Shown here: piece by piece, positions 1 to 64,000 of the stretch
Layout of the letters: every line of letters starts with the position of its first letter
How positions within the stretch are numbered: position 1 is the stretch's first letter
Origin: Candidatus Magasanikiibacteriota bacterium
GTDB lineage: Bacteria; Patescibacteriota; Patescibacteriia; Magasanikbacterales; GWA2-37-8
Length of the DNA stretch: 64,000 nucleotides
Assembly: GCA_036744835.1 (NCBI GenBank)
Contig: DAIOHD010000001.1
Coordinates: 611,910-675,909 of the forward strand
Reading direction: 5' to 3'
Made by a program: the position numbers and the translations under genes
Notes under the pieces: generated by a model
The model's input: only the letters and a program-made list of their open reading frames with translations
Databases searched by the model: none
Told to the model about the DNA's origin: nothing

Positions 1-279
1 CACCGGAATAAATTCTTCCAAAATTTGCGTTTCGCTCATTTGCGCCCATTCACTACGACGAGTATTGATTTCATTTTGTAGATTTTTATAATCCGCCAAA
101 GCCCGCAACCAACCAGCTTTGTTTTCTTCATTTTCTTTTTTGTATTTTTCACAATTTTTACATTCTTTTCCAAAAAAACTTTTTTTGGTTTTTTCTTCTT
201 TTGTTTGTTTTGTGTTCTCTTCTATCTTTTCATCATTTTTTATTTCTTCTTGATTAATATTTTTTTGTTCATCTGTCAT
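1..279 (-). CDS. grpE: GrpE nucleotide exchange factor, N-terminal part (gene continues beyond window start)
   Basis: Minus-strand ATG at 277-279, 4 nt downstream of the hrcA stop. The translation is Lys/Glu-rich, then '...AGWLRALADYKNLQNEINTRRSEWAQM...', resembling the GrpE 'LRxxAxxxNxxKR' region. This is the classic hrcA-grpE order. It is absent from the ORF track because it is truncated at the window edge. Confidence 0.55.
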   Translation of the reverse strand, partial: MTDEQKNINQEEIKNDEKIEENTKQTKEEKTKKSFFGKECKNCEKYKKENEENKAGWLRALADYKNLQNEINTRRSEWAQMSETQILEEFIPV

Positions 280-281
280 AT

Positions 282-1004
282 TTATAAACTATTTAATATT
301 TCACTAATTTTTTGTATTAAAGCGTAATTTCTTTTATAATCCATCCTATTTAGACCAACCATCATCAACATATCTGATTTATCTTTACGCACACGAGTAG
401 CCAAGACACTCAAATCTTCTCCAAAAGGTTGTTCGCTACCTAGTAAAAATCTCGGATCATCTATAATCAGATTTTCAAAAACATCCAAATATTCTTCACA
501 ACGTTCAAATATCCCGGAAATATTTACTACTAACTCTGGTTCCAAAAATTCTTTTTTACCAAAAAGATTAGAAAGTCCAGTATAATAAACTTTATCTTCT
601 CCAAATGCATAGATTATCGCTTCTCCGCTAATTTGTGCCAAACCCTTGGCCAAAGTCCGAACCCCACTTTCAAAATCTTGTGTTTCTCCAGTTAGTATTT
701 CTTCCACTTTTTTTTCATCTTTACCACTTATTTTCAGCCCGTTTAAATTCATGGAATTAATATAGTGACGATAGCCAGCGGGAGTCGGTACTCTACCAGC
801 AGATGTGTGTGGTTGAGATAAATAACCAGCTTCTTCCAAAGCGCGCAAATCATTTCGTACAGTAGCTTCGCTCCAATCCAAATCTTCCTGTTTAACCAAA
901 AACTTAGAACCAACGGGCTCCGCTGTTTCTATATGGGTTTCCACAACCAGTTTAAAAAGCTTTTCCTGGCGTTCGTTTAATTTATTGTTTTTACCTTGAG
1001 GCAT
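282..1004 (-). CDS. hrcA: Heat-inducible transcription repressor HrcA
   Basis: N-terminal winged-helix ('LSQPHTSAGRVPTPAGYRHY') and full-length HrcA-like architecture. The ORF track starts at a GTG inside the operator (1019). I prefer the ATG at 1002-1004 (MPQGKNN...). Confidence 0.85.
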   Translation of the reverse strand: MPQGKNNKLNERQEKLFKLVVETHIETAEPVGSKFLVKQEDLDWSEATVRNDLRALEEAGYLSQPHTSAGRVPTPAGYRHYINSMNLNGLKISGKDEKKVEEILTGETQDFESGVRTLAKGLAQISGEAIIYAFGEDKVYYTGLSNLFGKKEFLEPELVVNISGIFERCEEYLDVFENLIIDDPRFLLGSEQPFGEDLSVLATRVRKDKSDMLMMVGLNRMDYKRNYALIQKISEILNSL

Positions 1005-1012
1005 AACATATA

Positions 1013-1039
1013 TTATCACTCTAGCTTCTTGAGTGATAA
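1013..1039. promoter_or_regulatory. CIRCE-like inverted repeat TTATCACTC-N9-GAGTGATAA (HrcA operator variant)
   Basis: Perfect 9-nt inverted repeat with a 9-nt spacer, immediately upstream of the hrcA start. Canonical CIRCE is TTAGCACTC-N9-GAGTGCTAA; here the G/C at position 4 is replaced by T/A symmetrically. Confidence 0.6.
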
Positions 1040-1066
1040 TATATCACAAGCAAAAATAGCCGTCAA
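1038..1066 (-). promoter_or_regulatory. sigma70-like promoter for the hrcA-grpE operon (TTGACG-17-TATATT on the minus strand)
   Basis: The minus-strand -35 TTGACG is revcomp of 1061-1066. The 17-nt spacer follows. The -10 TATATT is revcomp of 1038-1043 and overlaps the CIRCE right arm, as in classical CIRCE-regulated promoters. Confidence 0.45.
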
Positions 1067-1270
1067 GTTTATTTTTTTGATTAATTTTTTGGCTAAAATA
1101 AGGTATTTTTATAAATGGTTTTTTACTTATCCACAAACAAACTTGTCAATTCCCCATCCTTGACAAATATAGCACTTATCAAATAATTTTGGCTAGCTAT
1201 TGACAAATTTACGAAACCATGGTAGGTTAAATTATTGCTCTTTATTATCAACTTCCAAGAGGAGGAAGAA

Positions 1271-1678
1271 ATGGAAAATTTAAAAATTCCAAACCAATCA
1301 AGTCAGATTGAAGAAATTCTTTTAAAACAGTTAGATAATAGTCTAACGGGTTTGAAAGAACTTCTCCAGAGACAGTGGTTAACATTAGGGGAGCTCTATG
1401 TTGCTCTAACACACTGTCGAACCATTGAAAGTGCTCTTTTCAGAGTAAGTCATTTTCAGGCAGAAGCTTATCTTAAAACCGCCAAAGAAAAAGTATTGAA
1501 AAAATTGGAAGAGGCGGAAAAAAGCAGCCGAGAATGGACATTTATCTTTGTCATAAGCAAAGAAGCTTGTGGTAATTATAAAAAGAAAATTGAAGATTGT
1601 CCCGCCAAAAAAGATATTCTTGCCTGGTGGGAAGAGGTAAAAAAAATCTCTGAAACAAAAAAAAGATCCTCCGCGTAA
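1271..1678 (+). CDS. Hypothetical protein (135 aa)
   Basis: ORF with a strong RBS (AGAGGAGG) 6 nt upstream of the ATG at 1271. The track's start at 1235 has no RBS. No recognisable motif. Confidence 0.5.
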   Translation: MENLKIPNQSSQIEEILLKQLDNSLTGLKELLQRQWLTLGELYVALTHCRTIESALFRVSHFQAEAYLKTAKEKVLKKLEEAEKSSREWTFIFVISKEACGNYKKKIEDCPAKKDILAWWEEVKKISETKKRSSA

Positions 1679-1696
1679 AGCGGAGGAGTTTTTATT
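1666..1696 (+). terminator. Rho-independent terminator
   Basis: Stem CCTCCGCG-TAAA-GCGGAGGAG followed by TTTTTATT. The stop codon of the upstream CDS sits in the loop. Confidence 0.6.
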
Positions 1697-1706
1697 ATTA
1701 TAAGTA

Positions 1707-2291
1707 TTATTTTACCGATGTTTGATTGATGATAGAAATTTCAGAAAGAAGAACATTTTCCACATAAATTCCACGTGTGTAAAAAATCTTTTCTAATTCA
1801 TTTTTCAACTCAGTTTCTACTACGTCGCGTTTACTGCCAATAATATCGGTAAAATCAAAACGAGAAAAAACCATACGAATACGAGAGCGAATAGTCGGTC
1901 GAACAATTTTGGCGACAAAATCCTCACCAATAGTTTGCCAAAGAGATGGAATTTGTTGAACATCCAAACGCAACAAAATAGTCCCTTCTACTCCAGCTCT
2001 TTTTCCATCTTGAGTAACAGCGGCTATAGGTATATCCCCCATCGCTCGCTCGTTTTCCGGATTAAATTGACGAGATACGCTATATTCCAAAGTCTGGGTA
2101 TTAAACAGTTTGGCTTTTTGCCAAAAAGGAATTTTCAAATGTAAACCCGGAGTCAATACTTTCTTCAAAACTCCATGGCCCATATCATAAACACAAGCTA
2201 CGTAACCCGGTGGCACATAAATAAAAAAACCCTTTAAAACATCCTCCATAACGAAGGAGTACATTAGCTTATCCAGTGAATCTCCAGCCAT
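1707..2291 (-). CDS. SPFH/band-7 (prohibitin/HflC-like) domain protein
   Basis: The pattern 'YVPPGYVACVYDMGHGVLKKVLTPGLHLKIPFWQK...' matches the SPFH core (V.eGe.gvv.rfGk...pGlhfkiPf). Confidence 0.6.
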   Translation of the reverse strand: MAGDSLDKLMYSFVMEDVLKGFFIYVPPGYVACVYDMGHGVLKKVLTPGLHLKIPFWQKAKLFNTQTLEYSVSRQFNPENERAMGDIPIAAVTQDGKRAGVEGTILLRLDVQQIPSLWQTIGEDFVAKIVRPTIRSRIRMVFSRFDFTDIIGSKRDVVETELKNELEKIFYTRGIYVENVLLSEISIINQTSVK

Positions 2292-2303
2292 ATTTTTGAT
2301 AAA

Positions 2304-3026
2304 TTAAAAGCTTTTTTCCGGCTCTTTAACCGGGAAAAAAATAATTCTTATTAATCTGATTATATCAGAAAATATCATAGAAGTCAAAATAAACAAGGCT
2401 TTGACCATTGGTAAGTAATACAAAAAAAGGAAAATAAAAGTTGGAAACAAAAAAAGGAAATAGAGTTCTGATTTTTCCAAATCTTTTCTTTTGAACTCAT
2501 CAATAAAAATAGAAGTAAATAAATAAATTGCACAAACACTTGGCCATATCAAATCTCTTCTTTTACCAATATCAAAACCATAAAAATCTAGATTGACTTT
2601 CCCGGTTAAATTATTTCCTTCATACAAAACATTTATTGTTCTATCCCCAAGCATTCCTCCGACAAAAACTTGGTATAACAAGAATAAAAACAAACCTTGA
2701 ATAAGTAAAGTTGTTACTTTGGCCCAAGGAGATATTCTGTGTTTACGAATTATACGTCTAGCTTCTTCTTTTTGCGCTATGGGGTCATTTTTGAAAGCCC
2801 TCGCCGCTGTAAAGGCTTCTAACTCTATCTTTTTTTGACGATTAACATTCCGTTCAGAAATAATAGATAAAGGCAACAAACAAATACGCAACATGATTGT
2901 CATTACAATAACAGCATAACCCATATTACCTGCGGTAATATTGTTATAAATCCAAACCAACAAATTAAAAACTGGCTGATATAAAAGACTAAACCAAATA
3001 ATAGACATAGGATAACTAATTTTCAA
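2304..3026 (-). CDS. yidC: Membrane protein insertase YidC/Oxa1 family (short form)
   Basis: Multi-TM protein. 'GYAVIVMTIMLRICLLPLSI' matches the YidC conserved TM2 motif (GxAIIxxTIxVRxxLLPL). Size is ~240 aa, as for Gram-positive/CPR-type YidC. Confidence 0.7.
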   Translation of the reverse strand: MKISYPMSIIWFSLLYQPVFNLLVWIYNNITAGNMGYAVIVMTIMLRICLLPLSIISERNVNRQKKIELEAFTAARAFKNDPIAQKEEARRIIRKHRISPWAKVTTLLIQGLFLFLLYQVFVGGMLGDRTINVLYEGNNLTGKVNLDFYGFDIGKRRDLIWPSVCAIYLFTSIFIDEFKRKDLEKSELYFLFLFPTFIFLFLYYLPMVKALFILTSMIFSDIIRLIRIIFFPVKEPEKSF

Positions 3027-3059
3027 TTTTTAATTTAAAATTTTTAATGAATTTATAAT

Positions 3060-3752
3060 TTACAATTTTATAAATTTCATTATATATTCCCTTATTCTTA
3101 GCTGTTCTGCTAAACTATTTTCCAATTCAATCGCCATAAATTCCGGAAAAAATTCTTGCGGATAATTTTTGAGATAATCCATTTCTGATAAATTTTCTAA
3201 AGAGTGGTAATCAAAACGTATTTCTTCGGGTTTTTCTGGGTCATTTTTTGGTTCTTTTTTTATTGCACTCAAATGAGCACAACCAATTTTATGGTTTTCT
3301 ATCATCCTGATTGATTGCTCATAACGCTCAGGAAAAATAATTTTATCATTTTCCAAATGGAAAAAATCTATACAAACTCCGGCATAATCAATCAGCTCAT
3401 CTTCAGGAAAACCCAGATGAGTATTTTCTATATAAATAATATCTTTTTTATATTTATCCCAAGAATATTTAAGTGGATAAAGTCGTTCACTGTGAGTATT
3501 AAAAACTTTGGTTTGATAATTTTCGCGCAACCAAGCAATTTCTTCTTCATCAAAATCACTGCGTAAATGAACAAAAGGAATTCTTTTTAAGTTTGTTTTA
3601 GCAAGCATTTCATACATTTCTTTTCGCTCTTCCTTGTTTAGGCAGGTCAGAAACAAAGCAATTTCTTCTAAATTTAAATTGTCAATTTCTGCGATTTTAT
3701 CTTTCCAGTTTGAACCTTTCGTAGTGGTAATTGTCGGCAAAATAAGCTTCAT
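3060..3752 (-). CDS. Hypothetical protein
   Basis: 230-aa ORF with no confident motif. Contains several His/Asp/Glu clusters. Confidence 0.4.
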   Translation of the reverse strand: MKLILPTITTTKGSNWKDKIAEIDNLNLEEIALFLTCLNKEERKEMYEMLAKTNLKRIPFVHLRSDFDEEEIAWLRENYQTKVFNTHSERLYPLKYSWDKYKKDIIYIENTHLGFPEDELIDYAGVCIDFFHLENDKIIFPERYEQSIRMIENHKIGCAHLSAIKKEPKNDPEKPEEIRFDYHSLENLSEMDYLKNYPQEFFPEFMAIELENSLAEQLRIREYIMKFIKL

Positions 3753-3754
3753 AG

Positions 3755-4567
3755 TTACTTTTCTAAAATTATTACACTTTTTATTATTACCGGATTTACT
3801 GGAGTAGAATTTTCTCCACTCATACCCATAGAAACGGGAGCAGTGGCAATTTTATCCACCACATCCAACCCTTTTGTAACTTTTCCAAAAATCACATAAT
3901 TTTTGGGTAGTGGATAGTCTTTGTGCATGATAAAAAATTGAGAACCATTGGTATTTGGTCCGGAATTAGCCATAGCTATGGTTCCACGGGAATAACTACC
4001 ATCAAAAGGCTCGTCATCGAATTTATAACCAGGCCCACCCGTGCCATTTCCTACTGGATCTCCACCTTGAACCATAAAACCATCAATAATACGGTGAAAA
4101 ATAGTATTATTATAAAATTTATTTTTTGCCAAATAAACAAAATTATTAACCGTAATCGGAGTTAGTGACGCGGCCAAAGCGATTTCAATTTTACCCTCGG
4201 TAGTGTCTAATACAGCGGTATACTGTTTTGTTTTGTCAATTTGCATTTTTGGTTTTTCTAAAGTCATAGTGGTTTTAGTTTGATTATTTTGTTGATTAAC
4301 AGGAGGTTGTTGTTCTTTTTGAACTTGTTCATTTTGTTGTTGTGCCAATAGTGTTTGATATTGATCTTGTGCCATTTCCGGCTGTTGACTATCGGTTTGT
4401 TTCCCAATATTTTCTATTTTTTCTTTTAAAATTTTATCACTATCTTTAAAATCATCCATCGTTATCCCCTGTTTATCGTTAGGCTCATAACTCCCGGCCA
4501 ATATATCACAACCTGATAAGATAATAATGCAAAATAAAAACAACAAAAAAAACTTTTTGTTTTTCAT
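3755..4567 (-). CDS. ppiB: Peptidyl-prolyl cis-trans isomerase, cyclophilin type, lipoprotein
   Basis: Lipobox 'ILSGC'. Low-complexity Gln/Asn-rich linker. Cyclophilin core 'FHRIIDGFMVQGGDP...GTGGPGYKFDDE...IAMANSGPNTNGSQFFI'. Confidence 0.85.
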   Translation of the reverse strand: MKNKKFFLLFLFCIIILSGCDILAGSYEPNDKQGITMDDFKDSDKILKEKIENIGKQTDSQQPEMAQDQYQTLLAQQQNEQVQKEQQPPVNQQNNQTKTTMTLEKPKMQIDKTKQYTAVLDTTEGKIEIALAASLTPITVNNFVYLAKNKFYNNTIFHRIIDGFMVQGGDPVGNGTGGPGYKFDDEPFDGSYSRGTIAMANSGPNTNGSQFFIMHKDYPLPKNYVIFGKVTKGLDVVDKIATAPVSMGMSGENSTPVNPVIIKSVIILEK

Positions 4568-4572
4568 AAATA

Positions 4573-4767
4573 TTATTTTTTAAATTTAGCGACTTCAACT
4601 TGAAAATCTTCAAAAGAAATTTCTATATATTTTTCCTTACTTTGAAGACAAGTTGGACAAGGATCTGGTGGTTTAACCCCAATGTGCAAATCCCCGCAAA
4701 TTGTACAAAGCCAGTATTTTTTTCCATATAATTTAAAATTATAATAAATCCATTTTGATGCTAAAAT
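4573..4767 (-). pseudogene. Rubredoxin-like zinc-ribbon ORF (CTIC...CPTC) with no canonical start, in frame after tandem TAA-TAA stops
   Basis: Translation '...KKYWLCTICGDLHIGVKPPDPCPTCLQSKEKY...' has a CxxC-x15-CxxC knuckle pair. No ATG/GTG/TTG lies between the upstream stop (4768-4770) and the motif. It is in the same frame as the 4771..5631 CDS. Confidence 0.25.
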
Positions 4768-4770
4768 TTA

Positions 4771-5631
4771 TTATTTTCCCCAAACATCTTTTACTACCAT
4801 AGTAGAAAGTAAATCAACATCTTCTCTGGCAAAATTAATATTCTGCTGTATCTTATTTTTTTCTGCTTCTGATAAAGGTTTAAATCTCTCAGTTTCTAAT
4901 TTTTCCACATTTTGAGGATTTTTAAGTTTTTCATTAATAATTTGAGGAGAATCATTTTCTTCTATTCCAAGTATTTTGTCTAATTCTTCAAACGAAAACT
5001 TTCGTCCTGATTCAGCAATAATATTCTTCATCTTTTTAGGAATTGGAGAATATTCCTTTGATTTACCTAAACCTCCAAACTTTTCATGTTTTTCATGAAA
5101 AGAATGAAAATCTTCACTGCCAATATATAATTTATTTTCGCCAAGTTTCTCCATTAGCATTTCCTTTTTTTCAGGATAAGGCATAGCATCTACAGAAGCT
5201 ATATCAAAATTATTTATTCCAGATTCTCTCAAAGCATCAATCAATTTAATCATTGTATCTCCTGAAAAAATAAATTGCGTTATTATCAAAGCCTTTTTAG
5301 TTTTGCCAGTCATTTTTTTTAAATATTCTTGAAGTTTCGCATATTTTTCTTCATTTTCAAAAGTTGGTAAATATGTTTTTCCACTCGCTACAAAAAAAGT
5401 TTCTAATTTTTGATCAGGATTAACTTGCTTTATAATTTTTTTTAAAATTAAAGTAGGAATTCTTCCTCCAACATCGTCACTAATCAAAGTATCGTATTCT
5501 TTATCTTTAATTTTTTCTTTTAATTGCTTTACCAATGAAACCATTGCAGATTCAATCTCTAAAATTTCCTTAAAATGAAATTCTTTTTTAGACTCTTGTT
5601 TTTCTTGTCTTGATAATTCAAAATTTTTCAT
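4771..5631 (-). CDS. Hypothetical protein, possible phosphoribosyltransferase-like fold
   Basis: The track ORF (4771..5922) runs through tRNA-Ser. I trimmed it to the ATG at 5629-5631 (MKNFELS...). 'KKALIITQFIFSGDTMIKLIDAL' resembles a PRTase PRPP-binding loop (weak). Confidence 0.45.
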   Translation of the reverse strand: MKNFELSRQEKQESKKEFHFKEILEIESAMVSLVKQLKEKIKDKEYDTLISDDVGGRIPTLILKKIIKQVNPDQKLETFFVASGKTYLPTFENEEKYAKLQEYLKKMTGKTKKALIITQFIFSGDTMIKLIDALRESGINNFDIASVDAMPYPEKKEMLMEKLGENKLYIGSEDFHSFHEKHEKFGGLGKSKEYSPIPKKMKNIIAESGRKFSFEELDKILGIEENDSPQIINEKLKNPQNVEKLETERFKPLSEAEKNKIQQNINFAREDVDLLSTMVVKDVWGK

Positions 5632-5693
5632 AAACTCCCAAAAATTGACTTTTTTAATTATTTTTGATATTATTTGAGGCGTTAAAACTCTTT

Positions 5694-5778
5694 GGAGAGG
5701 TCGCCTAGTGGTCGATGGCGCACGCTTGGAAAGCGTGTAAACCGAAAGGTTTCGAGGGTTCGAATCCCTCTCTCTCCG
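5694..5778 (+). tRNA. tRNA-Ser (anticodon GGA)
   Basis: Cloverleaf drawn by hand: acceptor GGAGAGG/TCTCTCC, D-arm GCC-TAGTGGTCGAT-GGC, anticodon stem CACGC/GCGTG with loop TTGGAAA (GGA), long variable arm AACC-GAAA-GGTT, T-arm GAGGG-TTCGAAT-CCCTC. CCA is not encoded. Confidence 0.85.
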
Positions 5779-5785
5779 CAAGCAA

Positions 5786-5812
5786 AAGGTTCGCTGAAAA
5801 GCGAATTTTTTG
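5786..5812 (+). terminator. Rho-independent terminator after tRNA-Ser
   Basis: Stem TTCGC-TGAAAA-GCGAA followed by a T6 run. Confidence 0.5.
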
Positions 5813-5997
5813 TTTGTGGAGAGAGGTGAGCAAATAGTTTTGCTCATGTGAGGGATGAGAACGCCGGAGCGATATTTTGCGAGTTTTATGACGAGCAAAA
5901 TCGCGAGGCGGTGGCCAGACAAAATTTTTGGAAGAAAATTTTAGTCGAGGCCGAATCCATCACTTCTTTCCGTATATAAAAGTTCGCCTACAAAATT

Positions 5998-7320
5998 TTA
6001 CAAATACTGCTCCAATTCCTCCGGACTATCTATAATATTTATCAATTCCCTATCATTATGACCAATAGTTTTAAAATTCAAATACAGGTTATTGATAATT
6101 TCACGCATTGGTTCCCAAAAATCCTTACCGTACAAAACCACTTTGACTCCTGATATTTTATTTGTTTCCATCAAAGTTAGAATTTCAAATAAATTATGCA
6201 TCGTACCAAGCGAACCAGGGAAAAATACTAATACTTCTGAGGACGCCATCAGAGTCATTTTACGCACAAACGGAAAAGAAAAACCAATGGTTTTATTAGT
6301 AAATTTATTTAATATTTCTTTATTTTTTGTTTTCATAAATACCCCGATACTTTTACCGCCATTTTCTATCGCTCCTTTATTGGCTGCTTCCATCATTCCG
6401 GTTCCTCCACCGGTAATAGTGATGTATTCTTTTTTAGCCAACATTTTACCGACTTCATACGCTTCTTCATAATATTTTGTTTTTGCTTTTATTTCTTTTG
6501 TGCCCAAAACTGTCACACTTTTCATTGGTACATTATCAGTCAAAAAATCAAAACTACTCACCAATTCAGACATTATTCTAAACATTCGCCAGTTTATATC
6601 ACCTTGCATATAAGGATTATTAGTAGTTTCTGATTCAATAGAAGTAGCATCTTCTGTTTCTTTAAGCAATTCAAAAGCTTCATCGGCTGTTTCCACAATA
6701 TACCAAGAATCAATTTCTTCTTCTTTGACCGCTTTAATTTTTTTTGCCGATTGTTTTCTAATAAAATCGATCACTGGCTGCCAAAACTCTTTGCCAATTA
6801 AAATTATAGGCGTTTTTTCCATTTGTCCCATTTCTATAGCATCAACTACTTCAAAAAGTTCATCCAATGTCCCAAAACCTCCCGGAAAAAATACAAAACC
6901 ATTGGCTGGAGCAGTCAACATCACTTTACGAGTATAAAAATATTCAAAAGCAATAGCTTTTTTAACATAAGGATTGATACGCTGTTCAAAAGGAAGTTGA
7001 ATATTCAAGCCAATGCTTTCTCCGCCAGCCTCATACGCGCCTTTATTACTAGCTTCCATAATACCTGGTCCGCCGCCGGTTAGTACAGCAAAACCAGCCC
7101 GAGCCAATTTATAACCAAGCTCCTGAGCAATTTTATAATATTTATTATTGGACGGTAATCTGGCCGAGCCCAAAATAGTCACTTCGTTTTTAATTTCTTT
7201 CAAGAACTTTAGACCTTCGATCATTTCTGCCACCATACTAAAAACTTTCCAACTATCACGGAAATTAACTAGCTGACCACCGGTGACTAGGGGTTGATTG
7301 TTGTTTTTATTATTGGACAT
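5998..7320 (-). CDS. Tandem-duplicated LOG family (TIGR00730 / cytokinin riboside 5'-monophosphate phosphoribohydrolase-like) protein
   Basis: Two complete LOG modules in one 440-aa ORF. Each has a Rossmann 'GGGxGxMEAxNKGA' and a 'PGGxGTxxExxE'-like motif (N-half: 'LTGGGPGIMEASNKGAYEAGG...FFPGGFGTLDELFEV'; C-half: 'ITGGGTGMMEAANKGAIENGG...FFPGSLGTMHNLFEI'). Confidence 0.8.
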   Translation of the reverse strand: MSNNKNNNQPLVTGGQLVNFRDSWKVFSMVAEMIEGLKFLKEIKNEVTILGSARLPSNNKYYKIAQELGYKLARAGFAVLTGGGPGIMEASNKGAYEAGGESIGLNIQLPFEQRINPYVKKAIAFEYFYTRKVMLTAPANGFVFFPGGFGTLDELFEVVDAIEMGQMEKTPIILIGKEFWQPVIDFIRKQSAKKIKAVKEEEIDSWYIVETADEAFELLKETEDATSIESETTNNPYMQGDINWRMFRIMSELVSSFDFLTDNVPMKSVTVLGTKEIKAKTKYYEEAYEVGKMLAKKEYITITGGGTGMMEAANKGAIENGGKSIGVFMKTKNKEILNKFTNKTIGFSFPFVRKMTLMASSEVLVFFPGSLGTMHNLFEILTLMETNKISGVKVVLYGKDFWEPMREIINNLYLNFKTIGHNDRELINIIDSPEELEQYL

Positions 7321-7410
7321 ACAAAGAAATATTGAATATTAAATATTGGATATTATTTCGTACTTTCGTACTTTTTCGTAAATTCGTACGTAGCTATTAA
7401 TCTTAAAATT

Positions 7411-8841
7411 TTAGTTAGTTATATTTTTTCCGACTTGCATCAAAAGTCCTTCCATAAATCTATCCCCGATCAACTGTGTTCCTATTGGTAAACCACTTTT
7501 TGTAAAACCAGTTGGTACTGATAATGCTGGAAAACCTCCGACAGCCGACGGAGATAACATTACATCAGCCAAATACATTTGAAGTGGGTCAGCTTGTTTT
7601 TCTCCAAGATTAAAAGCTGGAAATGGTGAAGTTGGAGTAATAAGTAAATCTACTTTTTCAAAAACTTTTTCAAAATCTTGTTTAATCAGTGTACGAACTT
7701 TTTGAGCTTTTTTATAATATGCATCATAATATCCTGCAGATAATGCATAAGTCCCGATAAGAATACGTCTTTTTACTTCTTCAGGAAAACCTAACTCTCG
7801 AGACATGGTATAAATTTCATTTAAACTTTTGGCTTTTTTCTCACGTACCCCATAACGTATTCCATCCAATCGTGCCATATTGGAACTATCTTCACTCGGT
7901 ACAATAATATAATAAACGGCCATAGCATATTTTGTGTGAGGCAAACTAACTTCCACAATTTCCGCACCTTGTTTTTTTAATTTTTCAATTTGAGCTAAAA
8001 CATTTTCTTTCACTTCAGAATCTATTCCTTCTATTTCAAAATATTCTTTTGGCACTCCGAATTTCAATCCTTTCTTGATTTCTTTTTCCGTAATTATGTC
8101 ATAATTATCAATCACGGCGGCAGAAGTCGTAGTGTCTTTCTTATCTAAACCGGCCATATGTTTTAAAACAATAGCTAAATCTTCGGCCGTCCTAGCCATC
8201 GGTCCAACCACATCAAGCGAAGAGGCCATCGGCATTACGCCAAACCTGGAATTTCTACCATAGGTCGGTCGTAACCCAAACACACCGCAAAAACTTGCCG
8301 GTTGACGAATAGAACCTCCGGTATCTTCAGCAATAGAAAAAAAACACATAAAATCTGCGACACTGACTGCACTTCCGCCAGAACTGCCACCACTGACTTT
8401 TTTGAGATTATACGGATTTTTTACCGGACCATACATACTATTTTCATTACTAGCACCATGTCCAAAAGCATCGCAATTTGTCTTGCCTATCAAAACGCCA
8501 CCAACTTGTATAATTTTATCCACTACTGTAGCACTGAAAGTCGGTTCATAATCATCTAAAATTTTTGCCGCAGCTGTAGATCTCACCCCGGCAGTCGCAA
8601 TAGAATCTTTTACAGAAAAAGGAATACCGGTCAACTCCGTCGCTTCCCCTTTTTCTATCATTTCATCAGCTAATCTGGCTTGTGCCAAAGCCCTGTCTTC
8701 ACAGACAGTAATAAAAGCGTTCAATTCTTTGTTTCTTTTTTTAATTTGTGCTAAGCAAGCCAGTGTTAGATCAACACTGGAAAATTCTTTTCTACGCAAT
8801 CCTTCTGAAGCTTGTTTTAATGTTATTTTATTTAAATCCAT
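7411..8841 (-). CDS. gatA: Glutamyl-tRNA(Gln) amidotransferase subunit A
   Basis: Amidase signature 'GGSSGGSAVSVA' and full-length GatA-like sequence. Confidence 0.9.
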   Translation of the reverse strand: MDLNKITLKQASEGLRRKEFSSVDLTLACLAQIKKRNKELNAFITVCEDRALAQARLADEMIEKGEATELTGIPFSVKDSIATAGVRSTAAAKILDDYEPTFSATVVDKIIQVGGVLIGKTNCDAFGHGASNENSMYGPVKNPYNLKKVSGGSSGGSAVSVADFMCFFSIAEDTGGSIRQPASFCGVFGLRPTYGRNSRFGVMPMASSLDVVGPMARTAEDLAIVLKHMAGLDKKDTTTSAAVIDNYDIITEKEIKKGLKFGVPKEYFEIEGIDSEVKENVLAQIEKLKKQGAEIVEVSLPHTKYAMAVYYIIVPSEDSSNMARLDGIRYGVREKKAKSLNEIYTMSRELGFPEEVKRRILIGTYALSAGYYDAYYKKAQKVRTLIKQDFEKVFEKVDLLITPTSPFPAFNLGEKQADPLQMYLADVMLSPSAVGGFPALSVPTGFTKSGLPIGTQLIGDRFMEGLLMQVGKNITN

Positions 8842-8933
8842 AAATAATAAAAATTCTAAGCACTAATTTCTAAACTCTAAACAATTAGAAAATTATAATA
8901 TCAAAAAAACAAACTCTGTTTAGAATTTAAGGT

Positions 8934-9230
8934 TTAGAAATTAGGGTTTTCAAAAATCCCTGGTACCACTAACATGCCTGCATATTTTTCTGGAAATTGC
9001 TCTTTAAGATCTTCAAAATATTTACATTTTTTAATTTCGTCAACCCGCCACACATTTTTCAAATCATTAACTTCCGATGTCGGCTCTACACCTTCGGTAT
9101 CCACTTCATTTAAAATTTTCATATAATCAAACACAACCGAAATAGTTTCGGCGTGTCTTTTTTCTTCCGTCGGAGTCAATTTGATTTTTGCCAAATCAGC
9201 AATTTTTTTTACTTCTTCTAGAGTTAACAT
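8934..9230 (-). CDS. gatC: Glutamyl-tRNA(Gln) amidotransferase subunit C
   Basis: ~98 aa. 'LTLEEVKKIADLAKIKLTPTEEK' is a typical GatC N-terminus. It lies immediately upstream of gatA. Confidence 0.8.
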   Translation of the reverse strand: MLTLEEVKKIADLAKIKLTPTEEKRHAETISVVFDYMKILNEVDTEGVEPTSEVNDLKNVWRVDEIKKCKYFEDLKEQFPEKYAGMLVVPGIFENPNF

Positions 9231-9235
9231 GTTTT

Positions 9236-10675
9236 TTATATTTCTTTAACGACTAGAAAATTAACTTTACCTTGTATGCCAACCGGTTCTCCGCCAATCA
9301 TAACCGCTTTATCGCCCTTTTCTCCCATTTTATGTCGACGAACATAACTAACAAAGCCATGCGTTAAGTCCTCAACCGTTTTACATTTATTCAAAATGAA
9401 AGGAGTAATTCCCCAAGAAAAACAAAGCTGACGACAGCCACGGACTGTTTCTGTGCCAACCAATACTTTTTTCTCAGAACGAAAGCGGCTAACTAAACGA
9501 CCTGTTTTACCACTGGCTGAAGCTACCAAAATAAGCTTAGCATTTATTTTTTTAGCCAAGACAGGTGCTAAATTGGAAATAGATTTACTAATTGAAGTGC
9601 TTTCATGATAAGCTTCTAAATTATAATCATCGTATTTTGATTTTTCTGTCTGAACAATAATCTTTGCCATAGTTTCAACTACCAAAACTGGATGTTTGCC
9701 AACTGCGGTCTCATTACTAAGCATTAAGGCATCGGCATGATCAATAACCGCGTTAGCTACATCAGTAATCTCCGCTCGAGTAGGACGATTCTTCTCTTGC
9801 ATGGAATCTAACATTTGTGTGGCCACAATCACGGGCTTAGTTGCTTCATTGGATTTATCTATGATTCTTTTTTGCAAAAGAGGAAGTTGCGACATATTTG
9901 TTTCTATTGCCAAATCTCCTCTAGCTACCATAACTCCATCGGTTTGTTCTATTATTTCATCTAAATTTTCTATCGCTTCATGTTGTTCAATTTTAGACAC
10001 GATAAAAACAGGCTGTTTACTTTTAGTTTTCAATATCTTTTCGTATTTTTTAATCAATTTACGAGCATGTATAATATCCTCTGCAGATTTTACAAAAGAA
10101 AGAGCTACGGCATCTACCCCTAAAGCAATGCCAAATTTTAAATCTTTTTTATCTTTTTCACTAAGAGCCGGAATTTTGGTTAAATCAGTATATGGTAAAT
10201 TTATTCCTTTGTGAGAAAGGAGTTTTCCTCCTTGCAAAATTTTACATTTAATTTTATTTTTTTTAACTTCTTCAATCAATAACTCAATATTGCCATCATC
10301 AAGTAAGATGTGCTCATTTTTTTTCAGATGTTTTTCCAAACCTGCATAATCTAGGGGAATTTCCTCATTTTTATATTTTTTTTCACCTATCGCAATAATA
10401 ACTGTTTTTCCATCTTGTAAAAATATTCCTGTTTCTGGCAAACAACCTATTCTAATTTTTGGCCCTTGTAAATCTTGCATTATTGCTACTGGCAATTTAA
10501 TTTTTCTTTCAACTTGGCGAATTTTTTTTACCAAATCTGCATGATTTTTGTAATCACCGTGAGAAAAATTGAGCCGAAAAACATTTACTCCGGCTTTTAC
10601 CATTTTTTCTATTATTTTATAATCTTGACTACTCGGACCCAAAGTGGCAACTATTTTAGTATTTTTAAAAAACAT
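9236..10675 (-). CDS. pyk: Pyruvate kinase
   Basis: 'KIVATLGPSS', 'MVARGDLAIE' and other PK motifs; 479 aa. Confidence 0.9.
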   Translation of the reverse strand: MFFKNTKIVATLGPSSQDYKIIEKMVKAGVNVFRLNFSHGDYKNHADLVKKIRQVERKIKLPVAIMQDLQGPKIRIGCLPETGIFLQDGKTVIIAIGEKKYKNEEIPLDYAGLEKHLKKNEHILLDDGNIELLIEEVKKNKIKCKILQGGKLLSHKGINLPYTDLTKIPALSEKDKKDLKFGIALGVDAVALSFVKSAEDIIHARKLIKKYEKILKTKSKQPVFIVSKIEQHEAIENLDEIIEQTDGVMVARGDLAIETNMSQLPLLQKRIIDKSNEATKPVIVATQMLDSMQEKNRPTRAEITDVANAVIDHADALMLSNETAVGKHPVLVVETMAKIIVQTEKSKYDDYNLEAYHESTSISKSISNLAPVLAKKINAKLILVASASGKTGRLVSRFRSEKKVLVGTETVRGCRQLCFSWGITPFILNKCKTVEDLTHGFVSYVRRHKMGEKGDKAVMIGGEPVGIQGKVNFLVVKEI

Positions 10676-10687
10676 AAATTAAATAAT

Positions 10688-11092
10688 TTAATGCAACAGA
10701 GCTTTTATTTGTTCTTGTTTTGCCTGATCTATGGGGAAACTTTTTAAAAGACTTTCTAAAGCTTCTTTAGAAAAAGAATTTTCTTTAAAAACATCTGTGC
10801 CGGAAAAAATATCAACTGCTTTGAATAAATTATTAATACTTGGTAATAAATAAAAGAACCCAATTATCAAAGGAATGATTATGATAGCTACTTTTAAATA
10901 ATTGAAAATAGAATTCCAAAGAAGTTTACGATTTATCTTTCGATTTTGTTCATAAATAATTTGCGACCATTTCAAATTATTAATCAAGAGTTCATTGATT
11001 TTTTCCAAAGTCACCGGTTCGTTTTTAATCAATTCTTTTGTTTCTAATATTTCTTCCTCTTTTTTTATTTCTTTTTTTTCTTCAGACATACA
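10688..11092 (-). CDS. Hypothetical membrane protein
   Basis: Trimmed from the track ORF, which overlapped nrdR by ~100 nt. Start taken at 'MSEEKKEIKK'. One or two TM helices. Confidence 0.4.
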   Translation of the reverse strand, partial: CMSEEKKEIKKEEEILETKELIKNEPVTLEKINELLINNLKWSQIIYEQNRKINRKLLWNSIFNYLKVAIIIIPLIIGFFYLLPSINNLFKAVDIFSGTDVFKENSFSKEALESLLKSFPIDQAKQEQIKALLH

Positions 11093-11093
11093 A

Positions 11094-11549
11094 TTAATTT
11101 TTCTTTGAAATTTTTTTAACTTCATTTTCAAAATTTCGAACATCCTTAAAATCACGATATACGCTAGCAAAACGAATATAAGCAACTTTATCAAAAACCC
11201 GTAAATGCTTCATTGTTAATTCTCCAATTTCTTTACTTGTCAATTCGCGTTTTTTCTTTTTTTGAATGTCACGCTCAATCATCCGAATAAGTTTACCGAA
11301 AGATTCTTCCGTGTAGGATCTTTTGGTCAAAGGAATACGCAAGCTTTTTTCCAATTTATCCCGCATATAACTTTCTCTGCGTCCGTTATTTTTAATAACT
11401 ACCAAATCTAAAAGTTCTATTTCTTCAACAGTAGAAAAACGATAGTGGCATTTATCACACTCTCTACGACGACGAACAACCATGCCTTCATTATTTGGCC
11501 TGGAATCTACCACACTAGTTTCTTTGTTATTACAGACAGGACAAAACAT
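11094..11549 (-). CDS. nrdR: Transcriptional repressor NrdR
   Basis: 'MFCPVCNNKETSVVDSRPNNEGMVVRRRRECDKCHYRFSTVEE' is the Zn-ribbon plus ATP-cone arrangement of NrdR. Confidence 0.9.
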   Translation of the reverse strand: MFCPVCNNKETSVVDSRPNNEGMVVRRRRECDKCHYRFSTVEEIELLDLVVIKNNGRRESYMRDKLEKSLRIPLTKRSYTEESFGKLIRMIERDIQKKKKRELTSKEIGELTMKHLRVFDKVAYIRFASVYRDFKDVRNFENEVKKISKKN

Positions 11550-11556
11550 AAATAAA

Positions 11557-12873
11557 TTAATTATTCATTTTTTTTCGTAAAAAAGCCGGGATTTCTAATT
11601 CATCCTCTTCAGGTGATTTTTTTTCCACCGATACAGACGGAGTAATATTGTTATTTTGATTTAAATTTATAGACGATCTGGAAAAACTCGGGGCTATTTT
11701 TTCTTCCTCTTTTTCTTTATTTTTTTGAAAAGAACTAAAAAAACCTCCGTTATTTTCTTTTTCTTTTACAGCAGAAAAATTAACCGGATTTTTCTTTATT
11801 AAATCGCCAAACTTTTTTTCTTCTTCTTCTTTTTGTTTTTGTACTTTAAATCTATCTGGATTAGAAACCCCTGTATAAACAGGCCTTATTGAAATTTCTT
11901 CTTCAGAAAGATAACGACGATGATCATTAAAACCAGTAGCTATAACAGTAATTTTCAATTTTCCAGCCATTGTTTCATCGATAGTCACACCAAAAATAAC
12001 TTTAGCGTCATCGGCAGCTGATGAAGTAATAATTTTAGCGGCTTCATCAATCTCGTGCATCATCAAATCAGGCCCTCCGGTAACTGTAAATAAAATTCCA
12101 GAAGCTCCATCTATTGAAAGCTCGAGTAACGGTGAAGAAATAGCAGCTTTAGCAGCTATTACCGCTCTATCTTCTCCTTCACCTATCCCGATACCCATCA
12201 AAGCAGAACCTGTATCTTGCATAATAGTTTTAACATCAGCAAAATCAACATTGATCATCCCGTGTACTGTAATAGAATCAGAAATACCTTGTACTCCTTG
12301 ACGCAATACATCATCCACAATATTAAACGCTTCTAAAAGAGATGTTTTTTTATCGATGACTTGCATCACTTTATCATTGGGAACAGTAATAATAGTATCT
12401 ACATATTTAGCCAAATCTTCCCAAGCTTTTTCCGCTATTTCACTGCGCTTGGGACCTTCAAAAGAAAATGGTTTAGTAACAACCGCAACTGTCAAAATCC
12501 CCATTTCTTTGGCAATTTCCGCCACTATCGGAGAAGCTCCAGATCCAGTACCCCCGCCTAAACCACAGGTAATAAAGACCATGTCGGCATCTTTAAGCAC
12601 CTCTCTAATCTCATTCTGAGACTCTTCTGCTGCTTTACAACCAACACCTGGATCCATACCCGCTCCTAATCCACGAGTAACCGATTTACCTATATGAATT
12701 TTTTGTGGAGCATTATTGTGATGTAAGGCCTGTACATCGGTATTCATTGCTATAAAATCAACGCCGCGAATTCTCGCAGCCATCATTCTATTTATAGCTG
12801 AACCGCCGGAACCACCTACTCCGACCACTTTTATTTTAGCAAAAGTTTCCAATTCAGGTTTAACTTGTGGCAT
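11557..12873 (-). CDS. ftsZ: Cell division GTPase FtsZ
   Basis: Tubulin signature 'GGGTGSGASPIVAEIAKEMGILTVAVVTKPFSFEG'. Confidence 0.95.
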   Translation of the reverse strand: MPQVKPELETFAKIKVVGVGGSGGSAINRMMAARIRGVDFIAMNTDVQALHHNNAPQKIHIGKSVTRGLGAGMDPGVGCKAAEESQNEIREVLKDADMVFITCGLGGGTGSGASPIVAEIAKEMGILTVAVVTKPFSFEGPKRSEIAEKAWEDLAKYVDTIITVPNDKVMQVIDKKTSLLEAFNIVDDVLRQGVQGISDSITVHGMINVDFADVKTIMQDTGSALMGIGIGEGEDRAVIAAKAAISSPLLELSIDGASGILFTVTGGPDLMMHEIDEAAKIITSSAADDAKVIFGVTIDETMAGKLKITVIATGFNDHRRYLSEEEISIRPVYTGVSNPDRFKVQKQKEEEEKKFGDLIKKNPVNFSAVKEKENNGGFFSSFQKNKEKEEEKIAPSFSRSSINLNQNNNITPSVSVEKKSPEEDELEIPAFLRKKMNN

Positions 12874-12981
12874 AAATTTTTTCTTAGAAAACGAACACTT
12901 TTTGTGTTCGTTTTTTTTATTATTTATTAAAAAGAGTTTACGCCTATATTTTATAATTTTTAACCTTAAGTGTCAAGAAAA

Positions 12982-14220
12982 CTAGAGTTTAAACTTGCCC
13001 CATAAACCCTTTATTTTTTGAGTCAGGCTTTGATGATTTCTGAATTGCTGCTCCATAATATAATCTGCTCCCCATTTAACCAAACTTATAGCTGTCGTAT
13101 ACGAAGAATCATTTATTTTGTCTGTAGCAGAAATTAAACCAAAGGGCAATCCCAAAGAAGACGGGAGTCTTAAATATTTTCTGGCAATTTCCAATATACC
13201 CGGTAACTTGGCACTCCCCCCTACCAAAACCGCACCCGCTGGCAACATGCCACTCTTTCCTATTTTTTTAAGTTCTTTATCTACTAAAAACATAATTTCT
13301 TCAGTTCGAGCCGAAATAATTGCAGCAACTTCTTTTTCTTTAACTTTAATATGGTCTAAGGAGCCAAAATTAAATAAATCTATTTCTTCTTTACTGTTCA
13401 TAGCTTCATTTGAACAGTTACCTTGTTCAACTTTTAATTTTTCCACCACTTCTACATGACTTCTTAATCCTACTGCTAAATCATTAGTGATGTGAATTCC
13501 GCCAATCGGCAAAACTCCAAAATGAAGCATTTCTCCTTCTTCGTAAACTATAAACGAAGTGGTCGTGGAACCGATATTTATTAAAACAACACCCAACTCT
13601 TTTTGTCTTTGATTCAAAACCGAATCAGCTACTGCAATAAGAGAAAGAACCATTCCATCTATTTCTATACCGGTTCTATAAATAGCTCTGGTTAAATTTT
13701 TAATTTGCGATGATTGACCCAAAATAATTTTAGTATCGACTTCCAAACGAACTCCGGTCATACCTACCGGTTCTTTTATCCCTCCTTGTCCATCGACAAT
13801 AAAAGATCTAGGTGTAACATGTAATACTTCATAATTAAGAGGGGTAGCTACTGATTTTGAAGATTCAATAGCTCGCCATTTATCGCTTTCTGTAATTTCG
13901 TTATCAGCTTTGGAAACGATAGCATAACCTCGACTATTTTGAATGATAATTTGAACACCAGGTATACCTACAAAAACACTTTCTATCGGATTACCAGTGA
14001 TATGTTCAGCTTGTTCCAAACAAGAGGAAATGGAAGAAACAACATCTTCAATATTGGTAATAATTCCTTTATTTATACCTTCTGAAGGTGTTTCGGTACA
14101 GCCGAGGATTTGTACTTCTGACAAACCTTGTTTGTGTAAAACAAGGTTGCCTATTGCCAATCTAACGGATGACGAACCAATATCCAATCCGGCTAATAAA
14201 TTTTGAGCTGATTTAGCCAT
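12982..14220 (-). CDS. ftsA: Cell division protein FtsA
   Basis: Actin-fold 'GLDIGSSSVRLAIG' N-terminus; ~412 aa; lies upstream of ftsZ. Confidence 0.9.
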   Translation of the reverse strand: MAKSAQNLLAGLDIGSSSVRLAIGNLVLHKQGLSEVQILGCTETPSEGINKGIITNIEDVVSSISSCLEQAEHITGNPIESVFVGIPGVQIIIQNSRGYAIVSKADNEITESDKWRAIESSKSVATPLNYEVLHVTPRSFIVDGQGGIKEPVGMTGVRLEVDTKIILGQSSQIKNLTRAIYRTGIEIDGMVLSLIAVADSVLNQRQKELGVVLINIGSTTTSFIVYEEGEMLHFGVLPIGGIHITNDLAVGLRSHVEVVEKLKVEQGNCSNEAMNSKEEIDLFNFGSLDHIKVKEKEVAAIISARTEEIMFLVDKELKKIGKSGMLPAGAVLVGGSAKLPGILEIARKYLRLPSSLGLPFGLISATDKINDSSYTTAISLVKWGADYIMEQQFRNHQSLTQKIKGLWGKFKL

Positions 14221-14228
14221 ATTTTAAA

Positions 14229-14606
14229 CTAAATTAAGCTTTTTATAATTTCTAAAAAATGAGGCCAGAAAATGATAATTCCAATTAAAAAGGCCCCAAA
14301 AGAGGTCAATAAAACCGCGGCTGCCATTATATCTTTAACATCCTTAACATACTGATTTAAACGCGGCTTTAACAAATCTGTAAATTGTTCTAAGGCGGTA
14401 TTTAAAATCTCCATAACCAAAACCATCAAAATCATAGCGATTATAACAATCCATTCGGAATCTCTCAATTTAAATATATAAGCTAAAGCTATGGCTAAAA
14501 AACCAAATAATACTTGCACACGAAAATTTGGTTCGGAATTAAAAACAAAAAATAAACCCTCAAAAGCTGTCTTAAAACTTCTTGATAATCTTTTTAATGA
14601 AAACAT
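14229..14606 (-). CDS. dgkA: Diacylglycerol/undecaprenol kinase DgkA family
   Basis: ~125 aa with 3 TM helices. 'NTALEQF' resembles the DgkA 'E..NTAIE' motif. Confidence 0.7.
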   Translation of the reverse strand: MFSLKRLSRSFKTAFEGLFFVFNSEPNFRVQVLFGFLAIALAYIFKLRDSEWIVIIAMILMVLVMEILNTALEQFTDLLKPRLNQYVKDVKDIMAAAVLLTSFGAFLIGIIIFWPHFLEIIKSLI

Positions 14607-14614
14607 ATATTAGT

Positions 14615-15043
14615 CTATAAAGCTACTTTTGTAACTATTTTTTCTTGCAAAACAAACATTTTGTCTTCTTTTAATTTTGTATCGTGATCAAATCCTACTA
14701 GATGTAACAAGCCATGAACTAGCATCCTAATAAATTCTTCTTTCTCATTAATACTATATTCTCTGGCTTGTTTTTTTATCTGCGAATAAGAAATAAATAT
14801 TTGCCCCAAAAACTGACTCTGGATTTTTTTATCTTCATTAAAAGCAAAAGACAGCACATCGGTAGTTTTATTTTTACCACGATAAAAACGATTCAATTCG
14901 GTCATCTCTTTATCTCCTATAATAATAATTTCTACTTCTTTTTTTATTTTTTGAGTTTGTTTTTCAAAAACCTCGATAACTTTATTTATCAATCGTAAAT
15001 TTATCGGACAAATTTTCTTTTTTATTAAATTCGCTTTTAACAT
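14615..15043 (-). CDS. ybeY: rRNA maturation endoribonuclease YbeY
   Basis: 'LVHGLLHLVGFDH' is the HxxxH metal-binding motif of YbeY. Confidence 0.85.
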   Translation of the reverse strand: MLKANLIKKKICPINLRLINKVIEVFEKQTQKIKKEVEIIIIGDKEMTELNRFYRGKNKTTDVLSFAFNEDKKIQSQFLGQIFISYSQIKKQAREYSINEKEEFIRMLVHGLLHLVGFDHDTKLKEDKMFVLQEKIVTKVAL

Positions 15044-15064
15044 GCTTTTGATAAAAATTTAAAC

Positions 15065-16279
15065 CTATTCTATAAATTCCGAATTTTCTGTGGATTCTTG
15101 TTCTGTATTTATTTCTAAAATTTCATCTTTATCCTCTTCATTGGAAACCGGCATTTCTTCAAGAACTTCTGTTGATGTCGGAGGAGTGGTCAATAATTCT
15201 TGAGTTGGTAAAACTGGATTTATAAAACCAAAATCTAAACTTCTGGCAACTAAAGAAATAACTACTTTATAATTTACGATACTTGAATCAGTGGTATGAT
15301 AAAGCAAAACGTAAACCCTGTTATTATAAATAAAGTAATAAACCAAACCATCATCACGCATTTTTCCTGAATATTTAATAAAAGTTTCAAAATCTTTCAA
15401 AGTAGTTATGTCCTGATTTTGAGCTATGCGTAAAAACCAAGAATTAAAATCTTCATTTTCTTGCAAATCAAAGACCCTTAACTCGATGTTTTCTCCACTT
15501 AGAGTACTAAAAAGAATTTGTCTGCCTTCTTCATCCACACTACCAGTAGCCCAATTTATAGGAATTAGTAACTTATACGCAAAATTTTGATTTATATATT
15601 CTTTTACCAATCCTGATTCCGCTAAACGCTGCGGTTCAAAACCTTTGGGATTATAAAGATTATAAATTTCTACGCCATCTGGATATTTATCTTTATCAGT
15701 ATCAAAATCAAAAGGATCAGTTTGGAATTCTTCTTCGGCTAAATCAGTCAATCCATCATTGTCAGAATCTACACTTTCTGACAATAAAGCAGAGGGAAAT
15801 TCTAGAGGTATCTCTTTAGGAATTTCCGGTTCCATCAAAACCGGGGGTTCAGTTGGAACAACTTCTTGATCATCGGAAGAAATTGTCGGTTGTTCTGTAA
15901 TTGGCGGAGTAAGCGACACAATAGGAATAACTTCTTCACTTTTTTGTGTCAAAAAATTATTTTTAATATAATAATAACCACCAACTCCCAAAATCGCCAA
16001 TGTAAAAATCATCACTGCTAACAGAATTAATGCTTTTGGGTTGGTAGCCAAATTGACTAAATGCCACCTCCCTTTTCCTGCTCCAGCAGAAGTCGCTTCT
16101 TGAAATTTTTTCTTTTCCGATGGTGTTAAAACGTCTTCTTTGTTCTTCTTCAAATCAACTATTTCAGTAAAATTTTTAAAACTAACCACCGGATTTTTAC
16201 CGCCATAAAAATCCTCTGGAATAGTACTCACAACTATTTCACTTTCAGGCAATTGATTTTCCTGTTTTTTACCAAACAT
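15065..16279 (-). CDS. Single-pass membrane protein with thrombospondin-type-3-like Ca-binding repeats
   Basis: One TM helix (LILLAVMIFTLAILGVGGYYYI). The extracellular part has 'DSDNDGLTDLAEEEFQTDPFDFDTDKDKYPDGVE' (DxDxDG motifs). Confidence 0.5.
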   Translation of the reverse strand: MFGKKQENQLPESEIVVSTIPEDFYGGKNPVVSFKNFTEIVDLKKNKEDVLTPSEKKKFQEATSAGAGKGRWHLVNLATNPKALILLAVMIFTLAILGVGGYYYIKNNFLTQKSEEVIPIVSLTPPITEQPTISSDDQEVVPTEPPVLMEPEIPKEIPLEFPSALLSESVDSDNDGLTDLAEEEFQTDPFDFDTDKDKYPDGVEIYNLYNPKGFEPQRLAESGLVKEYINQNFAYKLLIPINWATGSVDEEGRQILFSTLSGENIELRVFDLQENEDFNSWFLRIAQNQDITTLKDFETFIKYSGKMRDDGLVYYFIYNNRVYVLLYHTTDSSIVNYKVVISLVARSLDFGFINPVLPTQELLTTPPTSTEVLEEMPVSNEEDKDEILEINTEQESTENSEFIE

Positions 16280-16287
16280 ATAATAAA

Positions 16288-17037
16288 CTATTTTTCTGTA
16301 TTAGTAGTTGTAGTCGAAATATTTTGATTTTCTTCAAATAATTTTCCTGAACCCAACGGATTGTAACCGCTTTTTACTTCCAAACCATCCAGATAGCCAT
16401 CACCGTCAGTATCCGGATTAAGCGGATCTGTTTTCCAAATCAAAACTTCATCTCCATCTATAAGTCCATCTCCGTCTGTATCCGGTTTAATCGAAGAAGT
16501 TCCTATTTCTTTCTCTCGTAAATCATCTAGTCCATCCTTGTCAGAATCTACAGGTTCACCAAACAAAGCTTCGTCAATTTTCATATCAGTAATCGCATCG
16601 TCAAAAACGGGCACTTCTTCTTGAATCGTAGAAGAAACTTCCGGTATAACAGGTTGTTCTTGTACCACCGGTTCCATTTCGATTTTATTAGTTTCATCAA
16701 TAATAATAACCTTATCTTTATTAGCCAAAAAATTATCATAGATCCAAAAACCCCCAATAGCTATTCCAGCCAAAAGTACACCTATCAAAACTATTAAAAT
16801 AATTTTACCCAGAATCGGCTCTTTTACAACTTGGACTTTATCTTGACCTTCCACTACTGTTTTTATGGAATAATTATCGTATTCTGATTCCTCTTTCTTT
16901 TTAAGTAAGCCGGCTTGTAAGGCGTTTGGCTGACCTTGTTTTTCTTCATCAATATCACCAAACATATCCTTTGGTTCATGATCTATTGGTAAATTTTGCG
17001 GTGGAGCGCTATTGCGCTGGTTCTCATCATCAAACAT
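16288..17037 (-). CDS. Single-pass membrane protein with thrombospondin-type-3-like Ca-binding repeats (paralog of previous)
   Basis: One TM helix. 'DSDKDGLDDL...DTDGDGLIDGDEV...DTDGDGYLDGLEV' are repeated DxDGDGxxDxxE motifs. Confidence 0.5.
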   Translation of the reverse strand: MFDDENQRNSAPPQNLPIDHEPKDMFGDIDEEKQGQPNALQAGLLKKKEESEYDNYSIKTVVEGQDKVQVVKEPILGKIILIVLIGVLLAGIAIGGFWIYDNFLANKDKVIIIDETNKIEMEPVVQEQPVIPEVSSTIQEEVPVFDDAITDMKIDEALFGEPVDSDKDGLDDLREKEIGTSSIKPDTDGDGLIDGDEVLIWKTDPLNPDTDGDGYLDGLEVKSGYNPLGSGKLFEENQNISTTTTNTEK

Positions 17038-17068
17038 AAAGATAATTCAATTATTAATTATTATTTTA

Positions 17069-20000
17069 TTATAAACCAGGAATCGGTTGATATTGGAATC
17101 TAAAAACTTGTATAACGCAATTTCCACTTTGATTTGCTACAAAACCAACAGGACAAACATTCCATCTTAATTTACAATTAGTAGAACACCAAGAACAGGA
17201 TTGAAATCCTGGTGAAATTTGACATATACTGCCATTGTTAGTTGAATCATCGCATTCTTCACCTTCTTGGTCTTGGACAATACCATCTCCACAATCTGTT
17301 TCCACTGTTGGTGCCCCACCTCCAGATACTACTTCATTAGTACAAAATACAGTGCATCCTTTGCCCAATCCGTTGTCCTTGCCCAAATCACATTGTTCCG
17401 GTCCGTTAATTTTGTTATCACCACAATACCCGCCCGGACCTTTACAGTTCCAAGCGCAAGAATAACCGTTATAAAAAGAATAATCTTGACAAGATTGATC
17501 CTCTATCAATGGTGAAATCACATTATCTAATTCTGAATTATTATCTATATATATAAAATCAGTATTTGCTGCTGTCGCCCACGCATGAAAACTAGGCTTA
17601 TCTTCACCAACACCTAATATATATACTTTTATGCCTTTTAATTTTAAATTGGAAACTGTGTTGGTAACATTAATATCCGTGCCAGTATCACCATCAGTAA
17701 ATAATAATAAATTTACAACACTGTTTGGATTTTTTTGCTGATAATCTTTTAAAACATTATTATAAACATAATTTAATGCTTCTCCTGTTGGAGTACCACT
17801 TTCTGGTTGTAATTCTGCGTTCAATGTTTGATATAATGTATTTTTATCAAAATTACTGTTATTAGTAACATTTATTAAAATATCACAATTGGGATTTTCC
17901 GTGAGAGAGGGATCAAGATAAGTTGTAAAACCAGCTGCACCAACCCTTGTTTTACCATACAATTTATTTAATATTTCTGGTAATTCATCTTTGATTTTTT
18001 TCATTCTTGTTACAGAACTTCCACCTCCGATAGAATAACTCATGCTTCCAGATTCATCAAATAGCATATAAAACAATGGCCTTCTTTCATCATCGTAAAC
18101 AACATCGACACCGTCAAAAATACATTTATTATTCTCCGTATCACAATATTCTCCTTCATCCAACACTCCGTTTCCACAAACTGGATCTGCTACCAATTGA
18201 CAACTTGCACCACAAAAACCCAAACGGCCATTATTTCCATCACCATCATCACATTGTTCTCCTAATTGCACTTGAACTTTTCCATCACCACATCTACCAA
18301 AAGTCGCACAGCTTAAATTACTTACAGTAGAAGTACTCATACAATCACTGGCGCATCTAACTCCGGAATAATTACCTGTCGGGTTGGTTGTACAAGGAGC
18401 TGGGTTACTACTTAAAATTTTATTTGGCGGATCACATTTTTCCTGCTTATTAACATTTACTATGCCATCTCCACAAATACCATCGTTACTGGAGATAACA
18501 CTTGACTCACAAAAAGGTCTAAAAATAAATTTTGCGTTATTTAGACCAAAAGCATTTTTTACATCTGTCCAAATATCTATATCAAGCAGATTGTCATTTT
18601 CTCTATTCATGCGTAGCACATAATCATTTGATACTTCAGATACATAACCATAAGCCATTGAGCCATTGGCACAGGCAAAACTGAACCTTCTATCTTCTGC
18701 ACTCCAACCGGTAATCGGATCATGAAGTTGGCAAACATTTTTATAAAGATTTACTTCATTTACACCTTCGGCCGGACGATACATATAAATCTTATCCATA
18801 AGACCCTTAAGTCCTTGACCAATAATAATATTATCAGCAGAAGTGGCTTCATTGGCTCTATCAGCTGGATTAACCAATGCATGAACACCAGTACTTACAT
18901 TTGGAGATCCTTTACGAACAAAAGAATTACCTACAGATTGGTTATCGACAAACAAAGCCATTCCTTGATCAGAAGCATAATATCTAGCAAGCACGTGGTG
19001 CCATTTATTCAAAGTAAGCGGGGTTTGGAAATCCAAAGCATAATACCAATCCGAACTACTGTTTGGAAATATTGCAAAACGAATTGTGCCGTTTCCTGCT
19101 TTGGCCAAACCACTATTGTCAAAATAAACCTTATTATATTCGATCATAAAACCGCCCAAAGAATGATTTTTTGTCGCATCGTCGGTCCAACCTCCTTGTT
19201 TTATCAAAACCGCGGGTGTTTGCTCTGTTGGTTTAAACCAAAAAGAAATATTAAAACTTCCATTTAAATAATTTGTGCTACTTGAAATTTCTAAATAAGT
19301 ATTATCTCTACCATCAAAGGAAAAGGAGGATCCACTTCCAATACCAGGACCAAAAGTAACATTTCCTCTAGGAGTAGTAGTAACTTTTCTAACAGAGGCA
19401 TCCAAAAAATTATTTTCTGCATCCCATTGGCCAATTTTTGTAGCATCTGTAAAATTAATATCACTACAATCATCATCTTTTACACAAGTTTTGCCGATTT
19501 CTTTTAAACAAGTCCCGGCAGAACCCAGCTTATTTACAGGATCAGAGGGTAAAGAAATACCAAGTTTACTACCAAATTCACTCCATGAATTTGGCCAAAT
19601 ACTAAAAGCTCTGTTAGCCAAAAAGGTATTGTTTACCATGATCGGATATTTATTATCATTTTTTGTCTTATATTCTTCTATAGCTGCTTTTATCATTCTC
19701 GCATCTTGTAATCTCTGATAATTTCTTTGTATTTTTTCTTTTTGATTTATACAAAGTGGTTTGAGAGGATCAACACAGTCTAAATCTGTATTACACAAAC
19801 TTCCTGAATCTGTATCTAACCAATAACCCGCACAAGATTTTCTACTATAAATGGGGTTAAAATTATAATTAAATTTCAAATTAGTTAATATTTGATCAAA
19901 GACATTTTTGGTTTCTGTTCTGGCGTAAGCACTCAAACTAAATGAATATATATTTGAATAAACACTTGTTGACACATTTAAGGCCGCAACATAAACATTG

Positions 20001-23000
20001 TTTCCGGTTGCATCTACAGCCGCTTCGTAACCGTCTATTTTCAAACTACTAAAAGTGGCATAGGGAAATTTATAATTTAACCACTCTTTTAACGAAAGGT
20101 ATGCGGTGTTGCTAGCTATTTTTATACCTATGGCATCAGCGTTTTTATCATTGGTCAAAAGATAATATTTCAAAATATCAGATTCATTTGTCGAAGTAAC
20201 CACGGGTTTCATATATGGCAAATCATCATTTTTACCTATTATTCCAGAATCAGCACAATAAAACGTACTAAAATTACTATAGAGATCCTGGATATTTTTT
20301 ACCCCATTAAAACCAGTTTCTGTAATTTCCGGATTATAACTAAAATCAAAATAATCAGTGTTGTTTGCACTATCATCAAACGGCCAAACTTTTGTATCGT
20401 CTTTTTTACTAACTTCAAAAGGCGGCCAGGGATTTTCACATAAAAACACGGTAACATGGCTTTTGCCAATTACTTTTTTATCTGTTGGGTCAGTAGTAGA
20501 AACAGTAACGAAAACATCACCATCACCATTTTGATTACGAGGAGCAACATTTGAAGTATTTACTGTTGATTGAGTATCGACAGTAAAGGCATTACTTTGG
20601 TCTTTGCTCCAAACATAACTCCAATTATATCCTAAAGTCGGTTGAATTTGTTGGTTATTTTCTATTGCTTTCACCAAAGCTACAAAATCCGTGGAAGTAT
20701 TAATTTTGGTAAATAATTCTTCAACTGGAATAACTTCAGCCGAACCTACTTTACAGACACTATTCTCCCCCCAAGTAGTAAAGGTAATAACTTCTTTTTC
20801 AATACTAACGCCTCTTTGGTCTTTTATTCCTTCACGTAAAACAATTTTATAAGTGGTCGTGTTTCCTTTGAGAGCATTTGTCAATTTAAATTTGAGTTCA
20901 AAAGGAAATTCTTCGTTTTGGGGATTGTAAAAAATATTTGGAATACCCATAACTTCACCGGTACACCATCTGGCCGTAACTTTTTCAATACCAAATATTT
21001 TCTGAAACAAATCAATTGCCACAGACCATATTTTTTTATACCAAGGCATGTTTTCTATATCAATATAAGACAGAATATCAGAAGTAATATCATTGGAAGT
21101 TGTGCAGAAAGAATCGTCTGAACCATATTCTCTGGCAATCAGAAAATTACCCTGCAAAGTTTTAACATCTATCGGGCTATCAAAAGAAATTTTGATTTCC
21201 GTATTTGGACAAACTCCTTCATCTTCGTTATCAGGATAAGTCGGAAAGCCTATTGTTGGTTTAGTATAACAACAAGAATTAGAACCGACTCCATAGCCAA
21301 CACCAGCTCTAGATTGACATTCGGCATCAGTTTTATAACCGCAAATCAAATTAAATTGTGCAAAGCCTGTTTTACTACTATCTCTGGCTTGACTGGTAAT
21401 GTTAGTTGTTTGTTTTACATCAGTAGAGCTATAACTTAAACCAACTGCTTCAGCTAAAACCCATGGAGAAGTAGAAGGACTAGAAACAAAATCATAAAAA
21501 TCCCCGACTTCACAATTATAATCTTCCTCCGTATCATAAATTTTATCTCCGCAAAAAGAAGGGGTTGTATTTTCCAATGAAGATCCTTTTTTTGTTCTGT
21601 TTAAATATAAACAATTATCATTACAAACTCCTTCGGCACAATTATCTTTATCTTCGTCTGGTTCTGAAATACCATTACCACACTGAGAAATAGAGTTAAT
21701 ACAGGCTGATTCAAATTGTTTTTTATAATCTTTATAAATTCCAGTATGAAATTGGGCATAATTATCCTTGCACCATTTAGAACTAAGAGATGTGCCGGTG
21801 TGCAAACATTCGGAAGAGCAATTTAAACTGGAAGACACTATTAACGGATTTGGCGGAGTATTTTTAATACCCAAATCACAATCTTCTTCCGAACCTACAT
21901 TGCCATCACCGCAATAAATACAGTTCTTTTCCTTGGTTATCGAATCAATTGTACAACTTCCTGTTTTTTTAGTTTTAGATAAACAATTTATCGTGCAATC
22001 ACTATTGAAAGGATTTTTTTCGACAGCAAATATATTCCAACAACCACCAAAACAAACCTCTGTTATTTTGCCTATTTCACAATCTTCTCCGGCTTCAACA
22101 ACCCCGTTACCGCACATTGGAACTTTATAATTATAAGTGCTGGAAGCTATTGTACTGCCCCTTTTTAAACATTTATCATCGCAAAAAGGATTAAATCCTT
22201 TTTTGGTAAATGTTTGTATAGCCGCTACATTTGCATTTCCTGTTGTCCAAAGCCAATTAAACAAATTTGAATTTAATTGTTGCCCTTTGGAACTACACTC
22301 ATCTGGAGCAGAAAACGCAAGTCCACCAAAAATAGTACGCTCTCCTATGTTATAAGCATTGTAAATACTAGGAACAACAGTCACTCTATCCACTTCACAA
22401 ATTTTATCTTTGGTGCCAAATATCCAGGTTTTGCTTTTAGAATACGGTTGTCCTCTAAGCGAAGAATTTGTTGAAGAAGCGATAGTAAATAACGTCCCGG
22501 AATTTACTCTTACCAAATAATAAGTATTAGTAACTAGACTAGCCCCTGTAATTCTAAACATCCTTTGTAAAGAGCTACCGGTAGTATCAACTAGATAATA
22601 TCCAATACTTGAAGTAGCTGTACAATTGGAATTTTCACATTTTTCCAAAGTTATTGCTTGTGACTCGATATTACTAGACATTTGTTTATCAAATTTGATA
22701 AAAATATCAGCATTAGGACAAGCAGTTAAACATTTAGGACCCCAATCTATTATTTCCGGGTTACTTAAGTCTATAGTCAATCTACTACTACCTATAATAC
22801 TCAAACTATTACCTCCTGTTGAAGTAGAAACTTCACTATAAATATACAGACTATCGGTTGGCGCTTGAAGTCCGACAGCAAAAGTGTTCTTTAAAGCACT
22901 TGCTACGGTAGTTGAAATAGCTGTATCAGAATCTTTACTGACTTCCGGAACATCCGCATAATCTCCTCTTTGCGAGGACCATTCAAAATTATAGCCATTT

Positions 23001-26000
23001 AAATTCATTGCTGTACATTTCTGGCTCGCCAAACCCATGGCATTATAATTTAAAATTGCAGTGGTATTTTCATCTAAATTTCTCGGATTTACTCTTTTTT
23101 TAATAGGATTCTCCAAAACTCCAGTCCAAAAAGTATTTGGGGTAACAGAAACTCCTTTGAGTATACATTGATTATTCCCCGTTTCAAAAACGAAACAATA
23201 AGCGGTGTTAGCAAGACCATTTGTGGTATCGTCGCAAGGCGATGTTTTTTTCAAATTTTGAAAACGCCCGTTTTCATCATCCGGTGTTTTAATACCGTTT
23301 TTCAAAATAACTTGGTAAAAAGAATTGGAATCCCAGTTATTTGTTCCAAGCAGTGAAAAAGTAATCAAAGATTGACTTTCTGCAAGTTCTCCGAGGGATG
23401 GGGTAGTGATGCTAACTGAATTTCCTATTTCTTTACAAAATTTTTCACCAAAAGCCGGCCCCTGACTACATTTGTACAATAAAACATTTCCCGCCAAAGA
23501 AGCTGCATTAATTTGAGTACTAAAACCTATAGTTACTAGAGAATTAAGACAAGTTTTTTCTCCCCATTTGATGTTTGGAGCTGGGGTTGGGGTTATACAT
23601 GGTGTGCCGTTTTCCAAACAATCTAAATTTTCATCACATTGTGTCAAAACCTCAGGAGCCCTGGGGAAATCGTCTGTGGTAAAACGCCACATATAACCGG
23701 TAGAACGAGTTTCTCCTAAACACAGTTCATCAACCGAACGACAAACACCTTTTTCTTTTCCTCCAGAACAACACTTTTCTCCACTGCCGCATGCTTGACC
23801 AGTCTTAGTACAATCTTTGACTTCAAAACTAAGCGGATTGCTAAATAAATTCGATGTACCTGCTATTCTATCCAAAACAACTTCTCCACTCATAGCATCT
23901 GGCGGAACAAAACAAGTCGCTTGTTGTCCCCCTCTAATAGAAGCCAGTGTTTCTATGGTTGTCGAAGCTCTATTTGTAAAATTATTAGCAACCGCACCGT
24001 TTTTCCAGAAATAAACTTTTAAATCCTCTTTATTATTACCAAAATTTTCACCATAAATACTCACACCAGAATTTATTGGCCCACTTTTAGGATCAATTTT
24101 ACAAATACCTGGTTTAGGAGTGGGATTGTTTAAATAAAAAGAAATTCCTTGTTGTAAAATACTTGATTGACCCTTACTGTTGAACACCACCACTACATAG
24201 TTTTCTCCAATTGTCGGAGATATTCCAACACTACCCGCATTTTGTGGAATTTTTACTATTATTTTTTTATCAGACCACACATCATTCAAACATTCATCCA
24301 TAAAATCAAAACTCCCTTCAAAATATTGATTATTATTAGCCAAAGTCGTGACCGGTTTTTCGTAAAATCTAACTTTACCTCTTTGAGAACCAAAGTTACT
24401 ACCAACAATAGTCACGTATTCCCCTTTTGCACCTTCATCCGGAGTAATATTATCTACTATCGGTGCGGTTTTATCAAAAGTATTAACTAATCTAACTCTT
24501 AAAGAATTGCTCATTTTACCCCCAGCCAAAACAGCGGTTGTAACCAGTCCGTCATCAACTCGTGGAGATTGAGTTTCTATACTATTCCAAACACCAGTTG
24601 AACCCCAGGTATTTATTGACATCAGCAACTTATCTTCTTCGGCATTTGATATATTTAAATAAACCTTATCAGCACCATTTGTATAAGTACCAAAATTTTT
24701 ACCTGTATAATTAATATTATTTTGAAAAGAAGAAAACTGACTAGGGTTTACCATGCATAATGAAGGTCGATTTGCTAAAGCACTGTCATATTTAAAACGC
24801 AATTTATTACTATAAATATCGGAAAGCGGATTAGAACTTTCACCTATAGTATTGGCTACAAAACCATTACCTGAAACCATAATGGAGGAACCTTCCTGGC
24901 CCGGATAAAAACCTTCTGGGACTTCCACCACTATTTGATTATTAAACCAATTTTTAGTATCTGTACCGCAAGTTACAATAGTTGAAGAAACCCATTGGTT
25001 TTGGTCGGTTAGTGAGTTTGGTGAAGCAACTTTACTAAACCAAACAGATCCCAGGGTTGTACCAAAATTTTCACCAAAAATAGCCATAAAATTTTTTGGA
25101 GCCCCTGAACTCGGATCTATCCCCAAAATACGCATCACTCTGGTACATCTTCCGTCTATACATAAACTACCTCCACCGCATTGATAATTATAAGTACAAA
25201 CACTACCTGGACAAGCCCCACAAATATTTGGATCTCCACAGGCGGGAGGGCCAACTTCTTCTTCACCTGGATCAAGAACGGTATTGAAACAGTGTTGAGG
25301 AAATAATCTTACATCTAAACTATCTGTTCCGAGTTGAGCGGCTTGATCTCGACCCTCGGCTACCAAAGTATATTGCTGTCCCTCTTTCAAGGATGCTGTT
25401 GGCCAAACAATTTTTGTAGAAACTTGTTTTTGACATCCATCAAAAGATTGACTACCAACAAGATTTCCAGCTACATACAGAGAAATATTTTGAACTGCTA
25501 TGTCATCACTGGCTTCAATAAAAATTTCCGGAGAATCTCCTTTGCCCACACTCCCAGGATCTTGCATAGTAATTTCCGGTGGATTTCTATCAACTCCGTC
25601 ACCAGTAATAAATGAAATATCAGCACATTTATCTTCGCTATTTTGTGTTGACTGACAAATTAATTTTTTACCGTTGACGCTTTCAATATTACGATCAGCA
25701 TTAGTAAAATCAATAGTATAAGCTGTATTTTTTTCAAAACAATCACTAGGGCCCCGATCTCCACAATCTCCAGTAGCTGAAAAAATTATCGCTTGCCCAC
25801 CACTCTCTGATGACCAAGTACCGGATACTAAATTTCCGTTTGAATCTAAAATTCTAATTCTAGCAGCTCTGTTTTCCAACTCATTTACAGTGTCTAAATT
25901 AACTGGATAATTAAAAGTAATGACAGGATGATAATTGGCTACACAGAGTTGACCACCAAGAGGTCTACTCCTAATGGTAAAGTAACTTCCTCCGCCATAA

Positions 26001-26431
26001 GGGTTAAAAATATCACCGCTTCCCCCGCTACCACCACCGCCACCTTCGTAACCAGTGGCATCACTTAAACTCTTTATAATAAAACTAGTAATAGCGTACG
26101 AACTCAAAATAATAACCAAACCGATAACACCGTTGAGTAAAATCTTTTTGGCAGTGACGATTCTATTTTCATCTCCTCCGGCCGTCATCCACATAAAACC
26201 ACCCCAAAGAACTATTACCAAAGCAACCATTCCCAAAAGTCCCAACGCGACACGAATGATATTGGCGATAGTTATACGTATGTCTTGAGAACCAAGTCCT
26301 GTTTGAGCGCCATATTCCAAACCCAGCGTTGAAGTAGTGATAGGTGTTTGGGCAAATACATAACTAAAAAACGAAAAAATACCCATTGAAAGCAAGGTGA
26401 AAAATAAAGATTTTAAAAATATTTTTTTCAT
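17069..26431 (-). CDS. Giant (3120 aa) secreted/surface protein: N-terminal VirB2/TrbC-pilin-like two-helix membrane domain, multiple IPT/TIG-like domains, LamG-like domain, vWA domain, Cys-rich CGDG/CDDG repeats
   Basis: Signal-like N-terminus, then 'LGMVALVIVLWGGFMWMTAGGDENRIVTAKKILLNGVIGLVIILSSY'. IPT-like 'GIDPSSGAPKNFMAIFGENFG', 'ITPDEGAKGEYVTIVGSNFG', 'IDPKSGPINSGVSIYGENFG'. LamG-like '...ISFWFKPTEQ...WHHVLARYY...'. vWA MIDAS 'LFDESGSMSYS...TRMKKIKDE...LLFTDGDTG'. C-terminal repeats 'CGDGKVQVQLGEQCDDGDGNNG', 'CGNGVLDEGEYCD', 'CGDGIVQDQEGEECDD'. Confidence 0.8.
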   Translation of the reverse strand: MKKIFLKSLFFTLLSMGIFSFFSYVFAQTPITTSTLGLEYGAQTGLGSQDIRITIANIIRVALGLLGMVALVIVLWGGFMWMTAGGDENRIVTAKKILLNGVIGLVIILSSYAITSFIIKSLSDATGYEGGGGGSGGSGDIFNPYGGGSYFTIRSRPLGGQLCVANYHPVITFNYPVNLDTVNELENRAARIRILDSNGNLVSGTWSSESGGQAIIFSATGDCGDRGPSDCFEKNTAYTIDFTNADRNIESVNGKKLICQSTQNSEDKCADISFITGDGVDRNPPEITMQDPGSVGKGDSPEIFIEASDDIAVQNISLYVAGNLVGSQSFDGCQKQVSTKIVWPTASLKEGQQYTLVAEGRDQAAQLGTDSLDVRLFPQHCFNTVLDPGEEEVGPPACGDPNICGACPGSVCTYNYQCGGGSLCIDGRCTRVMRILGIDPSSGAPKNFMAIFGENFGTTLGSVWFSKVASPNSLTDQNQWVSSTIVTCGTDTKNWFNNQIVVEVPEGFYPGQEGSSIMVSGNGFVANTIGESSNPLSDIYSNKLRFKYDSALANRPSLCMVNPSQFSSFQNNINYTGKNFGTYTNGADKVYLNISNAEEDKLLMSINTWGSTGVWNSIETQSPRVDDGLVTTAVLAGGKMSNSLRVRLVNTFDKTAPIVDNITPDEGAKGEYVTIVGSNFGSQRGKVRFYEKPVTTLANNNQYFEGSFDFMDECLNDVWSDKKIIVKIPQNAGSVGISPTIGENYVVVVFNSKGQSSILQQGISFYLNNPTPKPGICKIDPKSGPINSGVSIYGENFGNNKEDLKVYFWKNGAVANNFTNRASTTIETLASIRGGQQATCFVPPDAMSGEVVLDRIAGTSNLFSNPLSFEVKDCTKTGQACGSGEKCCSGGKEKGVCRSVDELCLGETRSTGYMWRFTTDDFPRAPEVLTQCDENLDCLENGTPCITPTPAPNIKWGEKTCLNSLVTIGFSTQINAASLAGNVLLYKCSQGPAFGEKFCKEIGNSVSITTPSLGELAESQSLITFSLLGTNNWDSNSFYQVILKNGIKTPDDENGRFQNLKKTSPCDDTTNGLANTAYCFVFETGNNQCILKGVSVTPNTFWTGVLENPIKKRVNPRNLDENTTAILNYNAMGLASQKCTAMNLNGYNFEWSSQRGDYADVPEVSKDSDTAISTTVASALKNTFAVGLQAPTDSLYIYSEVSTSTGGNSLSIIGSSRLTIDLSNPEIIDWGPKCLTACPNADIFIKFDKQMSSNIESQAITLEKCENSNCTATSSIGYYLVDTTGSSLQRMFRITGASLVTNTYYLVRVNSGTLFTIASSTNSSLRGQPYSKSKTWIFGTKDKICEVDRVTVVPSIYNAYNIGERTIFGGLAFSAPDECSSKGQQLNSNLFNWLWTTGNANVAAIQTFTKKGFNPFCDDKCLKRGSTIASSTYNYKVPMCGNGVVEAGEDCEIGKITEVCFGGCWNIFAVEKNPFNSDCTINCLSKTKKTGSCTIDSITKEKNCIYCGDGNVGSEEDCDLGIKNTPPNPLIVSSSLNCSSECLHTGTSLSSKWCKDNYAQFHTGIYKDYKKQFESACINSISQCGNGISEPDEDKDNCAEGVCNDNCLYLNRTKKGSSLENTTPSFCGDKIYDTEEDYNCEVGDFYDFVSSPSTSPWVLAEAVGLSYSSTDVKQTTNITSQARDSSKTGFAQFNLICGYKTDAECQSRAGVGYGVGSNSCCYTKPTIGFPTYPDNEDEGVCPNTEIKISFDSPIDVKTLQGNFLIAREYGSDDSFCTTSNDITSDILSYIDIENMPWYKKIWSVAIDLFQKIFGIEKVTARWCTGEVMGIPNIFYNPQNEEFPFELKFKLTNALKGNTTTYKIVLREGIKDQRGVSIEKEVITFTTWGENSVCKVGSAEVIPVEELFTKINTSTDFVALVKAIENNQQIQPTLGYNWSYVWSKDQSNAFTVDTQSTVNTSNVAPRNQNGDGDVFVTVSTTDPTDKKVIGKSHVTVFLCENPWPPFEVSKKDDTKVWPFDDSANNTDYFDFSYNPEITETGFNGVKNIQDLYSNFSTFYCADSGIIGKNDDLPYMKPVVTSTNESDILKYYLLTNDKNADAIGIKIASNTAYLSLKEWLNYKFPYATFSSLKIDGYEAAVDATGNNVYVAALNVSTSVYSNIYSFSLSAYARTETKNVFDQILTNLKFNYNFNPIYSRKSCAGYWLDTDSGSLCNTDLDCVDPLKPLCINQKEKIQRNYQRLQDARMIKAAIEEYKTKNDNKYPIMVNNTFLANRAFSIWPNSWSEFGSKLGISLPSDPVNKLGSAGTCLKEIGKTCVKDDDCSDINFTDATKIGQWDAENNFLDASVRKVTTTPRGNVTFGPGIGSGSSFSFDGRDNTYLEISSSTNYLNGSFNISFWFKPTEQTPAVLIKQGGWTDDATKNHSLGGFMIEYNKVYFDNSGLAKAGNGTIRFAIFPNSSSDWYYALDFQTPLTLNKWHHVLARYYASDQGMALFVDNQSVGNSFVRKGSPNVSTGVHALVNPADRANEATSADNIIIGQGLKGLMDKIYMYRPAEGVNEVNLYKNVCQLHDPITGWSAEDRRFSFACANGSMAYGYVSEVSNDYVLRMNRENDNLLDIDIWTDVKNAFGLNNAKFIFRPFCESSVISSNDGICGDGIVNVNKQEKCDPPNKILSSNPAPCTTNPTGNYSGVRCASDCMSTSTVSNLSCATFGRCGDGKVQVQLGEQCDDGDGNNGRLGFCGASCQLVADPVCGNGVLDEGEYCDTENNKCIFDGVDVVYDDERRPLFYMLFDESGSMSYSIGGGSSVTRMKKIKDELPEILNKLYGKTRVGAAGFTTYLDPSLTENPNCDILINVTNNSNFDKNTLYQTLNAELQPESGTPTGEALNYVYNNVLKDYQQKNPNSVVNLLLFTDGDTGTDINVTNTVSNLKLKGIKVYILGVGEDKPSFHAWATAANTDFIYIDNNSELDNVISPLIEDQSCQDYSFYNGYSCAWNCKGPGGYCGDNKINGPEQCDLGKDNGLGKGCTVFCTNEVVSGGGAPTVETDCGDGIVQDQEGEECDDSTNNGSICQISPGFQSCSWCSTNCKLRWNVCPVGFVANQSGNCVIQVFRFQYQPIPGL

Positions 26432-26475
26432 GGTGTATAGCCGAAATATTTAACTAAAAAATAAATTTATCAATT

Positions 26476-28530
26476 CTAATCAGTCAGTGGATAATCTAAA
26501 ATCAAATCTCTAGTACAAGTAGCAGAATATGTTCCGCCAAAAGGATTATTAAAATCATCGCCATTGCAACAATACTGACCAGAACAGCAATTGCCAGCAC
26601 TATCGCAAGATACATTTCTTTCTTCATTTTTTGGCCCTTTGCCGGGATAATAACAATTACCAAAAACATCTTCGACTGCAGAAGTGATCTCTGGAATATA
26701 ATATTGTGGAAAACCATCCAAAAAAGCAGTGTGTAAAATCTGAGTTAAAGTCGTCGTAACTCCAAGACCGGGAGAAAATACTGACGTGGAAGAAGGAGAT
26801 TTACCCAAAGTATCAGCGGAGCATCTAATTCTGGGAATATTGTAAGGGGGTCTTGCTAAAATATTACATCTTTCCTCAGGATCTGGATACTCTTCTATAC
26901 CAATACTATAAAGCGTTTTATAACTCATTCTTTTACTCCAAGAAATAATAAAATTTTCATTGGCCGTTACTTTTTCCGTTTCTGGTCCAAGTGACAAATA
27001 AGTTACATATGGAGAAGTAATATCCATTTCTTTGGTTACTCTAAAATTCCAACCATAATTATCCGGATTAAATAAACCGACGGTAAAAGGACCATTGGGA
27101 TTGAACTGATAAATATTATCAGCATTGCCGTCTAGAGAGTTGCCTGCCATATCCATAATACCGTTTCCCGCGCTCAAATTCGCAGTAAAAGGAGGCTTGC
27201 TGGCATCGGTTGTAGTAGGCGCAGTTTTAAAAACAATTTGATAAACATCATTGGCACAATTAGATTTATCGCAAACCGGTAAACAAAATATTTTGGAACC
27301 ACACGCATTGATACCGCATTCCAATGAAGAAGAAAATTCCAAGGTGCGATATTGATTAGTAATTTTGAAAGTTCCCAAAGGAACCGTGCTACTATTACTT
27401 TTTATAAAAACTATAGGATTGTTACCGTTTGTTTTATCTTCATAATAAGTACCGTCAGTAGAAGTCCTGAAAGAAGCCTGAGCATTGGGAAAAACCGCTT
27501 CACTAAAAGTTATTTGTATGGAGGCATTTTTTGCTACAGTTTCCCCTCTACCCGGAAAAATATCTACCACTCTTGGCGGAGTACTATCTTCTCTGGTGGA
27601 ACAAGTAAAAAACCACTGGTAATATTTTATACGAGTGTTGGCAAAAATCGACTTTCCATCTTCTGTCTGCAAGGAATTTTCTATCCAAACACGATAACGA
27701 ATATTGTCATCGGGGCTACCTAATAAAGTTTTTGGTTCAATAACAATGGTAAAAATTTCTTCTCTGGTTTCTCCAGCTGCAGTAGTTGTGGTTATCGGAA
27801 ATTTATAAATTCTAGATCCACCGGCATAAGTCACAAATTCATACCCACCTAAAGCAGTGGAAGAAGGTAAAACGGCATCAATTTTGATAATATTATCTTT
27901 CAAATCAAAAACTTCTGGTGTTTGTTCCTGGGAGATTTTGGTAGCTACACTGTCAAACTTTATCGGCTTAGCAAAAGTAATAGCGATTTTAGTGTTACGT
28001 GGCACATCAACTTGGTTGGGTGCTGGATAGTGATCGGTAATCACCTTTCCCCAAGCCCCGCTCCCAGCCATATTCATAATTCCTTGTTGTTCATAATTAT
28101 ATTGTTGTTCACCAGAACCACCATCACTTATTCCAAGTAATCGCATCACCAAAAGCACTATACTGTAAGCACTTAAAATAATAATTAGACCAACTGCACC
28201 ATTTAATAGAGTTTTTTTGGCTTTGGCAATTTGATCTTCATTACCACCAGCACTCATCCATAACCACCCGCCATAAATAATTATTACCACAGCAATTATT
28301 CCAAGCAATCCCAGAGCCACTCGGATAATATTGGCAATAATTAATCTAATATCGGTAGTTGGCAAACCAGTTTGTTCTGCATACGCTAAACCCGTATCTA
28401 ATGATTGGGATTGAGCAAAATTAAAAGAAAAAAGACAAACGAAAAAACACAAAACCGCCACTAAAACTAGCCCTCCTTTAGCGACGGTTCTAAATTTATT
28501 TGTTTGTCTTTTATTTATCAGTTGTAGCAT
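26476..28530 (-). CDS. 684-aa surface protein sharing the VirB2/TrbC-pilin-like N-terminal domain with the giant protein; Cys-rich C-terminus
   Basis: 'DIRLIIANIIRVALGLLGIIAVVIIIYGGWLWMSAGGNEDQIAKAKKTLLNGAVGLIIILSAYSIV' is near-collinear with the giant protein's N-terminal ~120 aa. C-terminus 'CDSAGNCCSGQYCCNGDD'. Confidence 0.75.
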   Translation of the reverse strand: MLQLINKRQTNKFRTVAKGGLVLVAVLCFFVCLFSFNFAQSQSLDTGLAYAEQTGLPTTDIRLIIANIIRVALGLLGIIAVVIIIYGGWLWMSAGGNEDQIAKAKKTLLNGAVGLIIILSAYSIVLLVMRLLGISDGGSGEQQYNYEQQGIMNMAGSGAWGKVITDHYPAPNQVDVPRNTKIAITFAKPIKFDSVATKISQEQTPEVFDLKDNIIKIDAVLPSSTALGGYEFVTYAGGSRIYKFPITTTTAAGETREEIFTIVIEPKTLLGSPDDNIRYRVWIENSLQTEDGKSIFANTRIKYYQWFFTCSTREDSTPPRVVDIFPGRGETVAKNASIQITFSEAVFPNAQASFRTSTDGTYYEDKTNGNNPIVFIKSNSSTVPLGTFKITNQYRTLEFSSSLECGINACGSKIFCLPVCDKSNCANDVYQIVFKTAPTTTDASKPPFTANLSAGNGIMDMAGNSLDGNADNIYQFNPNGPFTVGLFNPDNYGWNFRVTKEMDITSPYVTYLSLGPETEKVTANENFIISWSKRMSYKTLYSIGIEEYPDPEERCNILARPPYNIPRIRCSADTLGKSPSSTSVFSPGLGVTTTLTQILHTAFLDGFPQYYIPEITSAVEDVFGNCYYPGKGPKNEERNVSCDSAGNCCSGQYCCNGDDFNNPFGGTYSATCTRDLILDYPLTD

Positions 28531-28563
28531 GGTTCAATGATAAATAATAAAAATATACCACTA

Positions 28564-28812
28564 TTATTTGCGATTAAAAGTTTTTTCCTCAGGCATTCTG
28601 CCAATTTTTTTCAAATAAGCAATTTTCTCGCCCATTTCTATACGATGAAGAGCGCTTTTTTTACGCAAAGTTTTGTTGGCTTTTTTACTTTTATATTTAA
28701 TTTTTTTGACTTGTAAAATCTTTCCAGACTGTTGCCAGCGTTTTTTTACGCGACGCATAAACGCCTCAAAAGATTCCATTTTCTTTCTTTTAATTTCTGA
28801 CACAAAAGTCAC
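28564..28812 (-). CDS. rpsU: Probable ribosomal protein S21
   Basis: 82 aa, very basic. The 'ESFEAFMRRVKKRWQQSGKILQVKK...RKKSALHR' pattern resembles S21 (ExLExALRRFKR...RKR). Weak. Confidence 0.5.
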   Translation of the reverse strand: MTFVSEIKRKKMESFEAFMRRVKKRWQQSGKILQVKKIKYKSKKANKTLRKKSALHRIEMGEKIAYLKKIGRMPEEKTFNRK

Positions 28813-28890
28813 CTCGCTTTCTAAAAAATATTTAAAATTTACTAAAACTTAGTCAAAAAACGACCTTTTTGACCTAAAATTATTATATAC

Positions 28891-30300
28891 TTATTTACTT
28901 GATTCGTCAAATTTCTTTAATTTCTTTTTTATAGCTGATTCTATCTTTTTTTGATCAACGATTTCTTGAATACCACTTTCCATATCACGAATAATAATCG
29001 TACCCTCTTGAACCTCTTTTTGCCCTAAAATAACAGCATACGGAACTTTGAGTTCATTGGCTAAATCAAGTTGAACTTTTAAAGAATTTTTATATAAATT
29101 AAATGCTGTTTTTATACCACTTCCTCGCAATTCATCCAAAATTTTCATTGCTCTTCCCTTGGCTTTTTCACCAAGTTGAGCAAAAAATATGTCATAAGGG
29201 TCTTTTTCTATACGCAATTGATTTTGTTGATAATATTCTTTCATATAGATTACACTACGATCAATACCAAGAGCCATGCCTGCGGCTGGGGTTGGCTTAC
29301 CGCCTAATTCTTCTACTAATAAATCATATCGTCCTCCGCCCCCCAGAGCACTTTGAGCCACACCTTCACCACTTATTGGGTAAACTTCAAAAACAGTGTG
29401 AGTATAATAATCCAACCCTCTCACCAAAGAAGGTCTCAAAATATAAGGTACCCCAAGTTCGTCCAAATATTCCAAAACTTTCATAAAATAATTTTTGGAA
29501 GATTCGGTTAGCCAGTCAATAATTTGTGGGGCTTCTTCTTTGACGCCTTGGCATTGTTCTTCTTTACAATCAAGTAAACGAAGGGGGTTTTTTTGCATTC
29601 TTTTACGACACTCTTCGCATAAATAACTTTTTTTGGTGCGATAATAATTTAATAATTCATTTTTATATCTTTCTCTTTCTTCTGGTGTGCCAATACTGTT
29701 AATGTGAATTTCTACTGGCAAATTTAAATCTTTATAAAAATTATAAGCCACTAAAATAAGTTCTGCGTCTGCAGCTGGATCTTGTACACCAATATTTTCA
29801 AAACCGACTTGAGTAAACTGACGATAACGACCGGCTTGCGGTCTGTCATGACGAAACATCGGACCCCAATACCACATTTTTACTGGCTGAGGATTATTCC
29901 AAAGACCGTCTGTAACATAAGCTCTGACTACAGAAGCGGTAGCTTCCGGACGTAAACAAATTTTTTCACCATCATTATCTTCAAATAAATACATCTCTTT
30001 TTCTACTACATCAGTGGTCTTGCCTATGGAGCGCACGAATAAAGAAGCTTCTTCTAAAACAGGAGTTTCAATTCGTCCAAATTGAAAATACTCCGCAGAT
30101 TTAGAAGCGACATTATACATATTTTTCCAATATTTTTCTTCTTTTGGTAAAATATCATGCATTCCACGCAGGGCCGCCCAACTCTTTTTGCTTTTTTCCA
30201 CTGTCTTTGTTTCATTCGATTTTTTGATTTTCATTTTATTTTTTTCTTTAACCGTTTTCTTAGCGGCTTCTTTTTTATTTTTTTTATTTTTTTCTTTCAT
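28891..30300 (-). CDS. hisS: Histidine--tRNA ligase
   Basis: Class II aaRS motifs ('...GGGRYD...', 'MALGIDR') and a HisRS anticodon-binding C-terminus. Start trimmed to 'MKEKNKKNKK' to avoid overlap with lepB. Lys-rich N-terminal tail. Confidence 0.9.
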   Translation of the reverse strand: MKEKNKKNKKEAAKKTVKEKNKMKIKKSNETKTVEKSKKSWAALRGMHDILPKEEKYWKNMYNVASKSAEYFQFGRIETPVLEEASLFVRSIGKTTDVVEKEMYLFEDNDGEKICLRPEATASVVRAYVTDGLWNNPQPVKMWYWGPMFRHDRPQAGRYRQFTQVGFENIGVQDPAADAELILVAYNFYKDLNLPVEIHINSIGTPEERERYKNELLNYYRTKKSYLCEECRKRMQKNPLRLLDCKEEQCQGVKEEAPQIIDWLTESSKNYFMKVLEYLDELGVPYILRPSLVRGLDYYTHTVFEVYPISGEGVAQSALGGGGRYDLLVEELGGKPTPAAGMALGIDRSVIYMKEYYQQNQLRIEKDPYDIFFAQLGEKAKGRAMKILDELRGSGIKTAFNLYKNSLKVQLDLANELKVPYAVILGQKEVQEGTIIIRDMESGIQEIVDQKKIESAIKKKLKKFDESSK

Positions 30301-30316
30301 AAAAAATCTTTTATTT

Positions 30317-30895
30317 TTAAGGTTTAGAAAAAATAGATAATTTATTTGGTGGCCAACCACGAAGCCAAGCACGACCAACAACCAAACTTTTATCAATTGG
30401 ACCAAAACGTCTTGAATCAAGACTGTTAGCACGATTATCACCTAAAACAAAAACTTGATTCTCTCCTATCTTAAAAATCCTATCACCTTCGGTTACAAAA
30501 TCTTCTGGCAAATAATTTTCATCCAATTCAAAACCTTCCGGATTTTCATTGTTATAAATATACAATTTACCTCCGGAAATTTTTACTGTCTCTCCCGGCA
30601 ACCCAATTATTCTTTTCAAAAAATATTCTTTTGGATCTTCCGGAAAACGAAAAACTATAACTTCTTCACGAACCGGTTCTCGAAAACGATATGATAATTC
30701 ATCAATTATTAGATATTCTTTTTCGTGAAAATTTGGCTGCATGGAAGCCCCCTTAACATAGAAGGGTTTAAATAAATAATAACGAATAAGAGCTATCGTT
30801 ATCCCCGCCAAAACCGCCACTTTTACCATTTCTAAAATAAAAATTCCAGCAGAAATCAAAAAATTAATCGCTTTTTTAGTAAAATTTTCTTCCAT
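30317..30895 (-). CDS. lepB: Signal peptidase I
   Basis: 'GASMQPNF' (catalytic Ser box), 'VLGDNRANSLDSR' and 'KRIIGLPGETV' boxes. Confidence 0.85.
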   Translation of the reverse strand: MEENFTKKAINFLISAGIFILEMVKVAVLAGITIALIRYYLFKPFYVKGASMQPNFHEKEYLIIDELSYRFREPVREEVIVFRFPEDPKEYFLKRIIGLPGETVKISGGKLYIYNNENPEGFELDENYLPEDFVTEGDRIFKIGENQVFVLGDNRANSLDSRRFGPIDKSLVVGRAWLRGWPPNKLSIFSKP

Positions 30896-31109
30896 ATTAA
30901 TAGCAAAACTATAATTATTTAGCTAAAATAACCTTATTTAGATTGATTATATACTAAAAAATCACTCTTGGCAAGCCCCATGCTGAGCGCGGGCATAATC
31001 ACGCTTAACGTGACCCGACTATAATTAATGGTGTCGATTTAGTCCCACTCAACAGGGAACCTTTTTAACTAAAGCAATCCTAAAAATTACACACTCCCGA
31101 CTTCTTTTT

Positions 31110-32393
31110 TTACTTATTTAACTCCAAAATAGCCAAGGCCTCAACATGGGGTGTTCTAGGAAAAAAATTATATAATTTCAAGAATTTTACTCTGTATAAA
31201 GTAGAAAAATATTTTAAATCTCGAGCTTGAGTAGCAATATCACAAGACAGGTAAATAACTTTCTTTGGTTTTTCTTTAAGGATTTTTTTTACGATATGAG
31301 TATGCAATCCGGCACGAACAGGATCAACAATAATATTTTTATCTCCTTTAATATAGTCTGTCATTTTTTCCGCCGGTGCACAAATGGCTTCAAAATTTTG
31401 AACTTTATTTTTAATTATATTTTCTTTGGCAAATTTTATCGCTTCCGAATTATTTTCTATCAAAATTCCGTTCTTAATTTTTTTATCTATTCCCAGCCCA
31501 ATAGTTCCAACTCCGGAATAATAGTCCACAATTTCACTGTTTTCATCCACGTGATCAGAAATATCTTTCAGAGCTTTTTTAAACATATTTTCATTAATCT
31601 GGAAAAAAGAAAGCAGACCATAATTCAAATTTCGTCCGTTGATTTTGGTAGTTAAAAATTCTTCACCAAGCACTTTTATTTTTTCCGGTAACCAATTACT
31701 AGGTTTATGCGGATCGGCAAAATATATATGAAAACCGGCTAATCTAAGCCCCGTTTGAGGCATTGAAGAAAATTTAATATTTTCACGAACAATTAAGCCA
31801 GCTAATGTTTTTTCTCCGTCATATCGTAAAATTAAATTCTTCAAAACAGAAATTGGAGCTTTTATTTCATTTAACCAAATCAAAACATCTTCTGCCGCTT
31901 CATTTATTTCTTTTTTTGCTAACAAACAACCTTGTTCCATAGATTTGAGTTTCAAACCCCCGCGTTCATAAAAAGCTAACTTGATTACACCGTTCTCTTT
32001 TATAAAATGATACTCCATTTTATTGCGATAATGTTCACTTTCATTTTCGTCATATTCTATTTCCGGTGGAATTTGCAAGCTCAAGCCACTAAGTTTTTCG
32101 TAAGTTTCTTGGGCGATAATTCTTTTCCAAACATTTTCTTGGGCAAAATCCAAAATCTGCCAGGCGCTACATGACATATAATGGTCTTCTTTTGGCACTA
32201 AACGATAAGGAGATGCTGTGATAATTTTAACTGCTTCGCCTTCGCAAAAATTCTTATTTTGTTTAATAATTTCTACCTCTACTTCTTCTCCCGGAAGTGC
32301 GTTCCAAACAAAATAAACCTTGCCTTCATGTCGAGCCAAACCCTGTCCGCCAAAAACAAGTTTTTCAATATTGAGTTTTATTTTTTGTCGCAT
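31110..32393 (-). CDS. rlmD: 23S rRNA (uracil-5-)-methyltransferase RlmD/RumA family (TRAM + SAM MTase)
   Basis: N-terminal TRAM-like 'LVFGGQGLARHEGKVYFV...GEEVEVEI' and a C-terminal class I MTase ('VDYYSGVGTIGLGI', 'YLSCDIATQARD'). Confidence 0.8.
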   Translation of the reverse strand: MRQKIKLNIEKLVFGGQGLARHEGKVYFVWNALPGEEVEVEIIKQNKNFCEGEAVKIITASPYRLVPKEDHYMSCSAWQILDFAQENVWKRIIAQETYEKLSGLSLQIPPEIEYDENESEHYRNKMEYHFIKENGVIKLAFYERGGLKLKSMEQGCLLAKKEINEAAEDVLIWLNEIKAPISVLKNLILRYDGEKTLAGLIVRENIKFSSMPQTGLRLAGFHIYFADPHKPSNWLPEKIKVLGEEFLTTKINGRNLNYGLLSFFQINENMFKKALKDISDHVDENSEIVDYYSGVGTIGLGIDKKIKNGILIENNSEAIKFAKENIIKNKVQNFEAICAPAEKMTDYIKGDKNIIVDPVRAGLHTHIVKKILKEKPKKVIYLSCDIATQARDLKYFSTLYRVKFLKLYNFFPRTPHVEALAILELNK

Positions 32394-32505
32394 ATTTTTA
32401 TTGTTAACTTAGTATAACAGAATATAATTAAAAATCAAAAAAAAACCGCCTTGAAAAGCGATTTCGTGAGACGCTAAACATACCGATTACAATGCTTAAG
32501 CGTTG

Positions 32506-32579
32506 TGGGTCCAAGAGGAGTCGAACCTCTGACCTCTACAATGTCAATGTAGCGCTCTAACCAACTGAGCTATGAACCC
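32506..32579 (-). tRNA. tRNA-Val (anticodon GAC)
   Basis: Revcomp folds to acceptor GGGTTCA/TGGACCC, anticodon stem CTACA/TGTAG with loop TTGACAT, and T-arm AGAGG-TTCGACT-CCTCT. Confidence 0.85.
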
Positions 32580-32593
32580 GAGTTTATATATTG

Positions 32594-32667
32594 TGGGCGA
32601 CGGAGGAATCGAACCTCCGACCTCGTCATTATCAGTGACGCGCTCTAACCATCTGAGCTAGTCGCCC
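32594..32667 (-). tRNA. tRNA-Ile (anticodon GAT)
   Basis: Revcomp 'GGGCGACTAGCTCAGATGGTTAGAGCGCGTCACTGATAATGACGAGGTCGGAGGTTCGATTCCTCCGTCGCCCA' has anticodon loop CTGATAA. It sits in the 16S-downstream spacer. Confidence 0.85.
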
Positions 32668-32850
32668 TTTATTTTAAAGTTTCTCCAAAATTATATTACA
32701 AAAAATATTTTTTGGCAAGAGGTTCTACCTTACAAAAACACCCGTTCCGCTGAGCGGGACGGGTGTCTTCTAGTTGACATTACAAAAGTGGTAGGAATAA
32801 CATCCCTGTCGACGAAGATATATTTTTACTTTCATAAAAATCAATCTCCA

Positions 32851-34372
<1,522 letters not shown>

Positions 34373-34922
34373 AAAAAAAGAGTGTTAATCCATTCCAGTA
34401 TGAATACTGAAAAATTGGATTTACTAAAATTATTTTATAGAATAGATTTCGATAATAAATTATCGAAAACTTCAGTGGATGTTTTCTTACCACATTTGTA
34501 TTGTCAACGTACTTTCTTCCTAAAATTTTTAGAAAGAAAAAAGAGAAACCCAAAAATTGAAGTTGCTCTTTTCTCTTTCCAGTATCCATCTTGACAGGAC
34601 TTAGAAGATTGTTAAATTGTAGAGTTGCGTTTTTGCCTTTATTTGGGTTAATTTTTGTAAGAGAAATATAACAATTATTTAGCTTATTGTCAAGGAAGCC
34701 ATCTGTGGATAACTCCCTGTTTATTATACAAACAATTTTGGCTTATTCTAGGAGAATTTTAACAACCAACTAAAAATTACAAATTCAAAATTATAAGCTC
34801 CAAATAAATCCCAAATAATTAAAATTTAAAATACCAAACTCCTGTGTTTTGTTTTGAATTTTATATTTTGGATTTAGTGTTTATTTAGGGTTTGTAATTT
34901 TGAATTTGTAATTTAATATTTT

Positions 34923-35624
34923 TTATTTTTGCTTTTTCTTACGCCAATTTTCAATCAAAGCATGATTACCAGAAAGTAATATTTTTGGTACTTTTAAACC
35001 CATAAAATTTTCCGGTCTGGTGTATTGTGGATACTCACTTGAAATTTTTAATTTAGAATTTTTAATTTTTAATTTGTTATGAGTTTCCTCCTTTAGAGAT
35101 TCTGCATTACCCAATACTCCAGGAATCAAACGTGACACTGCTTCAATAATAGTAAGCGCCGGTAATTCTCCTCCGGCCAAAACATAATCCCCGACAGAAA
35201 TTTTTTCATCAATAAATTTATAAATACGTTCATCAAACCCTTCGTAACGTCCACAAACAAAAACTAGACGGTTATATTTTTTGGCAAATTTTTCCGCCAT
35301 TTTTTGATCAAACTTTTTTCCCGCTGGATCCATCGCGAGAATTTTTAATTTAGAATTTTTAATTTTCAATTTCTTCCCCTTAGAATCTACAACCCCAAGT
35401 TTTTTTAAACAATCAAAAATAGGCTGGACTTGTAATACCATCCCCGGTCCCCCGCCATAAGGACTATCATCTACATGATTTCTTTTATCCAAAGTATAAT
35501 CACGAAAATTATGTGGTGCAACTTCAATCAAGCCCTTAGCTTCCGCTTTGCCTAAAATACTTTTATTACAGTAGTCGTTAATTATCTCTGGAAAGATGGT
35601 TAGGATTTCGAACTTCATAAACAA
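34923..35624 (-). CDS. trmD: tRNA (guanine37-N1)-methyltransferase TrmD, with two in-frame 10-aa 'LKIKNSKLKI' insertions
   Basis: 'FEILTIFPE...YGGGPGMVL...GDYVLAGGELPALTIIEAVSRLIPGVLGN' are TrmD core motifs. The insertions align to loop regions. Confidence 0.9.
   Translation of the reverse strand: MFMKFEILTIFPEIINDYCNKSILGKAEAKGLIEVAPHNFRDYTLDKRNHVDDSPYGGGPGMVLQVQPIFDCLKKLGVVDSKGKKLKIKNSKLKILAMDPAGKKFDQKMAEKFAKKYNRLVFVCGRYEGFDERIYKFIDEKISVGDYVLAGGELPALTIIEAVSRLIPGVLGNAESLKEETHNKLKIKNSKLKISSEYPQYTRPENFMGLKVPKILLSGNHALIENWRKKKQK
35043..35075. repeat. 33-nt AT-rich repeat copy A (inside trmD)
   Basis: AATTTTTAATTTAGAATTTTTAATTTTTAATTT. It differs at one position from the copy at 35340-35372. 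Confidence 0.8.
35340..35372. repeat. 33-nt AT-rich repeat copy B (inside trmD)
   Basis: AATTTTTAATTTAGAATTTTTAATTTTCAATTT. Both copies are in frame and encode LKIKNSKLKI. Confidence 0.8.
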
Positions 35625-35735
35625 TCAATATTAAAAATATTCGGATATTACGATATTGCGATATTTATTATTGGTTAATAGCATAATATCATAATATCTT
35701 AATATTACAAATGGTCTAAAAACAAAACTACTCCG

Positions 35736-35772
35736 CCCTTGTAAAAGTTGCGGAGTAGTTGAGTTGTTTATT
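35736..35772 (-). terminator. Rho-independent terminator downstream of the KH-domain gene
   Basis: The minus strand reads CAACTCAACTACTCCGC-loop-GCGGAGTAGTTTTGTTTTT: a 9-10-bp GC-containing stem followed by a T-tract. Confidence 0.55.
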
Positions 35773-35774
35773 TT

Positions 35775-36089
35775 TTAGATATCCAAGTTATCAATAGCAC
35801 TGGTATCTACAGTTTCGGTTTCCTGGCGTCTCGGACCGCGAGTACTTCCTTCTGGTTCGTTGATTTTCAAATTAACGCGAGCGTTGTTTTTCGCACCAAC
35901 GATTTTAAGTAAAGTGCGGATAGAACGAGCAGTTTGACCACTACGTCCGATAATGTAGCCCATATCCTGAGGATTTACATCCAAAGTGAGCAAAACGCCT
36001 CTTTCGTCAATAGTTCTTAGAACCTTTACATCGTTAGGATTATTTACAATCGCTTTAACGATAGCTTCAAGAAATTGTTGATCTTGCAT
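35775..36089 (-). CDS. khpA: KH-domain RNA-binding protein (KhpA/YlqC-like)
   Basis: 104 aa. 'GYIIGRSGQTARSIRTLL' contains a GxxG KH motif. It lies in the conserved rpsP-khpA-(rimM)-trmD neighbourhood. Confidence 0.8.
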   Translation of the reverse strand: MQDQQFLEAIVKAIVNNPNDVKVLRTIDERGVLLTLDVNPQDMGYIIGRSGQTARSIRTLLKIVGAKNNARVNLKINEPEGSTRGPRRQETETVDTSAIDNLDI

Positions 36090-36198
36090 AATAGCTTAAC
36101 CAAATTAATAATTAAATCGTAGCTTTCGACTTACGCTACTTAATTGACATTATAATTTTTTTTATTCAATTAGTCAAAGAACTTTTTGGGGATAATAT

Positions 36199-36606
36199 TT
36201 AAGCAACTTTTTGTTCTTCGGAAATTTTTTCCTCAGTAGGTGCTTCTTTTACCGGTTCTTCCTCAGCTTTTTTAGCTGCAGCTTTTTTTTCTTCGATAAC
36301 TTTTTTCTTTTCAGCTAATTTGTTTTTTCTTTTTTCGGTAAGAAAAACGGATTTTACTTTTTTACCAGAAATAATACCATTTTTCAAAAATAAATTATTG
36401 ATTGTAGCCGACATACCAGCACCTTTTTCCAACCAATATTTTATTCTTTCAATATTTGGCAAAAATCCTTTTTCTTTATCGTGCGGATTGTAAGTTCCCA
36501 AATTTTCCAAAAATTTTCCTTGCGTATCTCTGGCTTTTTCGGAAATAATCAAACGATAAGTAGAATATTTTTTCTTACCCATTCTTTGCAAACGTATAGT
36601 TAACAT
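36199..36606 (-). CDS. rpsP: 30S ribosomal protein S16 with Lys/Ala/Glu-rich C-terminal extension
   Basis: 'MLTIRLQRMGKKKYSTYRLIISEKARDTQGKFLENLGTYNPH' is a canonical S16 N-terminus. Confidence 0.9.
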   Translation of the reverse strand: MLTIRLQRMGKKKYSTYRLIISEKARDTQGKFLENLGTYNPHDKEKGFLPNIERIKYWLEKGAGMSATINNLFLKNGIISGKKVKSVFLTEKRKNKLAEKKKVIEEKKAAAKKAEEEPVKEAPTEEKISEEQKVA

Positions 36607-36710
36607 AATTCTTGTTAAATTATTTTATAATAACAAAGTGACTGCTAAATTTAAGAGCGTTGATATTGTAACAAAATTAACGAATTTGTCAAGAGTATAC
36701 TATTTTAAAA

Positions 36711-39700
36711 TTAATTAATTTCTTTTATGGCCTCCGCTATTTTTACACTTAATAAATTAGAAACACCGCTTGCTCCCATAGTTACTCCATACAAGGCATC
36801 GCAGTGATGCATAGTGGTTTGATTATGTGTGATAATAATAAATTGCGATTGCTGACTCAATTCATTCATAATTTTGGCAAAACGCAAAGTATTAACCTCA
36901 TCAAGCGCGGCTTCAACTTCATCAAGAACCACAAAAGGTGAAGGATTGTAATTTAAAATCGCACAAATTAAAGCAATTGATACCAAAGTCCTTTCTCCCC
37001 CGGAAAGCATATTAATATTTTTTATTTTTTTACCAGGCGGATTAGCAAAAACATCTATTCCGGTTAAAACCTTCTCTTTTTTCTTATGTATGTTTTCTTG
37101 CCCACCTAACTCTGCAACCAACTCAGACACAGATTGTGACTGTAGAGGAGCTTCTGCTGCAACGTCTTCCGCAACTTCAATTTCATCAGAGTAAACTTCT
37201 TTCAAATCAGCTTCTCCTCCTTCAAATAAAATTTTAAAATAACGATTAAATTCAGTCTTAATTTTTTTGAAAGCCGAAGATCTTTTTTTACGCATAATCT
37301 CATCCAATTCAACGATAATTTTTTCCAAGTCTTCTATAGCTTTAGTTAAATCGTCTATTTGACCGGTTAGGAATTCATATCTTTGTTTGGTCTGTTCGTA
37401 TTCAGCCACCACTTCTTCGTCAATACCACCTATCAAACTTAGTTGATATTTATTTTTTTGAATAATACTTACTAATTCTTCTAAATTAACTTCTTCTTCC
37501 GGTTTAATAAATCTTTCTATAATTAAAGTAACATCAGAATTCATCTCGCTTTTTACTTCTTCATTAAGAGATTCTTGTTTAGTTTCAACTTTAGCTAGAG
37601 AAATTTTCAATTCACTACGTGAAGAAATAATATCATTTAATTCATTTTGTACTATTTGCATCTGTTCTTGCAAAGCAAAAATTTTCTGTTTTTTATCTTC
37701 TTCGCTTTGATTAAATTTTTCAATTTCACTACTAATAATTTTTAATTTATTTTCAGCTTCCACCATTCTTTGCATTAAAGATTCTTTTTCTATCGCTAAT
37801 TTTTTCAACTGTTGCCCATATTCTTCAGGACTTAATTTTAAAAACGATAACTCTTTGTTCAAAGTGGCAATTTCTTTTTCCACTTCTATATCTTGATTAG
37901 ACAAAAATTCACTTTTACCTTTGGCGGCTTTGAGCTCAACTTCCAAAGAAAGAAATTTACTCTTCAATGTTTCTAATTTATTTTCTATATCCAAACTATC
38001 TTGCTGTTCGAAAACTAATTGCATTTGTAAATCCTTGACTCTTTCTTCTCCAGATAAAGACATTTTATTTGAAAAACCTAAACTATTCTTATTTTGTCGA
38101 TAACCACCTTTCATGACCCCCTGCCTTTCTACTAAATCACCTTGAAGCGTCACCATGCGAGCTCTACCAATACCAACACGCCTGGCAGCTGACAAATCAC
38201 GCACAACCAAGGTATTGCCTAATACAAAAGAAAAAATGTTTTCATATTTTTTATCGTACTTTATAAAATCCAAAGCACTGCCCAGAACATCATCATGGGC
38301 TAATAATTCTTCGAAATATTGTGGAACTTCTCGCGCATTAATTTTATTCAAAGGAAGAAATGTTGCCACGCCCAATCGACGATCACGTAAATATTCAATG
38401 GCTTTTTTGGCCACGTCTTCATCTTCTACTACCAAAGAAGATAGGTTATTTCCAGCAGCCACATCCAAAGCCAAGCGATAATCGTCCTGTACTTCACCGA
38501 GATCCGCCACCAAACCATAAATTTTACCCAAATTATTTTTGGCTTCAAGCACCGCTTTAACGGTTGTCAAACCCGATAATTGCAAATAATTATGTTCACT
38601 CTGACTTTCGAACATTTGTGTTTGCAATTTACTTATTTTTAAACTATTTTCTGCCTTATTGGCATGTAAAGCATTCATCTCTTTACGTTGCAAAACAATT
38701 TCATTTTCAAGTTTCTTATATTCATTTTCAGAAGAGGCCACTTGTTGAAGTAAGCTTTCCCGATCGGATTGTAATTCTTTGACTTTATTTTCAAGCCAGC
38801 CAATATTTTGTGAACCTCGCTGACTATATTCCGTATGCATTTGACCTTCGAGAATAGTCAGCTCTCTTTCCAAAGAATTTTTTTCTCTGACAGCTTCCTG
38901 ATATTTATTTTGTAACTCATTAAAATTTTCTTGTCTGGTTGAAGCTCTGGCTAAAGAAGCCAATTCGGTCTGAATTTGTTCTAAACGGTTTTGAATTTCT
39001 TGGCACGTCTTTTCAACTTGTATTAATTCTTTTTTGAGATTCTCTTCTTCATTTTTATTACGCCAATATAAATTCAAATAATATTTTTCCTGAGTTTCAC
39101 GTAAAATTATCTCCACCTCTTGTCTTTTTTCCAATTTTTTAACTTGTTTATGTAACATTTTCAAATGCGGCTCCACCTCAACGATTAATCTCTGAGCATT
39201 TTCCATGTTTTGAGCCGAACGATCAAGTTTAAGTTTTGATTGGTGGCGTTTTATCTGAAACTCTTTGATACCGGAAGCTTCATCTAAAAAGTCTTTTCTT
39301 TCTGCCGAACTAACCATAAGTAATCTATCAATCATGCCTTGACCAATAACTCCATAAGAATTTTCTGCAAACTGAGCTCTGGCCAATAACAAATGGATAT
39401 CAAAAAGACGGGTTTGGTTACCATTCAAAAGATATTCGCTTTCTCCATTGCGATAAAGACGACGCACAATCACAACTTCAGAATATTCCGGCAAAATTCT
39501 ACCATCACTATTATCTAAATTTAAAACAACCTCAGCCATTCCAAGTTGTTCTTTAAATTGTGAACCGGAAAAAATAATGTCTTCACTTTTTTTGCCACGC
39601 AAAGTTTTCATACTTTGTTCACCCATTACCCATCTGATAGCATCGGTAATATTGCTTTTACCAGAACCATTGGGACCAACTACTCCGGTAATACTAAAAC

Positions 39701-39785
39701 GACCGTCTTTTGGCGGGAGAAAATCAATAGTTGTTTTGTTCGCAAAGGATTTAAAACCCTGAATTTCCAGTCTCTTCAAATACAT
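36711..39785 (-). CDS. smc: Chromosome segregation protein SMC
   Basis: Walker A 'GPNGSGKSN', a long coiled-coil, a hinge, and C-terminal signature/Walker B ('LSGGERTLVSIALI...VVLDEVEAALD'). Confidence 0.9.
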   Translation of the reverse strand: MYLKRLEIQGFKSFANKTTIDFLPPKDGRFSITGVVGPNGSGKSNITDAIRWVMGEQSMKTLRGKKSEDIIFSGSQFKEQLGMAEVVLNLDNSDGRILPEYSEVVIVRRLYRNGESEYLLNGNQTRLFDIHLLLARAQFAENSYGVIGQGMIDRLLMVSSAERKDFLDEASGIKEFQIKRHQSKLKLDRSAQNMENAQRLIVEVEPHLKMLHKQVKKLEKRQEVEIILRETQEKYYLNLYWRNKNEEENLKKELIQVEKTCQEIQNRLEQIQTELASLARASTRQENFNELQNKYQEAVREKNSLERELTILEGQMHTEYSQRGSQNIGWLENKVKELQSDRESLLQQVASSENEYKKLENEIVLQRKEMNALHANKAENSLKISKLQTQMFESQSEHNYLQLSGLTTVKAVLEAKNNLGKIYGLVADLGEVQDDYRLALDVAAGNNLSSLVVEDEDVAKKAIEYLRDRRLGVATFLPLNKINAREVPQYFEELLAHDDVLGSALDFIKYDKKYENIFSFVLGNTLVVRDLSAARRVGIGRARMVTLQGDLVERQGVMKGGYRQNKNSLGFSNKMSLSGEERVKDLQMQLVFEQQDSLDIENKLETLKSKFLSLEVELKAAKGKSEFLSNQDIEVEKEIATLNKELSFLKLSPEEYGQQLKKLAIEKESLMQRMVEAENKLKIISSEIEKFNQSEEDKKQKIFALQEQMQIVQNELNDIISSRSELKISLAKVETKQESLNEEVKSEMNSDVTLIIERFIKPEEEVNLEELVSIIQKNKYQLSLIGGIDEEVVAEYEQTKQRYEFLTGQIDDLTKAIEDLEKIIVELDEIMRKKRSSAFKKIKTEFNRYFKILFEGGEADLKEVYSDEIEVAEDVAAEAPLQSQSVSELVAELGGQENIHKKKEKVLTGIDVFANPPGKKIKNINMLSGGERTLVSIALICAILNYNPSPFVVLDEVEAALDEVNTLRFAKIMNELSQQSQFIIITHNQTTMHHCDALYGVTMGASGVSNLLSVKIAEAIKEIN

Positions 39786-39815
39786 ACGGTAATATTATAC
39801 AGTTTTTGAAATACC

Positions 39816-39844
39816 TTGACAATAGTAAAAATGGTGGATATACT
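39816..39844 (+). promoter_or_regulatory. Consensus sigma70 promoter TTGACA-17-TATACT upstream of nrnA
   Basis: TTGACA at 39816-39821, a 17-nt spacer, and TATACT at 39839-39844, ~40 nt upstream of the nrnA ATG. Confidence 0.55.
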
Positions 39845-39884
39845 TGACAGTTAAAAGTTCTAAAGTTGAAAGTTACAAAGTTTT

Positions 39885-40850
39885 ATGGAAAATATAGCTA
39901 AACAAATTAATTACGAAATTGCTCAAGCTAAAAAAGTATTGATAATCCCCCACCGCAATCCAGATGGTGATGCTTTGGGCTCTGTTTCGGCATTGGTTGA
40001 ATATATGATAAGTCGCGGAATTGAACCGGAGGTTTTTTGTGAAACAGAAATACAAAATAAATATTATTTTTTACCACATTTGCATTTAGTTAAAAACGAT
40101 CCTCTCATTTTTACTGATCCAGAAATTGATCTGATAATTGTGGTTGACACGGGGGATTTATCTCATGCCGGAGTCGCTAATTATCTACAAAAACATGCAG
40201 CTAAAATTGTAAACATTGATCATCATCATACCAATCCGCTTTATGGTTATCTTAATCTAGTTAATGGTAAATCTTCCTCAACTACTGAAATAATTTATTC
40301 CTTCTTTCGTCATAATAACATCGTCATCACTCATCAAATTGCCACCGCTCTTTTAACCGGTCTGATTTCCGATACAGAAAATTTTACCAACGGCGCGACT
40401 ACTTCGAATGCCATGTCAACGGCTAGCGACCTGGTACGCTACGGTGCCAATTACAAAATGATCAACAATTGGCTATCAAAAAACAAAAGTTTAAATATTT
40501 TACGTCTTTGGGGTATGGCTCTTTCTCGTTTAAAAAAACACGAAGAAATGGATTTGGTTTATACCTATTTGTTACAAGAAGATTTTATTAAACACGAAGT
40601 AGAAGAGACAGAAACTGACGGTATTGCTAACTTTTTAAACAAACTTGACGGAGCTAAAATTTCCTTGATTATAAAAGAAACAGCTGATAAAAAAACCAAA
40701 GGCAGTTTTCGTACTACTTTTAATGATATTGATGTTTCCACTTTGGCTAAAGCAATGGGAGGTGGAGGACACAAAAAAGCCGCCGGATTTGTCTATAATG
40801 GAAATAGAGATGAAGTTTTGAAAAAAATAGTAGAGATACACAAAAGTTAA
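39885..40850 (+). CDS. nrnA: DHH/DHHA1 phosphoesterase, NrnA-like (oligoribonuclease / pAp phosphatase)
   Basis: 'PHRNPDGDALGS', 'DHHH', and a C-terminal 'GGGH' DHHA1 motif. Confidence 0.8.
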   Translation: MENIAKQINYEIAQAKKVLIIPHRNPDGDALGSVSALVEYMISRGIEPEVFCETEIQNKYYFLPHLHLVKNDPLIFTDPEIDLIIVVDTGDLSHAGVANYLQKHAAKIVNIDHHHTNPLYGYLNLVNGKSSSTTEIIYSFFRHNNIVITHQIATALLTGLISDTENFTNGATTSNAMSTASDLVRYGANYKMINNWLSKNKSLNILRLWGMALSRLKKHEEMDLVYTYLLQEDFIKHEVEETETDGIANFLNKLDGAKISLIIKETADKKTKGSFRTTFNDIDVSTLAKAMGGGGHKKAAGFVYNGNRDEVLKKIVEIHKS

Positions 40851-40865
40851 AATTGATGATATAAT

Positions 40866-40951
40866 ATGTATATTATGTAGTATGTATTATGTATTAAGTA
40901 TCATGTATACATGGGTTACTACATAATTCATACTACATACTACATAATACA
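40866..40951. repeat. Long imperfect inverted repeat of TATGTA/TACATA units between nrnA and clpP
   Basis: Left arm TATTATGTAGTATGTATTATGTA (40871-40893). Right arm TACATAATTCATACTACATACTACATAATAC (40919-40950), near-perfect revcomp. Centre at CATGTATACATG. Confidence 0.7.
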
Positions 40952-40982
40952 AAATGCTTTATATAAAAATAAATTAAAAAAT

Positions 40983-41600
40983 ATGAATGATACAAAAAAA
41001 ATAGAAAATACAAATCTAAATTCCCAATTCCTCGTTCCCACCGTCGTTGAAAAAACATCCTACGGCGAAAGAGCCTTTGATATTTACTCTCGCTTGCTTC
41101 AAGACCGTATAATTTTTATCAGCAGTCCGATAGACGACCACGTCGCCTCTGTGGTTATTGCCCAACTTTTATTTTTGGACAACCAAAATCCGGATAAAGA
41201 TATCAAACTCTATATCAATTCCCCAGGCGGTTCGGTAACAGCCGGTATGGCAATTTATGATACCATGCAATATCTCAAATCTGACGTCTCCACTATCTGT
41301 ATCGGTATGGCTGCCAGCATGGCTGCAGTATTACTTGCTGCTGGAGCAAAAGGTAAACGTTTTTCTCTTCCCAATTCCGAAGTTATGATCCATCAAGTTA
41401 TGGGTGGCATGGAAGGACAAGCCAGTGATATCAAAATCCATGCGGAGAGAATCATCAACATGAAAGAAAGACTTAATAAAATTTTAGCCAAACACACCGG
41501 ACAAACCATATCGATAGTTGAAAAAGATACCGACCGCGATCACTTCATGTCCGCTCTTGAGGCTAAAAAATACGGACTGGTGGATAAGGTTATTGAATAA
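40983..41600 (+). CDS. clpP: ATP-dependent Clp protease proteolytic subunit
   Basis: '[17 protein letters not shown]', '[14 protein letters not shown]' (active Ser), 'MIHQ' (His). Start moved to 'MNDTKKIEN' because the track's N-terminus lies inside the inverted repeat. Confidence 0.9.
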
Positions 41601-41621
41601 TTTTATATTAAACTTCTACTA

Positions 41622-41650
41622 AAAAATGGCTAAAATTAGCCATTTTTTTT
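41622..41650 (+). terminator. Rho-independent terminator after clpP
   Basis: ATGGCTAA-AAT-TAGCCAT hairpin followed by a T8 run. Confidence 0.55.
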
Positions 41651-41669
41651 ATATTTCTAAACAGCCCCC

Positions 41670-41699
41670 TTGACAAAACCTCCAAAGTATGCTATACTA
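41670..41699 (+). promoter_or_regulatory. Consensus sigma70 promoter TTGACA-18-TATACT driving a non-coding transcript
   Basis: TTGACA at 41670-41675 and TATACT at 41694-41699. No ORF follows on the plus strand. Confidence 0.55.
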
Positions 41700-41705
41700 T
41701 GAAGT

Positions 41706-41932
41706 TGCTAAATAACGTGGTAACACGAGCTTTGGCCACGGAAAAATACTTTGTTTTTTAAAAAAAGTATCTTTCCGTATCAGACAAGCATGGAAGATAG
41801 ATTATCGGGAGTATTTGGCTCAGGCTGAGTCTTTTCAATGATCTATCTTCTCGATACGGATTACCAAGGGGGGGAGACCCTCCCCCAAAAAGTAATAACC
41901 CCCGCCCAAGTAATTGGGCGGGGTTTTATTTT
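41706..41932 (+). ncRNA. Candidate structured small RNA (~227 nt) of unassigned family (6S-like long interrupted hairpin?)
   Basis: The region is GC-enriched relative to its surroundings. It has a long nested stem: CCGTATC...GATACGG enclosing AGATAGAT...ATCTATCT, plus GGGGGGGAGACCCTCCCCC. It ends with the intrinsic terminator CCCCGCCCAAGTAATTGGGCGGGG+T-tract (41899-41935). The next gene is on the opposite strand. Confidence 0.4.
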
Positions 41933-41954
41933 ATTTCAAAAATTAATATTTACT

Positions 41955-43925
41955 TTAAAGACTTTCTAAAATAATTTCACTATCTGGTGTTGTTGTTACG
42001 TCTATGGTTTCTTCACTTGGTGTACTGGTAGACACAAGAGATGGGCCAACTAAACACAACTTTGGCAACGGTCGATAATTGCTAGTAAAAACTCTATCTA
42101 TTTTTTCACTGGTAGATGTAAATCTGGTATAAATAAAACTACTTATAGCTCCACGAAAAGCATTTTGACACTTTTCTTCTCCCGGAGCTAATTCTGAGCT
42201 TACTACTTCCTTGGGTTCACCGGCCGGAATCCATTTCGAAACCAAAGGACTGGTATAAGAACCAAATCTGCCGTCGGATTTTCCCCAAAGAGAAAAAGTT
42301 AAAATTTGTTTTTTATAATCTATTTTTGCTTGTAACAATAAATATCCTCCAGTGTCATTTTTAAATTTTAAATCCAAGAAAGGATCGTAAAGCGCAGCGT
42401 CTGTCCCCGGATTTTTATTGATTGGATCGGCATAATAGTTCACCACCAAAGAATGATTATGACGCTCTAAAATATCCATACCGGAATTCATCGCCATACG
42501 AAAAAGTGTAGTTCCTATTTGGCACATTCCACCACCAACCTCTTTGACAATTCTATCGCCTTTGATAATTTCTTCAGGCAAATAACCGTTTTCCAAAGTA
42601 AAAGGACCAGCAAATTTAATCGCAGAAAAAACTTCATCCGGCGCTACCAAAACTCCATTAAGCAATTCAACAGCATGGGCGATGTTTTTTATACGATTGG
42701 TATGGCTATCATAAAAGGTGGAAGTACCCGTACCAATAAGATCATCAATGCCCAAATCATTTAAATCAGTTAATCTTATTTGTGATTCAACTTTTTCCGT
42801 TACCAAAAACAAGGTTGTACTGACATTGTTACAAACTCCATTCTTAAAATAATTTTCTACATTTTGTTTGGTTTTTTCCAAATTCAAACTTAAACCAACT
42901 TCTTGTTCTTTAAATTCTTTTACTTTGCCGTTAATAATGGTAAATTTTGGATTTTGAACCGGAATATCAATAATTTCTTTTAAGCTCTTCAAATAATTTT
43001 CAAATTTTTCTCCAACTAAAGTAAAATATAATTCTCCATTTTCTTTTTTATCAGCCACTAACCAGCTATTGAGTTCGGCCGCACGTAAAGTGAAACTATT
43101 ACGTCTACCCGTAGGAGCGTCGTAAACAAAAGACAAATCTCCACAGCTAACTATTTCTTCAAGTTGCCCTTTCACATCCTGTAAATCACTTGCTAATACT
43201 TTTGGCAAAAAATAATACCTTTCTATTTTAATATCCGCCAAATTTAAAATTTTTAAATTATTTTCCGTGTCAAAAATAATTTTTTCATAATCAAAAACCT
43301 GTCCGGCTCTATCAGGAATAACCTCATATTGTAACGGGTTTGACAATATTATTTTAATATTGGCATTATTGGCTTTATCTTCTATTTTATCCAAAATGTC
43401 ATGAAGGTTGTTTTTAAATTTATCTTTATCAAATCTAATTTCAAATTCAACTTTTTTATTTTTAAAAACCAAAATCAAAGGTGAAACATACTTCTGCCAA
43501 TTATCTTTTTCTCTGCCCAAATTCATAACCTTTTCCACAAAATCATCGGTGTAAAAGGTGATAAGAGGTAAACTATCCTCTCCCAAAGCCCAAATAGTTT
43601 CTACTCGAAAATCTTTTCTTTTATTATCTTCAATCAAATAATAATTTAAATCTTCTTTTACTAAGCGATTATTTAAATTTTCCACGAATTCTTTTACTTC
43701 TTCTTTTTCCATTCCTCCTAAATTATATTCTCCTAGAAAAACTCCCGGATAAACTTTGTTGATATGTTTTTGATAATACAAATAAGCACTTACAGAAGCA
43801 CAACCGAAAAAAAATAAAACCGCGATTAAAATTTTAAAAAATATTTTTAATCCCGATTTTTCTAAATTTTGATTTTGTTCCGACCCTCCCCCGGTCAGGA
43901 TATTTTCCATATTATTCTTCAACAA
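41955..43925 (-). CDS. VanW-family protein with N-terminal membrane anchor
   Basis: N-terminal TM segment. 'GGGMCQIGTTLFRMAMNSGMDILERHNHS' matches the VanW domain core (GGGVCQxSTTLYNA...ERHNHS). Confidence 0.7.
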   Translation of the reverse strand: MLKNNMENILTGGGSEQNQNLEKSGLKIFFKILIAVLFFFGCASVSAYLYYQKHINKVYPGVFLGEYNLGGMEKEEVKEFVENLNNRLVKEDLNYYLIEDNKRKDFRVETIWALGEDSLPLITFYTDDFVEKVMNLGREKDNWQKYVSPLILVFKNKKVEFEIRFDKDKFKNNLHDILDKIEDKANNANIKIILSNPLQYEVIPDRAGQVFDYEKIIFDTENNLKILNLADIKIERYYFLPKVLASDLQDVKGQLEEIVSCGDLSFVYDAPTGRRNSFTLRAAELNSWLVADKKENGELYFTLVGEKFENYLKSLKEIIDIPVQNPKFTIINGKVKEFKEQEVGLSLNLEKTKQNVENYFKNGVCNNVSTTLFLVTEKVESQIRLTDLNDLGIDDLIGTGTSTFYDSHTNRIKNIAHAVELLNGVLVAPDEVFSAIKFAGPFTLENGYLPEEIIKGDRIVKEVGGGMCQIGTTLFRMAMNSGMDILERHNHSLVVNYYADPINKNPGTDAALYDPFLDLKFKNDTGGYLLLQAKIDYKKQILTFSLWGKSDGRFGSYTSPLVSKWIPAGEPKEVVSSELAPGEEKCQNAFRGAISSFIYTRFTSTSEKIDRVFTSNYRPLPKLCLVGPSLVSTSTPSEETIDVTTTPDSEIILESL

Positions 43926-44343
43926 TATAAACAGGAATATTTAAATCAGTTTTAGTTTTAGGAAGACGAATAGTCAATAAACCATTTTTATATTCTGCGG
44001 CCGCACTTTCAAAACGAACATCTGTAGGTAATACAATACTGCGCGAAAACTTACCAAAATAACATTCTTTATGATGGTGATAAGCATTTACAGGTACAGG
44101 AGAAAAACGCTCTCCTTTGATAGTCAATAAATCGTTATGTAAATGTAGTTCCAAACTTTTTGGCAAAGCTCCGGCCATTGGACAGATAACAATAATCTCG
44201 GTTTCTGTTTCTGCCACATCAGCACTGAGCTGGCCGACTTCCGTATTCTCTTCTTTAGTCTCTAAATTTAATAATTCCGGCGAAAAATAGTTTTCCATCG
44301 GTAAATCAACTTCTAAATTTATTTTTGCAAATTTATCATCCAT
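43912..44343 (-). CDS. Hsp20/alpha-crystallin small heat shock protein
   Basis: 'LHLHNDLLTIKGER...FGKFSRSIVLPTDV...AEYKNGLLTIRLPK' is an alpha-crystallin domain. Confidence 0.85.
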   Translation of the reverse strand: MDDKFAKINLEVDLPMENYFSPELLNLETKEENTEVGQLSADVAETETEIIVICPMAGALPKSLELHLHNDLLTIKGERFSPVPVNAYHHHKECYFGKFSRSIVLPTDVRFESAAAEYKNGLLTIRLPKTKTDLNIPVYIVEE

Positions 44344-44443
44344 ATTTTTTATACAAAAAACTACCTAAATCAGGTAATTTTATTATACAATAAATAAAGA
44401 AAAGAGGCAAAACTATTTGATCGCTCCTCTCCTTATTTTAAAA

Positions 44444-44472
44444 TCCGCCCTTACGGGCAGATTTTTTCATGC
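44444..44472. terminator. Bidirectional-looking intrinsic terminator hairpin (CCGCCC-TTAC-GGGCAG) flanked by A/T runs
   Basis: A-run upstream and a T6 run downstream on the plus strand. Revcomp gives a U-tract for minus-strand transcripts reading in from the island side. Confidence 0.45.
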
Positions 44473-44782
44473 AGAGAGGGAGGGCCATTCGAAGTCGTCG
44501 TCCGCCAGTTGGCAGATTCCTCTTTGGAAAACCTTCGGGTTCTTCAACTCCTTTCCTCAGCGAGAGAAAACTCCCGTTTTCTCCCTTTCCCATTCGAATC
44601 CCTTTTCCTATCAAATTAAAAAATAAACAGGAATATTCCTATTTATTTTTCATGCGGTGTAGTCGGGTTAAGTACCCATAACTTCAATGTTTATAAGGGT
44701 ATTTTAGCACGAAAATAGCTATGCTGACCAGGCATATGGGTCGGGGTCTGGCTTTCAGAAAATGCGACAAATGCGACAGTAC

Positions 44783-45442
44783 TTAGAGCTTTTCAGGAGT
44801 ATTGGTAAAAGCAGTTAAATAAGGCCAAATTTTATAATTTCCAAGCACTTTTTGCGGGTCATAGATCTCGTACCATGGCGTCATGGAAAATGTATTCTCC
44901 TTGCCCTCTACTGGCATTGAGACGTATTTTAAAACTTCTTTAGGCGGTAATACGTTAACATTCTCTTTAATGAGAAAAACTTCAAAGCCTGTTTGTGGTA
45001 CAACTCGTGCCTTTAAAACGCCCTGCCGAACAAGTTTTCTTACTGTGGGCGATTTGAGTTTAAAATATGTATCAAATTCCCAGGTAGCATACCAATATTC
45101 GTCGTTATAACAAATCTTCCCAGGAATTACCTTCTTATTAACTGCGTCTTGGCAGGCAAGGCATTTTTTACCCCATTTGTCATACCAAAGTTGTTCATCT
45201 TTTATATAATTATGACAGATGCCACAGTTATAAGTTTTTCCGTCCATCAAGGAAAAACCCTTAGGAGAATCTTTCAATTTTTCTTTAAGTTTTTGTTCTT
45301 CAACATGCCCTTTTAATAAAATATCAAAAAGACCGACCAAGTTACGTCCAGCTTCTGCCGCTTCATCGTGAGTTAATTCTTTGCCATATTCTTTCTTGAA
45401 TATGTCCTGAAATTCCTTAATTGATTTTTCTGATAAAGACAT
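44783..45442 (-). CDS. Hypothetical Zn-finger protein (CGIC...CLAC)
   Basis: 'YNCGICHNYIKDEQLWYDKWGKKCLACQ' is a CxxC-x17-CxxC. No other motif. Confidence 0.45.
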   Translation of the reverse strand: MSLSEKSIKEFQDIFKKEYGKELTHDEAAEAGRNLVGLFDILLKGHVEEQKLKEKLKDSPKGFSLMDGKTYNCGICHNYIKDEQLWYDKWGKKCLACQDAVNKKVIPGKICYNDEYWYATWEFDTYFKLKSPTVRKLVRQGVLKARVVPQTGFEVFLIKENVNVLPPKEVLKYVSMPVEGKENTFSMTPWYEIYDPQKVLGNYKIWPYLTAFTNTPEKL

Positions 45443-45474
45443 TTTAGTAATAATTGTTTTATACCTTACTCAAT

Positions 45475-46572
45475 TTATAAAATATTTTCTCTTAACATAT
45501 AGCCAATAACCGAGCCTTTATTGATTAGAAAATCTAAGATCACCAAAACGTTTTGTTTTAGCTCTAAAGTTTTTCGTATTTTTTCACGATTTTTATAAAC
45601 ATATTTTCTGGCAAGATTTTCTAAATAATAAACTGTATTTACTTCGAGTTTTGCCTTCGACAGATTGGCATTATTTTTTAGCATACCCGAAAGCCAAGAT
45701 ATTCCATCGTCTAGGTATGGGCTTCCAATATCATTTAGTGATTTTGATATCGCGTATAGAGCCGATGGGCAATGACCCAGTTTTTCCGCAATTTCCTTAA
45801 AGAAGGCCTTATTCTTATCTTTAAGTGTGTGCCATTCAACAGCTGACTCCTTCCAAGGATTTTGAGCAAAGAGGTAACTTTTTACAATTTTATCAACATA
45901 CCAATACCCGTCACCCTTTTTGCACATATCAATTATCTTTTCTTGAAAAAGACTCCAAACTTCCCAAAAGTTTTCATAGCAGTTTAAATAATCTTCAGCA
46001 GAGATAAATTCTTCAAACAAATCCGCTATTGCTTCTGAGCTACTAAATTTGTCAATAAATGGCTTTAGATATTCCGAAATTTCTTTTTTAGGTGAACTTA
46101 AAATGAAATATGCTAATTTCTCTAAAAAATCATGTCTAACTTTATAATCAACCCTGTCTTCTCTGTCATTTGAAATTATTTTTTCGGCAAAAGCAGAGAT
46201 GATTTTTTTAACTATTGTTTTATGGTCCTCATTCTCTGTCTTAAGTGGAATTAACTGAAAAGCTGTCTTAAGCGTATATAGATCTATTTTTTCAATGTCA
46301 TTTATATTATCGATTGATAATTTGTTATTTAAAATTTTATCTATAGTCGCCTTATTTTCTTTAAGAAATTTTTTCATTACATCCCTGTCTTGCGTGTTAT
46401 ATTCATGCTTTTTATAATTCTCCTGACGTATTTTTTCTTGTAGAGCGTCAAATTTTGGTTTTAGCAATAAATAGCCAAATAAAATTGACTGCGCCGTCTT
46501 CAAAAGAAGATTTCCATATTTTTTGAACAGCAATAATTGCGAATGCATTGAAACTAGTGCCAGCCATGTCAA
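45475..46572 (-). CDS. Hypothetical protein (start uncertain; 5' 124 nt overlap the upstream NTPase gene in another frame)
   Basis: The ORF track's extent overlaps the end of the 46448..50296 gene. The first internal Met that avoids the overlap is at ~46377. The pair may be a frameshifted single gene. Confidence 0.35.
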   Translation of the reverse strand: MTWLALVSMHSQLLLFKKYGNLLLKTAQSILFGYLLLKPKFDALQEKIRQENYKKHEYNTQDRDVMKKFLKENKATIDKILNNKLSIDNINDIEKIDLYTLKTAFQLIPLKTENEDHKTIVKKIISAFAEKIISNDREDRVDYKVRHDFLEKLAYFILSSPKKEISEYLKPFIDKFSSSEAIADLFEEFISAEDYLNCYENFWEVWSLFQEKIIDMCKKGDGYWYVDKIVKSYLFAQNPWKESAVEWHTLKDKNKAFFKEIAEKLGHCPSALYAISKSLNDIGSPYLDDGISWLSGMLKNNANLSKAKLEVNTVYYLENLARKYVYKNREKIRKTLELKQNVLVILDFLINKGSVIGYMLRENIL

Positions 46573-49500
46573 TCGGATAACAATTGAATAGATTAAATAT
46601 AAGTATTTCTTTTATTACTTTTTTCTTATTAGGAAGTTTTTCCAATAGAATTGGCAACACAGAAATCGCTGACTGTGCACCATCAGTAGATTGATATTGA
46701 TAATTTGGCTCAGACGTTATAATAGCTAATTCCAAAACTACATCAAAACAGAAACGTAGTTCTTTTTCTGTAAGCTTATCTGAGAAATCTTTTATCATTG
46801 CAGAACAAACTTCCGCTGGAATAGAATTATTAAGAAGATAAAAACCTTCTTCTTCTGAGTGTTCAAGCTTAAAAGACTCTGGTTTTTTAGATATTTTTAA
46901 TTTTGTAATGATTTCTTCAGCTTCTTTAAGTGCAAGCTTCGGATCATCTTCGTATTGTTTATATTGTTTATATTTTTCATCGTTTCTGATTCTGTAATTT
47001 GCCCACAATTTCAACTGGGTATACTTCATAGGCTCAGAGCTTTTTGCAAGTGATTTTTCACTATATTCTTTTAGTTCTGGGTCAATTTCTGGATTAAAAC
47101 TAATTAAATATCCATTCTCATTTTTTTCTGAAGCAATATTCATCTTTCTTCTATCCATTCTTGCAAGATAAAGCCTCCATGTTTTATCAGACTCTGTTTC
47201 AATTGATGGATCGGGTAATTTTTTATAGTAGTCATCTAATATTTCCCATAATTCTTTTTGTCTGTTTTTTGAATCTTCTTCGTCTACACCTTCACCTCTA
47301 AATAACTGGTAATTCAAGAATAGATTTTCTAGAGATAATTTTCGGTGTTTCTCGTCGCATGCCTGTATTCTTTCTGCTTCATGAAATTCATTTTTTGAGT
47401 TACCGCCACCAAATACCTTTAATGATTGAAGCATACCTTTATGCCCTTGGTCTAAAACCAATCTACCGGTATCACAAAAGAAAAAATCTTTTGTTTTGAA
47501 AAGAATTTTAGCAATATTAAAAGTTTTTTCAGGGTAGGCCAACACAATACTTGCCACCACTGCCGATATAGAGGTAGACCTTGAATTTTTAATAAGATAA
47601 AAAAGCCAACTCTCTAAGGCTTTTGAATCAGTAGCCTTTCCGTTTTCAAGGAAAAACTTTTCTAATGCCATGTGCATAGATTGCAAAACATATGGCGCTG
47701 GTGCCGATGATCCTCTATACATATTCCAAAGCCTTCCATTTCTGCTGTCGTATTGTTTTATTGTGTTTTCTTTTTCAATAAATATCTCAACTTCTTTAAC
47801 TTCATATTTGGCAAATTCAGTTTTAGCAAAATAATCTACTGATTTATTCGTAAATTTTAAAATAAAGTCTATTGTTTCCTGAAGCGAAGATTGCAGCAGC
47901 CAATAAATGGGAGTTTGATATGAGCTAGCAGGAAAATAGTCTAAATGTTCATCTTCCATGTCAAAATGTTCTTCCATACCTATTCCAGGGCGGCTATAGT
48001 AACAATCTTCCTTTGGAGTAAATGACCAAAATAAATCAGCCAGTTGCAATACATACTTAGGAAGTGTCTTAGCAACGGCTACACCTTCAAGTTTCGTTAA
48101 AATCATTTCAGACAAATCATTGTATGGATCTCTGTGATTCTTCCATTTATTCTTTAGAATTTCTTTTAAAATTTCTTCTAGCTCGTTTTTGATTTCAAGG
48201 GTGCTATAAAGAATCGTCTGCAATAAATTGTTTTTTGTACCATCGTCAGAAATAAAAATATCTTCTTTTATAGTCCATTGATAGTACTTTAATGCAATTA
48301 AACCAGAATATTTCGTAGTTTCTCCCTCCTTAAACTTACTAGTCCAATCATGAATTATTGGCAAAATAAAATGGATGTTTTGAGTGCCTATTTTATCAAA
48401 ATTATCAAAAACAAATTTTATAAGACATTCCCATCCCTGTCCTTTTGGTTTCGTTAAAACATACTTTAAAGAAAAAACATTTAGGTTTTTAATCCCAAGT
48501 TGTCCAAAAAAATCGTTATCAACTTCCTTACATGCAATTCTTAATAGGAAAAATATTCTATGCAATAAACTCTCCTCGTATTTATAATCAACAGTTACTG
48601 ATTGAACAACCTTGGATGAATTATCATATTTAACAATCTTTTGAGGTGCACTCAATAATTCATTTTTGAAAAGATCAAAAAACACACAAGAGAAATCAGA
48701 AAGAAGAACAGAAACCAATATCTCATCTTTCCAGAATGATTCTATATCTTTATTTTTTATAACCTGCTCAATAAATTCTTTGATGTTTTTATCCTGTAGC
48801 AACAATTTTTCAGACAGCCATTTTCTGAATGCCCGACGCATAGGCAAAGAACTGCCTATATTTTGAAAGAAAGATTTAATGTCAGATTTTTTCCCGGACT
48901 CTACTTCAATATTTTTTTCTAATGCCCATTCTTCATAAATATCATGCGTAATAAAATATCCACGCGGTGATTCATATCCTAAAATTCCATCCTTTTTTAA
49001 TTCATCCAAAATACTCGACTCACAATTGGGGGTGATAAAAAATTGTCCTTCATCCGCTCTTTGAAAGGCTATTTTCAAAAAACATTGCTCTCTTGCAGGC
49101 TTTGATTTAATAATTATCTTATTCCATAATTTATCTTTAAACTCCGTATAGTTAATTTGCTCTCCTTCTTTATAGAATTTTAAATATTCATTTAGATAAA
49201 ATGGATTTTTGATGAGATCTGCCAATTTTTCATCACTAGGAAGTGCGAAACTATACGAAGCAGAGAGAGAATTTAATCCTGTTATGTCTAAATTCTGAAT
49301 ATTTATGTTTAGAGGTGCAATTTTATAAATTTCAAAAAATTGATAATTTAAGTCTTCTAAATAATTATCTCTTGTTGTAAAGATAATTTTCCAGTTTTCC
49401 TTTATTAAGATTGTTAAAAATTCTTTGAAAGGATCTGTATTTTTTAAATCCAGCAATTTTTCCGCAGAATCAATTACAATAATTTTTTCCGTTTCTTCTT

Positions 49501-50296
49501 TGTGCCCATCCAAGAATTCTTGGAAGCTATAGCCTGTAAAAAAATCACTTATATTTCTTAATTCAAATTCGGTTGCTTTGAAAAGATAGAAAGGAATATT
49601 ATCTTTCGTTCCCTCGTAAAAATCCTTGATGACTGCCGTTTTCCCAACTCCACCTACACCACTTAAAATCAATACTTTTTCTTGACTGATCCTAATTTTT
49701 ACTAAATCATCATTCCTGTCAATTTTAATATTTTGATTATTAAAAGTAATAGATGTTTGTATCTCGTTTAAGATATTTTCCGAATGGTCTCGTTGATTTT
49801 TTATCAGATCAAAAATACTTTTACCCAGACTAAAAAAATGTTTAGCTATGATTTCACTATCTACGGACACAAAAGGTGATTCAAAATAACTAGCCACATT
49901 CCATACTAATTTAATTCCGAGTTCATTCGCTTTTTTCTCAACATCTGTTTTTCCTTGTGGCTCCTTACCTTTATTTTGACCCCATTCTTGATTGGTATAA
50001 AAAACAAATTTTGTAATATTGGGATAATCTCTTTTAGCCTTTTCTAGAGCACCAATAACATCAGTCTTACATGTAGTTTTTGATAAAGAATCACCGTAAA
50101 ATTTAGCCTGCCACCCGATCATTTCCTCTCCATCTTTTATTGGATCGTTTTCTATAGCAGATTGATTTTTATAACGAAATATACCAGTATCTTTTTTATA
50201 TTCTCTGCAAAATAATAAGTAGCAAAACCACTCAAAATTACTTTGAGGATTTTCGCTAAATTTTGCTTCAAATATTTTCCAGTTTGGCTTTATCAT
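46448..50296 (-). CDS. Large (1282 aa) STAND-like P-loop NTPase: N-terminal ~200-aa domain of unknown function, central Walker A/B NTPase, long C-terminal alpha-helical region (candidate antiviral STAND/Avs-like defence protein)
   Basis: Walker A 'ILSGVGGVGKTAV' at ~aa 205-217 and Walker B 'KIIVIDSAEKL' ~60 aa downstream. The remaining ~950 aa are predicted helical-repeat-like. The tripartite layout is typical of NACHT/STAND proteins. Confidence 0.65.
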   Translation of the reverse strand: MIKPNWKIFEAKFSENPQSNFEWFCYLLFCREYKKDTGIFRYKNQSAIENDPIKDGEEMIGWQAKFYGDSLSKTTCKTDVIGALEKAKRDYPNITKFVFYTNQEWGQNKGKEPQGKTDVEKKANELGIKLVWNVASYFESPFVSVDSEIIAKHFFSLGKSIFDLIKNQRDHSENILNEIQTSITFNNQNIKIDRNDDLVKIRISQEKVLILSGVGGVGKTAVIKDFYEGTKDNIPFYLFKATEFELRNISDFFTGYSFQEFLDGHKEETEKIIVIDSAEKLLDLKNTDPFKEFLTILIKENWKIIFTTRDNYLEDLNYQFFEIYKIAPLNINIQNLDITGLNSLSASYSFALPSDEKLADLIKNPFYLNEYLKFYKEGEQINYTEFKDKLWNKIIIKSKPAREQCFLKIAFQRADEGQFFITPNCESSILDELKKDGILGYESPRGYFITHDIYEEWALEKNIEVESGKKSDIKSFFQNIGSSLPMRRAFRKWLSEKLLLQDKNIKEFIEQVIKNKDIESFWKDEILVSVLLSDFSCVFFDLFKNELLSAPQKIVKYDNSSKVVQSVTVDYKYEESLLHRIFFLLRIACKEVDNDFFGQLGIKNLNVFSLKYVLTKPKGQGWECLIKFVFDNFDKIGTQNIHFILPIIHDWTSKFKEGETTKYSGLIALKYYQWTIKEDIFISDDGTKNNLLQTILYSTLEIKNELEEILKEILKNKWKNHRDPYNDLSEMILTKLEGVAVAKTLPKYVLQLADLFWSFTPKEDCYYSRPGIGMEEHFDMEDEHLDYFPASSYQTPIYWLLQSSLQETIDFILKFTNKSVDYFAKTEFAKYEVKEVEIFIEKENTIKQYDSRNGRLWNMYRGSSAPAPYVLQSMHMALEKFFLENGKATDSKALESWLFYLIKNSRSTSISAVVASIVLAYPEKTFNIAKILFKTKDFFFCDTGRLVLDQGHKGMLQSLKVFGGGNSKNEFHEAERIQACDEKHRKLSLENLFLNYQLFRGEGVDEEDSKNRQKELWEILDDYYKKLPDPSIETESDKTWRLYLARMDRRKMNIASEKNENGYLISFNPEIDPELKEYSEKSLAKSSEPMKYTQLKLWANYRIRNDEKYKQYKQYEDDPKLALKEAEEIITKLKISKKPESFKLEHSEEEGFYLLNNSIPAEVCSAMIKDFSDKLTEKELRFCFDVVLELAIITSEPNYQYQSTDGAQSAISVLPILLEKLPNKKKVIKEILIFNLFNCYPIDMAGTSFNAFAIIAVQKIWKSSFEDGAVNFIWLFIAKTKI

Positions 50297-50308
50297 AGGA
50301 TTAATTCA

Positions 50309-50950
50309 TTAATTCTTAACCACCCTCACAGCAACTCCATTGACCATATAACTGAAGCTGTTTAAATCTGATTCGTGCAAAATAATCGGCGGTATTTCTC
50401 GCTTTGATTCAGAGATAAGACGAACCTCATGCTTTGCATCGTCTTTGAAGAATTTTTTAAAATTAGCGGCCTCATCGATAATGGACAAAACATAATCACC
50501 GTCGCTCGGTTGTTTTTTACAATCAACTATTACATAATCGCCATCATCTATACTTTCTTTACTGGTACCAACTTTGGCATTATTCAAAGAATCACCGACA
50601 GCCTTAATAGCAATCAAACCATCAGGTCGTGATCTGCCAACAGACTTTTGGGAAATTTTAAGATAGCCCTGAATGTTTTCTTGCGCCAATTCAGTAGCAG
50701 GACCACAATTAGCGGAACCGAGTACTGGAATATTAAAAAAACTATCCACTGAGAACGCTTTTGGTTTAGCTACTCTCTGTCTTTTCTTAGTATCAAAATA
50801 TAACAACCCCTTCTTCTTGAGCTGTTCAAGATGGTAGATAACTGTTTGGGGATTGGGAATACCAAGTTCACGGCCTATTTCCCTAAAAGTCATCTTGGAA
50901 ATATCCTTTTTCTTAGCTAAATCTATTATTTTTTGCTGGTTTTCGTTCAT
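50309..50950 (-). CDS. LexA/phage-cI-like repressor (winged-HTH + S24 peptidase domain)
   Basis: N-terminal 'MTFREIGRELGIPNPQTVIYHLEQLKKKG' (HTH) and C-terminal 'AVGDSLNNAKV...DGDYVIV...DGDYVL' (S24 Ser-Lys dyad fold). It is divergent from the MTase gene. Confidence 0.75.
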   Translation of the reverse strand: MNENQQKIIDLAKKKDISKMTFREIGRELGIPNPQTVIYHLEQLKKKGLLYFDTKKRQRVAKPKAFSVDSFFNIPVLGSANCGPATELAQENIQGYLKISQKSVGRSRPDGLIAIKAVGDSLNNAKVGTSKESIDDGDYVIVDCKKQPSDGDYVLSIIDEAANFKKFFKDDAKHEVRLISESKREIPPIILHESDLNSFSYMVNGVAVRVVKN

Positions 50951-51007
50951 AAGGCTTGTTTATAATTTATTATTAACTACTTCTAGTATAATCTAAACCG
51001 TTTCTAA

Positions 51008-51044
51008 TGTCAATGAATTATTATTGACACCGTTGACAGTCAAT
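51008..51044. promoter_or_regulatory. Palindromic operator candidates: TGTCAAT-N8-ATTGACA and TTGAC-A-GTCAA in the repressor/MTase divergent intergenic region
   Basis: Perfect 7-nt inverted repeat at 51008-51014/51023-51029. Adjacent perfect palindrome TTGACAGTCAA at 51034-51044. Three TTGACA/TGTCAA half-sites lie within 37 nt. Confidence 0.5.
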
Positions 51045-51304
51045 ACCGCTAGGGTGTATATTTTAAGTAGGTTTGAATACCAAACAACAAACCAAGAACC
51101 TTACGACAATTGAATAGAAATAATGCAACCTAAATAAAAAGCGAGGGCTCATTCCCTCAATTAGGCCGGAGCACTTATTTCACTACACCAAACACGAAAT
51201 GCTTTTTTGTGTTGGAAAAGTGAAATAGGTGCTTTTTATTTTGGTCAGGTCGAGCATTACTCAATTCTTCGTGGTGAGAATTAAAAAATAATTTATAAAA
51301 CAAT

Positions 51305-52633
51305 ATGAACAATCAAAAAATAAACATCGTGGAAGTTCCGATCAATGAACTTCAAGCATCGGAGTATAATCCGCGCAAACATTCCAAAGAGCAATCTGAC
51401 CAACTCAAGGAATCAATTAAAAGATTTGGTATGGTTGATCCAGTAGTTTGCAATAGCGCGCCAGAAAGAAAGAACGTCATTATTGGCGGTCACTTCAGAG
51501 TTGAGGTAGCCAAAGAAATGGGTATGGTTAATATTCCAGTAGTCTACGTTCAGATAGCCGACTTAAATAAAGAAAAAGAATTAAACCTCCGCCTTAATAA
51601 AAATACCGGGGAGTTTGATCTTGAACTGCTCGCTGAATTTGACGAGGCATTTTTAGCCGACATCGGATTTGATAGTCAAGAACTGGATGACATTTTCCCG
51701 ACAGAAGATAATCCCGAACAGTTTGATCTCAAGCAAGAGTTGGAAAAACTAGATATTAAAAGTATCTCTGTACAAAAAGGAGACATCTATGAATTAAATG
51801 GCAGTCGCTTAATGTGCGGCGATTCAACAATAGAGACAGACATGATTAAGCTCATGAACGACAACAAGGCTGATATGTGTTTTACTGACCCACCATACAT
51901 TCTTGATTATCTTAAGGGTAAAACAAAACAAAAAGATGGAGTAACTACAGGTTTCGGGGCAAAGAAAAATCGTCGTTATCTTGAGACCGACGTTTTACCC
52001 GATAACTTTACCGAATTATGGATGGGAAACATAAGCAAAATCGCAAAAGATAATTTTGCCATTATTGTTTATGAGAATTGGAAGAATATCCGCACTATTT
52101 GGAACGAAATGGAAAAGTATTGGAAAGTTAAAAACATGATCGTATGGCATCTGCCTAATAGAGTTCAAGGATTTTCAGCTAAGTATAAATTCTTCAACAA
52201 GCACGATATTGCTATGGTCGGAGCAACTGACGACAGGATGCTCAATGAATCGGACGAAATAGAATTATTAGAAAATGAATACGAGACGGCTCTTTACGCA
52301 ATATCTGGGAAACCACACTGGGAATCATATGAAAAAGGAAAGAAAATTTGTCCAACTGATTTTATAGAATATGTTTCGGCAGATGAAAAATCATCAGGGC
52401 AAGGAGTAATTTTTGGGACCAAGCCCCTAGAGATACTCATTCCTTACATAAAAGTCCTGACTAAACGAGAAGACTTAGTGGTAGAACCATTTGGTGGTAG
52501 TGGATCAACTTTAATAGCGGCAGTTAAAATGCATCGCCGTTGTTATCTTATGGAGAAAAGTCCAACTTACGCCCAAGTAATACTTAAACGCTGGGAAAAA
52601 GAAACTGGCAAGAAGCCTGTAAAAATAAACTAA
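51305..52633 (+). CDS. ParB-like nuclease domain fused to a DNA N6-adenine/N4-cytosine methyltransferase (DPPY ... FGGSG order)
   Basis: N-terminal ParB/Srx-like 'IIGGHFRVEVAKEMGMVNIPV'. MTase motif IV 'FTDPPY' (~aa 195) precedes motif I 'VVEPFGGSGSTLIAA' (~aa 395), the beta-class order. No cognate restriction endonuclease is seen, so this looks like an orphan/phage-type MTase. Confidence 0.8.
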   Translation: MNNQKINIVEVPINELQASEYNPRKHSKEQSDQLKESIKRFGMVDPVVCNSAPERKNVIIGGHFRVEVAKEMGMVNIPVVYVQIADLNKEKELNLRLNKNTGEFDLELLAEFDEAFLADIGFDSQELDDIFPTEDNPEQFDLKQELEKLDIKSISVQKGDIYELNGSRLMCGDSTIETDMIKLMNDNKADMCFTDPPYILDYLKGKTKQKDGVTTGFGAKKNRRYLETDVLPDNFTELWMGNISKIAKDNFAIIVYENWKNIRTIWNEMEKYWKVKNMIVWHLPNRVQGFSAKYKFFNKHDIAMVGATDDRMLNESDEIELLENEYETALYAISGKPHWESYEKGKKICPTDFIEYVSADEKSSGQGVIFGTKPLEILIPYIKVLTKREDLVVEPFGGSGSTLIAAVKMHRRCYLMEKSPTYAQVILKRWEKETGKKPVKIN

Positions 52634-52634
52634 T

Positions 52635-53150
52635 ATGGTTGACGACAAGACAAAACAAAAACTGCTCAAAGAACTTGAAAAAAGCGGCAATGTTTGGTCG
52701 TCTTGTCTTAAATTGAATGTTCACAGATCAACATATTATCGCTGGAAAGAAACGGACAAAGAGTTTAGACGATTGGCTAATACAGCCGAACGACACGGTC
52801 GTGAAAATATGTGTGATATTGCGAAGCACGCTCTCATGCTTAATGTGAAAGATAAAAAAATGGAGGCAATAAAATATGTATTGAGTCACCTGGATCCGCC
52901 GTTCAAGAGAAAGCAGACCAGCAATGTGGTCATACTTCATAAAAAAGATATTATTCCTCCTGTGCCTCAAAAAACACTAGAAGATCTGTTTGATGAATTA
53001 GCAGATAATAAAATAGTTTCTACTGACACTGTGGACTCAAAATCCGTGATGGATAAGCCGCCAGTAACGCTTCAAGAGAATCAAACGCCTTCAGGTAATC
53101 AGAGCTCAAATTCTGCCATTCAGGACACGAAGATGGATAGTAGTACTTAG
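52635..53150 (+). CDS. HTH protein, phage terminase small-subunit-like / IS-type HTH
   Basis: 'LNVHRSTYYRWKETDKEF' is a homeodomain-like HTH, as seen in TerS and IS3 OrfA proteins. It has a low-complexity C-terminus and overlaps the convergent nuclease gene by ~130 nt. Confidence 0.45.
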   Translation: MVDDKTKQKLLKELEKSGNVWSSCLKLNVHRSTYYRWKETDKEFRRLANTAERHGRENMCDIAKHALMLNVKDKKMEAIKYVLSHLDPPFKRKQTSNVVILHKKDIIPPVPQKTLEDLFDELADNKIVSTDTVDSKSVMDKPPVTLQENQTPSGNQSSNSAIQDTKMDSST

Positions 53151-54111
53151 AAGTTCGATATGACGAAGTATAATATTTGCCGGTTGTTTGAGAACTTGCT
53201 TGAGATGAAGATGAATCAGTCACGCTTGAAGTCGTGTCACCGTTGCATGTGTCGGGAGACCATAATCCTCTGAGATTTTGTTGAGCTGATTTCTGAGCCG
53301 CCTTAAAGTCTGCTTGATACTTGTATGGCGTGTTATATGTGTATTCGTGGGCATAACCTTGTTCAATCATATATTTGTTGTAAAACAAACCATCTTCGCG
53401 ATAGATATATGCAAGTCGACGACCATATTTATCCAGCTCGCCCTGAGTTAAATCTGGCTCAAGATGAACCTTCTTGCCACTCAATAATTCTTTGGCCTTA
53501 TTGGATGCCTCTTTGCCAAAACATTGGACTGGTTTTCTCGGATCAACCGTCTCTGGTGTATCCATGCCAATAAGTCGTAAGGTCTCAATCGTACCGCCTA
53601 TATTCACCTTTATAGTGTCGCCATCTACAACGCTTGAAACGGAATAATATTCATATTGTGAATTATTTTGAATTGCTGGAGTCGGAATTGTAGTTGTCTT
53701 TTCTGTTTGAGTCGTCTGAACATTTTTAGTTTGTTGAGCTTCTGTTTTGGGTTGCTCCTCTGTGGTTGTGGTAGATTGATTTTCAATGAGCGCATCAGGT
53801 TTATTGATTTGCGTTGATTCCTTGTTTTCACTTTCAACAGAAGCGCTCTCATTGCTGATTGGCTTTTCTGTTTTTGGAGCAGTTATACCGATACCAAAAA
53901 AAGAAACAATTATTATTGCAGAACAAACAATCGCAATAGTTTTTCTTTTAGGAATAATTTTAATTGCTCGTTTAAAAACAGACGGCTTAATTAATCCGAC
54001 AATTAAAGAGATGATTGATAGCAATAATGTTAATAAAAATATGTAGGTCATATGGTTGGAAAACAAAAAACCAGCTGTCTTATAGCTGGCGATGGAGATA
54101 TGTGGATACAC
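53020..54111 (-). CDS. Membrane-anchored secreted thermonuclease (SNase-like) with Thr/Gln-rich linker
   Basis: N-terminal TM. SNase core 'VVDGDTIKV...TLRLIGMDTPET...CFGKEA...YGRRLAYIY'. C-terminal Ser/Thr-rich region with a Cys pair. Confidence 0.8.
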   Translation of the reverse strand: MYPHISIASYKTAGFLFSNHMTYIFLLTLLLSIISLIVGLIKPSVFKRAIKIIPKRKTIAIVCSAIIIVSFFGIGITAPKTEKPISNESASVESENKESTQINKPDALIENQSTTTTEEQPKTEAQQTKNVQTTQTEKTTTIPTPAIQNNSQYEYYSVSSVVDGDTIKVNIGGTIETLRLIGMDTPETVDPRKPVQCFGKEASNKAKELLSGKKVHLEPDLTQGELDKYGRRLAYIYREDGLFYNKYMIEQGYAHEYTYNTPYKYQADFKAAQKSAQQNLRGLWSPDTCNGDTTSSVTDSSSSQASSQTTGKYYTSSYRTSKYYYPSSCPEWQNLSSDYLKAFDSLEALLAAYPSRILSPQCQ

Positions 54112-54408
54112 AGAACCCCGCGCCAGCTAGACCTTACGGTCCCATACCAGTTTCCCGATATGACCCAACGAAGAGTCGCTGAACGCGGGGTTCAGTATCT
54201 TCGTTGGGGTTTCCCGACCATATCCTTTGGAAAACCAAAGGGGTTAGGTCGCTGGTCTTTCGGCCAGTAATATTAAATTGTTAAGTACATTTTACCAGAA
54301 AATCCAAGGGATTTAAAGGCCTCTGTACTTTAGCTTAATAACAGGGGTTTGCGAAGCCTAAGTTACCAACAACTTATCTACTCGGGACGCTCTGGACTCC
54401 TTTGAGGA

Positions 54409-55755
54409 TTGGCGTCATTCATTAGATATATGAAAATAACAGCCCCAAAGGGCTATGAGGTGGCCCAAATACAGCCTCAAACGGTCAAAGTCAGATATTG
54501 CCTGTATGCCCGTAAATCAACGGAATCCGAGGAAAGGCAGGTACTTTCCATAGATTCACAGATAAAAGAGATGCTTCAGCTCGCTGAACGAGAATGTTTA
54601 GAAGTAGTCTGTATGAAGCGAGAAAGTCATTCAGCCAAGGAAACTGGACAAAGACCAGTCTTTAACGAGATTATCGAAGAAATACGAGCCAAGAAGTATA
54701 ACGCCATTCTCACTTGGGCTCCTGATCGTATTTCAAGAAATGCCGGAGACTTAGGAAAAATCGTGGATTTAATGGATGCGGGACTATTACAAGAAATCAG
54801 AACCTTTGGACAAAAATTCTCAAACAATCCAAATGAAAAATTTTTGCTGATGATTCTCGGTTCGCAAGCAAAACTTGAAAACGACAACAGAGGCGTAAAC
54901 GTAAAACGCGGATTACGAACAAGAGTAGAAATGGGATTGTGGCCGGGTGTAGCCCCACTCGGATATTTGAATCAAAATTTGATGGATAAAAAATGCCAAG
55001 TGATTGTTGATCCGCAACGAGCCCCAGCAATTAAGAAAATATTTGAAAAAGTAGCATACGAGCATTACTCAGGTAGAAAGTTATACAACTGGTTACGGCA
55101 CGAATTAAATTTCTATACCCGAGGAAATAAGCCACTAACGCTAAGCGGTATATACAGGATTTTGGATAACCATTTCTATTACGGCACGTTTGAATCACCG
55201 AAAGGTAGCGGTAATTGGTATCAAGGAAAACACGTGCCAATCATAACTCAAGAACTATTTGAAAAAGCTCAGGCACAGCTTAAGCGAGACAATATTCAGC
55301 GAGAGAATAAAGAATTTGCTTTCACGAAGCTATTTACATGCGGATATTGCGGAAGTGGAATATCTGCAGAAGAAAAATGGAAACAGCTTAAAGACGGAAC
55401 GCACGCCAAATACATCTACTATTCATGTAGCAGAGCGAGAAATAGAAATTGCAAAAATCACTATATACGAGAGGAAGATTTAATAACTGAATTACTCAAG
55501 ATATTAGATAAGGTAAATATAAATGAGCTTGGTATGAGGCAAAAACTAGAAGATGAAATAGCACGATTCAATATTTTCCGAAGGTCAGTTCTTGGTGCAA
55601 CAGAAAAGATTAAAAACAATCAAGATACCGACATAAGAAACTTTGCCAAGTATATTCTAAAAGAAGGCACGATTGGCGAAAAAAGAGAGTTGTTGGCAAA
55701 CCTGAGATCGAGAATAATTTACAAAGATAAACAACTTACACTGATTGAGGAATAA
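54409..55755 (+). CDS. Large serine recombinase (resolvase catalytic domain + recombinase domain + Zn-ribbon)
   Basis: 'YCLYARKSTESEERQVLSIDSQ' is the catalytic Ser motif. There is a central recombinase domain. C-terminal 'CGYCGSGIS...YYSCSRARNRNCKN' is a zinc ribbon. ~448 aa. Confidence 0.85.
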   Translation: MASFIRYMKITAPKGYEVAQIQPQTVKVRYCLYARKSTESEERQVLSIDSQIKEMLQLAERECLEVVCMKRESHSAKETGQRPVFNEIIEEIRAKKYNAILTWAPDRISRNAGDLGKIVDLMDAGLLQEIRTFGQKFSNNPNEKFLLMILGSQAKLENDNRGVNVKRGLRTRVEMGLWPGVAPLGYLNQNLMDKKCQVIVDPQRAPAIKKIFEKVAYEHYSGRKLYNWLRHELNFYTRGNKPLTLSGIYRILDNHFYYGTFESPKGSGNWYQGKHVPIITQELFEKAQAQLKRDNIQRENKEFAFTKLFTCGYCGSGISAEEKWKQLKDGTHAKYIYYSCSRARNRNCKNHYIREEDLITELLKILDKVNINELGMRQKLEDEIARFNIFRRSVLGATEKIKNNQDTDIRNFAKYILKEGTIGEKRELLANLRSRIIYKDKQLTLIEE

Positions 55756-55790
55756 CAAAAATACACGATCGACTTGTGTATTTTTGTTTA

Positions 55791-57977
55791 TTAAAATCCA
55801 GATAACCCCTCTAACTTTTTGTAATGCATTGGATCAAGTATCTTAACCAACTGCAAAGCTTCTTGTATCCTTACATTCGCGTTCATTATTATTGATTCAT
55901 CCGTTGATTCTGTATCAGGAAATCCATGAGATCCATGATTTATAAATCTATACATTTCTAAATGATCAGCAGCGAAAGGGGTGGTCCATTTTTCAGTAAT
56001 CTTTTTAGCCTCTGCGTATGCAGATTCAAGAGTTGATTGAAGATCACCCGTTGTTGAAAATTTAAACTCAAGGAATGTTTCTAGCCATCGCCTCAATAAA
56101 TTAACTACTAAATGTGCATCCGCAGCATCGCAAGAATCTTTATGTTTCGCTAGTACATTAAAAACATAGTAATAATCCGATCTGTGATCTCGCAGCAATC
56201 TATTTATTGGTTTTATTGTAGATCCAGTATCTAATGCCTCAATGCTGCAAACATTGATTAACCCATCATCAATTTTTTTACGATAACCTTCTTTAAGGTG
56301 TCCTAGAAAATCTAAATTGTGCGTCAAAATAAAATATTGCCTAGTAGGATGTTTCTTAATTTCATTAACTATAATAGAAAAAATTTGGAATATTGACTGC
56401 TTGTCTAAACTTGAAACAGGATCATCAATAATAACAACTCCGTCATCTGATAGTTTATTCTGTGTATCATTAATAGAATAAATAAAGTACGCCAGTGCTA
56501 TAAAATTCTTTTCGCCCTCACTTAAGCTAGAAAAAACACAGTTAACCCCATCTCTTTTTAGTGCATATCCCTTACCATCATCAGCATCCGTAATTTCTAT
56601 TTTCCTATAAGGAAAAACTACTTTAAAAAGACGATTTAAAGCTTGTGCTGGTTCAAGCGTGTTTTTAACTTTCTGTTTTAATTCCTTAACTTGATTGTCT
56701 AAATTTGAAATCTCAAGTCCTATTGCGACTCTTTGCTTTACAGTATTATCATATGACTCTTTTTCTCGAGTATACTGCTCATATTGCTGGGCTACATAAT
56801 GCGCCTCTATTGAGTAGGCTATAGAAGTGGAGTCAGTCGGTGTTGGCTTAGATAATGGGGTTATTTTTTCTGTATCTAAAGAATATGTTTTCTTGGGAGT
56901 AGATACGGAAGCTCTTTTTTCCTTTAGAATTACAGCTAAAGAATCAAAAATCGATCTCACATGATCGATGTTTTGTTGTTGTATAGTAGAAAGAGAATCT
57001 AGTTTTGCGAAGCTAGTTGTATAACTATCAATATTTTTCAAAAATAAATCTATTGAATCTGTTACCTTAACAATTTCATTAGAAAAGTGTTTTATCAGTT
57101 CGTCGGTATTTTTAATATCAGAATCACAAAACAAACATTTGGTTAATGATTGTTCTTCGTTAAAATGCAAGCTTACACCTTGTTTAATCCAACTAGTTTG
57201 TAGCTCACTAAGATTATCTATTCTTTTTGAATGAACTTGAACAGGTTGTGACTCTAAAATTAGGTTAATGTCTGCAATATTATTTGTAATCCAATTAACT
57301 GCACTAGCTATTTCATTGTCATTTTTTGCTGATCTCTCTGTGTTCATTAATTGATTTTTTAAAGAATCAATATCCGAACGTATTAATTCAGAAGAACTTT
57401 TAATTTTACCGTCAGCAATCTTTTTGTTAATATCAGCTACTCTTTTTTCAAAATCAGTTTTTGAATAACTAGCATAAGTTCCTGCACCAACAAGTTCCTT
57501 TTTAATACTATTGATACCACCAACTTCTTTGATTACTACAGCTGTAGTACTAGCTATATCATCATGTTTTGTTGGGAGAATAATTTTATTATATTCATCC
57601 CTTTTTTCTTTTAATTTTTGTTCTTCGGTGTCGTAGCTTACAGCCTCCTTGCCAGCAAAAAATATATAAGGAATAGTTGAACTCTCTCGTAATGTTTCTT
57701 CAATATAATTCCCATTAAAAACTCTGACATTACCTTTTATTAAATTTAAATCACTATTTTCAGTAATTTGAGAAAGATCCGTTTTAATCTTAAATGTACA
57801 GTTTTTTTCGATTATTCCAGTTTCTAAACATCGCAAAACTTTCGAAAAAGTTGTTTTACCAGATCCATTCCAACCAAATAGAAGATTGATTCCATCAGAA
57901 AAATCACACAACGAAGAGTCCCATGAGTAATTATGGAACCTTGCATGATTGAGTTTTTCAATCTTTTGTATTTTCAT
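55791..57977 (-). CDS. RloC/PrrC-family (AAA_13) ATPase, candidate tRNA anticodon nuclease with Rad50-like CxxC zinc hook
   Basis: Walker A 'LFGWNGSGKTTFS'. A coiled-coil insert contains 'CLFC'. ABC signature 'LSEGEKNFIALAYFIY' then Walker B/D-loop 'VVIIDDPVSSLD'. The ~200-aa C-terminus has 'LRRWLETFLEFKF' and conserved His/Arg, consistent with the PrrC/RloC nuclease domain as I recall it. Confidence 0.6.
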   Translation of the reverse strand: MKIQKIEKLNHARFHNYSWDSSLCDFSDGINLLFGWNGSGKTTFSKVLRCLETGIIEKNCTFKIKTDLSQITENSDLNLIKGNVRVFNGNYIEETLRESSTIPYIFFAGKEAVSYDTEEQKLKEKRDEYNKIILPTKHDDIASTTAVVIKEVGGINSIKKELVGAGTYASYSKTDFEKRVADINKKIADGKIKSSSELIRSDIDSLKNQLMNTERSAKNDNEIASAVNWITNNIADINLILESQPVQVHSKRIDNLSELQTSWIKQGVSLHFNEEQSLTKCLFCDSDIKNTDELIKHFSNEIVKVTDSIDLFLKNIDSYTTSFAKLDSLSTIQQQNIDHVRSIFDSLAVILKEKRASVSTPKKTYSLDTEKITPLSKPTPTDSTSIAYSIEAHYVAQQYEQYTREKESYDNTVKQRVAIGLEISNLDNQVKELKQKVKNTLEPAQALNRLFKVVFPYRKIEITDADDGKGYALKRDGVNCVFSSLSEGEKNFIALAYFIYSINDTQNKLSDDGVVIIDDPVSSLDKQSIFQIFSIIVNEIKKHPTRQYFILTHNLDFLGHLKEGYRKKIDDGLINVCSIEALDTGSTIKPINRLLRDHRSDYYYVFNVLAKHKDSCDAADAHLVVNLLRRWLETFLEFKFSTTGDLQSTLESAYAEAKKITEKWTTPFAADHLEMYRFINHGSHGFPDTESTDESIIMNANVRIQEALQLVKILDPMHYKKLEGLSGF

Positions 57978-58115
57978 ACATAATTAGTTTATCACTTTTT
58001 TGAGTCTCTTAATAGATTAAAAACACGATTTTTATCGTGTTTTTAATATCAATCTATATACTCGGGTCGCACATTCGCCATGAGCGTATGGGTTGACTCC
58101 GATAAAAAATTGTCT

Positions 58116-58211
<96 letters not shown>

Positions 58212-58267
58212 ATTGTGTTTAAATGTTTTAAGATATTACCAAATAAACTATTTTTGGTCAAGTTAAG

Positions 58268-58837
58268 TTACTTTCCAAGCTCTCTCTCCAGTTCCCCTAT
58301 TCCTTTTCTTTTTTCTGCGGAATACGGCACCACTTTATAAGGCTTAAAAAAAATTTGAATTTCTTGAAGTTGTTTTTCAAATTGAGATTTTTTTAACTTA
58401 TCTATTTTATTGGCCACAATAATTACATCTTTATCATGTGCTTCTAATTTATCAAGCATCTCCATATCATCTTTAGTCGGACCAACTTTGGCATCAATTA
58501 TCAAAACTATCTTTTTTTGTTTGCAATTTGAATCAAAAAAATACCAATTAACCATTTTATTTATTTTTTCTCTTATCTCTTTTGGTACTTTAGCAAAACC
58601 ATATCCTGGTAAATCTACCAAATAAAAAGATTTATTTACTAAAAAAACATTTATCTGTTGGGTTCGACCAGGGAAAGAACTAGTCCGAGCCAGATTTTTT
58701 TGATTAGCCACAGCATTAATAACACTAGATTTACCGACGTTAGAACGTCCAATAAACGCAATTTGAGGTTTACCATCTTCCAAAATCGGATCTGTTCCTA
58801 TAATGCTTTTGATAAATTTAACCGAAGAAATATTCAT
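58268..58837 (-). CDS. engB: Ribosome biogenesis GTP-binding protein YihA/EngB
   Basis: G1 'GRSNVGKSS', G3 'DLPGYG', G4 'NKID'. Confidence 0.85.
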   Translation of the reverse strand: MNISSVKFIKSIIGTDPILEDGKPQIAFIGRSNVGKSSVINAVANQKNLARTSSFPGRTQQINVFLVNKSFYLVDLPGYGFAKVPKEIREKINKMVNWYFFDSNCKQKKIVLIIDAKVGPTKDDMEMLDKLEAHDKDVIIVANKIDKLKKSQFEKQLQEIQIFFKPYKVVPYSAEKRKGIGELERELGK

Positions 58838-58849
58838 AAAATTAAAAAT

Positions 58850-59269
58850 TTACTTTCCTAAACAGCTTTGGATTTTGACAATTTCCAGAGCTGTCGGACT
58901 TGAACCGCCAATCAATTCGTTTCCCCTTTCTTTGCCAACTTTTTCATAAAAGCATTCTTGCATTCCCACGGTAATTTCTGTCGGCAATTTACTAACATCT
59001 ACTCCATAATTTTCCAAAGCTTTTTCTTGTTCTTCAGTTAAAAGCGGATTTTTATTAACCACAGGAGCTTTAACTTCATTTTCTGTTTCATTTTTTAAAG
59101 GCTCTTTTTCCAAAGATTCATAATCTTGAATAGAGGAACTGAGATAAGCATTGATAATCCCGCCAATTATTTTTGTTCTCAAATTAAACGGATTAAACAA
59201 AAAAATAATTATTAAAAATAAAAACAACAATAGAATTATAACTATTAAACTTTGGATGATTTTTTTCAT
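58850..59269 (-). CDS. Hypothetical membrane-anchored protein
   Basis: N-terminal TM helix; no motif. Confidence 0.4.
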   Translation of the reverse strand: MKKIIQSLIVIILLLFLFLIIIFLFNPFNLRTKIIGGIINAYLSSSIQDYESLEKEPLKNETENEVKAPVVNKNPLLTEEQEKALENYGVDVSKLPTEITVGMQECFYEKVGKERGNELIGGSSPTALEIVKIQSCLGK

Positions 59270-59388
59270 ATTGCTATATTTACATAAACATTATTAATTT
59301 AACTATACCATTTTAAAAACGACAATGTCAAAAATTGTAAATTGCAATTATAGTTTACTTACATTATAATTACATCGTTTTTAAAAAT

Positions 59389-60360
59389 ATGAATTTTGAT
59401 TATAAAAAAATATTATCATTTTGGAACTTAACATTTTCTGCCACCAAAGAAGAAGTTTCTTTTTATGGTAGTCCGGAAAGGTCTGATTTTCGTGTTGCTG
59501 TCATAGGTAAAACTGATCAGATTTTTGTTTTAGAAAAAATAAATCCAAACTTTGTAAAACATAAGGAAGAAATCGCGCAAAATATTTTTTTACTCCAAAA
59601 AGAAAACCCCAAACTTGAAATTGTTGCTTATCTAAAAAATAAAAATAATTCTTTTGTTACTCTGGTGGAAAATGATTTTTGGTTACTCTCCCCTTTTATA
59701 TCAGGAGTACCGCTAAATCGAAAAAATTATTTGGATGAAAGTTGGCGCGGAGATGCGATGGCCGATTTTATTTTACATTTTAAAAACAAAGCGGATAAAC
59801 TTTTTACCAAACCCAAAAATGTTTTTTCTCTGCCGGAATATGTTGAAAAAATTTGTGCAGATATGGAAAAATTCAACCCAAAAGAAAGAGAGGTTTTGGA
59901 TCCTATTATAAAACATTTACAACAAAACTTTTTCTCTATCTACCCTCAACTACCCACTGCTTTTTGTCATGGTGATTACCATCCTGTAAATATCCTCTGG
60001 GGTGAAAAAGAAATAAAAGGCGTAATAGATTGGGAATTTTGTGGTTTTAAACCCGAAATGTACGATGTTGCCAATATGGTCGGATGCCTCGGAATGGAAC
60101 ACCCTAATACTTTGAGTAAAAAAATAGTTTTGAATTTCTTGCAAAAATTCAAACAAACGCAAATTTTTTCTCCTTTGCATTGGCAACAATTTATCAACAC
60201 GATTATTGCCTTGCGTTTTGCTTGGCTATCTGAATGGTTGCGCAAAAAAGATACGGAAATGATAGAATTAGAAATTGATTATTTATTTCTTCTTTTGGAT
60301 AACAAAGATAATCTAGAAAAAATTTGGGGAATAAAAAAGTCGCCCCTGGGGAGCGACTGA
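59389..60360 (+). CDS. Phosphotransferase-family (APH/CotS-like) kinase
   Basis: 'HGDYHPVNILW' (catalytic loop HGDxxxxN) and 'IDWEFCG' (DxE/DFG-equivalent). Confidence 0.6.
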   Translation: MNFDYKKILSFWNLTFSATKEEVSFYGSPERSDFRVAVIGKTDQIFVLEKINPNFVKHKEEIAQNIFLLQKENPKLEIVAYLKNKNNSFVTLVENDFWLLSPFISGVPLNRKNYLDESWRGDAMADFILHFKNKADKLFTKPKNVFSLPEYVEKICADMEKFNPKEREVLDPIIKHLQQNFFSIYPQLPTAFCHGDYHPVNILWGEKEIKGVIDWEFCGFKPEMYDVANMVGCLGMEHPNTLSKKIVLNFLQKFKQTQIFSPLHWQQFINTIIALRFAWLSEWLRKKDTEMIELEIDYLFLLLDNKDNLEKIWGIKKSPLGSD

Positions 60361-60372
60361 ATTTAAAGAGCT

Positions 60373-60828
60373 TTATTCTTGATAGTATATTTCCGCAGCT
60401 ACCAAGTGGCTGTTTTGATAAACTGATTGAACAGCGACAATATTTAACGATCCAGACATTATACCTTCCACTAAATTTTTAATCTCTTTTTCTCTTTCTG
60501 GAAAATACTTTGTATTGGAAGTCAAAAATTTTATCTTCAATCCACTGTCTTTTTCTGCAGAAACATAGATAACTTCTGCGGAAAAAAGAAAACCGTTTTT
60601 ATAGACGGTTTTGACCGCTATAACTTTTTTCTTGCCCGATACTCCCAATGACAATATCTCCTGTGTTTCCTTTTCCCTTGCTTTGCCCTCGGATTTTTCT
60701 CCACTCAAAAAAACAATCTCTACTTTTTCTCCAATTTCCAGTTCAACAAGTTTAACATGCTGGACAGAATCTCCGTTACACGCTACTAACAAAAATGACA
60801 TCATGATAACAAAAATGAGTTTCTTCAT
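60373..60828 (-). CDS. Lipoprotein with internal duplication
   Basis: Lipobox 'LLVACNG'. Two homologous halves ('VIAVKTVYKNGFLFSAEVIYV' / 'IVAVQSVYQNSHLVAAEIYY'). Confidence 0.45.
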   Translation of the reverse strand: MKKLIFVIMMSFLLVACNGDSVQHVKLVELEIGEKVEIVFLSGEKSEGKAREKETQEILSLGVSGKKKVIAVKTVYKNGFLFSAEVIYVSAEKDSGLKIKFLTSNTKYFPEREKEIKNLVEGIMSGSLNIVAVQSVYQNSHLVAAEIYYQE

Positions 60829-60958
60829 CTGATAGCTCCTCCAAAGGGATGTTTGTTAAAAGGACTTTTTACTTAAACCGGGGCAATCTTAGCAAAAAAC
60901 CAAAAATTTGTCAATGGTCTAAAAAATAAATTTGCTTTATATTAGCCAAAATACAATC

Positions 60959-60987
60959 TTGACAAAAGTGCTAAAATGTGCTATAAT
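60959..60987 (+). promoter_or_regulatory. Consensus sigma70 promoter TTGACA-17-TATAAT
   Basis: Perfect -35 and -10 hexamers with a 17-nt spacer, followed by a strong RBS AAGGAGG (61016-61022) and an ATG at 61028. Confidence 0.6.
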
Positions 60988-61027
60988 ATGCAGTTGTTCA
61001 TTTCAAAAACACCATAAGGAGGATACC

Positions 61028-61408
61028 ATGAAAAAGACTTTTTTAAGCATCGTTTTTATTCTTGTTTTCGCCTATCTTGGCATGGCGTTTTACCATGTAG
61101 AAAAGACAGTTTTTTCTTCCTACGAAGTAAATTCTATCAAGAAAAGACTCGAAAAAACTGACTGGAAAAAACACTGTCATCTAGAAGGGGTAGAGAAGGG
61201 GGAAAAAACCTCCTACGAGTACAATTGCGGAGGACAGCTCGACAGAGGCAAAGAAGAACTAGAAGAAGCAGTAGAAAATTTCACCGCTAAAACTCCCGGG
61301 CTGATAGTTTGGAAAGTTGAAGTCCGGCTCAGTAACCGCAGTTGGAACGATCCGGTGCTCGAACCAATAAAAATCTACGGGTTAGATTTCTACTGGCTTT
61401 TTCAATAA
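61028..61408 (+). CDS. Hypothetical secreted/membrane-anchored protein
   Basis: Start reassigned to the RBS-associated ATG ('MKKTFLSIVFILVFAYLGMAFY' signal/anchor). An intrinsic terminator (GGCCGGAC-TAATTT-GTCCGGCC + T-tract) follows at ~61420-61455. Confidence 0.5.
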   Translation: MKKTFLSIVFILVFAYLGMAFYHVEKTVFSSYEVNSIKKRLEKTDWKKHCHLEGVEKGEKTSYEYNCGGQLDRGKEELEEAVENFTAKTPGLIVWKVEVRLSNRSWNDPVLEPIKIYGLDFYWLFQ

Positions 61409-61419
61409 ACTATTCAACC

Positions 61420-61455
61420 TGACAGGCCGGACTAATTTGTCCGGCCTTTTTTATT
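61420..61455 (+). terminator. Rho-independent terminator
   Basis: ACAGGCCGGAC TAATTT GTCCGGCCTTTTTTATTT. Confidence 0.6.
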
Positions 61456-61526
61456 TAAAAAATATTGAAAAAAAATACAAAACAAAGTATACTTTATTTT
61501 GTACCAAATCTTTTGAATAAACATTT

Positions 61527-63131
61527 ATGTCCAAATTTATCAAAATATTACTTTTGCTTTATAATTTTATTTTTGTTCTTTTTTTAATAACCAATATTTT
61601 TGATTTTGATTTTGGTTGGCATTTACGTTTTGGTAAAGAGTGGCTGGAAAATGGTTTTTTTCCTTATTTAGACAGTTATACTTATCCTCATCTAGGACAA
61701 TTGTGGGTTAATCATGAATGGGGCGGGGATTTACTTTATTGGTTAATGTATAAAAATATAGGATATTACCCTTTAAGTCTGATAACTTCATTGGCAGTTT
61801 TAATAGGATTTATCATTGCCCAAAAAGCTTACAATAAATACGATTTGAGTGCCGCTTTGGTAACCACCTTTCTGATTTGGTCCAACTATCATATTTTTGC
61901 TCCCCGTCTAGCCATGTTTTCCTTGGTTTTTTTCTCTATATTTTTGTACACTCTGCAAAATTTAGAAAGAAAAAAATATTATCAATTTTGGCCTTTACTT
62001 TTTTGGTTATGGTCTTTTCTGCACGGCAGTTTTACTTTGGGATTTATAGTCATCGGTATTTATTTTTCAGGAAATTTATTAAATTGTTTTTTCCAAAAAT
62101 ATTATCCAAAATTATCACTGGGACAATCCTGGAAAAAAACTACTTTTAATAATGTTTTGATCTGGACGGGTCTTTCGTTGATGATGATTTTTCTTAATCC
62201 TTACGGTTGGCATTTACCAAAAGAGACAATTTCTTATTTCTTTTATGATTTTTACAAAACACACGTAACTGAATGGCTATCCAGCAACACCTTTCCGATT
62301 TTTTGGAAAACCGGACTGTTTATCGCCCCAGCTTTGGTAGCTGTATTTTGGCAAATAAAAAAGAAGGTTTTTTCTTGGGCCGAATTTTTATTATTTTTAG
62401 GGTTACTTTATATTTCTTTCAAACATAAACGTCAAGTGATTTATCTGGCTTTATTTTGTCAACCGCTTTTTAGTATTTTTTTATTAAAAATTAAAGAAGA
62501 TTTTTTAAAGGTTCCTCAATGGAAAACTTTTCTGGAAAATAAAAAAATAAAAATTTTGGCTTTTATCGTCGGAACATCTTTGATTTTCTATTCTTCTTAT
62601 CTTTATTTACCACATATAAAACTATACAAAGATGTCTGGCCTCATATAAAAAATATCGGCTATTATATGCCTGTTGATGCTATTGAGTTTCTCAACCAAG
62701 AAATAGGTTTGCAAAAAAAAGTAAAAATTTTTAACGAATTCGGTTGGGGAGCTTACATGAATTGGACATTGCCTCAAGGATTGGTTTTTTTGGACGGACG
62801 AGGAACTGCCACCTGGAAAATACCGGGTTCTGAAATAACAACTTTGGAAACTTATTATAATTGGCGTTATTATAAATCTGAAGGTTTACGAGAAATTGAA
62901 AAGCAAAAGGTGCAATATATTATTTTAGAAAATATGTCTTCTTTTAAGCCTAAAATTAATCGCGTAAACAGTTGGCTTTTCGCCCCAGAACCACTAAAAC
63001 ATGCCACCACATTGGCTCCTGATAAACTGGAAGAAGATTTAAAAATAAATTCAAATTGGCAATTAATCTACACCGACGATAGGGCGAATATATGGAAATT
63101 TCTGCCAATTATTCCGCTCGAAATAAAGTAA
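61527..63131 (+). CDS. Polytopic membrane protein, GT-C-type glycosyltransferase-like (ArnT/PMT/YfhO-like topology)
   Basis: 534 aa with ≥10 predicted TM helices in the N-terminal two-thirds and a soluble C-terminal domain. Assignment is by topology only. Confidence 0.4.
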   Translation: MSKFIKILLLLYNFIFVLFLITNIFDFDFGWHLRFGKEWLENGFFPYLDSYTYPHLGQLWVNHEWGGDLLYWLMYKNIGYYPLSLITSLAVLIGFIIAQKAYNKYDLSAALVTTFLIWSNYHIFAPRLAMFSLVFFSIFLYTLQNLERKKYYQFWPLLFWLWSFLHGSFTLGFIVIGIYFSGNLLNCFFQKYYPKLSLGQSWKKTTFNNVLIWTGLSLMMIFLNPYGWHLPKETISYFFYDFYKTHVTEWLSSNTFPIFWKTGLFIAPALVAVFWQIKKKVFSWAEFLLFLGLLYISFKHKRQVIYLALFCQPLFSIFLLKIKEDFLKVPQWKTFLENKKIKILAFIVGTSLIFYSSYLYLPHIKLYKDVWPHIKNIGYYMPVDAIEFLNQEIGLQKKVKIFNEFGWGAYMNWTLPQGLVFLDGRGTATWKIPGSEITTLETYYNWRYYKSEGLREIEKQKVQYIILENMSSFKPKINRVNSWLFAPEPLKHATTLAPDKLEEDLKINSNWQLIYTDDRANIWKFLPIIPLEIK

Positions 63132-63837
63132 ACGCCCAAACCTCTTTTACACCAGCTTCTTTGCACACTCGTGCCGCTTCTTGCAAGGTAGCACCAGTGG
63201 TAAAAACATCGTCTACTAAAATAATTCGTTCCGGCGGATTATTTTTGATAATAAAAGCGTTTTTTATATTTTGTTTTCTTTCTTCTTTGTTGAGCTTGGC
63301 TTGTTGTTTGGTAGATTTTACTCTACCCAATAAATCAAGAACAATGAACTCTTTTTCCGGAAAATTCTTTTTCGCTTGAGCAATAAAAGCCAAAGCCAAT
63401 TCTCTGGCTTGATTAAAGCCGCGCCAACGCTCTCTTTGGGGATAAAGAGGAATAAAAACAAAATAGTTTTTATCTTGCCATTGTAATTTTAGTTTATAAA
63501 AAACATTACTCTTGGAAATAAATTCTTGCCACAATTTTTCTAAATCTTTAACAAAATTATATTTATAATCATGGAGTAATTCCGACAAAGGAGATGGGTC
63601 ATAAAAAGGCAGTAACGAAACGACTCCGTCAAGAAAAGATTCATTACGACAGCATGCGCATGTTGCCCCGGTTTTGTTTTCTACTTTACAAATTGGGCAT
63701 CGCCAAATACCATTTTGGTCCAAAAAATGACGGTGCTCTTTGCACCACCAAAACCCTTCTTTACCACAATCGATACACTTTTTAGGAAAAAACAATTCAC
63801 GACAAAAATCTATAAATTTAAAAAAAATATCTTTCAT
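63109..63837 (-). CDS. comFC: ComF-family protein (Zn-finger + phosphoribosyltransferase domain)
   Basis: N-terminal 'CIDCG...CKEH...CPIC...CACC' Zn-binding. C-terminal PRTase 'IILVDDVFTTGATLQEAA'. Confidence 0.7.
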   Translation of the reverse strand: MKDIFFKFIDFCRELFFPKKCIDCGKEGFWWCKEHRHFLDQNGIWRCPICKVENKTGATCACCRNESFLDGVVSLLPFYDPSPLSELLHDYKYNFVKDLEKLWQEFISKSNVFYKLKLQWQDKNYFVFIPLYPQRERWRGFNQARELALAFIAQAKKNFPEKEFIVLDLLGRVKSTKQQAKLNKEERKQNIKNAFIIKNNPPERIILVDDVFTTGATLQEAARVCKEAGVKEVWAFTLFRAE

Positions 63838-64000
63838 AATTTTAAAACCCGTCCCAATATTAAACTGGAACGGGTTTCTTATTTTTGTTTTTTATTTCCA
63901 TTTTACATTATCCACCAACCAACTATCGTTTATTTTAAGAAGAAAAATCTCCGCTTCTTGATTATAGTTTTTTATAATACCGTTTTGATTTTCTTCTCTA

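Follow-up and report, generated by a model that had tools for sequence, protein, structure and literature searches.

How does the gene of an essential enzyme come to carry the same AT-rich stretch of DNA twice, and both times in frame? The question is raised by trmD (34,923–35,624, minus strand), which encodes the tRNA m1G37 methyltransferase and lies within a stretch of 64,000 nucleotides that was analysed as a whole and is referred to here as the window. The gene was assigned through PF01746 homologues, through PDB TrmD chains, which match the window protein with an E-value of 1e-55, and through an AF2 model that is recognized among TrmD structures with a Foldseek probability of 1.0. The knot-loop motifs MDPAG, GRYEGFDER and GDYVLAGGE are all present, and the protein is a SPOUT TrmD by sequence as well as by fold. 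Its closest named relatives in the PF01746 homologue search are from Candidatus Magasanikbacteria or Patescibacteria. The open reading frame has 233 residues when counted from a TTG at 35,624 and ends with the stop codon at 34,923–34,925; by homology, the ATG at 35,618 (MKFEIL...) is the likely start. The gene order smc – rpsP – KH-domain – trmD – 16S rRNA is a conserved arrangement, with the 16S rRNA gene at 32,852–34,378. Inspection revealed no in-frame X_XXY_YYZ motif, and a reading of trmD by frameshifting at a slippery site was rejected. No overlap of the repeats with an RNA family or a tRNA was found at the trmD locus.

The two repeats, which we call cassettes, are found on the minus strand at 35,340–35,372 (site 1, AAATTGAAAATTAAAAATTCTAAATTAAAAATT) and at 35,043–35,075 (site 2, AAATTAAAAATTAAAAATTCTAAATTAAAAATT), as direct repeats 297 nt apart. 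A preliminary description of this DNA had reported two in-frame 33-nt copies that differ in one base, and this is confirmed; the inserted peptide, given there as ten amino acids, has eleven residues in each copy, KLKIKNSKLKI. At site 1 it comprises K85–I95 in the context DSKGK-KLKIKNSKLKI-LAMDPAG, and at site 2 K184–I194 in the context ETHN-KLKIKNSKLKI-SSEYPQYTRP, a few residues past the segment ending in KEETH. The 33-mers agree at 32 of 33 positions, and their sole difference is synonymous (TTA versus TTG, both Leu). Their 27-nt core has two exact occurrences in the window (at 35,043 and 35,340) and no match in 100 shuffles. For independent back-translations of the same peptide with the codon usage of the window, a difference of at most 1 nt is expected with a p of about 0.004; the likeness is therefore one of DNA and exceeds what convergence of the peptide would produce. 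Together, the shuffles and the codon-usage test rule out chance or codon bias as the source of the identity.

What kind of DNA is this? Tandem Repeats Finder describes both cassettes as period-7 arrays of 4.7 units with 80–84% matches. The unit on the coding strand is an AAATTRA heptamer, and the array runs AAATTRA, AAATTAA, AAATTCT, AAATTAA and AAATT, so that both sites hold head-to-tail copies of one short unit, as is characteristic of simple sequence repeats. Seven equals one modulo three, and three units make up a cycle of 21 nt or seven residues. In all sense frames, an array made purely of AAAAATT or GAAAATT units is translated as K-L-K-I-K/E-N-stop. In both window copies the third unit, AAATTCT, replaces this TAA by TCT (Ser), and it is because of this one unit that the trmD cassettes are free of stops. 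The period-7 structure of the two copies is absent from the preliminary description. The 33-mer of the window does not form a hairpin (MFE −0.2 kcal/mol, z +1.6), which rules out a hairpin element for this cassette, and terminal inverted repeats were not found in its sequence. Nor did the flanks of the two window copies, or those of the cassette in 32 other contexts, reveal a target-site duplication or shared sequence.

In the protein, the two arrays occupy the two most length-tolerant segments of TrmD. Alignment with the S. aureus enzyme (3ky7) gives an 11-residue gap at site 1 and a 9-residue gap at site 2, in accordance with the earlier placement of the inserts after DSKGK and ETHN. Site 1 is the loop ahead of the strand LKILAMDPAG, which runs into the first knot or SAM-binding loop. 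The last residues of the cassette begin that strand (strand from L93, with an AF2 pLDDT of about 74–88), and the insert would presumably project from its N-terminal end, going by what is generally known of α/β folds. The expectation that the inserts lie distal to the SPOUT knot thus fails at site 1, which is adjacent in sequence to the MDPAG knot loop. Site 2 is located in the flexible linker that joins the N-terminal domain to the C-terminal one; here the AF2 pLDDT stays below 50 over residues 179–203, and the segment is disordered, with no confident structure in the model for site 2. We take this linker to be the one that contacts the tRNA in TrmD–tRNA structures.

Within the 64 kb, scans with the exact core, with up to 9 mismatches in 33 positions and with the motif retrieved no further copy of the cassette, and the motif scan found no comparable repeat-derived in-frame insert in the other approximately 55 genes of the window. 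Related AT-rich units do occur in intergenic DNA, as the preliminary description had noted. The only other places with at most 9 of 33 mismatches are 3,011–3,082 and the hairpin arms at 34,760–34,806 and 34,875–34,935, compared with 0–3 places in shuffles. The former is a degenerate heptamer array of AAATTNN units (3,011–3,082, minus strand) between two minus-strand genes, which is not a hairpin (z −0.4). The latter belong to a long imperfect hairpin that directly follows the trmD stop (34,774–34,914, minus strand) and whose 7-nt-periodic arms are likewise built of AAATTNN units. These arms are 43 nt long and 84% complementary, the fold has an MFE of −40 kcal/mol (z −4.3; equalled by 0 of 200 shuffles), and the A-rich arm resembles the cassettes with 6–9 mismatches in 33 positions. 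Between the hairpin and the 16S rRNA gene there is a promoter-like site (TTGACA-17-TATATT with TG extension; 34,665–34,693, minus strand), and the hairpin may be an element of the trmD end, upstream of an rRNA promoter-like site. Just upstream of trmD we find another hairpin, with 8-nt-periodic arms GATATTNC / TAATATCN (35,636–35,712, minus strand; z −3.9). Several other intergenic hairpins in the window also have arms with a period of 7 or 8 nt, and 7 is the over-represented long period in the window.

The comparison of TrmD relatives reveals how permissive the two segments are. Among 120 homologues, the site 1 segment is 23–67 residues long and the site 2 segment 19–58, and the shortest TrmDs with 213–218 residues (e.g. 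P0085, P0088 and P0036) have no inserts. Of the 120 homologues, 18 have the motif K[LS]KI[KE]NxK[LS]KI at site 1 and 9 have it at site 2; in 4 homologues both sites carry it. Further alleles at both sites are other heptamer arrays, whole hairpins, nested GC palindromes or nothing, and at site 2 TrmDs that are at least 80% identical carry at least 8 unrelated alleles. Relatives' arrays of (AAAATCT)n translate as KSKIKNLKSKI, those of (AAAAGTC)4 as SQKSKVKSQK and those of (GGAAATT)n as KLEIGNWKLEI. In the (AAAATCT)n array at site 1 of P0005, the codons follow the heptamer even when they are rare, e.g. CTA for Leu. At site 2 of P0028 a whole hairpin with heptamer-periodic arms is present (z −3.7), and GC palindromes of 18–21 nt are nested within the arrays of P0007 (CCTTGCCTACCGGTAGGCAGG, z −3.5) and P0018. 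Other repeat-derived peptides in the relatives include SLRGA...RNDK, IPAKAGIQ...GNDK and GLRTTDYRRQ.... The net change in length relative to insert-free orthologues varies among +5, +7, +8, +9 and +11 residues. In Patescibacteria, the cassettes are accompanied by 7-nt-periodic hairpins and small GC palindromes in the same kinds of loops.

Can we tell how old the two window copies are? At the DNA level, the site 1 33-mer is orthologous in P0002 and P0007 and the site 2 33-mer in P0004/P0005, with 1 nt difference in P0005; P0013/P0015 carry the site 2 cassette, as judged by protein, interrupted by a nested hairpin. The cassettes have the same length in orthologues. Since orthologues occupy the same positions in different relatives, both cassettes predate this genome, and neither is a recent insertion in it. 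Orthologous cassettes differ as little as the two paralogous copies of the window, so that slow change alone could explain the identity of the latter. One pair of sisters offers a view on the mechanism: at site 2, P0019 (NQLKITAE) and P0009 (NQSKIKNLKSKILAE) differ by +21 nt, that is by three units of the resident heptamer. This one clear case is best read from the sequences as a local, slippage-like expansion and not as transposition. Other allele differences among the relatives are replacements or nested insertions and not steps in unit number. Site 1 and site 2 alleles are reassorted among TrmDs of at least 80% identity, according to a neighbour-joining tree of 190 columns that is too weak to date gains or losses and is used for this reassortment only; the pattern points to recombination or repeated gain.

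The same kind of DNA is found far beyond trmD. We scanned one genome per species with a pattern that leaves the variant dinucleotide (NN) free and hence also matches pure arrays. Among the matches listed, arrays of the types (GAAAATT)n and (AAAAATT)n are spread widely over Bacteroidota, cyanobacteria, Patescibacteria and other groups; they lie mostly between genes, often with an inverted partner. The sense copies inside long open reading frames, again among the matches listed, all have a variant that removes the stop by a Leu, Cys, Tyr, Trp or Ser codon. Such in-frame copies make up 13 of 18 listed loci in Patescibacteria and 1 of 101 in others (p 1.5e-12). When metagenomes were scanned for the TCT variant of the window, 28 loci were obtained, nearly all in frame. 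The same 33-mer is in frame in genes whose products are named by Pfam as ArgRS, enolase, MurD, LepA, RecG, RecR, TsaD, a MiaB-like enzyme and a SAM methyltransferase, and further hosts are glycosyltransferases and membrane proteins. In another lineage of TrmD (L138, L141, L146), the cassette occupies a third site, after YTRPE. Altogether it occurs in frame in more than 30 unrelated protein gene contexts spread over many genomes, and in 32 distinct contexts it is sharply bounded and flanked by ordinary coding sequence. Read from the other strand, the same arrays give NFQFSI..., and this version, too, is present in these cassette-bearing proteins. Judged by these sequences, the trmD cassettes are members of a wider class: heptamer cassettes, read in frame, that housekeeping genes of Patescibacteria commonly carry.

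An instructive parallel is a tsaD gene on a contig of 52–57% GC, in which five heptamer arrays of four unit types are found within the single gene, while the neighbouring 7 kb contain no heptamer arrays; relatives of this TsaD have hypervariable loops like those of TrmD. The apparently fixed cassette length of 33–36 nt is at least partly an artefact, as the search pattern needs 33 nt and an array longer than about 41 nt would hold a second in-frame stop. A phage vector was considered and rejected; the viral scan returned mostly giant-virus MAGs, and viral contigs held only pure, non-coding arrays.

Which process could have placed the two cassettes into trmD? One answer is a recent copy: the cassette at one of the sites would be old, and duplication or gene conversion within this genome would have produced the second from it. 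The near identity down to the unusual TCT unit and the short distance between the direct repeats agree with it, and a second lineage, P0026, has similar composite repeats at both sites. Yet each site is orthologous in different relatives with 1 nt difference (P0002/P0007 on the one hand, P0005 and P0013/P0015 on the other), and with paralogues no more alike than orthologues slow evolution suffices, which makes this origin very improbable. An ancestral intragenic duplication, which the preliminary description had set against insertion, is excluded by the relatives in the 120-homologue comparison that have neither insert, together with the finding of the same cassette at a third site in TrmD and in genes unrelated to it. 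One could also turn the argument around and regard the peptide as the selected entity: an amphipathic, Lys-rich β-hairpin (KLKIK-NS-KLKI) that aids nucleic-acid binding or a Patescibacteria-specific interaction, with the DNA repeat as a by-product. Many hosts are indeed enzymes acting on nucleic acids (TrmD, TsaD, ArgRS, LepA, RecG, RecR and the MiaB-like enzyme), lysines and hydrophobic residues alternate, the last KLKI often replaces the start of a native β-strand, and the linker of site 2 is in contact with the tRNA in TrmD–tRNA structures. However, glycosyltransferases, enolase and membrane proteins are among the hosts as well, the opposite-strand reading is used in these proteins too, and AF2 gives no confident structure at site 2. 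Selection on the peptide is unlikely because close relatives have unrelated sequence or none in its place and because codons track the heptamer and not the peptide; we consider this reading improbable.

More can be said for a non-autonomous mobile element of about 33–35 nt that entered the two TrmD sites and many further genes in separate insertion events, with selection retaining the in-frame, stop-free insertions. The identical 33-mers with their sharp edges in 32 unrelated coding contexts, GC-rich hosts included, would be expected of it, as would the third site in L138, L141 and L146, the GC palindromes of 18–21 nt nested in the arrays of P0007 and P0018 and the site alleles reassorted among close relatives. 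A discrete element should, however, leave other traces: the cassette lacks a hairpin (z +1.6), terminal inverted repeats and target duplications, and there is no other copy in the 64 kb. Many different heptamer units at the same sites argue against a master sequence, the net gain varies between +5 and +11 residues where a constant 11 would be predicted, and the seeming constancy of length is partly imposed by the search pattern and the one-stop limit. Moreover, the one documented event is a local expansion by three units, and the same arrays extend to giant viruses and to phyla that are only very distantly related. We therefore regard such an element as unlikely. Of the mobile or recombinogenic element proposed in the preliminary description, the part that stands is repeat DNA carried in frame by an intact essential gene and dispersed over more than 30 gene contexts; the discrete mobile element, with neither hairpin nor terminal inverted repeats nor target duplication, is not supported.

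The account that we consider probable is that the cassettes are near-neutral simple-sequence DNA of mixed slippage and recombination origin, residing in permissive loops. Heptamer-biased slippage or template switching would create the arrays, and pre-formed arrays might in addition be inserted or recombined into genes. Selection would then pass only stop-free multiples of 3 nt, and what passes could persist as nearly neutral in loops under the weak selection of small-genome symbionts. The 32/33 identity would reflect the same array type and slow evolution, possibly aided by conversion across the 297 nt that separate the copies. The account calls for no dedicated function, although the extra lysines might slightly improve tRNA binding. 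Insertions in CPR rRNA are processed out of the RNA; the cassettes are probably translated and not removed, because every intragenic copy is strictly in frame and free of stops, which would be needless if the RNA were processed.

In situ slippage alone is insufficient for this cassette, because an array growing by pure expansion would at some stage contain a lethal stop in frame. Likewise, at least some cassettes must have come in by insertion or recombination, since AT-rich arrays in GC-rich hosts such as TsaD are implausible as local products. Pre-formed arrays that are already free of stops must contribute, brought in by illegitimate recombination, by conversion or by a very small mobile element. 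Further observations count against our preferred account: the TCT variant, which takes two steps, is common to both window copies, and the sharp boundaries in 32 contexts look element-like. The clustering of arrays in single genes, trmD here and tsaD elsewhere, is not explained by tolerance alone. A bolder possibility, which we put forward tentatively and with some doubt, is an active process in Patescibacteria that writes 7-nt arrays and small palindromes genome-wide and also in frame into essential genes, be it through very small mobile elements that are non-autonomous or through a repair or polymerase activity dedicated to it. The trmD cassettes would then be footprints of this process and not of ordinary slippage; the KLKI[K/E]NxKLKI module would by now have reached dozens of housekeeping enzymes, and the loops of TrmD and TsaD would act as traps that record it.

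How does this compare to known systems? The closest analogues in terms of host genes are the Rickettsia palindromic elements (RPEs), reportedly described by Ogata et al. in 2000 as lying in frame in essential protein genes of a bacterium with a reduced genome. RPEs form palindromic families of 100–150 bp with conserved sequence, which are tolerated in surface segments and recur in unrelated genes. The trmD cassettes resemble RPEs in being repeat DNA, selfish or neutral, that has become fixed in the reading frame of essential genes and has many unrelated hosts, but the trmD cassette is a non-palindromic tandem heptamer array of 33 nt; hairpin inserts resembling RPEs exist in the TrmD of relatives and not in this window. 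RPEs are mentioned in PMC10969869 and PMC1779305.

With respect to the repeat unit, an excess of heptanucleotides among long prokaryotic simple repeats has been reported, for which an origin by slippage was proposed (Mrazek 2007, as summarised in PMC4679880). Heptamer repeats such as the cyanobacterial STRR and the TAACTGA repeats occur across phyla, mostly in intergenic regions and often beside start or stop codons (MacGregor 2015, PMC4679880). Pure heptamer arrays put stops in every frame and are described as excluded from coding DNA, 7 not being a multiple of 3 (PMC4679880). Tandem 7-nt units are common to those repeats and to ours, whereas here short arrays with a stop-removing unit lie in frame in housekeeping genes, almost only in Patescibacteria among the matches listed. 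The small dispersed repeats (SDR) of Nostoc are said by Elhai et al. (2008) to be 21–27 nt long and thus much shorter than MITEs, mobile-looking and often nested in repeats or hairpins. They resemble the GC palindromes of 18–21 nt nested in relatives' arrays, which is a lead only, as phylum and sequences are different and the window cassette has no stem-loop core. The SDR study is cited in PMC3116915.

Low-complexity inserts rich in Lys and Asn in AT-rich genomes, e.g. in Plasmodium falciparum (PMC3140889), are generally seen as near-neutral. There, too, AT-biased, slippage-prone DNA gives rise to loop insertions in conserved enzymes; those inserts are irregular or homopolymeric and eukaryotic, whereas here a strict period of 7 nt in DNA and 7 residues in the peptide is observed, and the cassette is also found in GC-rich hosts. 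Contingency loci, finally, are long unstable arrays that switch dispensable surface genes on and off. They share with trmD the non-triplet tandem repeats within open reading frames, but the arrays in trmD are short (4.7 units), stable across relatives and part of an essential gene; a long unstable array with frame-shifting alleles in a dispensable gene is not what we find. Heptamer repeats of prokaryotes are thus known; in-frame heptamer cassettes in core genes of Patescibacteria appear to be new, in that we could not find a description in the literature searched, whose partial coverage falls short of a proof of novelty.

Coding DNA is normally assumed to be free of non-triplet tandem repeats, and here a 7-nt repeat is found twice in an essential enzyme, with the same cassette in frame in many core genes of a very large and little understood bacterial radiation. 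The wider habit of Patescibacteria to carry in-frame 7-nt arrays is more interesting than the single trmD locus. If it is general, it would provide a cheap sequence signature of a mutational or mobile process peculiar to these bacteria, and it would explain odd low-complexity stretches (KLKIKN..., NFQFSI..., LPTGRQ..., SLRGA...RNDK) that inflate and confuse protein annotation and alignments of their genomes. It would also identify naturally permissive insertion sites in TsaD and in TrmD, whose many inhibitor complexes among the matched structures indicate that it is an antibiotic target. These loops would then serve as a natural experiment in the amount of junk that an essential enzyme tolerates when selection is weak.

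Heptamer arrays are also found in TsaD, another housekeeping protein. In two loci elsewhere (L143 2554-3672 and L148 1120-2232; contig GC 52-57%), a single TsaD gene holds five separate arrays of four unit types, namely (AATTTCC)4 twice, AAATCCT/AAATTCT, a KLKIENSKLKI cassette and (AGTCAAG)4, while no heptamer arrays were found in the DNA around the gene. In TrmD, the 33-mer encoding KLKIKNSKLKI occupies a third site in another lineage (L138 2403-3125, L141 and L146), where it lies within the C-terminal domain in the context YTRPE-xI-[KLKIKNSKLKI]-LKVP....

Peptides of the NFQFSI(L/F)NFQ type in proteins of L021, L050 and L143 are the opposite-strand reading of G-type arrays; this strand, (AATTTTC)n, is open in all frames, and the peptides occur together with the sense cassette in the same proteins. 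In each of three Bacillota MAGs (L044, L047 and L118), an (AAAAATT)n array is followed by a similar ~35-nt sequence (GTGGTA..GCACT.G.....CTCGTGC..), which suggests a composite repeat family in these genomes.

Within the window, three hairpins have tandem 7- or 8-nt repeats as arms: 40860-40965 (+, z -3.1), 8845-8955 (-, z -2.9) and 35636-35712 (-, z -3.9). All are intergenic, and the repeat unit differs from one to the next. Together with the hairpin that starts directly past the trmD stop codon (34774-34914, -), they look like a recurrent intergenic architecture of the source genome. Other features of the window are a full-length match to the LOOT RNA family (Rfam RF03000; 54129-54250, -; 83 bits) and an ORF of 3120 residues (17069-26431, -).

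Downstream of trmD, a full-length 16S rRNA gene without insertion is followed by tRNA-Ile(GAT), tRNA-Val(GAC) and then a protein gene (32505-34378, -). No 23S gene was found after these genes, so that the rRNA genes appear to be unlinked here. Relatives carry GIY-YIG endonuclease ORFs (L121 13132-13392; L123 13170-13460) ~2.4 kb downstream of trmD, within or adjoining the rRNA region, which have no counterpart in the window.

Upstream, only ~150 nt separate the KH-domain gene from trmD in the window, whereas in two relatives a radical SAM/SPASM gene and several small ORFs, together a RiPP-like cassette, lie between them (L121 5838-9995; L122 7932-9990). This difference marks the spot as a gene-level insertion hot spot as well. 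In a further relative, L123, an fn3 protein of 1301 residues is inserted directly upstream of trmD. In the window, a GC-rich stem 3' of the KH-domain gene (ACTACTCCGC...GCGGAGTAGT, then TTTTGTTTTT; 35718-35768, -) looks like an intrinsic terminator, which the terminator scanner overlooked because its loop exceeds 8 nt. If it is one, trmD would form a separate transcription unit.

Follow-up and report, generated by a model that had tools for sequence, protein, structure and literature searches.

Which kind of RNA is made from the gap between a clpP gene and a converging vanW gene, where a promoter and a terminator enclose no conserved reading frame? In the window, i.e. the whole 64-kb stretch of DNA analysed here, the RNA gene occupies positions 41670-41936 of the plus strand and its transcript of ~225 nt lies between the promoter and an intrinsic terminator. 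Pfam assignments give the gene order SMC (minus strand), DHH/DHHA1 (plus), ClpP (plus, 40911-41600), RNA (plus), VanW with PG_binding_4 (minus, 41955-43925) and Hsp20 (minus), and the nearest relatives of the ClpP protein are found in Candidatus Magasanikbacteria and other Patescibacteria. The gene is composed of the following elements:

41670..41698, plus strand: sigma-70-type promoter, with the -35 element TTGACA at 41670-41675, a 17-nt spacer and the extended -10 element TGcTATACT at 41690-41698
41707..41778, plus strand: variable 5' accessory domain, from the minimum free energy (MFE) fold
41707-41712 / 41731-41736, plus strand: 5' stem around a GUAA-loop hairpin at 41716-41727
41738-41744 / 41772-41778 and 41746-41752 / 41764-41770, plus strand: two-part hairpin H2
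41774..41860, plus strand: core rod, the family-defining unit, from the R1 covariance model, RNAalifold and pair counts
41774-41781 / 41853-41860, plus strand: helix P1, 8 bp, freely covarying, containing CCGUAUC/GAUACGG
41782-41791, opposite C41852, plus strand: asymmetric loop J1/2, in the window version AGACAAGCAU
41792-41805 / 41838-41851, plus strand: helix P2, GGAAGATAGAT.../...ATCTATCTTCT, with the RNA strands AGAUAGAU/AUCUAUCU
41807-41811 / 41832-41836, plus strand: helices P3/P4, P3 being of the UAGG/CCUA type, with a small internal loop between P2 and P3
41813-41819 / 41824-41830, plus strand: apical helix P5 with the loop UCAG at 41820-41823
41868..41886, plus strand: G-rich accessory hairpin H4, GGGGGGG-AGACC-CUCCCCC in the P1-constrained fold
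41900..41936, plus strand: intrinsic terminator with a stem of 10 bp, 8 of them G-C (41900-41923), and then UUUUAUUUUAUUU

The promoter is strong and of a constitutive type. Its -10 hexamer TATACT lies at 41693-41698, a promoter scan counts 11 of 12 consensus matches together with the extended -10 TG, and promoters of equal quality are rare, 17 being present in the 64-kb window compared to 5.5 in shuffles; the transcription start site is predicted at ~41704-41706. The initial annotation had identified both hexamers correctly and had given a spacing of 18 nt where we count 17. It had also seen no ORF behind the promoter, which is confirmed: no ORF of at least 30 aa lies inside the RNA gene except for a non-conserved 43-aa ORF starting in the 3' strand of P2. 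The short ATG frames following the -10 box vary in length from member to member (4, 16 and 20 codons), and since frame lengths differ and P2 covaries at the nucleotide level we reject a coding role. The plus strand folds with -90.8 kcal/mol, corresponding to z = -7.6 relative to dinucleotide shuffles with none of 200 shuffles reaching an equally good energy, and the minus strand of the region has a folding z of -6.1. The GC content of the RNA region (0.34-0.46) exceeds that of the adjoining AT-rich spacers (0.27-0.31) and is comparable to neighbouring coding DNA (0.36-0.45), so that its description as markedly GC-rich is only weakly true. The nested helices reported earlier are real, CCGTATC/GATACGG being P1 surrounding P2, as are the G7/C5 hairpin at 41868-41886, which is lineage-specific, and the strong terminator with its stem at 41900-41923 and U-run. 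This terminator is also recognised when the minus strand is read, where the vanW stop codon (41955-41957) is 31 nt away, and therefore the hsp20-vanW transcript probably ends there as well. Within the window copy the lower stem of H2 and P1 are mutually competing pairings: the fold with P1 imposed has -87.1 kcal/mol compared to -89.4 kcal/mol for the MFE fold, the H2 alternative thus being 2.3 kcal/mol better. We found no second copy of the RNA in the 64-kb window. A second candidate RNA at 44435-44640 on the minus strand shows weak structure and is not conserved.

To collect homologues, we used the region 41660-41940 as nhmmer query against 80 clpP loci and found relatives near clpP in a dozen related genomes, on either strand relative to clpP, sharing CCACGACAAGCAUGG..., GGC-UNCG-GCU and ...CUUCUUGG. 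A covariance model, R1, was built from 24 sequences gathered via nhmmer homology and an exact match to the invariant ACAAGCAUGG. R1 yields 26 forward matches with 65-104 bits, with reverse-strand matches to any member reaching at most 28 bits, and finds the window copy at 41769-41874 with 65.6 bits (E = 1e-14) as the lowest-scoring member; nhmmer and the covariance model together place homologues in 25 of the 80 clpP loci. In total we collected 143 homologous loci with 133 distinct cores, comprising 26 genomic homologues, from Candidatus Magasanikbacteria, Uhrbacteria and Patescibacteria related to them, as well as at least 120 metagenome contigs that contain the exact pattern and derive from groundwater, sediment and similar sources. 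The same exact pattern was not found in viral contigs, which together with the single copy in the window rules out a repeat or a mobile element. The whole RNA gene is identical in an independent public assembly (L081). In the NCBI taxonomy, Magasanikbacteria and Uhrbacteria are each a candidate phylum of their own within the Parcubacteria group, so that the family spans at least two candidate phyla. The earlier suggestion of a lineage-specific sRNA is thus essentially right, the lineage being broader than this wording implied. Absence from relatives had been named as an observation that would speak against a genuine RNA; conservation with covariation at 143 loci shows the opposite. We are highly confident that this RNA represents a real and new family conserved in ultra-small bacteria of groundwater, i.e. 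Candidatus Magasanikbacteria, Uhrbacteria and related Patescibacteria. We found no description of the motif and no surveys of non-coding RNAs in CPR bacteria in the searchable literature.

The sole part conserved across the family is an unbranched, irregular rod of 86-91 nt (87 nt in the window), and this P1-to-P1 length is kept in all 129 distinct sequences compared. Its internal loop consists of 5'-ACGACAAGCAU opposite UU, i.e. 11 nt facing 2 nt. Among the 22 genome-derived members listed, the full CACGACAAGCAUGG is present in 19 and ACAAGCAUGG in all 22. The invariance of the loop and of CUUCUUG is meaningful only in this genome-derived set because the metagenome members were picked by precisely these letters. 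The base of P2 is invariant as well (G-C, G.U, R-U, G-C; GGRGR/YCUUC), the upper 6 bp covary, and the apical hairpin follows C-R-G-G-C/UNCG/G-C-U-C-G with an invariant G.U pair, the loop being of the UNCG type (UCCG, UUCG or UACG) in about two thirds of the members. The arm beyond the internal loop has a fixed length of ~27 base-pair equivalents. By R1, the window copy belongs to the family as defined by P1, the ACGACAAGCAU/UU loop, P2, P3/P4, the GGC-UNCG-GCU apex and the length of 86-91 nt; it is slightly atypical in that AGACAAGCAU is one C short and CUUCUCG takes the place of CUUCUUG.

Covariation strongly supports this structure, and the analysis of related clpP loci proposed in the initial annotation gave a clear answer: RNAalifold shows compensatory changes in 21 of 29 pairs in the 24-sequence set. 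For the 129 distinct sequences, 87.3% of the cells pair compared to 40-48% if the partners are slid by 1-3 columns, the covariation score amounts to 0.535 compared to 0.11-0.15 for slid partners with none of 500 shuffles reaching the observed values, and double changes are seen in 25 of 32 pairs. G.U cells (630) outnumber A.C cells (141), with G.U being invariant at two pairs, and this excess identifies the plus strand of the window as the transcribed strand.

Everything outside the rod varies. A promoter of the form TTGAC-N-T(A/G)NNNT is located 35-164 nt upstream of the core or loop in 98 of the 143 homologues, and the leaders are unconserved in length and sequence, ranging from almost none or ~20 nt to ~150 nt, with minimal members measuring ~125-135 nt. 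Members of the Uhrbacteria type carry an outer helix P0, which lengthens the rod and leads straight into the U-tract, and members of the Magasanikbacteria type, including that of the window, have a local 3' hairpin and a separate terminator. Of the window's own elements, 5' hairpins, G-rich hairpin and separate terminator all differ from member to member. A U-run follows the rod directly in 34 of the 143 members, the rod itself being the terminator, and only two of these 34 have an upstream A-run, which rules out the rod as a general bidirectional terminator. Some members contain a 5' duplicate of a P1 strand, and the leader pairs significantly (z < -2) with the P1 5' strand in ~20% of the members, the median z being ~0. 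A universal switch between leader and P1 is thereby excluded; the ~20% of members and the better H2 fold of the window hint at a conformational switch.

In 119 metagenome loci chosen by the RNA pattern alone, the genes within 3 kb of the RNA encode VanW in 91, ClpP in 62, Hsp20 in 55 and DHH proteins in 40 loci. The VanW domain has recently been shown to represent a family of peptidoglycan L,D-transpeptidases (PMC11348318). We oriented all 143 loci on the RNA and recorded tblastn matches to the ClpP and VanW proteins of the window with a reach of 3.5 kb, resulting in the following arrangements:

clpP> RNA> <vanW, the arrangement of the window itself: 43 loci
RNA> <vanW, clpP absent nearby: 31 loci
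vanW> RNA> <clpP: 28 loci
vanW> RNA>, clpP absent nearby: 10 loci
clpP match only: 15 loci (same strand and upstream in 8, convergent and downstream in 4, opposite strand and upstream in 3)
clpP upstream on the opposite strand, RNA> <vanW: 1 locus
neither clpP nor vanW within 3.5 kb: 15 loci

The RNA is thus directed at vanW in 75 loci, 44 of which have a clpP match upstream, and lies downstream of vanW in 38 loci, converging on clpP in 28 of these. Wherever a relative of clpP or vanW is located downstream of the RNA (108 of 143 loci), it is convergent on the RNA every time; the remaining 35 loci have an upstream neighbour only or none, and no same-strand ORF was found downstream of the RNA in the oriented loci. 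The place of the RNA is next to the 3' end of vanW, usually in the gap that separates vanW from a converging clpP, and in either orientation. The VanW gene is a more faithful neighbour than clpP: within 900 nt of the RNA, a VanW-family ORF is the chief neighbour at 101 of the 143 loci, and among the 80 clpP loci the RNA occurs in 22 of the 22 with vanW and in none without it. Core and vanW stop codon are separated by a median of 87 nt, and by 20 nt where they come closest. Judged by eye from the sequences, the other neighbours vary if clpP is missing, including a Nif3-like protein, RuvB, a cation-efflux transporter and SufC. The RNA has its own promoter in both orientations, and the use of the same gap in either orientation identifies it as an autonomous, stand-alone gene instead of a 5' leader, in agreement with what had been proposed for the window alone. 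A cis-regulatory leader or riboswitch placed upstream of a controlled gene is excluded by the convergence of downstream clpP and vanW in the 108 loci. The constant place beside the 3' terminus of the hsp20-vanW operon may reflect a connection with envelope or proteostasis genes; the vanW linkage may be functional or may be inherited synteny.

We compared the RNA with known families by Rfam 15 scans, i.e. a gathering scan of the window and permissive scans of the region, of 10 homologous loci and of the consensus-like member L012. No family matches over the whole core 41774-41860 even at E = 10. The permissive output consists of terminator-driven noise at ~41860-41980 and of fragmentary overlaps with the core far below gathering scores, and when 141 kb of related contigs were scanned at gathering score no family matched the RNA, the output being only terminator noise, tRNAs and 16S rRNA. 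The Infernal check proposed in the initial annotation therefore leaves the family without a known counterpart, and the rejection there of tmRNA, SRP RNA and RNase P RNA is borne out. A tmRNA, which would show a tRNA-like acceptor and T-arm together with a tag reading frame, is ruled out by ARAGORN, which finds only four tRNAs in the window, by the lack of an Rfam tmRNA match at the RNA, and by a separate tmRNA 3' end at 6577-6615 in the relative L013. The unbranched rod has no P4-type elements and no RNase P RNA match even at E <= 10, excluding RNase P RNA with its P4 pseudoknot of conserved regions CR-I and CR-V and its multi-helix catalytic domain. The LOOT RNA (RF03000), present elsewhere in the window at 54129-54250, is comparable in being a covariation-supported orphan motif known only from environmental genomes; it differs in sequence and structure, and compared to it the new RNA has no Rfam model, a defined promoter and terminator, and a fixed address beside the gene for a VanW-type L,D-transpeptidase.

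The pattern of conservation indicates selection on the fold of one strand of a single-copy RNA, with an invariant internal loop, G.U pairs at two sites and constant spacing. We tentatively favour, by analogy and at somewhat below even probability, a protein-docking rod RNA that would act in trans as the RNA subunit, or as a decoy, of a ribonucleoprotein. According to this model, the invariant loop and the base of P2 would form the primary protein-docking site, the apical G.U hairpin, which the rod keeps at a constant distance, would provide a second contact, and the variable 5' hairpins and 3' hairpin/terminator would only stabilise and terminate the transcript. A ribonucleoprotein is favoured because the invariant loop, the two-site G.U pairs and the fixed spacing resemble protein-docking RNAs such as SRP, 6S and Y RNAs, and because the patterns of a seed-type sRNA (a conserved single strand with otherwise free structure) and of a riboswitch (junctions, a position upstream of genes) are unlike those observed here. 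Y RNAs and other protein-docking rod RNAs likewise combine a stem containing a conserved bulged or looped protein-binding site with variable modules, an analogy in architecture only, as the new RNA has no nearby Ro/Rsr gene, no tRNA-like module and no sequence similarity to them. The persistent adjacency to vanW is unexplained by a generic trans-acting ribonucleoprotein and counts against the docking model, as do the leader pairing in ~20% of the members, the better H2 fold of the window and the 34 members whose rod is itself the terminator. VanW itself is excluded as the RNA-binding partner since its protein sequence indicates a short cytoplasmic N-terminus and one membrane helix, the rest being extracytoplasmic. 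With still less assurance, we consider it possible that the particle or decoy has a housekeeping role for the whole CPR branch, either replacing 6S-type control of the polymerase or forming a new particle tied to envelope and proteostasis genes (VanW L,D-transpeptidase, Hsp20, ClpP), and that its invariant 11 x 2 loop is the site of recognition.

Two of the RNAs named as docking analogues have to be weighed as identities in their own right. In a divergent 6S-type RNA the rod would mimic an open promoter and sequester the sigma-A RNA polymerase holoenzyme, P2-P5 corresponding to upstream DNA, the conserved loop to the transcription bubble/template and P1/P0 to downstream DNA. We regard both this function and this mapping as unlikely. 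6S RNA itself binds the sigma-70/sigma-A holoenzyme and serves as the template of pRNA. Like 6S RNA (ssrS, RF00013 and relatives), the new RNA is a rod-shaped sRNA running from promoter to terminator, with a promoter predicting abundance and one conserved internal loop; its P2 base contains weak G.U pairs, its P2-P5 arm of ~67 nt has a constrained length close to that of the terminal arm of E. coli 6S RNA, and no 6S RNA was found in the 64-kb window. We know of no 6S RNAs with a loop sequence that is, as here, invariant across candidate phyla. The resemblance to 6S RNA noted in the initial annotation dissolves on closer inspection of the fold: instead of the central two-sided bubble there is the 11 x 2 loop, which because of its two-nucleotide side offers no non-template strand for -10-like bases, and the pairs 24-88 (R24-U88) and 26-86 vary as true pairs. 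In 6S RNA the 5' and 3' ends form a closing stem, giving a rod of ~150-200 nt, whereas here the rod closes locally by P1/P0 with the leaders, including the 5' end, outside and minimal members reach only ~125-135 nt. The 6S models find nothing at gathering score in the window, at E <= 10 in short queries from the window and L012, or at E <= 0.05 in the 10 homologous loci. CPR housekeeping RNAs, RNase P RNAs among them, escape standard models and Rfam thresholds (PMC8172020), and because of this divergence a 6S-like role retains some low remaining probability. A highly divergent SRP (4.5S, RF00169) RNA is very improbable. Shared with 4.5S RNA are the size of the hairpin (~100-130 nt), an asymmetric loop whose longer side belongs to the 5' strand, and conserved features at two positions of the rod. 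Searches of the window and of 1.4 Mb of related loci brought up no SRP RNA; in the latter, motif searches gave nothing convincing, and the single regex match, on the reverse strand of the member L006, was discarded because the G.U statistics assign the RNA to the opposite strand. In the DNA searched only ~1.4 ffs genes are expected by chance, so that the absence of ffs says little. The helix 8 hallmarks are missing, with a UNCG loop in place of the GNAR tetraloop, no AGCA or GGAA motif near the apex and no symmetric loop, the AGG and AGCA loops of domain IV being absent; the conserved loop lies at the base of the rod, some 35 nt away from the apex, in contrast to its position beside the apex in 4.5S RNA, and SRP models do not match at E <= 10.

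The other rivals assign the RNA a role in gene regulation. A cis-antisense module, in which 3'-end overlap or read-through duplexes tune the stability of the hsp20-vanW or clpP mRNA, has the address in its favour: the RNA gene borders on the 3' terminus of a gene converging on it (vanW in roughly two thirds of the loci, otherwise clpP), RNA and vanW occur together in 22 of 22 loci, the window terminator reads bidirectionally, and with the short distance to the vanW stop (median 87 nt, minimum 20 nt) vanW transcripts must often enter the RNA gene. It would, however, need neither the invariant loop nor the G.U pairs nor the fixed length, all pointing to selection on the fold of one strand, its supposed target changes as the orientation flips, and the rod is no general bidirectional terminator, as the U-run and A-run counts show; we rate it as improbable. 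Another rival is a trans base-pairing sRNA using ACGACAAGCAU as a seed or the CUUCUU strand as an anti-Shine-Dalgarno mimic. The 11-nt invariant stretch is predicted to be unpaired, the loop complement contains AUG and the layout from promoter to terminator is sRNA-like; complementary sites in the window are nevertheless not enriched (18 compared to 11.9 expected) with none at a gene start, no site recurs in 1.4 Mb of related loci, the complementarity to 16S rRNA is weaker than that of shuffled queries, and the strict rod length and distant apical pairs are unusual for seed-type sRNAs, rendering this explanation unlikely. Even more doubtful is a riboswitch-like attenuator in which a ligand or factor bound at the loop stabilises P1/P0, the terminator in some members; in the equally doubtful alternative state the P1 5' strand would be captured by an upstream segment resembling the 3' strand, causing antisense read-through into the converging gene. 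By eye, mimics of the P1/P0 3' strand are seen in the leaders of L027, L036, L041 and L043 and a four-segment arrangement in L008 and L018, and both the 20% of leaders pairing with the 5' strand at z < -2 and the near-isoenergetic alternative folds of the window fit such a mechanism. Against it, the median z of ~0 means that most members have no such leader, the leaders of minimal members are too short to compete, a same-strand ORF never follows downstream, and an unbranched rod would be an unusual aptamer.

The CPR/Patescibacteria account for much of bacterial diversity, their genomes are tiny and hardly any of them have been cultured, and to our knowledge very few of their non-coding RNAs have been described. 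The family presented here is absent from Rfam 15 and new, and in kind a stand-alone structured bacterial sRNA of the putative ribonucleoprotein type. With the R1 model, clear boundaries and the loop as a mutational target, a search for the partner is directly testable, and R1 would improve the annotation of many metagenome-assembled genomes. Loop, length and address have been kept in genomes which discarded most regulators, and for this reason the RNA likely has an important function.

Among the RNA homologues of Magasanikbacteria type, some members (related loci L008, L018, L002-L004 and L007) carry an upstream duplication of the 5' strand of P1 together with ACGA (CUCUGUAUCCACGA...), and the duplicate CUCUGUAUCCACGA pairs with a segment GGAUAUAGAG in the leaders of these loci. 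Judged from the sequences, this pairing would form a second domain resembling the region from P1 to the internal loop, with a four-segment layout similar to that of an attenuator.

The invariant ACGACAAGCAUGG of the RNA is resembled, on the same strand, by the codons of the ClpP active-site motif G-x-A-A-S-M-G, which read GCUGCCAGCAUGGCU in the window (~41309-41325) and GCGGCAAGCAUGG in clpP of the relatives L045, L064, L076 and L156. This likeness is probably a coincidence, while it could also represent a trace of the motif's origin or mimicry. The annotated start of clpP (40911) is spanned by the following element:

40871-40949, AT-rich inverted repeat with 30-nt arms (40871-40900 and 40920-40949), 90% complementary

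Similarity of ClpP to its relatives mostly begins only at residue ~20-40, and therefore the true start may lie later than 40911 and the inverted repeat may be an operator or a 5'-UTR structure.

Further RNA genes and candidate regions were found in the window and in one relative, the latter (L013) carrying its tmRNA 3' end ~2.7 kb away from the RNA:

44435-44640 (-), GC-richer spacer of ~200 nt, flanked by hsp20 and by an ORF of 219 aa that lacks annotation
54129-54250 (-), LOOT RNA (Rfam RF03000), full-length, 83.1 bits versus a gathering score of 46.4
L013 6577-6615 (-), 3' end of the tmRNA gene, 17.6 bits, truncated by the locus end
32505-34378 (-), 16S rRNA gene, 1419.9 bits

The spacer ends in a strong terminator (~44441-44466) and has a folding z of only -2.5, no Rfam family being assigned and no homologue being detected by nhmmer in the related loci. 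LOOT RNA is a further orphan structured RNA within the 64 kb.

The 16S rRNA gene contains a 41-nt insertion near position 80, where the model has 8 nt, and is followed by tRNA-Ile(GAU) and tRNA-Val(GAC) instead of Ile/Ala. A motif, GCAAGUCCGAAAGGAAACUGC, is common to the relatives L157 (~10246) and L192 (~12328), in both of which the 16S rRNA gene begins ~300 nt downstream of it; the motif is possibly a conserved element of the rRNA leader. Because 23S rRNA is absent throughout the 64-kb window, the rRNA genes of this organism look unlinked, an arrangement reported in many CPR genomes (PMC8172020).

Follow-up and report, generated by a model that had tools for sequence, protein, structure and literature searches.

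Published accounts of the Avs families describe a shared STAND logic that combines a sensor, oligomerisation through an NTPase and activation of an effector. Within the same accounts, Avs4 of Escherichia coli (EcAvs4) and its homologues sense the phage portal, and their Mrr nuclease tetramerises and degrades DNA, giving protection from tailed phages. A further set of Avs4 homologues, found in Streptomyces and Acinetobacter, is protease-Pepco- or MBL-linked (PMC12642450).

The gene considered here lies within a 64,000-nucleotide stretch (hereafter the window) of a Candidatus Magasanikiibacteriota contig. EcAvs4, whose structure has been solved by cryo-EM with the PhiV-1 portal (PDB 8DGF), shares with the window protein the Mrr-type nuclease, the STAND NTPase and the helical domain associated with portal sensing; over their full length the two are about 60% identical, and two window open reading frames (ORFs) tile residues 1–1587. 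Both keep the nuclease residues (E49, Q63–x–K65) and Walker A and B, and each is a single-gene system. Unlike EcAvs4, the window copy is broken by a 1-nt insertion after codon 1267; one loop of its nuclease domain is shorter by about 19 residues, and a segment of about 23 residues is added around 553–575. Its host is a CPR bacterium with a genome of about 0.9 Mb, compared to an enterobacterium for EcAvs4, and the gene sits directly downstream of a LexA/CI-like repressor.

Identity and domain organisation

Both ORFs were recovered on the minus strand: ORF1 at 46448..50296 (1282 codons plus stop, ATG start) and ORF2 at 45475..46572 (365 aa). They overlap by 125 nt (46448..46572), one more than first reported. 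The initial annotation had described ORF1 as an Avs-like antiviral STAND protein with an effector–NTPase–sensor layout, and profile searches bear this out, naming the family as Avs4 itself. Against the PADLOC Avs4 model, ORF1 scores 1809 bits over profile positions 1–1232 of 1570, and ORF2 takes over at 1229–1570 with 467 bits. The NCBIfam equivalog NF041815, with a cut-off of 1500 bits, is matched by ORF1 alone at 1683.9 bits (positions 1–1241 of 1579) and by ORF2 at 428.8 bits (1239–1579). The same division is seen against 8dgf_A, where ORF1 matches residues 1–1256 (1451 bits) and ORF2 residues 1248–1587 (E 4e-119), such that sensor homology is continuous up to residue 1587 but runs in two frames. 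With E values from 0 to 1e-119 for both ORFs against a single protein family, the two are assigned by sequence comparison to one AVAST type 4 (Avs4) gene of 1606 codons. Chance is ruled out as their origin. By our own arithmetic, in which each codon is a stop with a probability of 3/64 or more, a random open run of 1282 codons has a probability below 1e-26, and 339 open codons past the frameshift one below 1e-7.

Codons 1–1267 of ORF1, the 5′ part, are authentic Avs4, and its final 15 codons (GAVNFIWLFIAKTKI) are out-of-frame read-through past the insertion. The 3′ part lies in the +1 frame at 45475..46493 (minus strand; 339 codons plus stop) and encodes the last part of the C-terminal sensor domain; ORF2 as mechanically called reaches upstream as far as a TTG at 46572. 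The earlier figure of about 950 aa for the helical C-terminal part is an underestimate, as the sensor runs on for those 339 codons. The collection of Avs4 homologues numbers 1880, and the best 120 listed are all single ORFs of about 1520–1611 aa, several of which, CPR phyla among them, are named Avs4 by NCBI. The single uninterrupted ORF of about 1550–1610 codons expected of Avs4 is absent from the window copy; this is due to the one-base insertion, which bears on the function of this copy and not on its family origin. Avs4 is a known, well-studied family that is already automatically annotated in CPR genomes.

The N-terminal domain had been left unassigned and thought possibly degenerate; conservation, an AF2 model and Foldseek show that it is not degenerate and identify it as the Mrr-type PD-(D/E)xK nuclease effector of Avs4 (aa 1–190; 49727..50296, minus strand). 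Because Pfam gave no match for residues 1–190 alone, the assignment relied on the family models together with the solved structure and the fold search. The AF2 model of the domain (pLDDT 79.8) has 8dgf_A as its best Foldseek match (E 4e-21, TM 0.74, 60% identity), followed by the restriction endonuclease EcoT38I. The candidate catalytic residues, chosen following the general PD-(D/E/Q)xK pattern, are E49 (50150..50152), Q63 (50108..50110) and K65 (50102..50104), all on the minus strand; E49 and K65 do not vary across a family alignment of 121 sequences, in which the conservation of Q63 is 90% or higher.

Both Walker motifs are present as originally quoted and are conserved in the same 121 sequences. 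Walker A of the STAND NTPase, ILSGVGGVGKTAV, contains the P-loop G213–V–G–G–V–G–K–T220 (49637..49660, minus strand), in which G213, G216, G218, K219 and T220 are retained across the alignment (GxxGxGKT). Walker B, KIIVIDSAEKL, contains I272–I–V–I–D276 (hhhhD; 49469..49483, minus strand), followed by conserved S277 and E279. The surrounding region aligns to the NTPase of 8DGF, and Pfam, applied to the whole protein, returned only sub-threshold AAA_14, nSTAND3 and AAA matches, with nSTAND3 and AAA_14 at residues 203–334.

By homology with EcAvs4, the sensor of an intact protein would bind the portal protein when a tailed phage infects, the NTPase would then drive tetramer assembly, and the tetramer would unite the nuclease domains, leading to DNA degradation and abortion of the infection. 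Portal sensing is here carried over from a homologue of about 60% identity, E. coli Avs4, in a very different host.

The frameshift and its possible causes

Protein and DNA alignments place the break at 46494..46495 (minus strand), where one extra G (coding strand) is found in a GG. At this point the window has GAAGACGGCGCAG and intact relatives have GAAGAC-GCACAG, the protein alignment gives SSFED-AQSIL in all relatives, and the inserted G is absent from five intact relatives of 87–92% identity; the DNA alignments over the site took in loci L001, L004, L046 and L047. After the shift at codon 1267, translation is predicted to end at 1282 aa, leaving out the final 339 residues of the sensor. 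On either side of the site the gene is well preserved, with 91.7% identity to protein P0001 upstream and 90.6% downstream, and the window copy departs from the family at only one of the positions that are at least 95% conserved. Because the rest of the gene shows no decay, the insertion appears to be either recent or a sequence error. Zero further decay suits an artefact as well as a very recent mutation.

The overlap had earlier been attributed to a programmed or a mutational frameshift in a once longer protein. The longer protein and a mutational origin both stand, ORF2 supplying the C-terminus, and a programmed shift does not, since every one of the 120 best-listed homologues among the 1880 is a single ORF; sequence comparison indicates a mutational frameshift, possibly a sequence error. 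In our reading the insertion is a genuine mutation that inactivated the gene very recently, and the window Avs4 is a fresh pseudogene, with loss of function assumed. An identical 1282-aa product is recorded, on two contigs, in NCBI, ENA and Logan, NCBI and Logan possibly sharing reads; the other members of the 90% cluster are all intact (seven of seven), and no intact allele of more than 92% identity was found in the protein collection. The best explanation, and in our judgement a probable one, is that a single Avs4 gene, really frameshifted into a pseudogene, is carried as cargo on an island and probably co-transcribed with the LexA/CI-like repressor.

A less probable explanation, somewhat unlikely but to be taken seriously, is that the extra G arose as an error in sequencing or in the consensus, and that in the organism the gene is intact, with 1606 codons, and the defence system works. 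The sequence comes from a metagenome-assembled genome, no stop interrupts the 339 post-shift codons, and the catalytic motifs are all intact, to which may be added the single deviation at highly conserved positions and the seven intact members of the cluster. Against an error, the same truncated product appears in the NCBI/ENA record and in the independent Logan assembly, the insertion falls in a 2-base run and not in a long homopolymer prone to indels (A6 and T4 runs lie nearby), and the adjacent substitution, GCA to GCG, is a real allele difference.

It is very unlikely that the split gene still functions, either with a truncated sensor or through reassembly of ORF1 with a separately initiated ORF2. 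ORF2 is wholly open and conserved, and an in-frame TTG (46572) and ATG (46548) are available upstream of the shift; however, neither is preceded by a Shine–Dalgarno-like sequence, and both lie within translated ORF1. The break also interrupts a continuously conserved region, and the 120 best homologues, all single chains, include no natural split Avs4.

The +1 frameshift site of prfB reads CUU UGA C, and the end of ORF1, AAA AUU UGA C, is similar to it. This stop context prompted consideration of a programmed +1 ribosomal frameshift giving regulated, low-level full-length Avs4, and a +1 slip at any point of 46448..46572 would indeed fuse the two frames. The idea was dropped for want of conservation and is now barely credible: the arrangement is unique to the window allele, relatives of 87–92% identity read the same downstream bases in one frame, no Shine–Dalgarno-like stimulator lies upstream, and a slip at the stop codon would swap 14 conserved residues (AQSILFGYLLLKPK) for unrelated ones. 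Next to no weight attaches to a housekeeping or otherwise unrelated P-loop ATPase outside defence, an idea to which Pfam, with its sub-threshold matches, lends some colour, but which is ruled out by the full-length E=0 matches both to the Avs4 models and to 8DGF, and which is also at odds with the position of the gene on a mobile island and, in relatives, beside restriction–modification genes.

The LexA/CI-like repressor and promoter region

The gene upstream of Avs4 (50309..50950, minus strand) encodes a winged HTH and an S24 autopeptidase, recognised by Pfam, PHROG and motifs. Pfam reports Peptidase_S24 (2.6e-13) and LexA_DNA_bind (6e-6), the score against the LexA equivalog TIGR00498 is 74.2 bits, under its cut-off of 110.95, and there is a match to the phage transcriptional repressor PHROG 4; the gene was therefore classed among LexA/CI-like element repressors. 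In its sequence, GDS and KK motifs can be made out, as can a candidate C–G cleavage site. Its stop lies 12 nt upstream of the Avs4 ATG with no terminator in the gap, and it is equally placed in L001, L029, L046 and L047. Judged from this spacing and from promoter consensus matches only, the two genes probably share one transcript, which would start from a promoter under the repressor's own control.

A putative divergent promoter or operator-like region was delimited at 50985..51062 by consensus matches and repeat conservation. The predicted minus-strand promoter, directed towards the LexA-like gene and Avs4, consists of TTGACA (51013..51008), a 17-nt spacer and TATACT (50990..50985), and a predicted plus-strand promoter (51033..51062) is directed towards the ParB-methylase gene; TGTCAA repeats occur at 51038..51033 and 51029..51024. 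These divergent promoters are the two top matches (11/12) within 44300–51400, a region in which the overall count of promoter-like sites is not above that of shuffled sequence. Both copies of TGTCA(A) and the TTGACA are invariant over five loci, where the mean column identity of the intergenic region is just 52%.

A tentative proposal, and one we regard as doubtful, is that the island Avs4 is not constitutive. As the second gene behind a self-cleaving LexA/CI-like repressor, which would act on conserved TGTCAA operators overlapping its own promoter, Avs4 might be raised in expression by DNA damage or RecA activation, including damage caused by the Avs4 nuclease. The gene order kept in five loci, the short gap, the missing terminator and the invariant operator-like repeats are consistent with such a regulated operon, which, if real, would make this a STAND defence under regulation, possibly of a feed-forward kind.

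The integrative island

Avs4 is cargo of a serine-recombinase island of about 13.7 kb, which lies between Hsp20 and tRNA-Ser in a Magasanikbacteria-like CPR bacterium, the phylum of this host having been deduced from the relatives of its FtsZ. Beyond the divergent promoters follow a ParB_N–N6/N4 DNA methylase (51305..52633, plus strand), a small HTH or terminase-small-like gene (52635..53150, plus), an SNase-family nuclease (SNase-LTD; 53020..54111, minus), a LOOT RNA (54129..54250, minus), the large serine recombinase (54409..55755, plus) and an AAA_13 ATPase that is the PADLOC candidate PDC-S06 (322 bits; 55791..57977, minus). The right-hand edge is the 3′ end of a tRNA-Ser(GCT) (58116..58211, minus), and two Logan contigs, independent of each other and identical to the window, break off there, one observed to stop at 58119 and the other calculated from record coordinates to stop at about 58113. 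The initial annotation had placed the gene in a defence island, and this holds in part: the PDC-S06 candidate, the orphan-type ParB-methylase and the SNase nuclease are all there, but the island is a small serine-recombinase one with housekeeping flanks, and the SMC gene at 36711..39785, which may have been counted towards the claim, turns out to be the chromosomal one (TIGR02168, 725 bits).

The remaining island genes (51305..57977) are also found near Avs4 in L001, L004, L022, L029, L046 and L047, and in L046 and L047 the same module is set in chromosomal surroundings that differ. Direct repeats of att type were sought over 43800–58400, with just chance-level AT-rich matches, as is expected for a serine recombinase, and the left border, somewhere between 44343 and 44783, was therefore drawn from gene content only. 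A prophage was also considered; capsid, portal and tail genes are absent from 44.4–58.1 kb, the single phage-like packaging match is a weak one, to the terminase-small-like HTH (PHROG E 2e-6), and the reading was dropped because a scan of IMG/VR viral contigs with an 87% relative found no relatives.

Directly downstream of Avs4 lies a gene for a 219-aa protein (44783..45442, minus strand) that has no Pfam, PADLOC, NCBIfam or PHROG match. A gene for a 219-aa protein holds the same position in L046, and the L001 gene there is unrelated. Members of its cluster and members of the Avs4 cluster are recorded on contigs of matching length. Its role as an Avs4 accessory is uncertain, because it accompanies Avs4 only in relatives of at least 90% identity and is replaced in L001.

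Significance

The proper label for the locus is frameshifted Avs4 (AVAST type 4 anti-phage nuclease), in place of a pair of hypothetical proteins or a new STAND protein, and its relevance goes little beyond this right annotation. Of some minor use, it places Avs4 among the mobile cargo of ultra-small CPR genomes, offers an apparent case of a defence gene disrupted only recently, and provides, in the conserved repressor–Avs4 arrangement, a candidate for regulated expression of a STAND sensor.

Comparison with known systems

In the cI–rexA–rexB operon of lambda, a CI-type repressor is followed by a defence gene in one transcript, beside divergent promoters with repeated operators. The window locus may be likened to this arrangement, with the differences that its island has no phage structural genes and that co-transcription and repressor binding are predicted.

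Considering the nearest relatives, intact Avs4 proteins are found in metagenome-assembled genomes of other CPR bacteria at 91–92% identity (P0001, P0126 and P0127) and 87% (L004, from Patescibacteria group bacterium RA.bin104), and those of Staskawiczbacteria, Saccharibacteria and Vogelbacteria share 76–79%. These CPR relatives often lie in the same module of SNase, HTH, ParB-methylase, LexA-like gene and Avs4, but, unlike the window copy, they are uninterrupted ORFs of 1601–1606 aa, and they differ in insertion site and adjacent cargo. Restriction–modification systems adjoin Avs4 in related loci, viz. an AlwI system in L004 and a type I system in L046.

The other Avs families, among them Avs1–3, Avs5 and Avs7, have sensors and targets different from those of the window Avs4, and the PADLOC Avs2 model gives just 10 bits on the window protein. 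The Pepco- and MBL-linked Avs4 homologues share the portal-sensing STAND core with the window protein; their effectors are proteases acting on a partner protein, whereas the window protein has, like EcAvs4, a fused nuclease (PMC12642450).

Two reading frames of one Avs4 gene

On the minus strand of the window, ORF1 (46448..50296, ATG start, 1282 codons) is followed in the +1 frame by ORF2 (45475..46572, 365 codons) with a 125-nt overlap, and the lengths of these open runs, at a window G+C of about 31%, exclude a chance origin. The initial annotation had described the pair correctly save for one nucleotide of overlap (124 nt), and the strings it quoted for Walker A (ILSGVGGVGKTAV) and Walker B (KIIVIDSAEKL) are both found in ORF1, their residues being conserved in the family alignment. 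It proposed an Avs-like antiviral STAND protein with a frameshift, an idea that is borne out and can be made exact: the gene is a frameshifted Avs4. Of the 1570 positions in the PADLOC Avs4 profile, ORF1 matches 1-1232 at 1809 bits and ORF2 matches 1229-1570 at 467 bits. ORF1 alone scores 1684 bits (positions 1-1241 of 1579) on the NCBIfam equivalog model NF041815, ‘AVAST type 4 anti-phage nuclease Avs4’, exceeding its cut-off of 1500 bits, and ORF2 occupies positions 1239-1579. The sole solved-structure match for either is 8DGF, Escherichia coli Avs4 (EcAvs4) with the PhiV-1 portal, in which chain residues 1-1256 align with ORF1 residues 1-1275 (1451 bits) and chain residues 1248-1587 with ORF2 residues 26-365 (E 4e-119). 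The matches are complementary, ORF1 and ORF2 together covering a single Avs4 protein from one end to the other, and all three resources, independent of one another, name them Avs4. For the repaired 1606-aa sequence 1880 homologues were found, the best 120 being single chains of about 1520–1611 aa with identities of up to 91%; several of the homologues listed already carry the name Avs4 at NCBI, including some from Candidatus Paceibacterota and Levybacteria.

Nuclease domain and proposed mode of action

The N-terminal domain had been taken as unassigned and possibly degenerate, and it looked unassigned because Pfam has no model for this part of Avs4; it is in fact the Avs4 Mrr-type nuclease. 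The family alignments show no variation at E49 or K65 and almost none at Q63, in the GWQxKFY motif, and the domain is not degenerate. A comparison with nuclease, TIR, SIR2 and Mrr folds had been suggested for residues 1-200; residues 1-190, as modelled by AlphaFold (pLDDT 79.8), match the N-terminal domain of 8DGF in a PDB fold search (E 4e-21, TM 0.74), with the restriction endonuclease EcoT38I second, and neither a TIR nor a SIR2 fold is among their PDB matches.

Published work on EcAvs4 describes, in outline, a sensor that binds the portal, a STAND NTPase that drives tetramerisation and Mrr nuclease domains that degrade DNA. By homology, the C-terminal sensor of the window protein would bind phage portal protein, its STAND NTPase would drive tetramer assembly, and the paired nuclease domains would then become active, degrading DNA and aborting infection.

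Origin of the frameshift

All intact relatives read ...SSFED-AQSIL... at the junction in the protein alignment. The corresponding window DNA is GAAGACGGCGCAG, whereas four related loci at 87-92% identity to the window copy (L001, L004, L046 and L047) have GAAGAC-GCACAG; codon 1267 is followed by a +1 shift caused by one surplus G, in the GG at 46494/46495, and from there ORF1 runs through 15 unrelated codons to a stop. The gene is otherwise undamaged, departing from the family at only one of the positions conserved in at least 95% of members, with no stop in the 339 codons past the shift and with 91.7% identity to the nearest relative ahead of it and 90.6% past it, so that the insertion is either very recent or an artefact.

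A genuine mutation is favoured, because NCBI, ENA and an independently made Logan assembly all record precisely this 1282-aa product, because the site lies outside the long homopolymers nearby, and because, in two runs, the overlapping Logan contigs agree with the window at 100% identity. That the G is an artefact and the gene intact in the organism is the less probable reading, which the undamaged remainder fits as well as it fits a very recent event. A functional split protein is unlikely, since the possible ORF2 starts have no ribosome-binding sequence ahead of them on inspection and split homologues are absent among the best matches listed. Programmed +1 frameshifting is rejected, the arrangement being unique to the window allele. 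With a genuine mutation, the 1282-aa product is short of about a fifth of Avs4, all of it sensor, and is expected to be inactive.

Chromosomal setting and the island

The window is chromosomal, carrying genes for FtsA, FtsZ, pyruvate kinase, GatA, HisRS, TrmD and S16 in addition to 16S rRNA, SMC, ClpP, VanW and Hsp20. The window's proteins all belong to a contig of 906 kb. Candidatus Magasanikbacteria accounts for almost all named relatives of its FtsZ at 64-66% identity, and by sequence the host is a CPR/Patescibacteria bacterium. The 16S rRNA gene (32852-34378, minus strand) is followed by tRNA-Ile, tRNA-Val and a TrmA-like methyltransferase gene (31110-34378 in all); as no 23S rRNA gene was detected anywhere in the window, the rRNA genes seem to be unlinked. 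In the spacer, tRNA-Val stands in the place usually taken by tRNA-Ala. A giant ORF of 3120 aa (17069..26431, minus) adjoins a protein of 684 aa (26476..28530, minus) that combines T4SS-pilin and Big_5 domains; the two resemble the pilus genes and large surface proteins that CPR bacteria typically carry.

Avs4 (45475..50296, minus) lies on an island of about 13.7 kb between Hsp20 (end 44343) and tRNA-Ser(GCT) (58116..58211). The island also holds a 219-aa gene with no assigned family, a LexA/CI-like repressor adjoining Avs4, a divergent ParB_N-N6/N4 methylase, a small HTH protein (52635..53150, plus), an SNase-family nuclease (53020..54111, minus) and a large serine recombinase adjoining a 728-aa AAA_13 ATPase (55791-57977, minus; Pfam AAA_13 276 bits, PADLOC candidate defence family PDC-S06 322 bits). 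This ATPase, at the tRNA-Ser end, has weak PrrC/LmuB-like similarity. The HTH and SNase ORFs converge with a 131-nt overlap (53020-53150), and their L046 counterparts, as called, overlap too (5934-7109 and 6979-7641). The ‘defence island’ first proposed appears partly right: the genes seem to form a mobile element carrying some defence-type genes rather than a dense cluster of them. The SMC protein (36711-39785, minus) is housekeeping, a shortened SMC of only 1024 aa matching the 1181-position profile in three stretches, and is not a defence gene despite PADLOC matches to mad3, LmuB and AriA.

The SNase-HTH-ParB-methylase-LexA-like-Avs4 module recurs with intact Avs4 in L001, L029, L046 and L047, in differing chromosomal surroundings; in other CPR relatives Avs4 adjoins AlwI or type I restriction-modification genes. 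Two independent Logan contigs that match the window at 100% identity both break off at the tRNA-Ser(GCT) 3' end, one observed at 58119 and the other at about 58113 as computed from record coordinates. No assembly-breaking repeat was found at this junction, and the contig ends suggest that it is variable or heterogeneous in the sampled population. No phage structural genes were found on the island, nor, with the 87%-identical relative as the query, any relatives among IMG/VR viral contigs.

LOOT RNA

A LOOT RNA (Rfam RF03000) lies on the island at 54129-54250 (minus), directly 5' of the SNase-family gene, and in five of eight related Avs4-carrying CPR loci (76-98 bits; gathering score 46.4). 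It is likewise directly 5' of the SNase-family gene in L046 (5890-6010) and L047 (1424-1545); in L029 (1509-1641) the SNase homologue lies downstream of it, and it precedes a zinc-ribbon gene in L004 (3028-3148) and a T5orf172 gene in L022 (12893-13016). It looks like a standing part of this mobile-element family; no published function was found in the literature.

Proposed regulation and comparison with known systems

The LexA-like repressor, below the true-LexA cut-off (74 against 111 bits), lies upstream of Avs4, its gene finishing 12 nt short of the Avs4 start codon, with no terminator-like site found between them. The best promoter match of the 7-kb region (TTGACA, 17-nt spacer, TATACT) immediately precedes the repressor gene, and an equally good one points divergently towards the methylase, the pair (50985-51062) each matching 11 of 12 consensus positions. 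Five loci compared show no variation in two TGTCAA repeats or in the TTGACA -35 element, in an intergenic region whose mean column identity is otherwise 52%, a layout that would suit a genetic switch. Upstream of the repressor promoter, a non-coding stretch of about 150 nt is closed by a hairpin resembling a terminator, TGAGGGAATGAGCCCTCG and then a run of T (51159-51142, within 51140-51300, minus), kept in L047 and partly in L046; the stretch may be a small transcript, and 51140-51300 has no Rfam match at the gathering threshold.

The Avs4 family, its mechanism and its occurrence in CPR bacteria are already known, and only two features are possibly worth later attention: the conserved putative operon of repressor and Avs4, and the LOOT RNA that recurs on these islands. 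The LexA-like and Avs4 genes look like an autoregulated repressor-defence operon, and in this the pair would resemble cI-rexAB of phage lambda.

Follow-up and report, generated by a model that had tools for sequence, protein, structure and literature searches.

The 64-kb stretch of CPR/Patescibacteria DNA analyzed here (the window) carries an intact gene, hereafter X, that is under purifying selection and lies on a mobile island. Judged by its motifs and profile matches, the 728-amino acid product is very probably a well-conserved member of the RloC family, and an RloC-type anticodon nuclease is the explanation of X as a whole that we hold with considerable confidence. It is carried by its island without restriction-modification (R-M) partners. 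[quoted passage not shown]

In outline, X would be a Rad50-like ABC ATPase in which a coiled coil interrupts the head and bears a CxxC zinc hook at its tip, and the C-terminal HEPN-type RNase domain would employ the Arg-Glu-...-Arg-x2-Asn-x2-Ser-His constellation of RloC and PrrC. By analogy with the RloC proteins of Geobacillus and Acinetobacter, a latent dimer may be silenced by its own zinc hook until the nuclease is switched on jointly by ATP hydrolysis and by DNA ends exposed at double-strand breaks, whether these are caused by phage or otherwise. Cleavage of tRNA anticodon loops would then stop translation, leading to abortive infection or dormancy. The RNase activity, tRNA target, DNA-end activation, and anti-phage role are thus putative properties, assigned by analogy. 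Because the RloC proteins studied to date are presumably distant from X, neither the identity of the target tRNA nor wobble-nucleotide excision can be transferred with confidence.

Table 1. Features of gene X, its product, and the surrounding island (window coordinates)
Feature	Position	Strand	Basis or remarks
RloC-family gene X, 728 aa	55791..57977	-	ORF call, AAA_13, PDC-S06, AlphaFold
Walker A GWNGSGKTT, residues 35-43	57849..57875	-	G35, N37, G40, K41 invariant in 117 relatives
Helical (coiled-coil) insert splitting the ABC head, residues ~116-454	56616..57632	-	DSSP on AlphaFold model
CLFC, C281-x2-C284, putative zinc hook at insert apex	57126..57137	-	Conservation, model
ABC signature LSEGE, residues 485-489	56511..56525	-	S486, E487, E489 invariant
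Walker B and D-loop, VVIIDD519-PV-SSLD525	56403..56438	-	D518, D519, P520, S523, D525 invariant
H-loop histidine H553, in ILTH	56319..56321	-	T552, H553 invariant
All-helical C-terminal domain, residues ~593-728, presumed HEPN-type anticodon-nuclease domain	55794..56201	-	Model
R629-x3-E633	56079..56093	-	PrrC R320/E324, GkaRloC R692/E696
R677-x2-N680-x2-S683-H684	55926..55949	-	PrrC R349, N352, S355, H356; GkaRloC H737
Large serine integrase	54409..55755	+	Pfam Resolvase, Recombinase, Zn_ribbon_recom; PHROG integrase family
Hairpin between convergent stop codons of integrase gene and X	55760..55795	.	Read from sequence: AAAAATACAC...GTGTATTTTT
Conserved element-end segment directly 3' of tRNA, followed by hairpin and X promoter region	58038..58115	-	Sister comparison
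tRNA-Ser(GCT), integration-site flank	58116..58211	-	ARAGORN, Rfam
Putative far island end, degenerate copy of tRNA-Ser 3' end (TTCGAATGGCCCTCCCTCTCTGC)	44471..44493	-	Local alignment

Family membership and the split ATPase head

A search returned 260 homologues of X, 69 of them at ≥36% identity. The reading frame starts with ATG, its N terminus, MKIQK(I/V)EKLN, is kept in relatives, and dN/dS is 0.051 against a 98.6%-identical relative in the solitary configuration. From the many homologues, the conserved start, and the low dN/dS, it follows that X is no chance ORF. The preliminary description of this DNA had anticipated membership of the AAA_13 family, and a Pfam search bears this out: AAA_13 (PF13166) matches residues 19-693 at E = 1e-81 over model positions 8-697 of 713, with 276 bits against a curated cut-off of 36. 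Among PADLOC families, the candidate defence family PDC-S06 scores best (E = 2e-96) and recognizes the isolated C-terminal domain as well (E = 1e-19), and phrog_2801, a profile of similar length at 735 positions, matches at E = 6e-38. NCBIfam gives weak RecF and Rad50 matches only. Relatives at 57-65% identity carry the JGI/IMG name “wobble nucleotide-excising tRNase,” an annotation given without a test and the sole evidence for placing X in COG4694. Viral contigs of IMG/VR, when searched, yielded no close relatives, only sequences of 21-32% identity. Residue conservation was scored in 117 relatives, 51 of which are at 25-28% identity.

The Walker A, CLFC, LSEGEK, Walker B, and C-terminal motifs listed in the preliminary description are all present in the reading frame. 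Correspondence to RloC and PrrC was established through published motif definitions and residue numbers, rather than by direct alignment with GkaRloC, AbaRloC, or EcoPrrC. On this basis, Lys41 of Walker A is the counterpart of K44 in GkaRloC and K46 in EcoPrrC (PMC3458546, PMC3025547). The ABC signature forms part of LSEGEK (residues 485-490), and LSEGE489 takes the form LSKGE173 in EcoPrrC (PMC3025547). The Walker B/D-loop stretch VVIIDDPVSSLD (residues 514-525) is in the same register as YVFIDD216-xx-SSLD222, and the H-loop histidine follows the D-loop Asp by 28 residues, compared with 29 for ITTH251 of EcoPrrC. The motifs are colinear with those of PrrC and with the GkaRloC landmarks. An intact ABC-ATPase is part of the published definition of RloC (PMC2610378); X possesses one, with its key residues invariant in 82-117 relatives.

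The AlphaFold model (mean pLDDT 85.6) consists of an ABC head, a helical insert with the CxxC at its apex, and an all-helical C-terminal domain. Long helices flank the apex of the insert, which spans ~340 residues with arms of ~165 and ~170, and CLFC (residues 281-284) falls within the non-helical apex at 272-290. The long coiled-coil insert around the CLFC that the preliminary description reported appears in the model as a long helical insert. Both cysteines are invariant (117/117), and F283 is retained in 115 of the 117 relatives. A CxxC-bearing coiled-coil insert between Walker A and the ABC signature is the architecture by which RloC was defined (PMC2610378), and it is this architecture, not genomic context, that places X with RloC. 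The CxxC would, by analogy, bind zinc. A full-length X profile gives a weak match (E ~0.008) to the Rad50 hook structures 1l8d and 6zff. That match is not to be over-read because, in a search of the PDB with a profile of the hook region only, Rad50 hook 1l8d scored a non-significant E = 0.74; the top matches of the hook-only profile were to the coiled coil of the mitochondrial ATPase inhibitor IF1.

The C-terminal domain

Modeled alone, the C-terminal domain is again entirely helical (pLDDT 87, pTM 0.79). A Foldseek search with it returned nothing significant; of the matches below threshold, those with the highest TM scores were HEPN toxins (8xdj, 0.45/0.50, and 7ae6) and Csm6'. To our knowledge, no structure of RloC or PrrC has been solved. 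The HEPN superfamily is defined by an all-alpha fold and an R-x4-6-H motif (Anantharaman 2013, PMC3710099), and the model is only suggestive of such a fold in X. A phmmer search with the domain gave 146 cluster representatives, the full-length ones being 700-810 residues long with the domain at the C terminus. Matches of 345-390 residues, a PrrC-like size, were considered as possible PrrC proteins and rejected; they are C-terminal fragments of PDC-S06/RloC-like proteins.

The published signature of RloC combines R-x3-E-x36-52-(S)H, often with Ser before the His, with the CxxC of the coiled-coil insert (Davidov & Kaufmann 2008, PMC2610378). In X, R629-x3-E633 lies in the stretch LRRWLETFLEFKF (residues 628-640), and the spacer from E633 to H684 is x50, within the published range, so that the C-proximal motif of RloC is present. 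The residues essential to the PrrC nuclease and common to RloC are R320, E324, R349, N352, and H356, together with His295 (Meineke & Shuman 2010, PMC3025547). The first five correspond to R629, E633, R677, N680, and H684 of X with identical internal spacing; upstream of R629, no conserved counterpart of His295 was found, H598 being variable in the family. R629, S683, and H684 are invariant (117/117 each), and position 633 is Glu in 107 relatives and Asp in 10. Position 677 is Arg in 87 and Lys in 25 (one or the other in 112/117), and position 680 is Asn in 74 and Gln in 23 (97/117). H718, downstream of the nuclease motif, is also invariant.

The preliminary description had proposed an RloC/PrrC-like protein and regarded a C-terminal domain that could not be aligned with the anticodon nuclease domain as the finding that would overturn the proposal. 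The occurrence of R-x3-E-x50-SH and R-x2-N-x2-S-H, as published motifs, supports the proposal. The Arg-Glu-His triad it expected is located by motif as R629, E633, and H684, but the PADLOC model of PrrC aligns with X in the ATPase part only (residues 485-568) and does not match the isolated C-terminal domain at E ≤ 10.

That X might be a generic Rad50/SMC/RecF-like ATPase, acting in DNA repair or element maintenance with a C-terminal domain that is not a nuclease, is suggested by the PDB fold matches of the full-length model, the best of which are to Rad50/MRN, LmuB of Lamassu, and SMC heads (with AriA and PtuA also matched), as well as by the NCBIfam matches and the adjacent integrase gene. 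This is nevertheless highly improbable. No Mre11/SbcD-type partner gene lies beside X, the ABC head is followed by a conserved domain of ~135 residues that argues against Rad50/SbcC membership and is absent from Rad50 and SbcC (PMC2610378), and the most conserved positions of this domain include the exact R/E/R/N/S/H set of anticodon nucleases. Furthermore, the family is found in defence islands and R-M operons.

A nearer alternative is a defence RNase of the same ABC-ATPase/HEPN superfamily that acts on another target, such as mRNA or rRNA, or through chemistry unlike wobble-nucleotide excision. [quoted passage not shown] The anticodon-recognition (LARP) motif has been described in PrrC only (PMC2610378, PMC3025547), and the X family has extra invariant residues, N626, D715, and H718, undescribed for RloC or PrrC. 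We consider this alternative quite unlikely, given that the whole catalytic constellation of both known anticodon nucleases is kept in register and that no other target has so far been shown for proteins of this architecture.

The island and the genomic contexts of the family

The small defence island that carries X is ~13.6 kb long, spans about 44.47-58.12 kb of the window, and occupies a site at the 3' end of the tRNA-Ser(GCT) gene. X is its first cargo gene, with the tRNA gene 138 nucleotides upstream of the ORF; the other contents are a serine integrase, a LOOT RNA, an SNase, a methylase, and a frameshifted Avs4. The placement of X between a serine integrase and tRNA-Ser was correctly noted in the preliminary description. 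The integrase gene is convergent with X, and the hairpin between their stop codons is likely to be a bidirectional terminator. The segment at the tRNA-proximal end is 77-84% identical to that of two sister loci (L002 and L003), though the next gene differs, and is near-identical in L107, though the T-arm of the tRNA differs there.

Adjacency to a tRNA gene had originally been singled out as notable, and a functional meaning, a nuclease beside the gene of its substrate, was considered and rejected. Sister elements adjoin tRNA-Ser(GCT), tRNA-Ser(TGA), or tRNA-Trp, and the element end abuts the 3' end of the tRNA; X lies beside a tRNA gene because that is where the element integrates. At the other side, the proposed boundary is the degenerate 23-nucleotide copy of the tRNA tail, the best local match within 12.3 kb (score 30 versus 20.9±2.0 for shuffles, 1 in 200 of which reach it), which falls where housekeeping genes give way to island genes and where synteny to locus L009 returns. 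A search for long att direct repeats yielded nothing beyond this copy, as is expected for an integrase of the serine type. L009 was itself considered as an island-free site, its synteny jumping from EngB to ~44.57-44.66 kb of the window, but the lack of the tRNA-Ser disqualifies it as a clean empty site. The conserved segment at 44.4-44.7 kb had no credible match in Rfam.

The preliminary description regarded such a gene as unusual for a CPR-like lineage; in fact, dozens of CPR relatives exist, named ones coming from Buchananbacteria, Parcubacteria, Doudnabacteria, and Saccharibacteria. In the closest clade (72-78% identity), X is embedded as hsdM-hsdS-X-hsdR-YgjP in all five independent loci, on sister islands (L002/L003, L004, L019, L020, and L021). 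Gaps between these genes are short or the genes overlap, as with the stop codon of X and the start of hsdR in L002. Another relative, at 60% identity, is part of a type III-like Mod-X-NYN-Res operon, and one at 37% adjoins a type I system. A solitary tRNA-X-integrase module occurs in at least three lineages (the window, L107-109, and L103). Elsewhere, the family is found in R-M operons, next to RhuM or Fic, on a Thoeris island, and on integrase elements, a set of contexts typical of RloC.

No hsd genes were detected in the 64-kb window by tblastn with three HsdM/S/R sets, as the preliminary description had it, so context varies within the clade. The argument made from this, that X is RloC rather than PrrC, is a weak one; with the closest clade hsd-embedded, missing hsd genes alone do not separate the two.

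The same loci raise the question of whether X works in the manner of PrrC, silenced or activated by a type I complex, with the copy in the window being an orphan that uses Hsd proteins encoded elsewhere in the genome or is otherwise unregulated or silent. The five hsd-embedded loci, including the overlap with hsdR, and the relatives linked to type III-like and type I systems are consistent with such dependence, and the literature leaves it open whether R-M proteins regulate RloC in trans (PMC3874168). We nonetheless think it unlikely. Beyond the absence of hsd genes within 64 kb, the solitary module is known from at least three lineages, and selection on X in that state is strongly purifying (dN/dS 0.051). 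The zinc hook, an internal switch that frees RloC from R-M, is invariant, and A. baylyi RloC is activated even in an R-M-deficient host, according to the abstract of PMC3874168.

An autonomous RloC-type nuclease remains our preferred reading of the copy in the window. One CPR clade presents X in two states, in a type I R-M operon at the position of PrrC and as stand-alone cargo. Both states are found on sister islands with a LOOT-RNA/SNase backbone and a 97.5%-identical integrase; the integrase in the window is identical to that of L002 at this level, whereas the X proteins of the two are only 77% identical. It is possible, though we put it forward tentatively, that both states are under similar purifying selection and that, if both are functional, RloC-type nucleases switch between R-M-coupled and autonomous control with the same architecture. 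Should this be true, such natural pairs would make the question of an interface between RloC and R-M proteins directly testable. In any case, the solitary copies and those embedded in R-M operons, with backbones that are nearly identical, form a natural comparison set for RloC-type silencing. In other respects, X belongs, as expected, to a widespread known family and is a solid and fairly ordinary find. It would extend a characterized, translation-disabling class of defence into the CPR/Patescibacteria, with their ultra-small cells, reduced genomes, and few reported defences, where small serine-integrase islands directed at tRNA genes carry X as an exchangeable cargo gene.

Comparison with known systems

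The closest known counterpart is GkaRloC of Geobacillus kaustophilus HTA426 (804 residues), which has the same domain order and landmarks, X being 76 residues shorter. By published residue numbers, K44, C291, D572, and R692/E696/H737 of GkaRloC compare with K41, C281/C284, D518/D519, and R629/E633/H684 of X; both have Ser before the His, and both belong to Pfam AAA_13, whereas the spacer from Glu to His is 40 residues in GkaRloC and 50 in X. The rloC gene is frequently found alone as cargo on an integrated element (PMC3458546), and X resembles the RloC proteins of Geobacillus and Acinetobacter baylyi ADP1 in this respect, although its host, a CPR/Patescibacteria bacterium, is unlike theirs.

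PrrC of E. coli CT196 (396 residues, prr/EcoprrI locus) shares with X the register of its ABC motifs (LSxGE, hhhhDD-xx-SSLD, and TH 28-29 residues later), as well as R-x3-E and R-x2-N-x2-S-H. It differs in having an uninterrupted ABC domain within ~400 residues, without the coiled-coil/zinc-hook insert that occupies ~340 of the 728 residues of X, and no PrrC box or LARP motif is detectable in X. PrrC is invariably linked to a type Ic hsd locus, between hsdS and hsdR; X in the window has no linked hsd genes, but its closest relatives occupy precisely this operon slot.

Rad50/SbcC, LmuB (Lamassu), AriA (PARIS), and PtuA (Septu/retron) resemble X in having an ABC head with an inserted coiled coil, and Rad50 also bears a CxxC hook at the apex. 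In these systems, however, the nucleases are separate proteins (Mre11/SbcD, LmuA, AriB, and PtuB) or a fused HEPN-type C-terminal domain is lacking, whereas the effector of X is part of the same polypeptide. The computational families PDC-S06 and phrog_2801 have no assigned function and add just an association with defence islands or phages.

Finally, rloC of Campylobacter jejuni, the “restriction-linked ORF,” and similar orthologues combine the RloC architecture with a location in R-M loci of type I or type III, an arrangement recorded for 8 of 72 RloC orthologues (PMC2610378). The sister loci L002, L004, L019, L020, L021, and L106 match this arrangement, in contrast to the solitary X of the window, and the CPR elements add to it a serine integrase and adjacency to a tRNA gene.

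Family assignment of X

The 728-aa gene X, described in a preliminary reading as a candidate RloC/PrrC-type anticodon nuclease, is not a chance ORF; it has 260 detectable homologues, an N terminus that is kept among relatives, and a dN/dS of 0.051 (against one 98.6%-identical relative). The ORF and every motif quoted in that description were found (see the table), and the family reading is supported by profile, published signature, and residue conservation. The alignment to Pfam AAA_13 spans residues 19-693 of X and positions 8-697 of the 713-position model, almost the full length (E = 1e-81); the NCBIfam matches, to RecF, Rad50, and ABC families, are all weak, and the top PADLOC family is PDC-S06, a candidate single-gene system (E = 2e-96). 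The PADLOC PrrC model aligns only to residues 485-568, the ABC signature/Walker B segment, and did not match the isolated C-domain. The PHROG family phrog_2801 (function unassigned) also matches (E = 6e-38), and several relatives at 57-65% identity carry the JGI label "wobble nucleotide-excising tRNase," the COG name for RloC, which is annotation only.

RloC is defined by ABC motifs of the PrrC type, a central CxxC within a coiled-coil insert, and a C-proximal Arg-x3-Glu-x36-52-His, with the His often preceded by Ser (Davidov & Kaufmann, PMC2610378). The landmarks of the 804-aa Geobacillus kaustophilus protein, GkaRloC (triad R692/E696/H737, hook cysteine C291, ATPase mutants K44 and D572; PMC3458546), are colinear with K41, C281/C284, D518/D519, and R629-x3-E633-x50-S683-H684 of X, in which the Glu-to-His spacing falls inside the published range. 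The nuclease residues R320, E324, R349, N352, and H356, essential in PrrC and kept in RloC, are arranged as R-x3-E ... R-x2-N-x2-S-H (Meineke & Shuman, PMC3025547); the second element is matched exactly in X (R677-F-I-N680-H-G-S683-H684), and the ATPase motifs share the same register (YVFIDD216-xx-SSLD222 and ITTH251 in PrrC, VVIIDD519-PV-SSLD525 and ILTH553 in X). No counterpart of PrrC His295 was identified in X. Among 117 full-length relatives, including 51 at just 25-28% identity, C281, C284, R629, S683, and H684 are invariant, position 633 is E or D throughout (117/117), and positions 677 and 680 are R or K in 112 and N or Q in 97, respectively. N626, D715, and H718 are likewise invariant, and we found no discussion of them in the RloC/PrrC literature surveyed.

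X is a well-supported new member of the RloC family in a CPR/Patescibacteria lineage. A literature search turned up no publication that connects RloC and CPR; the expectation that such a gene would be unusual there nevertheless did not hold, as dozens of CPR homologues are already in public data. IMG/VR viral contigs hold no close relatives and many at 21-32% identity. One 370-aa protein from the representative search (P0148) joins an N terminus matching type II restriction-enzyme models to an RloC-like C-terminal half; it reflects gene decay, a chimeric gene, or an error in gene calling.

Features of the island (window positions) and motifs of X (residues)
Feature	Position	Strand	Remarks
Unknown ORF			219 aa; island gene
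Avs4 antiviral STAND gene	45475-50296	-	Frameshift-split
LexA/S24-type repressor			Island gene
ParB-N6/N4 methylase			Island gene
HTH protein			Terminase small subunit-like; island gene
SNase-domain nuclease	53020-54111	-	363 aa
LOOT RNA (RF03000)	54129-54250	-	Rfam full-length match, 83 bits (gathering score 46)
Large serine integrase	54409-55755	+	Resolvase, Recombinase, Zn_ribbon_recom; convergent with X
X	55791-57977	-	728 aa, ATG start
tRNA-Ser(GCT)	58116-58211	-	138 nt upstream of X
Walker A GWNGSGKTT	residues 35-43
CLFC (CxxC)	residues 281-284
LSEGEK (ABC signature)	residues 485-490
VVIIDDPVSSLD	residues 514-525
LRRWLETFLEFKF	residues 628-640

Structure models of X

An AlphaFold2 model of X from an 82-sequence alignment (mean pLDDT 85.6) consists of an ABC head with a helical insert (~116-454), whose two arms, similar in length, join at a non-helical apex (272-290) carrying the CxxC, followed by an all-helical C-domain (593-727). 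R629 and E633 lie on helix 618-640, and S683-H684 just after helix 672-681. PDB searches returned no solved structure of RloC or PrrC; Foldseek matched the model to Rad50/MRN, Lamassu LmuB, SMC heads, PARIS AriA, and PtuA. Rad50 zinc-hook crystal fragments matched the full-length profile weakly (E~0.008), and a hook-only profile fell short of significance (E = 0.74). The C-domain modelled alone (pLDDT 87, pTM 0.79) had no significant match in the PDB or BFVD; the sub-threshold matches of highest TM, HEPN toxins (8xdj, 0.45/0.50; 7ae6) and Csm6', agree with, without proving, the HEPN assignment of the RloC/PrrC nuclease domain by Anantharaman et al. (PMC3710099).

A mosaic island with two cargo slots

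Housekeeping genes extend to HSP20 (43912-44343), and from ~44.5 kb to the tRNA-Ser gene the content is island-like. The best match to the tRNA 3' tail in the whole stretch is a degenerate 23-nt direct copy at 44471-44493 (score 30 versus 20.9±2.0 for shuffles, reached by 1 of 200), from which we infer the likely far end of the ~13.6-kb island. In the surrounding intergenic sequence (44400-44680), for which Rfam has no credible match, a terminator-like hairpin (44401-44468) is followed by a near-perfect palindrome (44619-44650), and the T-arm-like string "TTCGAAT" occurs twice; the sequence is possibly what is left of an att site or tRNA. Its segment 44566-44657 is 82% conserved in CAYRYH010000020.1, a contig labelled "uncultured Gammaproteobacteria bacterium" that is syntenic with the window at 84-86% nucleotide identity across the EngB-kinase region and is probably mis-binned CPR.

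A 1282-aa ORF (46448-50296) and an overlapping 365-aa ORF (45475-46572) jointly cover the whole PADLOC Avs4 model (positions 1-1232, 1809 bits; 1229-1570, 467 bits) and are one Avs4 gene, in which comparison with an intact 1607-aa homologue in locus L004 places a 1-nt frameshift near 46454-46494. An independent assembly (L001) has the identical split, which is therefore not an assembly error. The SNase protein, part of the conserved backbone, has a hydrophobic N-terminal segment and a low-complexity linker rich in Thr, Gln, and Ser, matches PADLOC C3a212 "SNc+LTD" (E = 7e-45) and phage nuclease PHROG families, and is probably secreted or membrane-anchored. The LOOT RNA occupies the gap separating the SNase and integrase genes; an overlapping 72-aa "ORF" (54052-54270, +) is probably no gene. 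Four related islands also carry LOOT (L002 17193-17315, L019 14605-14726, L020 14868-14984, L104 5682-5812), and the RNA directly precedes an SNase-domain gene, on the same strand, in the window, L002, and L020, which suggests a cis-regulatory or element-associated RNA. L104 also carries a group I intron (RF00028, 67 bits; 14709-15041) near the RloC-like gene of relative P0019.

X lies between the integrase and tRNA-Ser genes, as described previously. The near-identical locus L107 has a different tRNA T-arm and matches the window almost perfectly as soon as the ...CCGCCA 3' end is passed, which puts the boundary of the element at the tRNA itself and makes X its first gene. Sister elements adjoin tRNA-Ser(GCT), tRNA-Ser(TGA), or tRNA-Trp, so the adjacency, to which special meaning had been given, reflects choice of integration site rather than a link between the nuclease and its substrate gene.

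The sister island L002 shares with the window tRNA-Ser, a conserved ~78-nt end segment, the integrase (97.5% amino acid identity), and the LOOT/SNase module (92.6%). A 12-kb hsd-X cassette is inserted in L002 exactly at window position 54374; besides X and the type I R-M genes it includes HigB, an M78 peptidase, and further genes. The tRNA-integrase slot, held by X in the window, is filled there by three small genes, and L107 has a DNA methylase/Eco57I-type gene as cargo. Cargo occupies two slots in this mosaic serine-integrase island (window ~44471-58115): the space from the tRNA to the integrase gene, and the region beyond the integrase gene. The X proteins of the window and L002 share only 77% identity, and in a neighbour-joining tree window X forms its own branch among hsd-embedded sub-clades, so X is swappable cargo, not backbone. 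Contigs frequently end just upstream of X, consistent with junctions variable within the population.

Proposed mechanism and relation to restriction-linked nucleases

By analogy with GkaRloC and the Acinetobacter baylyi protein AbaRloC (PMC3458546, PMC3874168), from which we infer activity, tRNA substrate, zinc binding, and trigger, X would form a latent dimer, its nuclease restrained via the zinc hook; DNA ends and ATP hydrolysis would switch it on, and translation would stop as the activated enzyme cleaved tRNA anticodon loops. All residues needed by the RloC model are intact and strongly constrained in X, and the setting is a defence island.

The main rival is that X depends on an R-M complex, as PrrC does, and sister copies embedded in hsd operons speak for it: the closest clade (72-78% identity) has the arrangement int / hsdM-hsdS-X-hsdR-YgjP in five independent loci (L002/L003, L004, L019, L020, and L021). 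The absence of hsd genes from the window, offered earlier as favouring RloC over PrrC, is accordingly a weak argument. Against such dependence speak further occurrences of the solitary tRNA|X→←int module (L107-L109, 98.6% identity; L103, 73%), the purifying selection on it, and the invariance of the hook. Mild novelty lies only in finding R-M-embedded and solitary X copies paired on near-identical island backbones.

Other relatives lie in a type III-like Mod-X-NYN-Res operon with RhuM/Fic adjoining (L106), beside a Thoeris system (L105), in a ParB-methylase/integrase element (L104), or alone (L005), contexts that match those published for RloC (PMC2610378, PMC3710099, PMC3458546). The slot of hsd-embedded X is equivalent to that held by prrC in the prr locus, and to that from which the "restriction-linked ORF" genes were named.
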